A DNA stretch of 19,679 nt from Phycisphaerales bacterium (GTDB lineage Bacteria > Planctomycetota > Phycisphaerae > UBA1845 > Fen-1342), in NCBI GenBank assembly GCA_030628805.1, contig DAOVQG010000044.1:1-19679 (forward strand). Reading direction: 5' to 3'. The notes beneath the pieces are model-generated. The model was not told where the DNA came from, did no database searches, and was given only the letters and a program-made list of their open reading frames with translations. Positions 1 through 19,679 of this stretch are shown one piece after another (within the stretch, counting starts at the first letter, position 1; each line of letters begins with the position of its first letter). Both the position numbers and the translations under genes were made by a program.

Positions 1-408
1 AGGGATACTTGGGCTCCTCACGCTCTTCACCCAGAAGCTCATTGACGGTTGCGAGCAGCCTATCGATGTCAATCGGCTTGTCCAAAAACACGTCGACCGG
101 CAAATAGCTCTCGTCGGGGGCAAAGCGGTATGGTATCTGCTTTTCCTCATGTACGCAGGACAGAATAACAATCGGCAGATGCTGCATCTTCAGGTCTTCG
201 CGGATCGCTCGGGCGACCGCAAAACCCTCGTAGCCACTCGGCATCATGACGTCAAGAACAACGAGATCAGGAGCGCTGGACTTGACCTTCTCGATCCCTT
301 GCTCAGGGGTCAGGGCTACCTCCACTTCAAAGTGCGCTTTCTCAAGCATCAGCCGCACGGCGTCCAGGAGGTCCTGATCGTCGTCGATCACGAGTATCTT
401 AGCCATTG
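1..408 (-). CDS. Response regulator receiver (CheY-like) domain protein. The 3' end runs off the window edge. Start ATG at 408..406.
   Basis: Reverse-strand translation from 408 gives MAKILVIDDDQDLLDAVRLMLEKAHFEVEVALTPEQGIEKVKSSAPDLVVLDVMMPSGYEGFAVARAIREDLKMQHLPIVILSCVHEEK... This has the classic receiver layout: LVIDDD, a DLVVLDVMMP phospho-acceptor region, and a conserved K. AGGGAGAG lies 6-13 nt upstream of the ATG. It is not in the ORF track because it reaches the window edge. Confidence 0.8.
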
Positions 409-432
409 AGGCTCTCCCTTCTTCGAAGGCGG

Positions 433-1779
433 TTAGACCCGTCCCCGCATTTTACTGATGGCCACCTCCGCCGCGTTCACGAGCGGATACACGACCGGTG
501 ACGCCGTGAGGGCGGGATGGGTGCCGATCTGGAAGGTCGCAATGTCCTCAACGGTCATCCGCTTCTGCACACCAGCCGAAACCGCATTGATCATCTCACC
601 CGTTGCCGTGTCACCACGCACCTGGCCACCCAGTATGACGCCCGAATTCGCCTCAAAGACCGCTTTCATCTTTGTTTGGGCCATGCCGGGCATGCCGCCC
701 GGGTGCCGATTGGGCCCCTCGACGGTTGCGACCACCACGTCGTAGCCGTGCTGTCTGGCCATGGCCTCGGTCAGGCCGGCGGTACCGAGGGCGAAGTCGC
801 CCACGCAGGTCGACCACACTCCGACCGTGCCGTAGTTCTGACGCGTGATTCCAAACAGGTTCGCTCCGGCGATCCGAGCCTCCATTTGGGCAATCGAGGC
901 GAGCTTCAGGCCGGAAGGGCGGCCGCCAAAGAACGAGATTTTCTCGGCGCAGTCGCCGCACGCGAATACTGATGGATCCGAGGTCAGCATCGTCTGATCC
1001 ACCGCGATCCCGCCGGTTAAACCAATGCGCAGGCCGGCCTTCTTTGCCAGGTCCACGTTAGCCACCGCGCCGATACCGAGTATCACGGCGTCCGCCATTA
1101 TTTCGGAGCCGTCGGATAGCAGGACGGATTTAACGTGATCCCGGCCCTGAATTTGCTCGACCTTCGCGGCCGTCTTGATCGCAATTCCACGAGAGGCGAG
1201 CACCTCCTCCATCTCAACGCAGAATTCGTCATCGTAAGCCAGGCTGAGACAGTGTGGCATCATCTCCACGATCGTGACGTTGGCGTTGCCCATCTTCTTG
1301 ATTTCATCAGCGAACTCGATCCCGATGAACCCGCCGCCGATAATGACGACGTCCTTGGCGGCCTGAAGGCGCTCGAACAGCCGCCGCAAGTAATCGATGT
1401 CTTTCTGAATCGCGAAAACGCCATCGATATCAAACCCGGGAATCGGCGGCATGATCGGCAAGGAACCGGTTGCCATCACCAGACGGTCGTAACGTACACT
1501 CTCCGCGCTCGCATGGAGGAGCTTCTTGTCTCGATCGAGCTCGGTAACGTCAGCTTTCAACAGCTCGATGTTGTTGGCCTCGTACGGCGCGTCCGGCATG
1601 ACATTCTTCTCCGGGTCCTTGAGCGTACCGAAGATGTAAGGAATCCCGCACGGGACGAGAACCTGCTCCTCACGCCGGACGACAAGAACCCGCTTGCTTG
1701 GATAGTGGCGACGCGCCGTGAGGGCCGCTGTTAATCCGGCGGCGCTGCCGCCTATGACAACTACGTCTCTCTCTTTCAT
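433..1779 (-). CDS. FAD-dependent pyridine-nucleotide-disulfide oxidoreductase of the CoA-disulfide reductase / NADH oxidase / NADH peroxidase family.
   Basis: 448 aa. There is an N-terminal GxGxxG FAD fold (VVVIGGSAAGLTAA). A redox-active Cys sits in the VPCGIPY context typical of the Nox/CoADR family. A second NAD(P)-binding GxGxxG is present (VVIIGGGFIGIEFA). There is no rhodanese extension. The start ATG at 1779 directly abuts the TGA of the upstream thioesterase, with GGAG about 10 nt upstream. Confidence 0.85.
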   Translation of the reverse strand: MKERDVVVIGGSAAGLTAALTARRHYPSKRVLVVRREEQVLVPCGIPYIFGTLKDPEKNVMPDAPYEANNIELLKADVTELDRDKKLLHASAESVRYDRLVMATGSLPIMPPIPGFDIDGVFAIQKDIDYLRRLFERLQAAKDVVIIGGGFIGIEFADEIKKMGNANVTIVEMMPHCLSLAYDDEFCVEMEEVLASRGIAIKTAAKVEQIQGRDHVKSVLLSDGSEIMADAVILGIGAVANVDLAKKAGLRIGLTGGIAVDQTMLTSDPSVFACGDCAEKISFFGGRPSGLKLASIAQMEARIAGANLFGITRQNYGTVGVWSTCVGDFALGTAGLTEAMARQHGYDVVVATVEGPNRHPGGMPGMAQTKMKAVFEANSGVILGGQVRGDTATGEMINAVSAGVQKRMTVEDIATFQIGTHPALTASPVVYPLVNAAEVAISKMRGRV

Positions 1780-2238
1780 TCATTCTTCTCCATGCCGTTG
1801 CTTCGTAATCCGTGCCTGGTCCATGAACTTTCCGCGTGCCGTGGCCATGAGCTGACCGTTTTGTACGACCTCAGCTTTGAGCACGTGCAAGGGAGGAGAG
1901 CAGCGTTCCACCCAGGCCCGCACGGTGACGGCCACGCCCGTGCGCACCGGATGCCGAAAGCGCACCGTCAGTTCCGCCGTCACGGCCGGGATGCCGTGAG
2001 CAAACATGCAATTGGTCATCGCGCCGTCCAGGAGGGAGGCAACCACACCACCGTGCAGCATACCTGCATAACCTTCAAAGGCTGCGTCGCAATCGAAGCG
2101 CGCCTGCACGCGGCCGTCGTCGGACGCCGCAAACTTCAGTCGCATGCTCCGGTCATTTGAGGGGCTACAGACCACGCAGTTTGAATGTACTTGGGCGCGC
2201 ACCTGCTGCAACCCGTCTTGGGCGCACTCAATGGTCAC
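1780..2238 (-). CDS. Hotdog-fold acyl-CoA thioesterase (PaaI/4HBT-like).
   Basis: 152 aa with the PaaI-type core HGGVVASLLDGAM about 60 residues from the start, as in PaaI. The GTG start at 2238 overlaps the end of the upstream Mrp gene by 11 nt. An alternative ATG at 2145 (MRLKF...) has GGAG just upstream. The stop abuts the next gene's ATG. Confidence 0.7.
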   Translation of the reverse strand: MTIECAQDGLQQVRAQVHSNCVVCSPSNDRSMRLKFAASDDGRVQARFDCDAAFEGYAGMLHGGVVASLLDGAMTNCMFAHGIPAVTAELTVRFRHPVRTGVAVTVRAWVERCSPPLHVLKAEVVQNGQLMATARGKFMDQARITKQRHGEE

Positions 2239-3451
2239 AGATGTTCTCTCCGGCCTGTAACGCTCCGTTCAGGTATGCGGTTGCCAACTGCTCGGGCGTC
2301 TCGGCCGGTGCGCCCACGACGACAGTGATGCCGTTTTGCGCGAACAGTTGCTGTGCCCGCTGGCCCATGCCGCCGGTAATGATCACGTTGGCGCCAAGCT
2401 CGTGCAGCCAGCGCGGCAGGGCTCCCGGCTCGTGGGATGGTGGCTTGTGCATGGTCTTGCCGAGGATCGCCTTGTCATCCTCGTTGACCTCGTACAGTGC
2501 GAACTCCTCGCAATGTCCAAAGTGCATGCTCACACGTCCTGCCTGTACAGGGATTGCAATCTTCATACGACGATCCTCCTTGCCTTGATTCTCTGTTGCG
2601 ACACTGGCGTGTGCTGGTGTTTGTTGTCCCAGGAGCAAGCCCACGACGTCGGCGAACGCCTGGGCGCCGAGACTGTTCGTACGGTTGTCAATGAACGGGA
2701 TTCCCGCATCGCCTGATGTAACGATATCCGGATCGATCGGGATCGATCCCAGGAATGGCACGCTCATTTCATCAGCCAGGGCCTTGCCGCCACCTTTCTT
2801 GAACAAATCGATTTGCTGCCCACAGTTTGGGCAAACAAAGCCGCTCATATTCTCCACGATTCCCGCAACCGGCAACGACAGACTGTTGCAGAAGGACACG
2901 CAGCGGCGCACGTCCGCGACAGCCAGGTCTTGCGGCGTAGTTACGATCACGGCCTCCGCCGGCGAACCGACGAGCTGAGCGACCGACAGCGGTTCGTCCC
3001 CCGTTCCCGGCGGTGAATCGACGACCAAGACATCCAGGTTGCCCCAAGCGACGTTTGTCAGGAATTGGCGTATGAGGTGAAACTTGCGCGGGCCGCGCCA
3101 GATCACGGGCTCGTTACCACTGGGCAACAGGAACCCGATCGACATGACCGCCAGTTTGTCGTTCATGTGGACCGGCGACATGTCCTCTCCGGAAACGCCG
3201 ATCTGCTTACCCTCCAGCCCCAGTAGTTTCGGAATGCTCGGTCCGTGGACGTCGACGTCCAGGAGGCCGACGGCCTTGCCGGCTAGTGCCAGGGATACCG
3301 CCAGGTTGGCAGCCACGGTGCTCTTCCCGACGCCGCCTTTGCCCGACAGGACGAGCAGCTTTCGTCGGATGGTCTTCATCCGGGCTTGAAGCATCTGCTC
3401 GTCACGCTGCCGCTGGGCCTCGTCAATTGGTTGTGCCTGTTGCTGTGACAT
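2228..3451 (-). CDS. Mrp/NBP35/ApbC-family P-loop ATPase fused to a C-terminal NifX/NifB-C-term-like (Nitro_FeMo-Co) domain.
   Basis: It contains the deviant Walker A LSGKGGVGKST and the Mrp-signature CPNCG (CxxC). The C-terminal roughly 110 aa (MKIAIPVQAGRVSMHFGHCEEFALYEV...VIITGGMGQRAQQLF...GITVV) match the NifX-like domain family. I chose the ATG at 3451 (MSQQQ...) because AGGAG lies 5 nt upstream. The ORF-track start at 3523 would overlap the upstream gene by 100 nt. Confidence 0.85.
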   Translation of the reverse strand: MSQQQAQPIDEAQRQRDEQMLQARMKTIRRKLLVLSGKGGVGKSTVAANLAVSLALAGKAVGLLDVDVHGPSIPKLLGLEGKQIGVSGEDMSPVHMNDKLAVMSIGFLLPSGNEPVIWRGPRKFHLIRQFLTNVAWGNLDVLVVDSPPGTGDEPLSVAQLVGSPAEAVIVTTPQDLAVADVRRCVSFCNSLSLPVAGIVENMSGFVCPNCGQQIDLFKKGGGKALADEMSVPFLGSIPIDPDIVTSGDAGIPFIDNRTNSLGAQAFADVVGLLLGQQTPAHASVATENQGKEDRRMKIAIPVQAGRVSMHFGHCEEFALYEVNEDDKAILGKTMHKPPSHEPGALPRWLHELGANVIITGGMGQRAQQLFAQNGITVVVGAPAETPEQLATAYLNGALQAGENICDH

Positions 3452-4346
3452 TTGGACTCCTGAGCGTCTCCAGGACGTTTGCCCAGAGTTGTCGAACATC
3501 GGCCGTGACACCGTCCGTTGCATACTCGGTGATGGACTGCATCCTGATCTGAGCCTCCGTGATGGCCCGATCGTAGCGAACTCTCCCCGCCACCTTAAGA
3601 CCGCGGCGGCGCGCCAAGGCTTCGATGTTTAGCGTGAGATTCTCGTTTATATCCCATTTGTTGATGCAAATCAGCGTTTCGACGCGGAAATGCCTGGTCA
3701 AATCTGATACACGTTCCAGATCATGCCGGCCGCTTAATGTCGGCTCCGTAACTACCAAGGCCAAATCAGCCCCTGTTATCGAGGCGATCACCGGACAGCC
3801 GATGCCTGGTGAGCCATCAATGAGAACCAGATCACGCGCGCGGCTTTTGGCGGTCTCCCGCGCCCGCTCGCGAACCAGGCTGACCAGCTTGCCGGAATTC
3901 TCTTCCGCGATACCTAACTTGGCATGCACCATCGGTCCGGCGCGCGTCTCGGATACGAACCACTCCCCGTTGATCGCGGGAGCAAACTCGATGGCCTCCT
4001 CGGGGCAGAACCAAGCACAGACGCCGCAACCCTCGCAGGCGATCGGATCGATGCGATACGCCTTTTCGCGCTGCCCTTCATCGGCTTCGCGGGAAGAAAC
4101 CGCATCAAACCGGCACACTTCCGCGCATTTCCCACAGGCCGTGCAGCGTTCGGGCATAATCCGGGCCTGCGAGCCGCCGGAAAACGTCTCGCGTTTGACA
4201 ATCGTCGGGTCCAGGACGAGATGGAGATCGGCCGCGTCGACGTCGCAATCCGCCAGAACGGCGTTTTCGGCCAGCGTGGCGAACGCGGCCACGATCGACG
4301 TCTTTCCTGTCCCGCCCTTGCCACTGATGATGACCAGTTCTTTCAT
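3423..4346 (-). CDS. MinD/CooC-superfamily P-loop ATPase with an inserted 2x[4Fe-4S] ferredoxin domain (COG1149-like), copy 1.
   Basis: MKELVIISGKGGTGKTS Walker A is followed by CTACGKCAEVC and CEGCGVCAWFCP, two CxxCxxCxxxC motifs. The ATPase body then resumes (VLIDGSPGIGCPV...). The ATG at 4346..4344 overlaps the TGA of the upstream methyltransferase as ATGA, which points to translational coupling. Confidence 0.85.
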   Translation of the reverse strand: MKELVIISGKGGTGKTSIVAAFATLAENAVLADCDVDAADLHLVLDPTIVKRETFSGGSQARIMPERCTACGKCAEVCRFDAVSSREADEGQREKAYRIDPIACEGCGVCAWFCPEEAIEFAPAINGEWFVSETRAGPMVHAKLGIAEENSGKLVSLVRERARETAKSRARDLVLIDGSPGIGCPVIASITGADLALVVTEPTLSGRHDLERVSDLTRHFRVETLICINKWDINENLTLNIEALARRRGLKVAGRVRYDRAITEAQIRMQSITEYATDGVTADVRQLWANVLETLRSPNVTATGTTN

Positions 4347-4918
4347 GAAGCGGTTCCCGTCTTTCGAAGCCTTTCCGGGCGGAAACCTCTGGCCCAAATG
4401 AGCCGGCGTCGCTCAATCAATCGCACCGAGGTTTCCTGATACCCAGCCTTATCGAGCATCCCGGCCAACTCCTCCGGGCTGTAGTAATCCTCACCCCACA
4501 GACGTTGCGCCAGCGAATCCCGTGGGAATTCCACAATCAGGATCTCCCCGCCGGGGCGCAAGACACGCTTGGCTTCCCGCAGGATTGTCCTGGCGTGTTT
4601 CATCTCGTGCAGGGCCCACAGCACTACGACCGCGTCCACGGATTCGTTCGCTGCGAAGTCAAGATGAGCTGCGTCTTTTCGAACGTAGCGAATCCGCGCG
4701 TTCCTGGATGAGCGAGGCCGTTTTGGAAAGTCCGCCGAGGAGATGTCAACCCCGGTGACGTGCTGGCGATACACTTGGGCCAGGTATTTCACCAACCCGC
4801 ACGCGCCACAGCCGAGATCGAGGACGCGACCAGCCAGACGCAATTCGCGCCCGATCCGCTCATACAGTCGCGGCTTGATCCTGTCGTAGAAGTTCATCTT
4901 CAGCATTTTGCCGGACAC
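4343..4918 (-). CDS. Class I SAM-dependent methyltransferase (Methyltransf_11/25-like).
   Basis: Motif I is VLDLGCGACG. There is an acidic post-I residue (VDIS) and a motif-II-like VDAVVVLWALHE. RPGGEILIVE is also present. The GTG at 4918 has GGAG 8 nt upstream. Alternative ATGs lie at 4906 and 4897. Confidence 0.8.
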   Translation of the reverse strand: MSGKMLKMNFYDRIKPRLYERIGRELRLAGRVLDLGCGACGLVKYLAQVYRQHVTGVDISSADFPKRPRSSRNARIRYVRKDAAHLDFAANESVDAVVVLWALHEMKHARTILREAKRVLRPGGEILIVEFPRDSLAQRLWGEDYYSPEELAGMLDKAGYQETSVRLIERRRLIWARGFRPERLRKTGTAS

Positions 4919-4961
4919 GCTTTTAACTCCGTGCCGTCGCGACCTTGTGTTCCTCTTCCAT

Positions 4962-5912
4962 TCATTGAGGCGCGCTATCGTCGTCTGTTCGTTTCGCGAA
5001 TCGGTAGAACGCTCCCGCGCCGCTACCCTCGCAGACCAGCACGTGCTCCCTGAGCAACTCGTCCAAGTACTTCACGACCTCATTGGAATGCAGTCCGAGC
5101 CCGGTGGCCAGATCGTTCAGTGTACACGGGCGCCGCATCAAGAGGTTGAGAATATCCTCCCGGCGGGCCTGATAATACTCGCCATGATGTACGGTTTGGT
5201 ATTCAGCGATCACCTCGGCGCGGTCTCCGAAGAGCCGAGCGGCCTGTGTGAGTTCGTCAAGCGGCACCGGCCGGGCAAATGCCTCGCAGGGGGGGCGTGT
5301 TACCGTGTTCAACTGCACGCGGTCGGGCATAATCCGATCTAGCCAGCGAGCAATCCTCTCCTGCTGGATGCCGGCTGCGTTTAGACCTTTCAGGAGAAAC
5401 ACCTCGAGCCAGAGCGGTTTGGAGAACCGCTGCCGAAACTCCTCGATTCCAGTTACCATGCGGTCGAAGAGAATCGCCGCGTGCGGCCGGTTTACCCACT
5501 GGAACGTGGCCTCGTCGCCGGCGTCCAGCGAGGGGATGACGAGATCCGCTTCCAGGAGCGCTTCCTGCACGTCACGGTCCCACAGCAGCGACCCGTTCGT
5601 CAGCACGGCGACGGGCCGGTCGGTTCTTTCCTTGATCCCCGCGATCAGTGGCGCCAAACGGGAATACAAGGTGGGTTCGCCCGATCCGGACAACGTGACA
5701 TAGTCGGCTTCCGGTCCGGCCGCCAGCCGGCACTCGAGTTCCTCCAGGACTTCGTCCAACGGGACATATTCCTTCCGTTCAATGGTCTTGTTCGTCGTTC
5801 GGCCGAGCTGGCAATAGATGCAGTCGTAGGAGCACGTCTTGAACGGTACCAGGTCGATGCCCAGTGAACGCCCCAGCCGACGGGACGGCACGGGTCCGAA
5901 TACGTGGCTCAT
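4962..5912 (-). CDS. Radical SAM protein (COG0731-like Fe-S oxidoreductase) with a C-terminal winged-helix-like tail.
   Basis: The N-terminus FGPVPSRRLGRSLGIDL is followed by the canonical CxxxCxxC (CSYDCIYC). A GSGEPTL glycine-rich SAM motif is present. AGGTGA lies 4 nt upstream of the ATG at 5912. Confidence 0.85.
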   Translation of the reverse strand: MSHVFGPVPSRRLGRSLGIDLVPFKTCSYDCIYCQLGRTTNKTIERKEYVPLDEVLEELECRLAAGPEADYVTLSGSGEPTLYSRLAPLIAGIKERTDRPVAVLTNGSLLWDRDVQEALLEADLVIPSLDAGDEATFQWVNRPHAAILFDRMVTGIEEFRQRFSKPLWLEVFLLKGLNAAGIQQERIARWLDRIMPDRVQLNTVTRPPCEAFARPVPLDELTQAARLFGDRAEVIAEYQTVHHGEYYQARREDILNLLMRRPCTLNDLATGLGLHSNEVVKYLDELLREHVLVCEGSGAGAFYRFAKRTDDDSAPQ

Positions 5913-5980
5913 CGGGTCACCTGTAGCTTCCAGGGAGGGACGATCATGGTGTCATTATATCCAGGCCTACGTTTCTTCTA

Positions 5981-6295
5981 CTAATCCGCGCCATCCTGAT
6001 CGTGCGGGAGTCCACGGTGCGGAGCTTTCTGTCGCCGGCTTCCCAGGCGCAGAGCTGACAGGAAGAACGCGGAAATACCGCCGAACAGCCCGGCGAAAGC
6101 AGGCCCACCCGCGCACCCGGGCTGACCGCAGAACGGACACACGGAGAACGCGGTCAAGAACGCGAACAAGCCGGCCCACCACCCCAAAAAGCGGGCCAGC
6201 GGTGCCAGGAAGCGGCGCTTGGCCGATCGACACAATTTCCGTGTGCCAGGGCCGGCAGATTGTTCGGTGGTGCCGGACTCGTTCGCGCGACTCAT
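5981..6295 (-). CDS. Small (104 aa) putative membrane protein with a CPFCGQPGC motif.
   Basis: There are two hydrophobic segments (FLGWWAGLFAFLTAFSV and FAGLFGGISAFFLSAL) and a Cys triad. Its ATG at 6295 overlaps the TGA of the upstream MinD-Fd gene as ATGA. This coupling is my main reason to believe an ORF with no other support. Confidence 0.45.
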   Translation of the reverse strand: MSRANESGTTEQSAGPGTRKLCRSAKRRFLAPLARFLGWWAGLFAFLTAFSVCPFCGQPGCAGGPAFAGLFGGISAFFLSALRLGSRRQKAPHRGLPHDQDGAD

Positions 6296-7158
6296 GGTTC
6301 TCCTGTCCGATGCGGCAGCAACGACTCCTCCAGCCGGGCCTGAAGCTGTTCGAACGCCGCTTGAGTCTCCGGCACGGCGTCGATCACGAGCTCCCCGCGC
6401 GAATACGCCTCCGCGATGCGTCGGTCGTCTGGAATCTCAAGCAACACCGGAATCTGCTCGGCGGCACAGTAATCCACAACGCGGCCGTCGCCGACATCGG
6501 CGCGATTGATGACCACGCCGAACGGAAGCTCCAGTTGCCGCACGGTCTCCACCGCCAGTATCAGGTCATTGAGCCCAAACGGCGTCGGCTCGGTAACGAG
6601 CACGACGAAGTCACTATTAAGCACGGCCGTAATGACCGGACAGGACGTACCCGGCGGGGCATCGATGACGAGCCAGTCAACGTCCGGGGCCGCGGCCCTG
6701 ACCGCCTTGATCACCGGCGGACTTTGGGCCTCGCCCACGTTCAGCAGACCGTGCACAAACTGGACCGGGCCGGCCTGCCCGCGCTCCACGACGCCAATCT
6801 CTCGCGGCACCTCGATAATCGCCTGGCAGGGGCAGGCCAAGGCGCAGCCGCCGCAGCCGTGGCACAGCTCCGGGTATACGAGGACCTTCTGTCCCAGACA
6901 CACGATCGCGCTGTATTGGCAAATCGCGCCGCACTGACCGCACTGCTCACACGCCTGTTCGATGACTCGCGGCACCGGTATCGCCACCGGCGTACGCTCA
7001 GCGAGGGCGGGTTTGAGGAACAGGTGTCCGTTGGGTTCTTCCACGTCGCAATCCAGGTACGCCGCGGAGCGTCCCTGGCGCGACACCGCCACGGCCAGAT
7101 TCGTGGCCAGTGTTGTTTTGCCGGTTCCGCCCTTGCCGCTGGCTATGGCTATTCTCAC
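6292..7158 (-). CDS. MinD/CooC-superfamily P-loop ATPase with an inserted 2x[4Fe-4S] ferredoxin domain, copy 2. It is a paralogue of 3423..4346.
   Basis: MRIAIASGKGGTGKTT Walker A with a GTG start at 7158. The motifs CEQCGQCGAIC and CHGCGGCALACP are present, and it has the same architecture as copy 1 (VIDAPPGTSCPV). Confidence 0.85.
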   Translation of the reverse strand: MRIAIASGKGGTGKTTLATNLAVAVSRQGRSAAYLDCDVEEPNGHLFLKPALAERTPVAIPVPRVIEQACEQCGQCGAICQYSAIVCLGQKVLVYPELCHGCGGCALACPCQAIIEVPREIGVVERGQAGPVQFVHGLLNVGEAQSPPVIKAVRAAAPDVDWLVIDAPPGTSCPVITAVLNSDFVVLVTEPTPFGLNDLILAVETVRQLELPFGVVINRADVGDGRVVDYCAAEQIPVLLEIPDDRRIAEAYSRGELVIDAVPETQAAFEQLQARLEESLLPHRTGEP

Positions 7159-7203
7159 TGCACACCGTGGCTCATTACAGCCGTTGGCCTGAACAAGCCA
7201 TGC

Positions 7204-7380
7204 CTATTCGGGAACACTGATTGCCTCGGTTGGGCATTCGGCCACGCACGCTGCACAGTCGATACAGTTCTCTTCATCAATGACTGCCTTTTCGTTCTCC
7301 AGCGCAATAACCTCTACTGGGCACACGTCAACGCATGCGCCGCATCCCGTACACTTTTCAACATCTACCGTCGCCGCCAT
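7204..7380 (-). CDS. Small 2x[4Fe-4S] ferredoxin (58 aa). It is not in the supplied ORF track.
   Basis: Reverse-strand translation gives MAATVDVEKCTGCGACVDVCPVEVIALENEKAVIDEENCIDCAACVAECPTEAISVPE*. The two CxxCxxCxxxCP motifs are perfect. AGGAAGGA lies 9 nt upstream of the ATG at 7380. It sits 4 nt after the stop of the upstream gene. Confidence 0.7.
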   Translation of the reverse strand: MAATVDVEKCTGCGACVDVCPVEVIALENEKAVIDEENCIDCAACVAECPTEAISVPE

Positions 7381-7384
7381 GCGG

Positions 7385-8080
7385 TTATCCTTCCTGTTCC
7401 AACTGCTGAATCCGCTGCTGCAATTGGCGCATTTGTTCGGTCATGGCATCCGCCTGCCGCTTGAGCATCGCCAACTCATCCTCCTTGCTGAGGTCTTGAC
7501 CCGGCGGCAACGTCGAAGCCGGATCGTCTCCTGGCGGTCCAGCACCCATGCCCATCCCGCGGCCCATGCCACCGCCGCGCCCCATGCCCCGTCCCATGCC
7601 GCCGCCTCGGCCCATACCACCACCCCTTCCCATCCCGCGGCCCATGCCCATGCCCCCACCGGACATCCGCGGTTGCTGGAATGGTGTCGGCTGGCCCTGA
7701 AGAGCGCTGGGCGCGCCAGCCATGCCGGCATGGCCGGGGACGTTTGGCTGTTCTGTCGGCTTGAGCTGACCGGCCTTGAACAGCTCGGCCACGTCCCGAA
7801 CCGTCCCAGAGCAGCCGATAATCACGCCGATGCCGGCTGCCGACAGGGTCTGATGGGCGTTCGGGCCGCAGTTGCCGGTCAGAACGTACTGGACGCCCTT
7901 GTCGGCCATGATCCGGGCCGACTGAATCCCGGCTCCCTGACCGAGCTCCTGGCTGGCGTTGTCAATCGCCTCGAAGCTCATGTCGTCGGTCTCGACGATC
8001 AGGAAATAGGGGCAGCGGCCGAAGCGCGGTTCAACACCCGACTCCAGCCGCGGTTCCGTAGCGGTAATTGCGATTTTCAT
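7385..8080 (-). CDS. NifX/NifB-C-term-like domain protein fused to a Gly-Met-Arg-rich repeat and a C-terminal coiled coil (DUF5320-like C-terminal module).
   Basis: The NifX-like domain is MKIAITATEPRLESGVEPRFGRCPYFLIVE...YVLTGNCGPNA...GIGVI. Residues 141-179 are GGGMGMGRGMGRGGGMGRGGGMGRGMGRGGGMGRGMGMG. The protein ends in the heptad-like LSKEDELAMLKRQADAMTEQMRQLQQRIQQLEQEG. AAAGGA lies about 13 nt upstream of the ATG at 8080. The ORF-track start at 8131 would run into the upstream gene. Confidence 0.8.
   Translation of the reverse strand: MKIAITATEPRLESGVEPRFGRCPYFLIVETDDMSFEAIDNASQELGQGAGIQSARIMADKGVQYVLTGNCGPNAHQTLSAAGIGVIIGCSGTVRDVAELFKAGQLKPTEQPNVPGHAGMAGAPSALQGQPTPFQQPRMSGGGMGMGRGMGRGGGMGRGGGMGRGMGRGGGMGRGMGMGAGPPGDDPASTLPPGQDLSKEDELAMLKRQADAMTEQMRQLQQRIQQLEQEG
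7544..7660 (-). repeat. In-frame tandem 15-nt (GMGRG) codon repeat.
   Basis: The nucleotide periodicity is visible as ccatgcc/ccgcgg units across 7540-7680. It encodes GMGRG/GGGMGRG units. Confidence 0.8.
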
Positions 8081-8127
8081 GTGTGTTGTTGTCCTTTCGT
8101 TTAGCAGTCCGCCGCAACAGTCATGAT

Positions 8128-9039
8128 TCACAGTCCCGCGGAACCTGCGTCCTCGATTTCATTCGTGTCCCCGGCGGCAACCCGGGCGTGCCTCGATCTC
8201 CGCAGAATCAGACTGCCGACGCGGCAGCCCAGATCTCTGGCGATCACGGGGCATTTTGCCTTGAGCACAAAGAAGATGTCCTTCTCCACCTCGTTGAGCG
8301 TCTCATAGTTGCCCTGACCTTTCGCGACGATCATGTCTGCCGCGTCGAAACGGTGCCGGAACTCGCTGCTGCAATCGTCGAGAATCGTGCCCGGCGCATC
8401 CGAACCGTTGTCGATGACTTCGACCAGCCCGGGAATCCCCGCGGCCTGCGTGTCGGCGATCGTCACATCATTGATCACCGGAAAGCCCCGCACGGCCACG
8501 GTCACCTTCTCGACCGGCATCTGTTCGAGCAACAGCCGGTCGAACACGATCTCCCCGGCGTTGTCGGCCAAATAGAGAATTCTTCGCGCCCCGGACAGCG
8601 TCTCGGCAAAGGCACGCATGTCGCCGTCCAGCGGTGCCGACGAAGCATCTTCAATCGCCTCGTGCAAGGCAGGTTCGTCAAAGTGGGCCTTGACGCCCAT
8701 GTCAATGACATTGCCGGCGATCGCCAGCCGCAGAGCTGTCTCCAACGGACGGGATGAGGCGTGCACCCGAGCGCGCAGCTTCGGATAGAGCTCCAGCGCC
8801 ACCCGAGTGGAGTGATCCTTCAGCTCACGATACGGATCACTTTGACCCGTCAGGCGGCGAATCAGACGATGGATGCGTTGGCCCATCGCCGGCGGTGATT
8901 GCCACAGGTCCATTTCACTAGCGGCTCGCAGGATCTCTCGCAGCAGCCGCTCGTGAACCTCCTCGTCGTCGGTCACCAAGCGCACGGAATCAAGCGCCTG
9001 TCGGACGAAGCAGGGCACGCACTCAAGGTAGGTTTGCAT
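8128..9039 (-). CDS. DUF89 / ARMT1-like family protein (damage-control phosphatase-type fold).
   Basis: The N-terminus MQTYLECVPCFVRQALD and the internal KGQGNYE and GFPVINDVT regions match my memory of DUF89 signatures. The ATG is at 9039. Confidence 0.7.
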   Translation of the reverse strand: MQTYLECVPCFVRQALDSVRLVTDDEEVHERLLREILRAASEMDLWQSPPAMGQRIHRLIRRLTGQSDPYRELKDHSTRVALELYPKLRARVHASSRPLETALRLAIAGNVIDMGVKAHFDEPALHEAIEDASSAPLDGDMRAFAETLSGARRILYLADNAGEIVFDRLLLEQMPVEKVTVAVRGFPVINDVTIADTQAAGIPGLVEVIDNGSDAPGTILDDCSSEFRHRFDAADMIVAKGQGNYETLNEVEKDIFFVLKAKCPVIARDLGCRVGSLILRRSRHARVAAGDTNEIEDAGSAGL

Positions 9040-9505
9040 TGCTCGTGGCCGATCCTCTTAACCTGATGGCCCCGCGGGGGCACGCTTCCACACAGGCCCC
9101 GCAACCGCGGCAGGCCTCCGCGTTCACCGTGACGGCCGTCTCGCCCAGGGTGATCGCCTCGGTCGGACAGACCGTCTGGCAAACCCCACACAGGGTGCAC
9201 GCTGCTTCGTCGACACTCGCGACCAGCGGTGCATGAGCGGCGCGCCGTGCGGCCTCGCGCAACCTTACTGCGTCCAGGTGCTCCATGGCAAGGGTCTGGT
9301 CCTTCAAAGGGCTGAGCATCCGCGGTTTGGCCGGCGCGGCGCCTCTCGGAAGGTTCGGGGGCTGCGCTGTCCGATCACTCCTGCCGCCTTGGAGCGCGCG
9401 CCGCATGCGTCCGCCCCGGCCACGCCCGCGTCCCATTCCGCGGCCATCGCGACGACCACGACCACCAGCACCCGGCGGCCCCGTTCCGTCACCGCGCGGC
9501 ATCAT
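9023..9505 (-). CDS. Fusion of the DUF5320-like N-terminal motif and an RG-rich region with a C-terminal 2x[4Fe-4S] ferredoxin domain.
   Basis: The N-terminus is M(M)PRGDGTGPPGAGGRGRRDGRGMGRGRGRGG. The C-terminus has CTLCGVCQTVCP and CRGCGACVEACP. The ATG at 9505 overlaps the TGA of the upstream DUF5320 gene as TGATG. Its 3' end overlaps the DUF89 start by 17 nt. Confidence 0.75.
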   Translation of the reverse strand: MMPRGDGTGPPGAGGRGRRDGRGMGRGRGRGGRMRRALQGGRSDRTAQPPNLPRGAAPAKPRMLSPLKDQTLAMEHLDAVRLREAARRAAHAPLVASVDEAACTLCGVCQTVCPTEAITLGETAVTVNAEACRGCGACVEACPRGAIRLRGSATSNANLP

Positions 9506-9864
9506 CAACCCTCTTTTTCCTTGGCCGCCTCGAGTTCCGCGATCCGTTTCCTGATCTCACCGAGCGTGCCTTCAAAATGCTCCGCCTGAGCTCTCAGTGC
9601 TTGAACTTCCTGCTCGGCCATCACTGGCGGATAGTACGCCGCGGCCCCGTAAGCGGGCTGTGCGCCGACAACTCCCATCGGATAGTACCCATGGCGCCAT
9701 CCGCGGCCCCAGCCGCGCCCGCGGCCCCAGCCGCGGCCCATGCCCCAACCGCGCCCCGGCATCTGGTTCGTGTAACCGGGCATTGAAAACCCGGCGCAGT
9801 AACCTGCCGCTCGTCCCGTCATTGAGCCCAGTCCGGCAGGGCCCGTTCCATCTCCACCTGGCAT
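9505..9864 (-). CDS. DUF5320-family small protein with a conserved N-motif, an RGW repeat and a C-terminal coiled coil.
   Basis: The N-terminus is MPGGDGTGPAGLGSMTGRAAGYCAGF. The repeat is GRGWGMGRGWGRGRGWGRGW. The C-terminus is EQEVQALRAQAEHFEGTLGEIRKRIAELEAAKEKEG. AAGGAG lies 8 nt upstream of the ATG at 9864. Confidence 0.75.
   Translation of the reverse strand: MPGGDGTGPAGLGSMTGRAAGYCAGFSMPGYTNQMPGRGWGMGRGWGRGRGWGRGWRHGYYPMGVVGAQPAYGAAAYYPPVMAEQEVQALRAQAEHFEGTLGEIRKRIAELEAAKEKEG
9688..9756 (-). repeat. In-frame tandem codon repeat encoding GRGWG units.
   Basis: cgcggccccagccgcg-type 12-15 nt units are visible at 9690-9760. Confidence 0.7.
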
Positions 9865-9904
9865 GATGTTGCTCCTTTTTCAAAATGCCCTGGAATCCGT
9901 CAAC

Positions 9905-10090
9905 TTAGCTGCCCCTTCCACGTCCTGCATCGCTGCCTTGCCTCTGGCCACGACCGCTGCCGCGACCCCGTCTGGGCCGTTGGCCTTGTCCGCCGCCACC
10001 GCTCCCTTTTTTTCCGCCCTTGCAAGGCCCCAGACCTCTGCCGGTCCCGGAACCTTGTCCTTGCGGCCCAGTTCCATCGCCTGCCGGCAT
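9905..10090 (-). CDS. Short (61 aa) DUF5320-like protein with the N-motif followed by a Gly/Arg-rich tail.
   Basis: MPAGDGTGPQGQGSGTGRGLGPCKGG...RGRGSGRGQRQGS. A perfect AAGGAGGTGA Shine-Dalgarno lies 8 nt upstream of the ATG at 10090. The ORF-track N-terminus at 10186 runs through the RBS and the stop of the upstream gene, so I consider it spurious. Confidence 0.55.
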   Translation of the reverse strand: MPAGDGTGPQGQGSGTGRGLGPCKGGKKGSGGGGQGQRPRRGRGSGRGQRQGSDAGRGRGS

Positions 10091-10095
10091 TGTGA

Positions 10096-10509
10096 TCACC
10101 TCCTTTCGTGCTTGTCTGAAGACGAAAAGCGTTGCAGGTCGAGCGCCTGCATCCAATGTCCTTCTACAGTCGGCTCTCTGATACATTCAAGCTCCCCGCG
10201 CTTGAACTGCTCCACGGCCTGCCCCACGTGCCCAGTGGCCCCGACGTAGACCTCGACATCGCCGGCTTTCAGTCTGGCCAAGGCTTTGGGGCCGACCTTC
10301 CCGGTAATCACGGCATGCACGCCCAGTTTGAGGATGGCCTCGGCTGCCTTGATTCCTGCGTACCCGAGAATATTGAGATTCCCCTTGTTGTCGTGAACCG
10401 TAGACCGATCGGTCTCGGTATCAACCACCACGAAGAACCTGGCCCGCCCGAACCGCGGATCAAGCTCGGCCCCCAGATTCGATCCTCTTGATGTGACCGC
10501 TACCTTCAT
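10096..10509 (-). CDS. NifX/NifB-C-term-like (dinitrogenase FeMo-cofactor-binding fold) domain protein.
   Basis: MKVAVTSRGSNLGAELDPRFGRARFFVVVD...HAVITGKVGPKALARLKAGDVEVY. GGAGG lies 9 nt upstream of the ATG at 10509. That ATG overlaps the upstream TGA as ATGA. The ORF-track start at 10665 is implausible. Confidence 0.8.
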   Translation of the reverse strand: MKVAVTSRGSNLGAELDPRFGRARFFVVVDTETDRSTVHDNKGNLNILGYAGIKAAEAILKLGVHAVITGKVGPKALARLKAGDVEVYVGATGHVGQAVEQFKRGELECIREPTVEGHWMQALDLQRFSSSDKHERR

Positions 10510-10916
10510 GCCATCCCCCTCCAACGGCCCGCTCCTGGCCGGCCGCCGTGACGCCGACCTCCCCGAAACCGTCGGCGCCGACCGCAGCAGCCCGGCATCA
10601 AGAATGCCTCGTCCGGCAATTGCCCCGCGAGGAAGGCCCGTAGAACGTCCTCCACCGGCCCGCAAATTTGCGGTATGAGCCGTATTCCCGCGGAGGTCAA
10701 CATCGCCTCAAGCGGCCACGAGATCGCGCCGCAGATAAGCACGTGCACGCCGAGCGCCGTCACCCGGCTCGCCCTAGCCGCAAGCCGCGTTTCTTCGAGA
10801 TCCACCTCACTCCGGCCGATCTCGGCGTCACGCTCGACGTCTACCACCAGCAAACGCCTGGCGACGTCGAAGACCGGAGAAATCCGGCCGTCCCATGTTG
10901 GAAGCGCTACTCTCAT
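10506..10916 (-). CDS. NifX-like domain protein. It is the first gene of the array after the regulator.
   Basis: MRVALPTWDGRISPVFDVARRLLVVD...VLICGAIS...GIRLIPQICGPVEDV. The start is either the ATG at 10916 or a TTG at 10934. There is a basic Cys-Cys tail (MPGCCGRRRRFRGG). Confidence 0.7.
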   Translation of the reverse strand: MRVALPTWDGRISPVFDVARRLLVVDVERDAEIGRSEVDLEETRLAARASRVTALGVHVLICGAISWPLEAMLTSAGIRLIPQICGPVEDVLRAFLAGQLPDEAFLMPGCCGRRRRFRGGRRHGGRPGAGRWRGMA

Positions 10917-10970
10917 CACTGAGGACTCGTGCAAGACGCGCGCCGCCCCAGACGATCAGCCTCGATTCCT

Positions 10971-10987
10971 GGCGAAGTGTAGGCCAA
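10971..10987 (-). promoter_or_regulatory. Candidate sigma-54 (-24/-12) promoter for the array.
   Basis: The minus-strand sequence is TTGGCCTACACTTCGCC. The GG and GC dinucleotides have the correct 10-nt spacing (TGGC-N8-TCGC against consensus TGGCAC-N5-TTGC, 3 mismatches). It lies 35-55 nt upstream of the first start codon and directly downstream of a sigma-54 activator gene. Confidence 0.3.
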
Positions 10988-11035
10988 GCAAGCACTTACG
11001 CTCGCTCGCCCCGGCCTGACAATGAGCATCAGGCA

Positions 11036-11081
11036 TTGCATAATGCAAGCACCGCTGGCCGCCGGTCTTGCACACTGCAAT
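11036..11081 (-). promoter_or_regulatory. Cluster of TGCA-centred palindromes that are candidate upstream activator (enhancer) sites.
   Basis: TTGCAT-A-ATGCAA is a perfect 6+1+6 palindrome at 11036-11048. TGCAAG-N17-CTTGCA is an inverted repeat at 11044-11072. A further CTGCAA lies at 11075-11080. The sites sit 50-110 bp upstream of the putative -24 element, between the regulator's stop and the array. Confidence 0.3.
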
Positions 11082-11082
11082 A

Positions 11083-12450
11083 CTATTCCTTCTTCCGGCT
11101 CCCGTGCCCCGTATCCGGCAGTGCGATCCCCATGGACTTGATCTTGCGGAACAGAGTGCTGGGGTCAATGCCCAGCTCGCGGGCAGCGGCCGTACGGTTG
11201 CCGCCGTGCCGGCGGACTGCATCCGTGATGTGCATGGCCTCAAGGGCTTGCAGCGTGAGAGCGCCCTGGCCTCGCGGAGGCTTGAGGTCGGTGTCGCCAC
11301 GCATTGCTGGCGGCAGATGATGTGGTTCTATCAGGGCGCCTCGGCAAAGCACGAACGCGTGCTCGATGACGTTCTCGAGCTCGCGCACGTTGCCCGGATA
11401 GTCGTGTTCCATCAGCAGCGCCAGCGTCTCTTCCGAGATGCCGGCCACGTCTTTGTCCTGGAGGCGATTGAACTTACTGATGAAACGCTCCACCAGCAGC
11501 GGGATGTCCTCCCGGCGATCGCGCAACTCCGGCAGCTTCAGCCGGATCACGTTGATGCGATAAAACAGATCCTGCCTGAAAACGCCCTTCTTCACCAACC
11601 GGTTCAGGTCCTGGTTGGTGGCGGCGACCACGCGCACATCCACCTTCACCGGCTCGACGGACCCGAGTGGCTCGAACACTCTTTCCTGGAGGACGCGGAG
11701 CAACCGGGCCTGCATGGCGGGCGAGATATCACCGATTTCGTCGAGCAGGATCGTTCCGCCGTCCGCGCTTGCCAATCGTCCCGGCTTGTCGTGCCGGGCG
11801 TCGGTAAACGCGCCGGCCTTGTAGCCGAACAGCTCCGATTCCAACAGGGTGTCCGGCAGCGCGCCGCAATTGACCGCAACGAAACGCTTGTCACGGCGCG
11901 GCGAGAGGCTGTGCAACGCCCGGGCGACCAGCTCCTTGCCGGTACCGCTGGCGCCCTCGATGAGCACGGTTGTGTTGCTCTCGGCGATTTGCGGGAGCAG
12001 GTCGAAAAGCTGCCGCATCGCCGAACTGCGGCCGACGATGTCCGCGAACGTGTATTTCGCCTCCAACTCCTTGCGCAGCTCCTCCACCAGGCTGAGGTCC
12101 CGGAAGGTTTCCACACCACCGATCGTATCGCCAGCGGCGTTCTTCAGGGCTGCCGCCGAGATGCTGATAGGAATGCGCCGGCCATCGGCGTCGAGAATGT
12201 AGATGGCCTTATTCACGATCGACCGCCCGGAGCGGAGCGTCTCCTTCAGGGCACACTCGTTCTCGCAGATGCTCGCCCGGAACACGTCGCAGCACCGCCG
12301 CCCGATGGCTTCCGCACGTGGCACGCCCGTGATTTGCTCGGCCGCCCGGTTGAACGACGTGATCCGCCAATCCTCATCGACGGTGAAAACGCCGTCGGCG
12401 ATGGAGTCGAGGATAGTGTCCGTCACACGCTTCTCGGATGATGCGGTCAT
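11083..12450 (-). CDS. Sigma-54-dependent transcriptional activator (bacterial enhancer-binding protein) with PAS, AAA+ sigma-54-interaction and Fis-type HTH domains. It has no receiver domain.
   Basis: The N-terminal PAS domain has a CC-x7-C-x3-C cluster (RRCCDVFRASICENEC). The central domain has Walker A GASGTGKE, a GAFTDA variant of the GAFTGA loop, and RVVAATN. The C-terminal HTH is AARELGIDPSTLFRKIK. Confidence 0.9.
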   Translation of the reverse strand: MTASSEKRVTDTILDSIADGVFTVDEDWRITSFNRAAEQITGVPRAEAIGRRCCDVFRASICENECALKETLRSGRSIVNKAIYILDADGRRIPISISAAALKNAAGDTIGGVETFRDLSLVEELRKELEAKYTFADIVGRSSAMRQLFDLLPQIAESNTTVLIEGASGTGKELVARALHSLSPRRDKRFVAVNCGALPDTLLESELFGYKAGAFTDARHDKPGRLASADGGTILLDEIGDISPAMQARLLRVLQERVFEPLGSVEPVKVDVRVVAATNQDLNRLVKKGVFRQDLFYRINVIRLKLPELRDRREDIPLLVERFISKFNRLQDKDVAGISEETLALLMEHDYPGNVRELENVIEHAFVLCRGALIEPHHLPPAMRGDTDLKPPRGQGALTLQALEAMHITDAVRRHGGNRTAAARELGIDPSTLFRKIKSMGIALPDTGHGSRKKE

Positions 12451-12662
12451 GGCAGCTTCATCTGTTTCGCTTGAACAACCGCCACTATGCTAGTCTACGT
12501 GTCTGCCGCGAGGAAGCGCTCGTGCTGAAGCGCCTTCGTCTGCGTTCCCTCTTATAATTTTCCTCGCTACCAATAATTGTCCCGCTTGCGAGTGTGAGGT
12601 ACTATGCACCTGGAAGAAATCGGCGTGTCGGTGTGAATACCCTGTGCGTTGGCTCGCTTTAA

Positions 12663-12692
12663 TTGACACGGCCGCTTCGCCGGCGATATGCT
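12663..12692 (+). promoter_or_regulatory. Candidate sigma-70 promoter for the NfeD/flotillin operon.
   Basis: TTGACA at 12663-12668, then 17-18 nt, then ATATGC/TATGCT. It lies about 35 nt upstream of the GAGGGAA RBS and the ATG at 12728. Confidence 0.3.
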
Positions 12693-12727
12693 GGCCACGC
12701 TCACGCCGTGCCGAGTGAGGGAACATC

Positions 12728-13591
12728 ATGTGGACGGAACTTCTGGCCAGTTCGGCGGGCGATCTCCTGATGGGAGCGAACCTCCCGTTCGTGGCGTCGT
12801 TCTTGCTGGCGGTGCTGTTCACTCTGCTGAGCGTGTTGGGCCTGGGTCATTCCGACGCGGACGCCGACGTCGACGCTGATGCGGATCTGGATCATGACAT
12901 CGACCTCGATCACGATGTGGACGTGGACCTCGAGCACGACTTGGACCTGGAGGTCGATCACGATGTCGATCTCGAGGTTGACCATGACATTGATATGGAC
13001 GCCGACCACGATCTGGACGTGGACCATGACGTGGAGACCGAAATCGCGCACGATCATGATGTGGAACATGACGCCGAGGTCCACGCGGGGCACGAAGCCG
13101 GCGTTGACACGGTCTCGGCGATAACGCTTAACGACGTGCTGTACTTCTTCGGCATCGGGAAGGTTCCGCTATCGATCCTGCTGATGACGGCTTGTTACAC
13201 CTTCGGGCTGGTCGGCTGGCTGCTGAATACCAGCGCGGCTCGTCCGGGCGGCGAGGTGGGGGCGTGGTTTACGGTTAGTCTGCTGGGTGCCTTGACGGCT
13301 AGTCTGGTGATGATGCGCTTGGTCAGCAGTGTCATCGCCCGCTACCTGCCGACCAAGGGTGTTTCCGGCTTCACTCGCCGACAACTTGTCGGAATGCGGG
13401 GCGTGGTCGGTCTGCCGGTGGATGAGCAGGGCGGCCGGGCTCAGTTCACCGATCCCGAGGGAACGCTGCACCAGATCCGCTGTCGAGTCGTGCCCGGCGG
13501 TAAGCCGTTGCCGAAGGGCGCGAAGATCATAGTGGTTAAGTATTTGCTCAAGGATGACCTGTACTACGTTGCCGCCGACCGGCGCCGTTAA
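12728..13591 (+). CDS. NfeD-family membrane protein (C-terminal OB-fold) carrying an 81-residue alternating acidic repeat insert.
   Basis: There is an N-terminal TM helix, then the (D/E-X)n repeat at residues 43-123, then two more hydrophobic helices. The C-terminal domain GMRGVVGLPVDEQGGRAQFTDPEGTLHQIRCRVVPGGKPLPKGAKIIVVKYL is typical of NfeD short forms. A flotillin gene lies immediately downstream. GAGGGAA lies 7 nt upstream of the ATG. Confidence 0.8.
   Translation: MWTELLASSAGDLLMGANLPFVASFLLAVLFTLLSVLGLGHSDADADVDADADLDHDIDLDHDVDVDLEHDLDLEVDHDVDLEVDHDIDMDADHDLDVDHDVETEIAHDHDVEHDAEVHAGHEAGVDTVSAITLNDVLYFFGIGKVPLSILLMTACYTFGLVGWLLNTSAARPGGEVGAWFTVSLLGALTASLVMMRLVSSVIARYLPTKGVSGFTRRQLVGMRGVVGLPVDEQGGRAQFTDPEGTLHQIRCRVVPGGKPLPKGAKIIVVKYLLKDDLYYVAADRRR
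12854..13096 (+). repeat. In-frame GAC/GAT-N3 codon repeat encoding a strictly alternating (Asp/Glu)-(aliphatic/His) 81-residue tract.
   Basis: The peptide is DADADVDADADLDHDIDLDHDVDVDLEHDLDLEVDHDVDLEVDHDIDMDADHDLDVDHDVETEIAHDHDVEHDAEVHAGHE. 37 of 41 odd positions are Asp or Glu. Confidence 0.85.
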
Positions 13592-13677
13592 CGCTCACGG
13601 CCGGCGCGGCTGAGCGTGCGTCTCGCAATACGCTGCTGCCGAGGCGGCGGCGACAATACAAGAAAGGGGTACTAGTA

Positions 13678-15726
13678 ATGACATTCTTCATCGCAGTGCT
13701 GGTTGGTTTGGTGCTGATCATCGGACCGTTCATCGTCGGATCACAAATGGGCATGTCGACTTTTTCAACGGCCGTCTGCGTGGTCATTGGGGCGGCTGTG
13801 TTAGGTCTGACCGCTTTGATGGCGATGATCACCAAACTCTACCGCAAAACTTCCGCCAACCAGGCTTTCGTCAAGACCGGCGGGCGTAAGGCCAAGGTGA
13901 TTCTGGACAAGGGTGATTTCGTCATCCCGGTCTTGCACAAGCTGGTCGAGGTCTCGTTGGAGACGATGCGTCTGGACGTCAAGCGGTTCGCCGCCGACGC
14001 TTTGATCACCAAGGACAACCTGCGGGTGGACATCAACAGCGAGTTTTATATTCGCGTGCAGCCCAGTCCGGAGGACATCCTGGCCGCCGCCCGTTCTCTG
14101 GGTGAAAAAAGCGTGCGGGCCGACGCGGTCAAGGCCCTGGTGGGCGAGAAGCTGATTTCGGCCCTGCGGGCCGTGGCGGCCACCAAGGAACTGATGGAAT
14201 TGCAGCTCAAACGTGACGAATTCGCCTCGGCGGTGCAGGAAAACCTGGTCGCCGACCTGCGGCAGAACGGTCTGACGCTCGAGACGGTGACCATCAGCAT
14301 GTTGGACCAGACGCCGTCGGAGAATCTGAACCCGCGGAACATATTTGACGCCCAGGGGCTGCGGAAGATCACGGAGATCACCCAGGCCCAGAACGTGCAG
14401 CGCAACCGTATCGACCGCGACGCGGAACTGGCCATCAAGGAAAAGGACGTGTCCACGCGTAAGGATGTCCTGAACCAGGAAAAAGACCAGGCCGAGGCCG
14501 AGGCCAGTCAGGCGACCGAGGTGGCCAACATTCAAGCCGTCAAGTTGCGCGAGCGGCAGGAATATGAGATTAACCAGCGCCGCGAGGTTGAGCTGGCCGC
14601 CGTGGCCAAGGACGAGGCGGTCAATAAGGCGGAGATCACCAAGAACGAGGTCATCCAGGTGGCCGACGTCGAGCGCGAGCGCGAGGTGCAAACCCAGGCG
14701 GTGGTACGCGACCGGACCGTGCAGGAAGCCGAAGTCAAGAAGAACCAGGCGGTCGAGGTCGCCAAGCGGCTCAAGGAAATCGAGGTCGCCAAGAAGGAGA
14801 CCGAGCGGGCGACGGCCGAGGCCCAGACCCGAGCGGCCGAGGCCACGCGCGAGGAGGAAACCCAGCGGATCGAGACCGTCAAGGTGACGGCTTCCGCCGA
14901 CCGCAACGCGGCCGAGAAGATGATCACGGAGAAGCAGGAGGTTGACATCCTCAAGTACCAGGAGTTGACCAACGCCGACATCAAGGCGTACGAGTTGGAG
15001 AAGGTTGCCGGTGGTGAGCTCGAGGCGGCCAAGATGCAGAAAGAGGCCAAGCTGGTCCTGGCCATCGCCGAGGCCGAGGCGGCCAAGAAACGGGCCGAGG
15101 GGGCCGAGGCGGAACAGATGGTCCCGGTGAGCGTCGACCGCGAACGGGTCGACGTGGAGAGTGCCCGCGTCGAGGTCGAGCGTCAGGCGTTGCAGAACAA
15201 GCAGGAGTTCAGCGAGGCGGCCTTGAAGTTCGAGGTCCAGAAGCTGGAGATTCAGGCCGGGGCCGACGTGCAGAAGGCGTTCGCGGAAGCGATCGGGCAG
15301 ATGCTTACCGACGCCAACATGCAAATCTTCGGCGACCCGACCACCCTGTCGAACATGACGACCCGCTTCATGAGTGCCGCCGGCTGGGGCCAGTCGTTTA
15401 ACGGCTTGCGGGCTACCCTGCCGGACGACGCGCGGGAAGCCGCCGCGAAGTTGCTGACCGGCACCGGAGTGGCGTTGTCGTCACTGGTGGAACGCGCCAC
15501 CGGCAAACGGCTCGATCCCGACCTGATCGAAGAGACCGTCCGCCGCGTGGTGGATGAGAAGCTCTCCGCGCCGGCGAACGATTCGCGGTCGGCGGCGTCT
15601 TCCCAATCCGCTTCCAAGTCGGGCGCGGGACAGATTGCCAAAGACAAGCAGGCCGCCCCGCCGGACGCTTCGAAAAAGGGACCGGAACACAGGCCCAGAC
15701 CTGACTCCGATCATCGCGGGAAGTAA
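13678..15726 (+). CDS. SPFH-domain / flotillin-family protein (YqiK/FloT-like).
   Basis: Two N-terminal hydrophobic segments are followed by an SPFH core (KGDFVIPVLHKLVEVSLETMRLDV...). A long Glu/Ala/Lys-rich coiled-coil region with EA repeats follows. The tail is Ser/Pro/Lys-rich. AAAGGGG lies about 9 nt upstream of the ATG. The gene pairs with the upstream NfeD gene. Confidence 0.9.
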   Translation: MTFFIAVLVGLVLIIGPFIVGSQMGMSTFSTAVCVVIGAAVLGLTALMAMITKLYRKTSANQAFVKTGGRKAKVILDKGDFVIPVLHKLVEVSLETMRLDVKRFAADALITKDNLRVDINSEFYIRVQPSPEDILAAARSLGEKSVRADAVKALVGEKLISALRAVAATKELMELQLKRDEFASAVQENLVADLRQNGLTLETVTISMLDQTPSENLNPRNIFDAQGLRKITEITQAQNVQRNRIDRDAELAIKEKDVSTRKDVLNQEKDQAEAEASQATEVANIQAVKLRERQEYEINQRREVELAAVAKDEAVNKAEITKNEVIQVADVEREREVQTQAVVRDRTVQEAEVKKNQAVEVAKRLKEIEVAKKETERATAEAQTRAAEATREEETQRIETVKVTASADRNAAEKMITEKQEVDILKYQELTNADIKAYELEKVAGGELEAAKMQKEAKLVLAIAEAEAAKKRAEGAEAEQMVPVSVDRERVDVESARVEVERQALQNKQEFSEAALKFEVQKLEIQAGADVQKAFAEAIGQMLTDANMQIFGDPTTLSNMTTRFMSAAGWGQSFNGLRATLPDDAREAAAKLLTGTGVALSSLVERATGKRLDPDLIEETVRRVVDEKLSAPANDSRSAASSQSASKSGAGQIAKDKQAAPPDASKKGPEHRPRPDSDHRGK

Positions 15727-15780
15727 TAGGTGGTCGCGGAAGTATCGACGGTCCGCTGTGCGCAATGGTACTAACCTTCT

Positions 15781-15810
15781 CATGCGGCTCGCTTCCGCGT
15801 GTTTTTTCGC
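15781..15810 (+). terminator. Weak candidate intrinsic terminator after the flotillin gene.
   Basis: GCGGCTCGCTTCCGC has short stem potential and is followed by GTGTTTTTTCGCC with a T6 run at 15802-15807. It lies in a convergent intergenic region. Confidence 0.2.
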
Positions 15811-15827
15811 CGTGGTGGTCGGCCGTG

Positions 15828-16469
15828 TCAGCGCGTCCAGCCTTGAAGCAGGAAGACGCAGGTGCTGGCGAGATCTTCAGCCTGGGCGAGCGAGAGCAAG
15901 TCACATTCGTTGCAGGCTTTGTAGATCGAGATCACATAAGAGTCGTCAACATAGATATCAATGTGGTAGCCGTACAGCACCGGCGGCTGATTCGCGACGA
16001 CTTCGCACCGGGCGCCGCCGTTGGTGTACTCGCCGGCGGCGTCCTGACCAAGCGAATTGGGGTCGGCGATCGCCTCTGCCTCTTCGTCGGCGTAAACGTT
16101 GGTCACCACGGTCGGTGCTCGATCTCCCCAGAAATAGGCGTTCCCGAGCAAGACCGCATCGAGAAACCGCTGGAACGCTTCGAACTCGAGCTCTCCGTCC
16201 GTGTACAGTTGAATAGCGGGCCCGAACACGCCGCCATGTGGGCCGGGGGCGTAGTACACGACTCGGGCTTCGCGCTCGGCACTGACGCGTTTGACCATGA
16301 GGGTCATGTCGCCACCGAGCGCCGCCGCACCGCCGCCGGCGAGGCCGTCTGGTGCCGCGTTCAACACGTCGAGCAGGCAGCCGCACCCCGCGGATAAGGT
16401 TATGCCGACCAAGGCTGTCACCGCTGCCATCGCCATTCGGGTCCTTGTTCGTCGATATGGAACGGTCAT
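15828..16469 (-). CDS. Putative lipoprotein of unknown function.
   Basis: MTVPYRRTRTRMAMAAVTALVGITLSAGCGC has a basic n-region, a hydrophobic core and an LSAGC lipobox. AGGAGG lies 9 nt upstream of the ATG at 16469. The opposite-strand ORFs here are Arg-rich and have no features. Confidence 0.55.
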   Translation of the reverse strand: MTVPYRRTRTRMAMAAVTALVGITLSAGCGCLLDVLNAAPDGLAGGGAAALGGDMTLMVKRVSAEREARVVYYAPGPHGGVFGPAIQLYTDGELEFEAFQRFLDAVLLGNAYFWGDRAPTVVTNVYADEEAEAIADPNSLGQDAAGEYTNGGARCEVVANQPPVLYGYHIDIYVDDSYVISIYKACNECDLLSLAQAEDLASTCVFLLQGWTR

Positions 16470-16747
16470 CGTACGCGTCCTCCTGTGTGTAGGGACATTC
16501 CAGTACCGCGTTTCATGGATACGCTGACCATGACAGACCCAGAGAGCCGCAGGCTTTAGCCTACGCGGCGCCGCGCGGGCTTCACGCCCTCTGTCCGCTA
16601 GTCGCATAACCAATGAGACACGGTACTTGAAGCGATGTCAACGGCGTTGCAGCCACCGACGGGTATGCTGGTCCCGGATACCCTGACCTCCGCGGGTTCA
16701 TTTGTGACTATTTTCGGGCCGCGGTTTGACGTGGAAGCGGAGGGTGA

Positions 16748-16888
16748 ACGAGGTTTCGGGGACCAGCGGGTCGCGGGATCGTGACCTCGCACGGCGGTTC
16801 GATTAACATCGAGAGCCGGTCCGGCCAGTGTACGCGGTTTGAAATCCGTCTGCACATCAGCGGGCCGGAAGAGACTCAGACCGCCTGA
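16748..16888 (+). pseudogene. Remnant C-terminal fragment of a histidine-kinase ATPase domain.
   Basis: Translation gives ...RGIVTSHGGSINIESRSGQCTRFEIRLHISGPEETQTA*. This resembles the canonical HK G2-box/C-terminus (HGGxIxVES-xxGxGTxFxxxLP). The reading frame is closed by a TGA at 16745, with no upstream kinase body. Confidence 0.45.
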
Positions 16889-16994
16889 CAGAACCGGGAG
16901 CGTAAGCGACCGGCCAGCTCCGCCACCCGCGTATTTGCGTGGCCCCTCGCTCACGCTCGGGGTTCTGTTAGGGACTTTCAGGAGGCTGCTCAAG

Positions 16995-17054
16995 ATGGCG
17001 CCCGCGACTGAGAGGGAACGCATCCTGGTCGTCGATGACGCGCCCGAAGCCCTG
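16995..17054 (+). pseudogene. Remnant N-terminal fragment of a response-regulator receiver.
   Basis: AGGAGG precedes ATG-MAPATERERILVVDDAPEAL, a typical receiver N-terminus. Similarity is lost after about 20 aa. The continuing frame (to 17132) overlaps the 3' end of the convergent permease gene. Confidence 0.4.
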
Positions 17055-17082
17055 GGCCGCCGATTCACTACAACAGCACCAC

Positions 17083-19509
17083 CTACGTTTTCAACGCCTC
17101 GTAATAAACAAACCTCTTGCTGCCCCACATAACCGACAACGTTAATACGAGAATGATCAGCAGCAGCAGCCATGCCAGGGCTGACGCATAGCCCATGTCA
17201 TGTAGATCAAATGCTTTGTTGTACAAATATAAAACATAGAACCGTGTTGCATCGCCCGGGCCTCCGGCGGTCATCACGTAGGCCTGCGTGAAGACCTGGA
17301 AGGATGCGATGATCGCCATGATGGTATTGAAGAAGATCACCGGGCTGAGCATCGGCAGCATCACGTGCCAGACGCGGTGCCGCCAGGTGGCTCCGTCGAT
17401 CGCCGCGGCTTCATAAAGCTCTTTGGAGATGCCCTTGAGCCCCGCCAGGTAGATCATCATGCTGCCGCCGACCATCCAGAAGTTCATGATGACAAAGGCG
17501 GGCACGGCCCAGGTCTCGGCGTCCTTCTCGAACCAGCGCGGGGCTTCCAGGCCGACGAGCTCCAGCACTGGATTAAGCAGGTCGTTCAGCATCCCGTCTT
17601 CATGGTGGAAGACCCATTTCCACAGGATCGCGATGGCCACGCCGGCCAGCACGCTGGGCAGGTACCACGCCGCTCGGAAGAATCGGATGCCGGGAATCTC
17701 GTGGTTCATCAGCATCGCCGCGAGCAAGGCCGCGAGTTGTCCCAGCGGTACCGCCAGCAGAGCATAGAAAGCAGTCACCGCCAGCGACTTGGCGAAGCCG
17801 GCGTCGTGGTATATTTGCTTGACGTTGCCGGCCGCGACCCACTCCGCGTGATCCAAAGTCGCCAAGCCGCTCCAATTTGTGAACGCCAGTAACAGTGATA
17901 ACACGACGGGGAACGCCGTGAAGGCCAGGAAGCCGAGCACCCACGGGCTGACCATGCCCATCCCAGCCAGCTCTTCGCGGAACGCGACTCGGCTCGGTCG
18001 CCGCCGCCACCAGACGAAGACTCCGATCACCAGCAGCCCCGCCACCGGCAGTATGAACCCCAGCGCGACACGCCCCCACGGCATTAGCGGATACTCCCCG
18101 CGCAGCACGTCCGAGCGGCGGAACTCCTCCCACTCCGCTTGTACGTCCGCCAAGACCGGCGTCGTTGCCCGCTGCCCGATTTTATAGATCTCCTCCATTC
18201 GCTTGCGCAGCTTGTCGAGGTACTTCGGGTCCGCCGGCCAGTCGATGGCCCGTGCATAAGGGATCATGTCGAGATAGACGCGGTCGTTTACCGGCTTTAT
18301 CGCGGGATTGGTAAAGGCCTTGCTCTGGGCGACGCGGATCATGGACGGGATCGCCAGGCCTTGCTCCGAGACCAGTCGCTGCCCTTCCTCGTCGCACAGG
18401 TAGCGAATCAGCAGCCACGCCTCGTCAGAGTGCCGCGTCTTGGCGGACAGCGCCCACGCGGACGTGAAGATGCCGTTCACCGGCGCGTGACCCTCGGCGT
18501 GCGGCAGCGGGGCGAAATCCCACTCGAAGTCCTCGATCAGCCGGTAGACCGGGATCTTCCAGCGTCCGAACGGTCCGGCCATTCCGATCCGGCCGGACAG
18601 AAATGGATCCTCGCCGGTTTCGAGTTGCGTCTTCGCGCTCCGCAGTGCGTGAGTATCTTCCTCAAACCACCCCCGCAGCCGATCCAACGTCTGCTGCAAC
18701 CGCTCTTCGGTGAAGTCGAACGTCTCGAAGCGGTCGTACGTGAAATCGACGCCGTGTGTCCAGCAGAACAGCCTCAGCATCGGCTCCCAGGTTACACAGT
18801 CGGCCCCGAAGCAGCCTTCAAGCTGACCGATCTTCCGGGCGGTCGTGATAAACTCTTCCCAGGTCCAGCCGTCGAGCGGCGGTTCGGGCACGCCGGCCTT
18901 CTTGAACAGGTCCTTGTTGTAATAGAAGCCGACCGTGGTGAAGTCCTTGGCGATCGCGTATAGCGGCCCGTTGCCGATCGTGGTTCCATCAAAGCGGAAG
19001 CAATCGATGACGTTGGTATAGAAATCATCAAGCCCCAGCGCATCCGGATCCTCTGACTGGGCATCGCTTTCGAGGAACGGCTCCAGCTCGGCCAGTAATC
19101 CATAGTCTGCCCAACCCGCGATCTTCTCATAGCCGAGCTGGAAGACGTCCGGCGGATCGCCCGCGGCGACCATCGTCTGAATCTTGGTCGTGACGGCTTC
19201 GGCGCCGCCGGGATGAATCCGTTCGACGCGGATGTGGGGGTACTTTTTCTCGAATCCCTCGATCAGCCGGACGACGATCGCGGCTTCACGGTCGTCGCCC
19301 CAGTGGACCAGCCGAAGCTGGACCTGCCCGGGTTCGAGTTTCTCCCCCAGGAATGGCCGGGCCGCCACCCAGCCGAAAGCCCACAGCGTGATCAGGCCGG
19401 CAATGACGGCCACCGCGGTGCGGAAAGCAAACCCGATTTGATGGAAAGTGCCTTTGGCCAAGTGGAATCCTGTCGCTTCGGAAACGCGGACGGACTGGAT
19501 AACGGCCAT
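17083..19509 (-). CDS. Fused ABC transporter: an N-terminal TM anchor and a family-1 (sugar-type) extracellular solute-binding domain, fused to a C-terminal MalF/UgpA-like permease domain.
   Basis: 808 aa. There is an N-terminal TM (TAVAVIAGLITLWAFGWVAA). A roughly 450-aa SBP-like region follows (GAEAVTTKIQTMVAAGDPPDVFQLGY...). After that are 6 predicted TM helices carrying the EAA permease signature (LYEAAAIDGATWRHRVWHVMLPMLSPV). Confidence 0.8.
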   Translation of the reverse strand: MAVIQSVRVSEATGFHLAKGTFHQIGFAFRTAVAVIAGLITLWAFGWVAARPFLGEKLEPGQVQLRLVHWGDDREAAIVVRLIEGFEKKYPHIRVERIHPGGAEAVTTKIQTMVAAGDPPDVFQLGYEKIAGWADYGLLAELEPFLESDAQSEDPDALGLDDFYTNVIDCFRFDGTTIGNGPLYAIAKDFTTVGFYYNKDLFKKAGVPEPPLDGWTWEEFITTARKIGQLEGCFGADCVTWEPMLRLFCWTHGVDFTYDRFETFDFTEERLQQTLDRLRGWFEEDTHALRSAKTQLETGEDPFLSGRIGMAGPFGRWKIPVYRLIEDFEWDFAPLPHAEGHAPVNGIFTSAWALSAKTRHSDEAWLLIRYLCDEEGQRLVSEQGLAIPSMIRVAQSKAFTNPAIKPVNDRVYLDMIPYARAIDWPADPKYLDKLRKRMEEIYKIGQRATTPVLADVQAEWEEFRRSDVLRGEYPLMPWGRVALGFILPVAGLLVIGVFVWWRRRPSRVAFREELAGMGMVSPWVLGFLAFTAFPVVLSLLLAFTNWSGLATLDHAEWVAAGNVKQIYHDAGFAKSLAVTAFYALLAVPLGQLAALLAAMLMNHEIPGIRFFRAAWYLPSVLAGVAIAILWKWVFHHEDGMLNDLLNPVLELVGLEAPRWFEKDAETWAVPAFVIMNFWMVGGSMMIYLAGLKGISKELYEAAAIDGATWRHRVWHVMLPMLSPVIFFNTIMAIIASFQVFTQAYVMTAGGPGDATRFYVLYLYNKAFDLHDMGYASALAWLLLLIILVLTLSVMWGSKRFVYYEALKT

Positions 19510-19538
19510 CCATGCCTGCGGCCATTCGAGCCGATTCG

Positions 19539-19570
19539 AGTATAATCCTACGCATGATGCGCATCAAACC
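19539..19570 (-). promoter_or_regulatory. Candidate sigma-70 promoter for the SBP-permease gene.
   Basis: On the minus strand, TTGATG-N17-TATACT lies about 30 nt upstream of the ATG at 19509. The same bases read TATAAT on the plus strand, flanked by an attcgag-ccg-attcgag direct repeat. Confidence 0.2.
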
Positions 19571-19679
19571 GACCACACGAATTGCGTTTGTTTTGCCTGT
19601 TAACCTGAAGCGGGGCTTGGTAATTAGCCTGCTAACGACTGTTGCCTTCATGTCATTAGCCTGGGCCGACTGGCCGCCG

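Follow-up and report, generated by a model that had tools for sequence, protein, structure and literature searches.

The window analyzed here, a stretch of DNA of 19,679 nucleotides, belongs to the metagenome-assembled genome of an anaerobic member of the Phycisphaerae (Planctomycetota). An array of 14 genes lies at 2228–10916, on the minus strand throughout. The domains of the encoded proteins were assigned using Pfam and NCBIfam profiles, which bore out the domain calls made for all named proteins in a first-pass annotation. That annotation had described 15 co-directional genes with overlapping stop and start codons. The single strand and the operon-like arrangement held, but the count was 14, and overlaps were present at only 6 of the 13 junctions, the other seven being gaps of 4–68 nt. 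The co-directional run extends past 2228 through a 4HBT thioesterase gene (1780–2145) and then a CoA-disulfide-reductase-like gene (433–1779). When these distal genes were included, the intergenic distances over the whole run ranged from −29 to +82 nt, and no terminator above chance was found within it. Judged from this layout, the array is probably one co-directional unit running on through both distal genes.

The NifX domain (PF02579) was detected in four proteins, namely, two stand-alone proteins, one DUF5320 fusion with an RG-repeat/coiled-coil tail, and one Mrp fusion, in line with the earlier annotation of two stand-alone and two fused NifX proteins. The first gene (10506–10916) encodes an Orp7-type divergent NifX-like protein of 136 aa (36 bits) with a C-terminal MPGCC motif and an Arg/Gly tail, for which a PDB search returned no match. 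The second stand-alone protein (10096–10509, 137 aa, 70 bits) is orange-protein-like, and its top PDB match was 2WFB, the D. gigas orange protein (ORP), with an E value of 1e-16. In the case of the 231-aa fusion (7385–8080), an orange-protein-like NifX domain (86 bits) is followed by a Gly/Met/Arg repeat and a DUF5320 coiled coil (PF17253, 39 bits). Its top PDB match was also 2WFB (E 8.5e-20, about 50% identity), and the pI is 12 for the RG segment and 5.8 for the whole protein. The fourth protein (2228–3451) is MrpORP (Orp9), in which an Mrp/NBP35 P-loop domain is fused to a NifX ('Di-Nase') domain. It passed the NCBIfam equivalog cut-off for MrpORP (NF041136, 523 bits vs 450) and carries GKGGVGKS, a CPNC pair at 231–234, SMHFGHCE, and a C-terminal CDH (cf. 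the motifs in PMC6345978).

Two Orp3/Orp4-type MinD-like ATPases with an inserted 2x[4Fe-4S] domain were assigned with Pfam at 6292–7158 (288 aa) and 3423–4346 (307 aa). In both, the Walker A motif is of the deviant type (KGGTGKT) and CxxCxxCxxxC occurs twice, in agreement with the paralogous pair proposed earlier. A free 2x[4Fe-4S] ferredoxin of 58 aa (7204–7380) was identified by Pfam and its Cys motifs. The three expected MPxGDGTGP (DUF5320) proteins were found at 9905–10090, 9505–9864, and 9023–9505. The shortest (61 aa; PF17253, 27.8 bits) starts with MPAGDGTGP, contains 41% Gly and Cys23, and has a pI of 12; its gene is regarded as real, despite a different frame in one public gene call, because the orthologue in locus L004 of another genome is 80% identical. 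The 119-aa protein is full-length (PF17253, 95 bits, entire model covered), with MPGGDGTGP, Cys23, GRGW repeats, and a C-terminal coiled coil. In the 160-aa protein, a DUF5320-like N-terminus and an RG tract precede a C-terminal 2x[4Fe-4S] ferredoxin domain (Fer4 families) with two CxxCxxCxxxC motifs, which the first-pass annotation had omitted. The consensus of the DUF5320 N-terminal motif was built from 58 orp-linked members. Moreover, NifX+DUF5320 and triple NifX+DUF5320+Fer4 fusions are common in other genomes.

The gene directly upstream of the array (11083–12450, minus strand) encodes an OrpR orthologue, a sigma-54 enhancer-binding protein (EBP) with PAS, AAA+, and Fis-HTH domains (Pfam), consistent with the sigma-54 control that had been anticipated. 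It contains the motif C53-x-D55-x6-C62-x3-C66 and GAFTDA at residue 213, matching C52, D/E54, C61, C65, and GAFTDA of DvH OrpR (PMC8359166, PMC4641369), a [4Fe-4S] redox sensor regulator that has been studied experimentally (PMC8359166). The Cys motif was present in 23 of the 29 EBPs adjoining such clusters. For proteins of the window, a one-to-one pairing was also possible with those encoded at L084, the orp locus of Desulfovibrio sp. X2. The identities were 58% for OrpR, 31% for the Orp7-like protein (with the 168-aa product of the first gene of the operon, an MPGC...RG tail being common to both), 41–48% for ORP (41% for the protein at 10096–10509), 45% for the first MinD-ferredoxin ATPase (6292–7158), and 50% for the second (3423–4346). 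Given the MrpORP cut-off, the OrpR motifs, the ATPase pairing, and the two proteins with D. gigas ORP as best PDB match, the array is, by homology, the known orp (Orange Protein complex) locus, in an unusually complete, expanded, single-operon version of this cluster of anaerobes.

Consequently, the earlier description of an uncharacterised system does not hold for the core. The Desulfovibrio locus is arranged as orp5-orp4-orp3, orpR, and orp7-orp8-orp9, and OrpR, MrpORP, and the complex have been studied experimentally (PMC8359166, PMC6345978, PMC3897727). MrpORP acts as an Fe-S carrier with transfer to Orp3-Orp4-Orp8 (PMC6345978), and orp is regarded as a redox-switched Fe-S carrier set; the group studying it describes its physiological role as unclear or 'putatively cell division' (PMC8359166, PMC3897727). 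Hence the neighbourhood has indeed been characterised before, but orp is not known to have a defined substrate or client.

The region between orpR and the first NifX gene contains candidate regulatory sites. Two perfect palindromes, TTGCA-N3-TGCAA, lie in tandem 32 bp apart at 11036–11080 as candidate OrpR upstream activating sites (UAS); no further match occurs in the window, and the same pair with equal spacing occurs in the corresponding intergenic region of L004 and L005. The DvH UAS consensus, GGGCGYRTTTTGCGCCC, had no match in this intergenic region, and its sole match in the window (4554–4570, 3 mismatches) was at chance level. Thus, the presumed OrpR binding site appears to differ from that of DvH, being a tandem palindrome that is apparently new. 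In addition, a candidate sigma-54 −24/−12 promoter, CGGCGC-N5-TTGCA, was located by sequence match and positional conservation at 10930–10945 on the minus strand, ending 13 nt ahead of the ATG of the first gene. An element occupies the same position in L004 (TGGCAC-GCGTC-CTGCC) and L005 (TGGCGC-GCTGG-TTGCC), and, of 10 additional orpR-linked loci, 8 had GG-N9-YGC ahead of the first NifX gene. Conservation of the UAS pair and the −24/−12 element extends to other phyla. The missing DvH consensus and a layout that is co-directional rather than divergent count against the storage and delivery reading given below.

The array also encodes an uncharacterised radical SAM protein of 316 aa with a C-terminal winged-helix domain (4962–5912; PF04055). 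The canonical CX3CX2C motif is at residues 27–34, and one near-invariant Cys is in the winged-helix domain. As these were the only such residues, and no conserved Cys/His ligands for auxiliary clusters were found, the protein is considered to lack the ligands of NifB-type auxiliary clusters. Every NCBIfam match was far below the cut-off, the best being MoaA and a tungsten-cofactor maturase, and a PDB sequence search gave no match. The structural matches of its AF2 model (pLDDT 78.7), namely, NifB, MoaA, PFL-AE, TYW1, and viperin, were generic, with TM about 0.5 and 13–21% identity. The accessory genes include a small class I SAM methyltransferase (4343–4918, 191 aa; Methyltransf_11, Methyltransf_25), whose best NCBIfam match was the DVU_1556 family (64 bits vs a cut-off of 155), and a DUF89/ARMT1-like metal-dependent phosphatase-fold protein (8128–9039, 303 aa; PF01937, 238 bits) with PDB matches 2FFJ and 2G8L, which reached 194 bits for the NCBIfam damage-control phosphatase, under the cut-off of 440. 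A two-helix membrane protein of 104 aa (5981–6295) matched no Pfam or NCBIfam family; homologues with the same loop motif, SVCPFCGQPGC, were found in L004 and L033.

Conservation was evaluated in two censuses, one of 56 loci anchored on the radical SAM gene, in which co-oriented orp family genes within 8 kb were counted, and one of 32 orp-type loci centred on the Orp4-type ATPase. At least 594 species have a member of the radical SAM gene family. At least one orp family gene was present in 40 of the 56 radical SAM-anchored loci and at least three in 23. In the ATPase-anchored loci, a second ATPase (29/32), NifX (26/32), DUF5320 (22/32), Mrp (19/32), and the radical SAM gene (12/32) were counted. 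DUF89 was present in 16–21% of loci and the methyltransferase in 11–16% (6/56 and 5/32), while the 104-aa membrane protein was rare (2/56 and 0/32). The thioesterase (4HBT/PaaI-type hotdog fold; Pfam and NCBIfam) occurred in 10 of the 56 loci and follows Mrp or NifX in L004, L006, L045, L065, L068, and L076; it probably belongs to the unit, in a distal position. The CoA-disulfide reductase (CoADR)/NADH oxidase-family flavoprotein (Pyr_redox_2), with a single active-site Cys (VPCGIPY) and 246 bits for the CoADR profile (cut-off 579), is encoded at zero gap after the thioesterase and was found in 8/56 and 4/32 loci; it is possibly a distal member. The gene content of L004 is the same but the order differs, and the neighbourhood was found in many phyla and in one archaeal locus (L075, from a metagenome-assembled Methanocellaceae genome). 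The arrangement is not due to chance, as the same families are found together again in dozens of species, in agreement with the earlier remark that similar neighbourhoods recur in anaerobes with an unsettled role. As far as gene neighbourhoods indicate, the comparison shows that the radical SAM enzyme and the small Gly/Arg-rich proteins belong to the orp cluster in many phyla.

We estimate at roughly 60% the probability that the locus is a redox-gated system for storage and delivery of Fe-S or metal-sulfide species built on an expanded orp operon, which retains the earlier overall theme of carriers for metal clusters plus ATPases for Fe-S insertion. The comparison is with Desulfovibrio, where the PAS domain of OrpR contains a redox-sensitive [4Fe-4S] and OrpR activates the operon only when the redox potential is low; by homology, OrpR would probably work here from the two palindromes, about 110 bp upstream of the −24/−12 promoter, which lies right next to the first start codon. 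MrpORP would load [4Fe-4S] onto both MinD-ferredoxin ATPases (Orp3/Orp4), as its counterpart does in Desulfovibrio, where these ATPases and the NifX-fold orange protein form a complex. The NifX-fold proteins (Orp7-type, orange-protein-type, and fusion) may bind anionic metal-sulfide species non-covalently, and five proteins with cationic Gly/Arg tracts, DUF5320 included, may likewise hold them. As in Pyrococcus IssA, the species held might be Fe-S fragments or thioferrate-like polymers. Low-potential electrons for assembling or mobilising them would come, gated by ATP, from the ATPase-ferredoxins and two extra ferredoxin modules, and MrpORP would then hand finished clusters to client proteins. 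The genes for the radical SAM protein, DUF89, and the methyltransferase form an optional, recurrent accessory module, any role of which is guessed from adjacency; on the same footing, the thioesterase and the CoADR-like reductase may act on sulfur in the form of CoA thiol or persulfide.

Alternatively, the locus could be a dedicated line for a complex or novel metallocofactor, split NifB-like as the first-pass annotation proposed, in which the radical SAM, DUF89, and methyltransferase proteins would use NifX carriers to make or modify a cluster, or its organic ligand, destined for a client enzyme encoded elsewhere. The radical SAM gene very often directly adjoins NifX genes or sits between two ATPase genes, DUF89 adjoins it again in, e.g., L027, L057, L034, L050, and L065, many of its fold neighbours (NifB, MoaA, viperin, TYW1) act on clusters or nucleotides, and its best sub-threshold profiles are those of cofactor enzymes. 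However, the missing auxiliary-cluster ligands and generic structural matches weaken the NifB comparison, DUF89 and the methyltransferase occur in few loci, and no client enzyme gene was found nearby. Moreover, no radical SAM gene was found near the X2 orp locus or in 20 of the 32 orp-type loci, so the orp core works without it; the DvH locus presumably lacks one as well. This alternative is thus considered unlikely.

Mo/W-Cu-S storage or detoxification, i.e., the handling of thiomolybdate, thiotungstate, or copper, was judged improbable. Native D. gigas ORP holds [S2MoS2CuS2MoS2], a Mo-Cu-S rather than Fe-S cluster (cited in PMC6345978), which tells against the main reading. The two ORP-like proteins are 41–50% identical to the Desulfovibrio and D. 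gigas ORPs, the cationic tails suit anionic thiometallates, and the radical SAM protein is weakly similar to MoaA and the W-cofactor maturase; however, no Mo/W or Cu transport or molybdopterin genes were found in the window, where the sole ABC transporter is carbohydrate-type, and Fe-S clusters were observed on MrpORP and Orp3/Orp4 in vitro (PMC6345978). There is equally little likelihood of a device mainly for cell division or positioning, in which MinD-like ATPases and polar MrpORP place the septum with Fe-S as redox inputs only, as proposed in the Desulfovibrio literature from morphological defects on OrpR/orp gene inactivation and polar MrpORP localisation (PMC8359166, PMC6345978, PMC3897727) and in keeping with the MinD/ParA class of the ATPases, because enzymes, ferredoxins, and carriers of metal clusters make up most of the 14 proteins, the archaeal L075 and many phyla with differing division machineries have the neighbourhood too, neither census revealed linked division genes, and an Fe-S defect could underlie the division phenotype.

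The storage and delivery reading can be compared with IssA, the iron-sulfur storage protein of Pyrococcus. Likened by layout and published description, the NifX-DUF5320 fusions share the IssA domain layout, and the GRGW and GMGR repeats fit its tail, described as Trp-, Gly-, and Arg-rich (PMC5524996), whereas the overall pI of 5.8 of the 231-aa fusion differs from the high pI that defines IssA/IssX. This IssA-like layout appears to be new, as do the linkage of the radical SAM gene to orp and the presence of DUF5320 in orp-type loci.

In the NCBIfam scan, the Mrp/NBP35-NifX fusion protein encoded at 2228-3451 on the minus strand reached 523 bits with the equivalog model NF041136 ("iron-sulfur cluster carrier protein MrpORP"; cut-off, 450 bits), and this match led to the literature on the orp locus of Desulfovibrio vulgaris Hildenborough (DvH). 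In DvH, orp5-orp4-orp3 and orp7-orp8-orp9 lie on either side of orpR; their transcription uses sigma-54 promoters and IHF, and their products make up the Orange Protein (ORP) complex. Two of these products, Orp3 and Orp4, are MinD-like and have two [4Fe-4S] motifs each, the orange protein itself is Orp8, which has the NifX fold, and MrpORP is Orp9, from which Fe-S clusters pass to Orp3-Orp4-Orp8 in vitro (PMC8359166, PMC3897727, PMC6345978). OrpR senses the redox potential through a PAS-domain [4Fe-4S] cluster bound by C52, C61, and C65 (with D/E54), and it carries a GAFTDA loop (PMC8359166, PMC4641369). These gene-by-gene features were taken from papers later than the locus-defining study, and nothing later than 2021 was found in the newer ORP literature.

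The other proteins of the array were compared with this system. The MrpORP of the window contains CPNC at residues 231-234, a C-terminal CDH, and SMHFGHCE, where the published motif, CXHFGHCE, begins with Cys instead of Ser. The sigma-54 activator (PAS-AAA+-HTH; 11083-12450, minus strand) carries C53-x-D55-x6-C62-x3-C66 together with GAFTDA, and the spacing is that of DvH OrpR (C52, D/E54, C61, C65; PMC8359166, PMC4641369); the Cys motif was also present in 23 of 29 enhancer-binding protein (EBP) genes adjoining orp-type clusters. The D. gigas ORP sequence from PDB 2WFB was used to reach the genomic orp locus of Desulfovibrio sp. X2 (L084). In pairwise alignments, the window OrpR was 58% identical to the X2 EBP, and the divergent NifX-like protein (10506-10916) was 31% identical to the product of the first X2 operon gene, which is likewise NifX-like, is 168 aa long, and has an MPGC...RG tail. 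The X2 ORP matched the window NifX-DUF5320 fusion at 48% and the stand-alone NifX protein at 41%, and the two MinD-ferredoxin ATPases, each with two [4Fe-4S] ferredoxin motifs, were one-to-one best matches of the X2 pair (45% and 50%). Moreover, 2WFB was the top PDB match for both the protein at 10096-10509 (E 1e-16) and the NifX domain of the fusion at 7385-8080 (E 8.5e-20). Because the MrpORP equivalog, the OrpR motifs, the X2 alignments, and the 2WFB matches agree, the array is, on sequence grounds, securely identified as an orp locus under an OrpR-type regulator, and by homology its core proteins are orthologues of Desulfovibrio proteins that bind and exchange Fe-S clusters. The first-pass annotation had proposed an uncharacterised metallocofactor system; its theme of metal-cluster carriers stands, while the uncharacterised part falls away, as orp is already known.

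The GC content of the window is approximately 60%, and minus-strand genes follow one another over its central 10.5 kb; they were assigned by Pfam and NCBIfam scans. Downstream of orpR, the divergent NifX-like protein (10506-10916) is followed by a second NifX-like protein (10096-10509), two DUF5320 proteins of the MPxGDGTGP type (9905-10090 and 9505-9864), and a DUF5320 protein with a terminal 2x[4Fe-4S] ferredoxin domain (9023-9505). A DUF89/ARMT1 protein (8128-9039), the fusion of a NifX domain, a Gly/Met/Arg repeat, and a DUF5320 coiled coil (7385-8080), a 58-aa ferredoxin (7204-7380), and a MinD-type ATPase with an inserted 2x[4Fe-4S] domain (6292-7158) come next. The array then continues with a two-helix membrane protein of 104 aa and no family (5981-6295), a radical SAM protein (4962-5912), a small class I methyltransferase (4343-4918), a second MinD-ferredoxin ATPase (3423-4346), and MrpORP. 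After an 82-nt gap, a hotdog thioesterase (1780-2145) and, with no further gap, a flavoprotein of the CoA-disulfide-reductase family (CoADR-like; 433-1779) lie on the same strand. All domains named in the first-pass annotation were borne out by the scans, and the number of genes downstream of the activator was corrected from 15 to 14. The junctions within the array ranged from a 29-nt overlap to a 68-nt gap. Scans for terminators and sigma-70 promoters yielded nothing exceeding the expectation from shuffled sequences, and thus no internal boundaries could be drawn from them. The same DNA is present on contig JAGMDK010000260.1 of assembly GCA_023128695.1, where the proteins are named "Phycisphaerae bacterium", Planctomycetota (NCBI).

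For the short DUF5320 gene at 9905-10090, the ENA call for the contig gives a 65-aa ORF at 9880-10077 in a differing frame. The frame at 9905-10090 is judged genuine because its orthologue in L004, another compared locus, is 80% identical at the amino-acid level and because it has a Pfam match. The 104-aa membrane protein had no Pfam match even with E up to 1. Between its helices lies the motif S(V/I)CP(F/V)CGxxxC, which is kept in L004 (7126-7461) and in a further locus, L033 (12642-13037). The protein is rare; in a Spirochaetota locus, its gene directly follows the radical SAM and CoADR-like genes.

Several neighbouring genes were also recorded. According to the annotation of L002, a response-regulator receiver gene (1-406, minus strand) lies 26 nt past the CoADR-like gene in the same direction and runs off the left end of the window, and a second PAS-sigma-54 activator is located approximately 2.4 kb beyond it on the source contig. 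Divergent from orpR is a gene for a YqiJ/NfeD-like membrane protein (12728-13591, plus strand), followed by a flotillin/SPFH-like gene (13678-15726). In the YqiJ/NfeD-like protein, a 24-nt tandem repeat at 12852-13035 gives rise to an insertion of approximately 90 aa, in which an 8-residue unit rich in His and Asp (DHDVDLEV) recurs; the repeats may bind metal, and no tie between this protein and orp was found. A nearby ABC transporter was excluded from the system because it is of the carbohydrate type rather than a metal transporter.

The 166-nt spacer between orpR and the first NifX gene contains the only two TTGCA-N3-TGCAA palindromes of the window, 32 bp apart. The tandem pair recurs with identical spacing in the corresponding spacers of L004 and L005, two loci whose OrpR proteins are 85% identical to that of the window, while the remaining spacer has diverged. 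The DvH OrpR site, GGGCGYRTTTTGCGCCC, was not found in the promoter region, and its sole match in the window is intragenic, has 3 mismatches, and is at chance level; nor was GGGCGYRTTTTGCGCCC found in the X2 locus with up to 3 mismatches allowed. The tandem TTGCA-N3-TGCAA, which lies where the OrpR site would be expected, is presumed to be the upstream activating sequence (UAS) of this OrpR, differing from that of DvH. Approximately 110 bp downstream of the palindromes, a -24/-12 element was predicted in silico (CGGCGC-N5-TTGCA), with the counterparts TGGCAC-N5-CTGCC in L004 and TGGCGC-N5-TTGCC in L005, all three exactly 13 nt from the ATG. A single GG-N10-GC match in the window is not significant alone; this element is kept in position in the window, L004, and L005. 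Moreover, among 10 further loci that have an OrpR-type gene upstream, 8 carry GG-N9-YGC ahead of the first NifX gene; in several of them (L055, L120, and L145 among the examples), it ends 14-16 nt from the ATG. No GG-N10-GC element was found in the internal intergenic gaps of the array, and inspection by eye of the stretch from the UAS to the promoter gave weak, partial IHF-site matches at most. In several phyla, no more than 13-16 nt separate the end of the sigma-54 element from the start codon of the first orp gene, which has no Shine-Dalgarno sequence (elements at 10916-10945 on the minus strand in the window, ~3230-3260 in L004, and ~8095-8125 in L005). This short distance and the missing Shine-Dalgarno sequence imply that the predicted sigma-54-dependent transcript is leaderless or nearly so.

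The conservation of the array was evaluated using the radical SAM protein, which matches more than 8000 database proteins at E < 1e-10 and whose family is carried by at least 594 GTDB species. Six-frame ORFs of 80 loci with this family were scanned with the window proteins, and families within 8 kb were counted wherever the flank measured 6 kb or more, which held for 56 loci. NifX was detected in 36 loci, MinD-ferredoxin ATPases and DUF5320 in 27 each, Mrp in 23, OrpR-like EBPs in 17, DUF89 in 12, the thioesterase in 10, the CoADR-like protein in 8, the methyltransferase in 6, and the 104-aa protein in 2. At least one co-oriented core family was found near the radical SAM gene in 40 of the 56 loci, at least two in 30, and at least three in 23. 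A reverse census took the Orp4-type ATPase in metagenome contigs as its anchor; of the 32 loci whose flank was 8 kb or longer, the second ATPase was present in 29, NifX in 26, DUF5320 in 22, Mrp in 19, the radical SAM gene in 12, an EBP in 9, and DUF89 and the methyltransferase in 5 each. The hosts belonged to Planctomycetota, Verrucomicrobiota, Kiritimatiellia, Spirochaetota, Desulfobacterota, Acidobacteriota, Anaerolineales (Chloroflexota), Actinomycetota, and NC10, with one Methanocellaceae archaeon. The radical SAM gene usually lies between or directly after both ATPase genes, or directly after the NifX genes. L004 has the gene content of the window in a different order, which argues for selection on gene content rather than inheritance as a block.

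No functional account of DUF5320 was found in the literature, in which the matches were two unrelated papers. Among 58 orp-linked members, the N-terminus reads MP(G/R)(G/F)D(G/R)TGPxGxGPMTGR(G/A)xG(Y/F)C, with the single Cys present in 93%, and it is followed by Gly/Arg(/Trp, Met) repeats and then by a coiled coil. Cationic Gly/Arg tracts occur in five window proteins; the fusion at 7385-8080 joins its NifX domain to a 44-aa GMGR repeat with a pI of 12, and a separate DUF5320 protein has GRGW repeats. The NifX+DUF5320 architecture predominates among the top matches of the fusion protein, and NifX+DUF5320+ferredoxin triple fusions also exist; such fusions tie together three modules that the window encodes as separate genes. 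At the position matching that of Orp5, X2 encodes a 112-aa Gly/Arg/Cys-rich protein, whose likeness to the short DUF5320 protein of the window is limited to composition; DvH Orp5 is a small Cys-containing protein that binds a [2Fe-2S] cluster. The layout published for IssA, an iron-sulfur storage protein of Pyrococcus furiosus, and for the uncharacterised "IssX" clade puts a disordered cationic Gly/Arg/Trp-rich tail after a NifX domain, and this tail was suggested to wrap around anionic thioferrate (PMC5524996); thioferrate binding and the formation of nanoparticles are hallmarks of this type of storage protein.

In the radical SAM protein, residues 27-34 form CX3CX2C, and there are a GSGEP SAM motif and an invariant N-terminal FGPVPSRRLGRSLG hairpin. 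Among 29 homologues, only C27, C31, and C34 were invariant, C263 in the C-terminal winged-helix domain was near-invariant, and no Cys/His ligands of K1/K2 auxiliary clusters were found besides CX3CX2C. The protein scored 38-45 bits against MoaA, W-cofactor maturase, and TYW1 models with cut-offs of 284-380, so that no curated family claims it, and no sequence relatives were found in the PDB. When its AF2 model (pLDDT 78.7) was compared with the PDB using Foldseek, PFL-activase, TYW1, viperin, NifB, and MoaA matched about equally (TM ~0.5, 13-21% identity), with NifB chains at TM ~0.53-0.56 and 16-18% identity; these are generic radical SAM cores, and no specific assignment was obtained. The split-NifB interpretation of the first-pass annotation is not upheld, since the NifB match is at the level of the generic fold and auxiliary-cluster ligands are missing, and this makes a NifB-like cluster-fusing role unlikely. 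TYW1 was also rejected as an identity, the score being 38.5 bits against the TIGR03972 equivalog cut-off of 318. JGI records often name members of this family "wyosine [tRNA(Phe)-imidazoG37] synthetase", and judging by the same scores, the label is an over-annotation spread through metagenome records. The DUF89 protein (8128-9039) has the ARMT1-like fold (238 bits, Pfam), and it scored 194 and 174 bits against NCBIfam damage-control phosphatase equivalogs with cut-offs of 440 and 500. DUF89 is often an immediate or near neighbour of the radical SAM gene, in at least 7 loci (L027, L057, L034, L050, L065, L049, and L012), and in Syntrophales genomes the two join Mrp in a compact triad (DUF89-radical SAM-Mrp). 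Such adjacency suggests that the two enzymes share one, possibly phosphorylated, substrate. In X2, the orp cluster is followed by a metallo-beta-lactamase-rhodanese fusion (11106-12491) of the persulfide dioxygenase/sulfurtransferase type; this gene and the CoADR-like gene, which takes the distal position in the window, hint at persulfide handling beside orp.

In the working model favoured here, the NifX-fold and cationic-tail proteins would serve as holders of anionic metal-sulfide species, gated electrons would come from the ATPase-ferredoxins and the additional ferredoxins, and MrpORP would deliver clusters. The radical SAM, DUF89, and methyltransferase genes would form an accessory module, and the thioesterase and CoADR-like enzyme might handle thiols or persulfides, for which recurrence in 8-10 of the 56 loci is the sole support. 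In its fullest form, to which we give a probability of only about 15%, orp would be a cross-phylum, ATP-driven, organelle-like store of metal sulfide. An anionic Fe-S polymer would have DUF5320 and IssX-type cationic proteins condensed around it, the Orp3/Orp4 ATPase-ferredoxins would mobilise the polymer reductively, and the previously unnoticed module of the winged-helix radical SAM protein, DUF89, and the methyltransferase would perform new chemistry on the store. That chemistry might be the synthesis of an organic ligand or a post-translational modification of the RG tails, for example, Arg methylation or a radical modification. If true, anaerobes would have, in addition to ISC/SUF-type assembly, a third general way to supply Fe-S. 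The handling of Mo/W-Cu-S species, which the native D. gigas cluster suggests, was ranked lower than the working model, and so were a dedicated cofactor line and the role in cell division proposed in the literature.

The ORP complex has been studied since 2011 and is apparently confined to anaerobes, whose Fe-S biogenesis is poorly understood. With the present comparison, orp is no longer a peculiarity of Desulfovibrio but a widespread system whose parts can be tested. Across the phyla and the one archaeal genome named above, its conserved periphery is much larger: approximately two-thirds of the loci have DUF5320, more than one-third have the uncharacterised radical SAM family, and IssA-like fusions occur; this gives a first functional context for DUF5320 and for the radical SAM family mislabelled as wyosine synthase. 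The extended conserved periphery (radical SAM, DUF5320, IssA-like fusions, and DUF89), the cross-phylum spread including Planctomycetota, and the different OrpR site all appear to be new; no paper on any of them was found in the literature covered, which for DvH orp consisted of papers later than the locus-defining 2011 study.

Compared with known systems, the window shares with the DvH ORP system a sigma-54 activator of the OrpR type, in which both GAFTDA and the Fe-S Cys triad are present, a predicted sigma-54 promoter, MrpORP, the paired MinD-like ATPases with 2x[4Fe-4S], and both the Orp7-type and the orange-protein-type NifX proteins. However, its genes form one co-directional unit, all downstream of orpR, whereas DvH has two divergent operons flanking orpR. 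Since the X2 locus is also co-directional, the divergent layout is specific to DvH rather than defining the family. The window further differs in its Planctomycetota host, in the presumed UAS, TTGCA-N3-TGCAA, present twice, and in seven added genes (three DUF5320, DUF89, the free ferredoxin, the radical SAM gene, and the methyltransferase), as well as in the small membrane protein, the fusion of the orange-protein domain to a DUF5320 tail, and the thioesterase and CoADR-like genes after the cluster.

The likeness to IssA and IssX, which were compared by description, is architectural only: a NifX fold with a disordered cationic Gly/Arg(/Trp)-rich tail, with an anaerobic, sulfide-rich lifestyle as shared context. 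Unlike in IssA, the tail of the window fusion ends in an acidic DUF5320 coiled coil, because of which the whole-protein pI is 5.8, in contrast with the high overall pI of IssA/IssX, and the tails are also encoded as separate proteins with the conserved N-terminal motif MPxxDGTGP...C. With NifB, NifX, and NafY, the window shares the NifX fold as a carrier of non-covalently bound clusters and a radical SAM gene adjoining NifX genes. However, nitrogenase genes are absent, the NifX domains are nearest to ORP and MTH1175 rather than to NifX or NafY, and the radical SAM protein, unlike NifB, lacks auxiliary-cluster ligands and matches at the generic fold only. Finally, the ATPases share the deviant Walker A motif of the dimer-forming SIMIBI P-loop ATPases, both the Mrp/NBP35/ApbC and the NifH/BchL/CfbC types, and MrpORP, like Mrp/NBP35/ApbC, has the pair of Cys (CxxC) that would ligate a bridging [4Fe-4S] cluster. 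Orp3 and Orp4 differ from the NifH/BchL/CfbC-type reductases in having an inserted two-cluster ferredoxin domain and no subunit-bridging cluster, and ATP-coupled electron transfer by Orp3/Orp4 would be only an analogy to these enzymes.

Follow-up and report, generated by a model that had tools for sequence, protein, structure and literature searches.

The closest studied analogue of the NifX-like proteins with Arg-Gly (RG) tails described here is, judged by architecture, IssA. IssA of Pyrococcus furiosus (PF2025) is an iron-sulfur storage protein with a related, uncharacterised 'IssX' clade, and consists of a NifX-like domain and, behind it, an unstructured tail that is cationic, abounds in Gly, Arg, and aromatic residues (Trp), and bears the only Cys of the protein (Vaccaro et al. 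2017, PMC5524996). This tail was proposed, but not demonstrated, to bind anionic thioferrate without precise positioning of ligands (PMC5524996). Another described system is formed by the orp (orange protein complex) operons of Desulfovibrio vulgaris, which encode Orp3, Orp4, Orp5, Orp8, Orp9/MrpORP, and the regulator OrpR (PMC6345978, PMC8359166). Desulfovibrio ORP proteins form a physical complex (PMC6345978), for which a connection with cell division and with the positioning of the septum has been described (PMC6345978, PMC8359166), and residues C52, C61, and C65 of OrpR hold a [4Fe-4S] redox sensor (PMC8359166). The family DUF5320 (Pfam PF17253), which has no assigned function, is not mentioned in this orp literature (PMC6345978, PMC8359166). 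The full-text literature yielded only two passing mentions of DUF5320 and no experimental work on any of its members. The locus described here offers this large orphan family a testable role in the poorly understood "orange protein" / iron-sulfur storage clusters.

The gene cluster around the DUF5320 genes

The window, i.e., the whole 19,679-nt stretch of Phycisphaerales DNA that was analysed, contains the features collected in Table 1. All three proteins on which the initial annotation was built (the small protein, the NifX-like protein, and the ferredoxin protein) were present on the minus strand, at the coordinates given there.

Table 1. Features of the window discussed in the text, with their supporting matches.
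Feature	Position	Strand	Evidence
MrpORP (Orp9-like): Mrp/NBP35 ATPase + NifX-like domain	2228..3523	-	NCBIfam NF041136, ParA, Nitro_FeMo-Co
Second MinD/ParA-type ATPase, ferredoxin insert (Orp3/Orp4-like)	3423..4346	-	CbiA, Fer4
Methyltransferase gene	4343-4918		window annotation
Radical SAM gene	4962-5912		window annotation
MinD/ParA-type ATPase, ferredoxin insert (Orp3/Orp4-like)	6292..7158	-	CbiA, ParA, Fer4
2x[4Fe-4S] ferredoxin, 58 aa, directly downstream of NifX fusion	7204..7380	-	Fer4 E 1e-17
NifX fusion: NifX/orange-protein-like domain + GMGRG repeat + DUF5320-type coiled coil, 231 aa	7385..8080	-	PF02579, PF17253
Coiled-coil helix of NifX fusion (residues 199-230)	7391..7486	-	AlphaFold2; coil HMM; BLASTP
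DNA tandem repeats (periods 18, 30, 36) coding for GMGRG repeat	7545..7660	-	Tandem Repeats Finder
DUF89 / ARMT1-like protein, between both fusion genes	8128..9039	-	PF01937 E 1.9e-70
Ferredoxin fusion: N-motif + RG stretch + decayed coil + 2x[4Fe-4S] ferredoxin, 159 aa	9023..9502	-	Fer4 E 1.6e-16
Stand-alone DUF5320 protein, 119 aa	9505..9864	-	PF17253 E 6.6e-27, 95 bits, profile 1-99
Coiled-coil helix of stand-alone protein (residues 83-118)	9511..9618	-	AlphaFold2; hhalign to NifX-fusion coil
DNA tandem repeat (periods 18 and 30) coding for GRGWG repeat	9693..9760	-	Tandem Repeats Finder
N-motif P-G-G-D-G-T-G-P, right after start Met	9838..9861	-	six-frame motif scan
Short DUF5320-type ORF without coiled coil, 61 aa	9905..10090	-	PF17253 E 6e-6, profile 1-52
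Tail-less NifX/ORP-like protein, 137 aa	10096..10509	-	PF02579 E 1.3e-19
Divergent NifX-like protein with cationic tail	10506..10934	-	PF02579 E 8e-9
OrpR-like sigma-54 enhancer-binding protein (PAS, AAA+, HTH)	11083..12450	-	Pfam

To judge by its gene content, the window is an expanded orp gene cluster. This assignment is based on the MrpORP, which scored 523 bits against the equivalog model NF041136 (cutoff 450), on two NifX-like domains with ORP 2WFB as their best PDB match (8.5e-20 for the NifX fusion, with MTH1175 next at 2.9e-16, and 9.9e-17 for the tail-less protein), and on the OrpR-like regulator, in which Cys53/54, Cys62, and Cys66 reproduce the spacing of OrpR C52, C61, and C65. In sequence, the NifX domains of the window resemble the orange protein more than they do MTH1175. 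As in D. vulgaris, the MrpORP equivalog is accompanied by two MinD-type ATPases with ferredoxin inserts, ORP-like NifX domains, and a sigma-54 activator whose PAS domain carries the three Cys, and the cluster is confined to anaerobes. In contrast to the two divergent operons of D. vulgaris, the genes are co-directional here (those of the related loci L083 and L085 are divergent), and the window additionally contains four DUF5320-type modules, DUF89, extra ferredoxins, a radical SAM enzyme, and a methyltransferase. The DUF89 gene was found at 24/80 DUF5320 loci, and the 58-aa ferredoxin is joined to the NifX fusion protein in some genomes.

Anatomy and homology of the DUF5320-type modules

The stand-alone protein is a typical full-length member of DUF5320, with 6080 homologues (E<=1e-3). 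Its three parts follow each other as the initial annotation had proposed: the segment MPGGDGTGP...GYCAG is followed by the repeat GRGWGMGRGWGRGRGWGRGW of GRGW type and by a C-terminal coiled coil ending in ...AELEAAKEKEG. The N-motif segment contains the invariant Cys23, and alignment A2 shows no variation at positions M1, P2, G4, D5, G8, and P9 of the motif. G, A, or R occupies position 3, and there is no invariant basic residue among the first nine. The RG segments (54% G, 28% R, 8% W) have a pI of 12. AlphaFold2 predicted residues 1-70 as disordered (pLDDT about 40) and residues 83-118 as a helix (pLDDT 87-96), in which the a/d positions, with the heptad register read from the sequence, are occupied by V, L, A, F, L, I, I, and L. 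Pfam treats DUF5320 as a single domain, whereas by the present data it comprises three or more separable modules (N-motif, RG repeat, and coiled coil), which combine variously and with differing partners.

In the NifX fusion, residues 13-102 correspond to Nitro_FeMo-Co (NifX-like, PF02579; E 2e-24) and residues 139-227 to positions 15-99 of the DUF5320 profile (E 1.8e-9); the tail searched alone gave E 1.4e-10 and 42.6 bits (cutoff 27). Both the NifX fusion and the 61-aa ORF passed the PF17253 gathering score. AlphaFold2 predicted a confident NifX domain (1-117), a disordered region (118-196), and a helix (199-230). Across homologues of this fusion, the GMGRG-type repeat ranges from 14 to 64 aa, a variation that arises through the DNA tandem repeats.

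The proposal that the NifX fusion ends in the same type of module as the stand-alone protein was borne out by segments free of RG. The C-terminal 50 residues of the NifX fusion scored 25.8 bits against the C-terminal HMM of stand-alone DUF5320, compared to -0.5 +/- 2.3 bits for 300 shuffles (max 9.5; z about 11) and 5.6 for the reversed sequence. Profile-profile comparison of the two coil families with hhalign gave a probability of 98.6% and E 5e-16 over 39 gap-free columns, and BLASTP between the two coils gave 31% identity over 29 residues without gaps (E 7e-4). Both coils have the same a/d heptad register. The N-terminus of the ferredoxin fusion scored 4.9 bits, and its shuffles -11.4 +/- 2.8 (max -1.1). 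Six-frame translation of the window yields the pattern P.GDGTGP at exactly three places, all of them immediately after a start Met; the three copies match position by position over nine residues, and their codons differ at synonymous sites. By these comparisons, the shared segments are more than chance and more than composition.

The ferredoxin fusion begins with MPRGDGTGPPG, continues with an RG-rich stretch, and carries two CxxCxxCxxxCP motifs at its C-terminus. An alternative start at 9505 overlaps the stop codon of the upstream gene. Its match to Pfam DUF5320 falls short of the threshold (E 0.38, 12.4 bits, profile 1-53), and what ties it to DUF5320 is therefore the N-motif, the RG stretch, and the series of related proteins. 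The N-motif was found in 51/82 homologues, in 49 of those at residue 2, and among the relatives are proteins that have a full coil and others whose domains stand in reversed order. The middle region of the ferredoxin fusion gave no score against the coil HMM, but in alignment A4 its segment LSPLKDQTLAMEHLDAVRLREAAR lines up in register with the genuine coils of related proteins. This alignment shows that the protein descends from a full N-motif-RG-coil-ferredoxin fusion, the coil of which has decayed in this lineage. Thus, of the earlier statement that each half of the small protein is fused to a metallocluster domain, the fusions proved real, but the ferredoxin protein is more than the N-terminal half joined to a ferredoxin.

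Two modules of the window had been overlooked, the 61-aa DUF5320 ORF and the cationic tail on the third NifX-like protein. The ORF, also called as a gene in the independent Logan assembly, starts with the N-motif MPAGDGTGPQG..., has a Cys in GLGPCKGG and an RG-rich tail, and scored 29.5 bits against the N-segment HMM; 19 such short ORFs (N-motif plus RG) were found in other genomes. The divergent NifX-like protein, with its true start likely at the ATG at 10916 (136 aa), ends in the cationic tail MPGCCGRRRRFRGGRRHGGRPGAGRWRG (conserved tail segment MPGCCGRRRRFRGG), which is kept in 27/37 orthologues from other loci. It has a pI of 10.1, 4 Cys, and 25% Gly in its last 40 residues.

Recurrence of the fusions and of their gene neighborhood

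Both Pfam domains (PF17253 and PF02579) were detected in 85/120 closest homologues of the NifX fusion, and the RG tail in 120/120. The architectures found across phyla comprise NifX-RG-coil, NifX-RG-coil-ferredoxin, N-motif-RG-coil-ferredoxin, ferredoxin-RG-coil, N-motif-RG-Cys-ribbon, and NifX-RG without a coil (P0187 and P0211 among close homologues). The triple fusion NifX-RG-coil-Fer4 accounts for 9/120 homologues and 6/80 loci, and NifX-RG-coil ORFs, with or without the ferredoxin, were present at 11/80 genome loci. The N-motif started at residue 2 in 155 of 164 occurrences and was absent from all 120 NifX fusions and from the ferredoxin fusions with reversed order.

These data bear on the possibility that the shared segments are low-complexity look-alikes or that the fusions are assembly or gene-calling artefacts. 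Low-complexity RG repeats do inflate profile scores, and the ferredoxin fusion has both an insignificant Pfam match and a middle region silent against the coil HMM. However, the RG-free coils match in one register, the N-motif stands at three start codons with differing synonymous sites, hundreds of independent assemblies, spread over several phyla, contain such fusions, and the Logan assembly has the same gene structure. We therefore rejected this reading as practically untenable.

DUF5320 occurs in at least 439 species from many anaerobe phyla. A NifX-like gene lies less than 500 bp from the stand-alone DUF5320 gene at 52/64 loci, with a median distance to the nearest NifX-like gene of 154 bp. 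Among 27 full-length DUF5320 loci, each from a different species, a NifX-like gene was present within 10 kb in all 27, usually adjacent, along with MinD-Fer4 (23/27), Mrp (21/27), and ferredoxin (21/27) genes. When loci were picked from the fusion side, the stand-alone gene lay directly upstream of the NifX fusion in three of four. The usual company of DUF5320 and NifX-like genes, i.e., MinD-ferredoxin ATPases, MrpORP, and the OrpR-like regulator, is part of the basis for the orp assignment above. The Rosetta-stone argument of the initial annotation thus holds up, and more strongly than was visible at that stage: the recurrent fusions, in several arrangements, and the gene adjacency together give good support to a functional, and probably physical, link of DUF5320 to NifX-like and Fe-S proteins.

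The neighborhood also bears on a reading of DUF5320 as a precursor peptide of ribosomal origin, or as another modification substrate, that would be processed by the cluster's radical SAM enzyme and methyltransferase. Arg-Gly repeats are classical substrates of arginine methylation in eukaryotes, the protein is small, its N-terminus conserved and its repeat variable, and both enzyme genes are in the window. The enzymes, however, accompany only 12/27 (radical SAM) and 5/27 (methyltransferase) of the full-length loci, and a conserved C-terminal helix and fusions to folded domains misfit a leader-core peptide, which makes this role very improbable.

Rather more credible, but still improbable, is that the RG repeat and coil form a generic condensate or nucleic-acid-binding module (RGG box) without inorganic contact. 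RG-rich disordered regions serve nucleic-acid binding or condensation in other systems, and the RGG motifs of eukaryotes are nucleic-acid binders and drivers of phase separation; the Arg/Gly-rich sequence here is likewise disordered, variable in length, and placed beside an oligomerising helix. Against this, all fusion partners found are metal-cluster domains (NifX-like, 2x[4Fe-4S] ferredoxin, and Cys-rich ribbon), no nucleic-acid-related partner occurred among the architectures surveyed, and the genes are confined to orp-type clusters.

A candidate role beside NifX-like cluster carriers

The assignment of the RG-repeat proteins as tethers, scaffolds, or chaperones can be narrowed to an orp-type cluster with an IssA-like architecture of the cationic tail. 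Like IssA, the RG-tailed proteins consist of a NifX-like globular domain (IPR003731 / PF02579) and, after it, an unstructured cationic tail rich in Gly and Arg, and what is conserved in such tails is the chemical character and a repeat pattern, not the precise sequence; the comparison with IssA is one of architecture only. The IssA tail has a single Cys, and DUF5320 one invariant Cys in its disordered part. The divergent NifX-like protein falls within the working criteria for the IssA clade, which include pI >= 9 and >= 20% Gly in the last 40 residues (PMC5524996), whereas the NifX fusion falls outside them for pI and Gly because of its acidic coiled coil. Two features set the DUF5320 tail apart from that of IssA: a conserved coiled coil forms its end, and it is encoded by a stand-alone gene as well, there with an N-terminal motif of its own.

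By this analogy, DUF5320 is best read as an IssA-type tail made detachable and oligomeric. Module homology, recurrent fusions, synteny, the orp assignment, and the IssA parallel lead us to favour, with moderate confidence, the following joint explanation. In an orp-type cluster, DUF5320 would be a portable module, composed of a strictly N-terminal motif with one invariant Cys, a disordered and strongly cationic Arg-Gly repeat, and a four-heptad coiled coil, that acts alongside NifX-like cluster carriers and ferredoxins and was repeatedly fused and split in evolution. The RG repeat, in trans or fused, would bind anionic inorganic metal-sulfur species electrostatically, without fixed ligand positions. 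Candidate ligands are thioferrate-like (FeS2-)n chains and linear thiometallate clusters such as the one held non-covalently by the orange protein. The homologous coils of the stand-alone protein and the NifX fusion, possibly by hetero-oligomerisation, would gather multiple tails and carrier domains into a multivalent assembly, and the ferredoxin fusions would bring electron transfer to that assembly. Against this explanation, the ligand of the orange protein is a Mo/Cu cluster and not thioferrate.

Simple electrostatic binding leaves the strictly N-terminal conserved motif unexplained. The obligate N-terminal position of the motif speaks for another role of DUF5320, as adaptor to the cluster's MinD/ParA-type ATPases (Orp3/Orp4-like, MrpORP), in analogy to McdB, ParB, or MinE. 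The N-terminal peptide would contact or stimulate the ATPase, while the disordered region and coil would hold the cargo, namely the NifX-like and ferredoxin proteins or a particle built by them, and the fusions would join adaptor and cargo. McdB and ParB are known partners of ParA-family ATPases; like them and MinE, which have a peptide for interaction at the N-terminus, DUF5320 is small, has an N-terminal peptide ahead of a charged disordered region and a coiled coil, and is encoded beside ParA/MinD-family ATPases, a likeness of architecture and gene context only, with no sequence similarity. The frequency of MinD-Fer4 and Mrp genes and the tie of the ORP complex to cell division also fit. 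However, the linkage to NifX-like genes is tighter than that to the ATPases, and the first nine residues of the motif lack an invariant basic residue. We consider such an adaptor unlikely, though compatible with the carrier-associated tail favoured above and not exclusive of it.

Also counting against the explanation favoured above, the NifX fusion further differs from IssA in being acidic as a whole (pI 5.8) and in having Met (14%) in place of aromatic residues in its repeat. Such a repeat could serve a different ligand, e.g., a soft metal.

Homology of the DUF5320-type modules

The gene identities in the window were assigned with Pfam and NCBIfam. The 119-aa stand-alone protein matched DUF5320 (Pfam PF17253) end to end, with 95 bits against a gathering cutoff of 27 (profile positions 1–99). 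The NifX-like protein with the long tail (NifX fusion) carries a Nitro_FeMo-Co domain at residues 13–102 and the DUF5320 profile (positions 15–99) at residues 139–227 (E 1.8e-9), and it exceeded the same cutoff both as the whole protein (39.1 bits) and as the tail alone (42.6 bits, positions 15–99). The 159-aa protein with the ferredoxin end (ferredoxin protein) starts with MPRGDGTGPPG and an RG-rich stretch, and its N-terminal part scored below the PF17253 cutoff (12.4 bits, E 0.38). However, alignment A4, which contains its relatives, ties it to 16 of its 82 listed homologues that have a precomputed PF17253 match. The 61-aa ORF (MPAGDGTGPQGQGSGTGRGLGPCKGG...) combines the N-motif with an equivalently placed Cys and an RG tail and lacks the C-terminal coiled coil (coil); its match to PF17253 over profile positions 1–52 was marginal. 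This ORF is a fourth DUF5320-type module, absent from the initial annotation. It lies immediately upstream of the 119-aa gene. The short and long forms appear joined in some genomes, as proteins of 180–192 aa (e.g., P0101) with the second N-motif internal. NCBIfam has no model for DUF5320.

Genes and other features of the window
Feature	Position	Strand	Family or note
Sigma-54 activator with PAS, AAA+ and HTH domains	11083-12450	-	PAS, Sigma54_activat, HTH_8
Divergent NifX-like protein	10506-10934	-	PF02579, E 8e-9
NifX-like protein	10096-10509	-	PF02579, E 1.3e-19
61-aa ORF	9905-10090	-	PF17253, 27.8 bits (cutoff 27)
119-aa DUF5320 protein	9505-9864	-	PF17253, E 6.6e-27
159-aa protein with 2x[4Fe-4S] ferredoxin end	9023-9502	-	
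DUF89/ARMT1-like protein	8128-9039	-	
NifX-like protein with long tail	7385-8080	-	PF02579, E 2e-24
58-aa ferredoxin	7204-7380	-	
MinD-type ATPase with ferredoxin insert	6292-7158	-	CbiA/ParA + Fer4
104-aa ORF	5981-6295	-	no family match
Radical SAM enzyme	4962-5912	-	
Methyltransferase	4343-4918	-	
Second MinD-ferredoxin ATPase	3423-4346	-	CbiA/ParA + Fer4
Mrp/NBP35-NifX fusion	2228-3523	-	ParA + Nitro_FeMo-Co; NF041136
Thioesterase	1780-2238	-	
Pyridine-nucleotide disulfide oxidoreductase	433-1779	-	
YqiJ-like membrane protein	12728-13591	+	long acidic Asp/His repeat (DADADVDADADLDHDIDLDHDVDVDLEHDLDLEVDHD...)
682-aa SPFH/Band 7 protein	13678-15726	+	very long charged helical region
808-aa extracellular solute-binding protein joined to ABC-transporter permease domain	17083-19509	-	

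Because the RG repeats are of low complexity, the non-repeat segments were tested on their own. Two HMMs were built on 104 stand-alone homologues, one from their first 34 residues and one from their last 42, and 300 shuffles served as the control. The last 50 residues of the NifX fusion, which exclude the RG segment, scored 25.8 bits against the C-terminal HMM, compared to -0.5 ± 2.3 (maximum 9.5) for the shuffles and 5.6 for the reversed sequence. Against the N-terminal HMM, the first 40 residues scored 4.9 bits for the ferredoxin protein (shuffles -11.4 ± 2.8, maximum -1.1) and 29.5 bits for the 61-aa ORF (shuffle maximum 1.8). The middle region of the ferredoxin protein scored no better than shuffles with the coil HMM. 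In the profile-profile comparison (hhalign) of the stand-alone family (alignment A2) with the NifX-fusion family (A3), 39 coil columns aligned without gaps (98.6% probability, E 5e-16). The two coils from the window also aligned gap-free, with 31% identity, and their sequences read in the same 3-4-3-4 hydrophobic register, with V-L-A-F-L-I-I-L at the a/d positions of one coil and L-L-A-M-M-L-I-L in the other.

P.GDGTGP was found exactly three times in the six frames of the window, every time straight after the start Met. Because the DNA of the three copies differs at synonymous positions, the motif is conserved at the protein level. AlphaFold2 predicted disorder for residues 1–70 and a confident helix for residues 83–118 of the 119-aa protein. 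For the NifX fusion, it predicted a confident NifX domain (1–117), disorder (118–196) and a helix (199–230).

The similarity between the modules is positional, more than compositional. The alternative weighed in the initial annotation, that the segments resemble each other only as low-complexity sequence, was rejected by the segment HMMs with their shuffle control and by hhalign. That annotation had described the 119-aa protein as N-motif, RG repeat and coil, the NifX fusion as ending in the same type of module, and the ferredoxin protein as starting with the N-motif and an RG-rich stretch. All three descriptions are correct; for the NifX fusion, the PF17253 cutoff was passed and the coil is backed by the shuffle control and hhalign.

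Recurrence and variants of the fusions

The fusions are genuine and recurrent. Precomputed matches to PF17253 and PF02579 occur together in 85 of the 120 best NifX-fusion homologues. All 120 have an RG-rich tail, and nine have ferredoxin motifs too. Planctomycetota, Phycisphaerae, Lentisphaeria and Deltaproteobacteria are among their source names, and the nearest relatives of the DUF5320 and NifX-fusion proteins come from MAGs labelled Planctomycetes, Planctomycetota or Phycisphaerae. Most ferredoxin-protein homologues start with MPRGDGTGP and RG, and in three (P0305, P0316 and P0320) the order is reversed to ferredoxin-RG-coil.

When genomes were scanned with the stand-alone alignment, relatives were detected in at least 439 species-level genomes, and one DUF5320 search gave more than 6000 sequence clusters, which makes DUF5320 a large orphan family of anaerobes from many phyla. 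The best 80 loci span Planctomycetota, Atribacterota, Thermodesulfobacteriota and other 'Deltaproteobacteria', Omnitrophota, Firmicutes (Thermoanaerobacterium, Thermovorax), Anaerolineae, Spirochaetota, Zixibacteria, Verrucomicrobiota, NC10, Actinomycetota, Acidobacteriota, Fibrobacterota, Cloacimonadota and Bacteroidota, all apparently anaerobes. The ORFs in these 80 loci comprised N-motif + RG + coil (57), N-motif + RG (19, some variants with a Cys-rich ribbon end), NifX + RG + coil + two ferredoxin motifs (6), NifX + RG + coil (5), N-motif + RG + ferredoxin (3) and RG + coil + ferredoxin (2). The triple fusions correspond to the NifX fusion plus a small ferredoxin, which the window keeps as the next separate gene. 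In addition, the identical ferredoxin protein is encoded in an independent Logan assembly, which shares the gene structure. This, together with the recurrence among homologues and loci and in several architectures, rejects the reading of the fusions as unique artefacts, a doubt raised in the initial annotation. A generic RGG-type role, in nucleic-acid binding or condensates, is less likely for these repeats because each fusion partner found is a metal-cluster domain.

The ferredoxin protein had initially been taken to share only the N-terminal half of the stand-alone protein. The N-motif and RG stretch hold, but the limitation to this half is wrong. In A4, the segment LSPLKDQTLAMEHLDAVRLREAAR is in register with the genuine coils of P0263, P0270, P0291, P0295, P0297-P0299 and P0321, and also with the coil of the stand-alone protein, while the equivalent segment is deleted in P0272 and P0283. 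As judged from this alignment with relatives, the segment is probably a decayed coil, and the proteins would form a series from N-motif-RG-coil-ferredoxin through the decayed coil to no coil.

The divergent NifX-like protein, encoded by the first NifX-like gene after the regulator, has a cationic C-terminal tail (MPGCCGRRRRFRGGRRHGGRPGAGRWRG) that is kept in 27 of 37 orthologues of other loci; the conserved tail reads 'MPGC(C)GRRRRFRGG', and the initial annotation had not mentioned it. The PDB contained no sequence relative of the protein at 10506-10916. Five orthologues (L005 2116-2715, L016 8432-9049, L037 9148-9969, L063 6041-6736 and L079 1831-2454) end in a Cys-rich ribbon (CxCPxCG...HERGVPC...CPKCG) instead of the cationic tail. 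Two other genomes have this ribbon joined to the DUF5320 N-motif and RG (L018 9190-9435 and L033 12807-13034). These ribbon fusions are a further Rosetta-stone link. A possible counterpart of the ribbon in the ORP operon is Dde_3197, a small Cys-rich [2Fe-2S] protein, the best match of which was reported in one paper as 'dinitrogenase FeMo-cofactor biosynthesis protein'.

The orp-type cluster and its gene neighbourhood

From 12450 to 433, every gene is on the minus strand and the genes are closely packed. The Mrp/NBP35-NifX fusion matched the MrpORP equivalog NF041136 with 523 bits (cutoff 450) and is the counterpart of Orp9/MrpORP of the Desulfovibrio orange protein (orp) cluster. The two MinD-ferredoxin ATPases (6292-7158 and 3423-4346) are the counterparts of Orp3 and Orp4, which are MinD-type ATPases with two [4Fe-4S] motifs, and a counterpart of Orp8, a single-domain, orange-protein-like NifX protein, is also present. 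The best PDB match was the Desulfovibrio gigas ORP (2WFB), both for the domain of the NifX fusion (E 8.5e-20) and for the 10096-10509 protein (E 9.9e-17); MTH1175 ranked second for these two domains. Within the sigma-54 activator's PAS domain, Cys53/54, Cys62 and Cys66 have the spacing C-x8-C-x3-C. In Desulfovibrio, C52, C61 and C65 of OrpR bind a redox-sensing [4Fe-4S] cluster (PMC8359166). The Cys spacing is the same, and the domains and this spacing suggest that the activator is OrpR-like. The MrpORP equivalog, the best matches to ORP and the OrpR-spaced Cys residues therefore identify the window as an expanded orp-type cluster. Of note, a scan for sigma-54 promoters gave 11 sites in the window, no excess over the 9.2 expected by chance; one weak GG-N10-GC-like site with two mismatches (10930-10945, minus strand) overlaps the TTG annotated as the start of the gene after the activator.

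The Desulfovibrio vulgaris proteins Orp3, Orp4, Orp5, Orp8 and Orp9 associate in a functionally uncharacterised physical complex, tentatively tied to cell division (PMC6345978). DUF5320 was not mentioned in the orp papers examined, and a full-text search for 'DUF5320' returned two papers with incidental mentions and no study of the family.

The gene neighbourhood was counted in 27 loci with complete 10 kb on either side. All 27 contained a NifX-like gene. MinD-ferredoxin ATPases occurred in 23, Mrp-type ATPases and small ferredoxins in 21 each, and sigma-54 activators in 14. The median gap between the DUF5320 gene and the nearest NifX-like gene was 154 bp, with ≤500 bp in 52 of 64 loci. The usual order was activator, tailed NifX-like, DUF5320, NifX-like, (NifX fusion), two ATPases and MrpORP. 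To avoid ascertainment bias, a second start was made from four NifX-fusion proteins, and the stand-alone DUF5320 gene was directly upstream of the fusion gene in three of these loci (L082, L083 and L085; not L084). The initial annotation had proposed that the RG-repeat proteins are physical partners of the NifX or Fe-S components. Its observation of the fusions is confirmed, and its interpretation is supported as a functional link by the recurrent fusions and the synteny, and can be made sharper. Gene order and architecture give good support to the prediction that, inside orp-type systems, the DUF5320 modules act jointly with ferredoxins and NifX-like carriers.

Co-occurrence of DUF5320 with radical SAM enzymes and methyltransferases was weak, and on this ground the reading of its proteins as RiPPs or modification substrates was rejected.

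In L083 and L085, an OrpR-like gene is located between two divergent gene sets, as in the Desulfovibrio orp cluster. The same clusters encode TauE, Zn_ribbon_8, thioredoxin, rhodanese-fused disulfide oxidoreductases and RACo-like proteins as well, a hint of a sulfur or redox theme. In the window, the 104-aa ORF overlaps the MinD-ferredoxin ATPase gene at its stop codon and encodes hydrophobic stretches and a CPFCGQPGC motif. Pfam and NCBIfam gave no match for it, only one of the 80 loci (L002) had a homologue, and it may or may not be a genuine gene. The SPFH/Band 7 gene follows the YqiJ-like gene, and this pair lies beyond the orp cluster, on the opposite strand.

Likeness to the IssA tail and possible roles

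IssA (PF2025) of Pyrococcus furiosus, a thioferrate storage protein that forms nanoparticles, has a NifX-like domain and, after it, an unstructured tail of 70 residues. Gly, aromatic and cationic residues (mainly Arg) abound in this tail, which holds the only Cys of the protein and is conserved in Trp, Gly, Arg and the repeat pattern (PMC5524996). Its authors proposed that the tail binds anionic thioferrate chains electrostatically, with imprecise ligand positions, and described 'IssX' as an uncharacterised clade in non-thermophiles (PMC5524996). The published PF2025 primer sequence had no match in the genome contigs. The NifX-like domain of IssA (IPR003731/PF02579) is the one found in the three NifX-like proteins at 7385-8080, 10096-10509 and 10506-10934. 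By the operational criteria for the IssA clade (Vaccaro et al., Supplementary Fig. 7: pI ≥ 9, < 5 Cys and ≥ 20% Gly among the final 40 residues), the 10506-10934 protein qualifies as a candidate member (pI 10.13, 4 Cys, 25% Gly). The NifX fusion falls short on two counts (pI 5.76 and 5% Gly over its final 40 residues), because an acidic coil follows its RG segment.

The RG segments themselves have a pI of 12, vary widely in length and are encoded by DNA tandem repeats. Their composition is 54% G, 28% R, 8% W and 3% F in the stand-alone proteins and 61% G, 20% R and 14% M in the NifX fusions. DUF5320 has a single invariant Cys within its disordered part, and close homologues include coil-less NifX-RG proteins (P0187 and P0211), which have the plain IssA architecture. 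In several ways, these features appear to fit the description of the IssA tail. What would be new is a detachable, oligomerising variant of this tail within orp clusters, probably a moderate novelty and no new kind of system.

In the favoured mechanism, the RG repeat would bind anionic metal-sulfur species electrostatically in the manner of IssA, the coils, homologous between the stand-alone and fused forms, could gather several tails and carrier domains, and the ferredoxins may deliver or withdraw electrons at this assembly. The electrostatic mechanism leaves the obligate N-terminal place of the N-motif unexplained: the motif starts at residue 2 in 155 of 164 occurrences, and none of the 120 NifX fusions carries it. 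In adaptors of the McdB or ParB type, an N-terminal peptide binds or stimulates the cognate ParA/MinD ATPase. The main alternative, that DUF5320 is such an adaptor toward the MinD/Mrp-type ATPases, would account for this restriction; its basis consists of the strictly N-terminal motif and the gene neighbourhood, and it is compatible with the electrostatic tail. Both could be joined in a bacterial counterpart of the IssA particle, built by DUF5320 and RG-tailed NifX-like proteins. Coil-multimerised cationic disordered tails would enclose an inorganic anionic polymer, either Fe-S (thioferrate-like) or thiometallate, in a protein-mineral condensate, ferredoxins fused to them would charge and discharge it, and the MinD/Mrp-type Orp ATPases would handle or position it, with the N-motif as the handle. 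We consider this joint reading improbable. If it were true, the ORP complex, with its function unknown since 2011, would be an Fe-S storage and delivery organelle of anaerobes. If the IssA-like reading holds, anaerobic bacteria would widely use cationic disordered tails for Fe-S storage, and such storage would not be a peculiarity of Thermococcales. The fusions and the synteny join DUF5320, what the ORP complex does and how the IssA tail acts into concrete experimental questions, and a large orphan family gains a testable role.

In Methanococcus voltae, IssA-clade proteins and adjacent radical SAM enzymes go up on pyrite (PMC9431491). This response is at least consistent with such clusters serving Fe/S handling.

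Follow-up and report, generated by a model that had tools for sequence, protein, structure and literature searches.

The gap of 148-166 bp between the activator (EBP) gene and the ATG codon (10916) of the first Nitro_FeMo-Co gene, orpA1, in the window (i.e. the whole 19,679-nt stretch of Phycisphaerales DNA analysed here) is best explained, with a probability of roughly 80%, as a sigma-54 promoter region that depends on an enhancer and belongs to the OrpR/orp type. Two predicted upstream activating sequences (UAS1 and UAS2), a central conserved block, and a putative -24/-12 promoter were identified in this region (Table 1). The analysis shows the presence of these sequence elements and their excess over chance, the hallmarks of the adjacent protein, and, across approximately 80 genome loci and approximately 15 independent metagenome loci, conservation of the elements in a rigid geometry. 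The original prediction of an EBP-activated sigma-54 promoter with a palindromic UAS appears to be borne out by conservation, geometry, and palindrome excess, and all of the strings that it quoted are present where it placed them. Our reading would extend the OrpR redox switch, which has been experimentally defined in Desulfovibrio, to many uncultured anaerobes (Planctomycetota and others), and provides a candidate cis-code of those loci, namely a TTGCA-N3-TGCAA pair, a central bend block, and a -24/-12 element at fixed spacing.

Table 1. Features identified in the activator-orpA1 gap and in the flanking regions of the window (functional assignments of non-coding elements are predictions).
Feature	Position	Strand	Remarks
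UAS1, 13-bp palindrome	11068..11080		TTGCAgtgTGCAA (minus-strand reading); starts 3 nt past the EBP stop codon
UAS2, 13-bp palindrome	11036..11048		TTGCAttaTGCAA; 32 bp (~3 helical turns) from UAS1
Central conserved block	10973..11000	minus	Window sequence CGTAAGtgcttgcttggcctacaCTTCG; consensus CGTAAC-N~19-TTACG; putative bending/IHF site
Predicted sigma-54 promoter	10945..10930	minus	cGGCGCgcgtcTTGCa (CGGCGCGCGTCTTGCA); GG 10944/10943, GC 10932/10931
Predicted transcription start zone	10916..10919	minus	12-15 nt past the C of the -12 GC; leader of 0-3 nt
OrpR-like EBP gene	11083..12450	minus	455 aa; PAS with Cys triad, sigma-54 AAA+ with GAFTDA, Fis-type HTH; Pfam
orpA1, Nitro_FeMo-Co (NifX/NifB-like), first array gene	10506..10916	minus	PF02579, 7.5e-09
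Second Nitro_FeMo-Co (NifX-like) gene	10512..10096	minus	Pfam
DUF5320 gene	9864..9505	minus	Pfam
DUF5320-2x[4Fe-4S] (DUF5320-ferredoxin) gene	9508..9023	minus	Pfam
ARMT1/DUF89 gene	9039..8128	minus	Pfam
Nitro_FeMo-Co+DUF5320 fusion gene	8080..7385	minus	Pfam
MinD-like+Fer4 gene (ATPase, 4Fe-4S motifs)	7158..6292	minus	Pfam
Radical SAM gene	5912..4962	minus	Pfam
Methyltransferase gene	4918..4343	minus	Pfam
MinD-like+Fer4 gene, second (ATPase, 4Fe-4S motifs)	4397..3423	minus	Pfam
MrpORP gene	3523..2228	minus	NCBIfam equivalog
Thioesterase gene	2238..1780	minus	Pfam
Pyridine-nucleotide disulfide oxidoreductase gene	1779..433	minus	Pfam

Related loci, the predicted sigma-54 promoter and the start of orpA1

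With the activator protein as query, a search limited to a single genome per species yielded 80 loci (64-86% identity), mostly from Planctomycetota/Phycisphaerae MAGs and some from Hydrogenedentota, Acidobacteriota, and 'Deltaproteobacteria'. These loci show two layouts. In layout A, to which the window belongs, the EBP gene is followed by a gap of ~165 nt and orpA1; in layout B, which is that of Desulfovibrio vulgaris Hildenborough (DvH), the orpA1 operon is divergent from the EBP gene and an orpA2 operon lies ~170 nt downstream. Most loci with an orp gene directly downstream of the EBP gene contain a palindrome 3 nt after the EBP stop codon, often a second copy ~32 nt further on, and then TGGCACG-N4-TTGC at 128-150 nt after the stop codon (137 nt in the window). 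Four conserved blocks, which correspond to UAS1, UAS2, the central block, and the promoter, emerged when 21 layout-A spacers and, in a second alignment, 57 orpA1 upstream regions drawn from the two layouts were aligned with MAFFT. Alignment with MAFFT was needed because ungapped, promoter-anchored stacking of the 57 regions blurred the UASs, which are shifted by 1-3 nt.

An unbiased metagenome scan with the exact double palindrome (gap of 18-20) retrieved at least 120 contigs, with ~17 orpR/orpA1 loci among the matches listed. Of the 13 independent orp loci among these matches, 11 have the promoter 89-101 nt past the pair and the other two at 77 and 85 nt; the corresponding distance in the window is 90 nt. 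These metagenome loci independently confirm the predicted pair-to-promoter geometry.

Sigma-54 (-24/-12) promoters contain GG and GC dinucleotides exactly 10 nt apart in a TGGCAC-N5-TTGCW-like context. The loose GG-N10-GC pattern was found 76 times in the window (62% GC), where 66 occurrences are expected; the pattern is at chance level and is therefore of no use as evidence. The tighter pattern GGCRC-N5-YTGC has 2 matches in the window versus 2.1 expected, and only position-specific scoring together with conservation discriminates promoter sites here. When scored with a weight matrix derived from 38 related-locus promoters, with the window excluded (training range, 11.7-20.8 bits), CGGCGCGCGTCTTGCA reached 12.6 bits and ranked third among 39,328 window positions. 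All 20 same-layout relatives carry TGGCACG-N4-TTGC at the promoter position with scores of 11.6-20.8 bits, which are partly circular because the matrix sites were picked by a consensus-based score. The promoter is the fourth conserved block in the MAFFT alignments, and a promoter-like site is present upstream of 56 of the 58 orpA1 genes. The window copy stands at the weak end of the family (12.6 bits versus a median of 17), with C for T before the GG and G for A at position 5.

This candidate promoter lies 40 nt downstream of the element that had been proposed originally and straddles the left boundary assigned to the regulatory region. It fell partly outside the earlier coordinates because the automatic ORF call set the first start of a 142-aa ORF at TTG 10934, a triplet that belongs to the -12 TTGC of the promoter. 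The N-terminus MRVALPTWDGR, which follows from ATG 10916, lines up with those of the homologues, and the ATG column is invariant in the alignment of 21 loci. The annotation is corrected here: judged by these alignments, the true start of orpA1 is ATG 10916 and not TTG 10934, which is assigned to the promoter -12 element. The distance of ~40 nt between promoter and start codon given earlier is likewise to be replaced, as the conserved promoter sits 14 nt before this ATG.

The spacer between the -12 C and the orpA1 start codon is 14 nt long in the window. Across 56 loci, it measures 12 nt (4 loci), 13 nt (13 loci), 14 nt (27 loci), 15 nt (7 loci), 16 nt (3 loci), or 20 nt (2 loci), and thus falls within 13-15 nt in 47 and within 12-16 nt in 54 of them; in the alignment of 21 loci its length is conserved but its sequence is not. 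No Shine-Dalgarno (SD) sequence was found upstream of orpA1 in the window, and an SD-like motif precedes orpA1 in only 4 of 58 loci, whereas orpA2-type genes have leaders of 23-50 nt with AGGAG. Transcription from sigma-54 promoters starts ~12-14 nt downstream of the GC. A fixed spacer of 13-15 nt without an SD sequence therefore predicts a leaderless or near-leaderless mRNA. We see about even odds that, throughout the family, orpA1 operons are transcribed as enhancer-dependent leaderless mRNAs that start at or within 3 nt of the AUG, under a rigid UAS1/UAS2/bend site/-24/-12/ATG module fixed within a few nucleotides, while the paralogous orpA2 genes and the DvH orp genes use SD leaders. The family in question comprises the OrpR-like loci of Planctomycetota, Hydrogenedentota, Acidobacteriota, and deltaproteobacterial MAGs. 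No description of a sigma-54-dependent leaderless mRNA was found in the searchable literature, and leaderless translation, to which the constant spacing of 13-15 nt from the -12 element to the ATG points, would, if true, be of interest for both sigma-54 and translation initiation.

Palindromes and the central block

The TGCA palindromes noticed originally, TTGCATAATGCAA at 11036-11048 (plus strand) and TGCAAG-N17-CTTGCA at 11044-11049 and 11067-11072, are real and far above chance, but they had been parsed incompletely: the 'N17 inverted repeat' is not a separate element and reflects a second copy of the same 13-bp palindrome. Exact TTGCA-N3-TGCAA sites (TTGCANNNTGCAA) occur twice in the 19.7-kb window, both inside the gap, where 0.01 are expected, and none of 200 shuffled windows contained two exact TTGCANNNTGCAA sites. 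The centres of UAS1 and UAS2 are located 158 and 126 nt upstream of the orpA1 ATG, respectively. Relative to the -24 GG they lie 130 and 98 bp upstream, and not 50-110 bp upstream of the promoter element as had been estimated. The UASs of bacterial EBPs show dyad symmetry, lie ~80-200 bp upstream of the sigma-54 promoter, and as a rule occur in tandem with helical phasing.

UAS1 and UAS2 form the first and second conserved blocks, respectively, in the alignments of 21 and 57 orpA1 upstream regions. In 22 related loci, TGCA-N3-TGCA begins at offset +3 from the EBP stop codon, and among 79 related loci the density of this motif over the first 80 nt past that codon exceeds its density elsewhere 68-fold (6.17 versus 0.09 per kb). 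Of the 57 copies found elsewhere, nearly all belong to the spacer that separates divergently arranged EBP and orpA1 genes, or lie shortly before an orpA1 gene displaced by 0.3-1.4 kb (loci L005, L015, L014, L034, and L043), and the copies away from the EBP stop codon mostly form pairs 31-33 bp apart. In the divergent loci, the modal UAS centres are at approximately -158/-125 relative to the orpA1 ATG, compared with -158/-126 in the window. Because these remaining copies sit upstream of a divergent or displaced orpA1, the palindromes follow the orpA1 promoter and not the 3' end of the EBP gene. Since the pairs track orpA1 wherever it is placed in the ~80 related loci, a role as upstream activating sequence fits, but that of a terminator does not.

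The palindromes are best read as two upstream activating sequences for the EBP, an assignment suggested by co-localization, geometry, and an equally conserved HTH helix. The recognition helix PSTLFRKIK is conserved alongside the palindrome motif in the related loci; covariation between HTH and motif was uninformative, both being too conserved. The assignment rests on co-localization and geometry because the palindrome is wholly unlike the OrpR site of DvH (GGGCGYRTTTTGCGCCC). The latter site is absent from the gap, and its sole match in the window (up to 3 mismatches) is intragenic, at 4554-4570, and at chance level. The DNA specificity of the window activator is therefore likely to differ from that of DvH OrpR, and recognition of GGGCGYRTTTTGCGCCC is a lineage-specific trait, not a family-defining one.

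Between the UASs and the promoter lies the central block, in which the columns 'AA' (10997/6) and 'TT' (10976/5) are near-invariant in the alignment of the 21 layout-A spacers. A tAA...TTa block is visible across 57 loci of both layouts, with CAA-N4-TTA-like cores. In the window, the block contains an IHF-like site, AAGCAAGCACTTA at 10986-10998 (plus strand), with 1 mismatch to the IHF consensus WATCARNNNNTTR, a pattern that occurs 15 times window-wide versus 8.6 expected and is not significant alone; the window copy of the block is degenerate, with CT-ACAC-TTC in place of the consensus AA-N4-TTA. The orp promoters of DvH require IHF at a site that separates UAS and promoter, located at -79 in the case of orp1 (PMC3897727), and by analogy the simplest interpretation of the central block is a putative role in DNA bending or as an IHF site. 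A sigma-70-like match at 11016-11044 (plus strand; CTGACA-17-CATAAT) was also observed in the gap; it is directed antisense into the EBP gene, its -10 hexamer corresponds to the variable N3 centre of UAS2, and it was taken as a chance occurrence.

Alternative readings of the gap

The -24/-12 element put forward in the original prediction, TTGGCCTACACTTCGCC (10987..10971, minus strand), could be the functional sigma-54 promoter or a second, tandem one, which would produce a 5' UTR of ~45 nt and place the palindromes at approximately -80/-112. Its GG and GC are correctly spaced, the distance to the UASs would be typical, its rank of 27 among 39,328 positions is not bad in absolute terms, and its TGGC/TCGC cores resemble those of Escherichia coli glnAp2. 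However, its score of 5.8 bits is below that of every training promoter (minimum, 11.7 bits), the GG-N10-GC pattern is at chance level in the window, and none of the 20 same-layout relatives has a sigma-54-like site at this position (at most 5.8 bits, with most scores negative). The spacer of the closest relative (L002) can be matched to that of the window position by position; it reads GAGCATACACTTCGCC here, so that GG is replaced by GA while the flanks are kept. The element, at 10971-10987, overlaps the central block, and its TTCGC can be accounted for by the TTAC(G) half that is conserved in that block; a leader starting from it would also be without an SD sequence. We consider a promoter at TTGGCCTACACTTCGCC very unlikely, and the site at 10945..10930 remains the preferred one.

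As for the palindromes, their binding partner might be some regulator distinct from the EBP encoded next to them, such as a repressor or a second activator, with the EBP acting from solution or from another site. The motif is unlike the DvH OrpR site, and at least 100 metagenome contigs carry the double palindrome with no orp or EBP gene nearby. Among the matches listed, those outside orp loci comprise, among others, a further EBP family, from gut metagenomes, in which 92 nt separate the pair from a sigma-54 promoter, as well as many soil contigs in which the palindromes flank an AT-rich, TATA-like spacer, suggesting operator pairs at sigma-70 promoters. Other transcription factors therefore seem to recognize similar sites, and the motif alone is not OrpR-specific. 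In OrpR-like loci, however, the pair accompanies the EBP gene and orpA1, and its distance to the sigma-54 promoter downstream is mostly 89-101 nt, a position at which EBPs bind. Conservation of the HTH recognition helix equals that of the motif, and no regulator gene other than the EBP gene adjoins the gap in the window. Binding by another regulator is thus unlikely. Even less can be said for a reading in which the palindromes fold into an RNA hairpin and thereby end or attenuate EBP transcription, which we regard as extremely improbable: the pair does lie 3 nt past the stop codon and can form a 23-bp interrupted stem of -28.7 kcal/mol, but this fold is ordinary for the composition (z = -1.59; an equally good fold was obtained for 12 of 200 shuffled sequences). 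There is no T-tract, as had already been pointed out when the terminator interpretation was dismissed, and no terminator-like site was detected in 10400-12900. The same pairs also precede divergent orpA1 genes, at places without any gene end, and where orpA1 is more than 1 kb away from the EBP gene the pairs have moved along with it. No match to known RNA families (Rfam) was found in the window or the gap.

The activator, the orp cluster and known systems

The EBP contains PAS_9/PAS_4, Sigma54_activat (3.8e-68), AAA_lid_14, and HTH_8 domains (Pfam) and has no receiver domain. In its PAS domain, C53, C62, and C66 and D55 show the same spacing as C52/C61/C65 and D/E54 of DvH OrpR, which bind a [4Fe-4S] cluster (PMC8359166); of 80 relatives, 79-80 retain the three cysteines and 78 retain D/E55. 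The EBP translation (...YKAGAFTDARHD...) contains the GAFTDA variant of the sigma-54 contact loop, and DVU2106, the DvH OrpR, is also listed with a GAFTDA loop (PMC4641369). NCBIfam has no OrpR model, and every EBP equivalog model in it scored below its own cut-off for the window EBP. By its domain set, Cys triad with acidic residue, GAFTDA loop, and linkage to orp genes, the EBP is assigned to the OrpR type. Upstream of the EBP gene, a weak sigma-54-like string (6.2 bits) is present at 12697..12682 with no UAS nearby.

The orp-like cluster (433..10916) is co-directional with the EBP gene on the minus strand. It includes an MrpORP gene whose product matches the NCBIfam equivalog with 523 bits (cut-off, 450), and no rpoN gene is present within the 19.7-kb window. 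The 'orange protein' (orp) cluster of DvH is controlled by sigma-54, IHF, and OrpR/DVU2106 (Fievet et al. 2014, 2021; PMC3897727, PMC8359166), and the predicted gene content of the window is that of this cluster. Operon membership past the first genes is deduced from strand and spacing alone. It is most likely that the array is switched by the Cys-rich PAS domain, as originally proposed, given C53/C62/C66 and D55, the GAFTDA loop, and the orp linkage, including MrpORP.

From these features we infer how the system may work, i.e. binding of the EBP to the palindromes, sigma-54 dependence, involvement of IHF, the position of the transcription start, the redox signal, and the extent of the transcript along the cluster. 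Dimers of the adjacent PAS-AAA+-HTH activator would bind the palindromes at 11068-11080 and 11036-11048, which are three helical turns apart and therefore on the same face of the DNA, where they could nucleate an AAA+ oligomer. With the DNA probably bent by the IHF-like central block, the oligomer would contact sigma-54 RNA polymerase in the closed complex at cGGCGCgcgtcTTGCa and use ATP for its opening. Transcription would start no more than ~3 nt from the orpA1 ATG, giving a leaderless mRNA for the orp cluster that encodes NifX-like proteins, DUF5320 proteins, MinD/Mrp Fe-S ATPases, and MrpORP. From homology to D. vulgaris OrpR, C53/C62/C66 and D55 of the PAS domain would be expected to hold a redox-sensitive [4Fe-4S] cluster, such that the orp cluster would be expressed at low redox potential and turned off upon oxidation, with DNA binding retained.

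The system is the predicted counterpart, in a Planctomycetota-like genome, of the D. vulgaris OrpR/orp system. Compared by hallmarks, both activators (DVU2106 in DvH) are single-component PAS-AAA+-HTH proteins with C-X8-C-X3-C plus an acidic residue and GAFTDA, and both adjoin operons of Nitro_FeMo-Co proteins, MinD-like Fe-S ATPases, and MrpORP. In both, two palindromic sites (~31 bp apart upstream of DvH orp1 and 32 bp apart here) precede the -24/-12 element, with site centres at -152/-121 (DvH orp1) and -158/-126 (window) relative to the start codon, and an IHF site (DvH) or a conserved element (here) lies between the activator sites and the promoter. Many relatives of the window locus also share the DvH layout, in which a divergent orpA1 operon is combined with a downstream operon. 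The two systems differ in the recognition sequence, which is TTGCA-N3-TGCAA in the window and GGGCGYRTTTTGCGCCC in DvH. Furthermore, the EBP gene in the window is co-directional and the UAS region abuts its stop codon, and therefore, unlike in DvH, there is no overlap with the EBP's own promoter. The window promoter ends 14 nt before the ATG without an SD sequence, whereas DvH orp1 has a 35-nt spacer with GGAGG. The window cluster is also larger (DUF5320, ARMT1, radical SAM, methyltransferase, and others), and its host is Planctomycetota/Phycisphaerae-like, whereas DvH is a sulfate reducer.

Textbook sigma-54 activators are ATP-dependent AAA+ proteins with a GAFTGA-type loop and a Fis-like HTH. 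In the NtrC/glnAp2 and NifA/nifH systems, tandem dyad sites on the same face of the DNA are located ~100-150 bp upstream of GG-N10-GC, and looping is often aided by IHF. The window shares with these systems the tandem dyad sites and an AAA+ activator with a Fis-like HTH, and may share a bending site between activator sites and promoter, but its sensor is a predicted Fe-S PAS domain instead of a receiver or GAF domain, and its transcript is predicted to be leaderless. The NtrC site, TGCACC-N5-GGTGCA, and the NifA site, TGT-N10-ACA, are both unlike the window palindrome.

Gene layouts and the promoter-to-start spacing of orpA1

Across the genome loci related to the EBP, an OrpR-like PAS-AAA+-HTH sigma-54 activator (L001-L080), the same regulon occurs in two gene layouts. 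In the layout found in the window, orpA1 (the first Nitro_FeMo-Co gene downstream) and the EBP gene are co-directional, whereas in the Desulfovibrio vulgaris-like layout orpA1 is divergent and orpA2 lies downstream of the EBP gene. In L005 and L015, orpA1 has been displaced together with its pair of UASs (putative activator-binding palindromes), so that over 1 kb separates them from the EBP gene.

Of 56 loci (window, 10916-10931 on the minus strand, and the orpA1 upstream regions of L002-L080), 47 have 13-15 nt between the -12 GC and the ATG of orpA1, without a Shine-Dalgarno (SD) sequence. From this spacing and the absence of an SD, the orpA1 transcripts initiated at the sigma-54 promoters are predicted to be leaderless. 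The orpA2-type genes, unlike orpA1, have leaders with an SD; likewise, orp1 and orp2 of D. vulgaris Hildenborough have SD leaders.

Central block and palindromes outside orp loci

Across 57 loci, a conserved central block, CGTAAC-N~19-TTACG, separates the UAS from the promoter; its copy in the window is degenerate. Judged by its sequence, the block appears IHF-like.

Among the metagenome matches listed (L081-L200), the exact double palindrome (TTGCA-N3-TGCAA, two copies) is common away from orp loci. It is found in a gut-metagenome EBP family (L103, L107, L136, L148, L150, and L159) with a sigma-54 promoter at 92 nt, and in a TTGCAAGTTGCAAG...CTTGCAACTTGCAA group (L093, L115, L156, and L194) with a sigma-54-like site at 53 nt. 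In many soil contigs (e.g. L081, L108, L124, and L171), a TATA-like spacer separates the two copies.

Other features of the window

Features of the window, with scores from the sigma-54 matrix (38 promoters of related loci, window excluded)
Feature	Position	Strand	Remarks
Three DUF5320-type proteins	7385-8080, 9023-9508, 9505-9864	-	Arg/Gly/Met-rich repeats (GRGMGRGGGMGRG...) typical of DUF5320
231-nt gap within the cluster	9865-10095	-	Between second Nitro_FeMo-Co gene and DUF5320 gene
Central block copy	10973-11000		
TGGCCAGCATATCGCC	12682-12697	-	Weak sigma-54-like string, 6.2 bits; ~235 nt upstream of EBP start
YqiJ_N-family membrane protein	12728-13591	+	Long Asp/His-rich repeat (DADADVDADADLDHDIDLDHDVDVDLEHD...) near N-terminus
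SPFH/flotillin-like protein	13678-15726		682 aa; after YqiJ_N-family gene
SBP_bac_1 (solute-binding protein) + BPD_transp_1 (ABC permease domain) fusion	17083-19509	-	808 aa
TGGCATGGCTGCTGCT	17162-17177	-	13.6 bits, joint best score in window

TGGCATGGCTGCTGCT overlaps the 3' end of the gene for the 808-aa fusion as well as the ATG of an ORF (16598-17173), and no UAS was seen with it. No palindrome lies near TGGCCAGCATATCGCC, which is probably a chance match.

The gap within the cluster contains neither a recognisable ORF nor a Pfam match. Near this position, an additional DUF5320 gene is present in some relatives. The repeats of the three DUF5320-type proteins are fused to a NifX-like or 2x[4Fe-4S] ferredoxin domain. 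The repeat of the YqiJ_N-family protein possibly binds metal.
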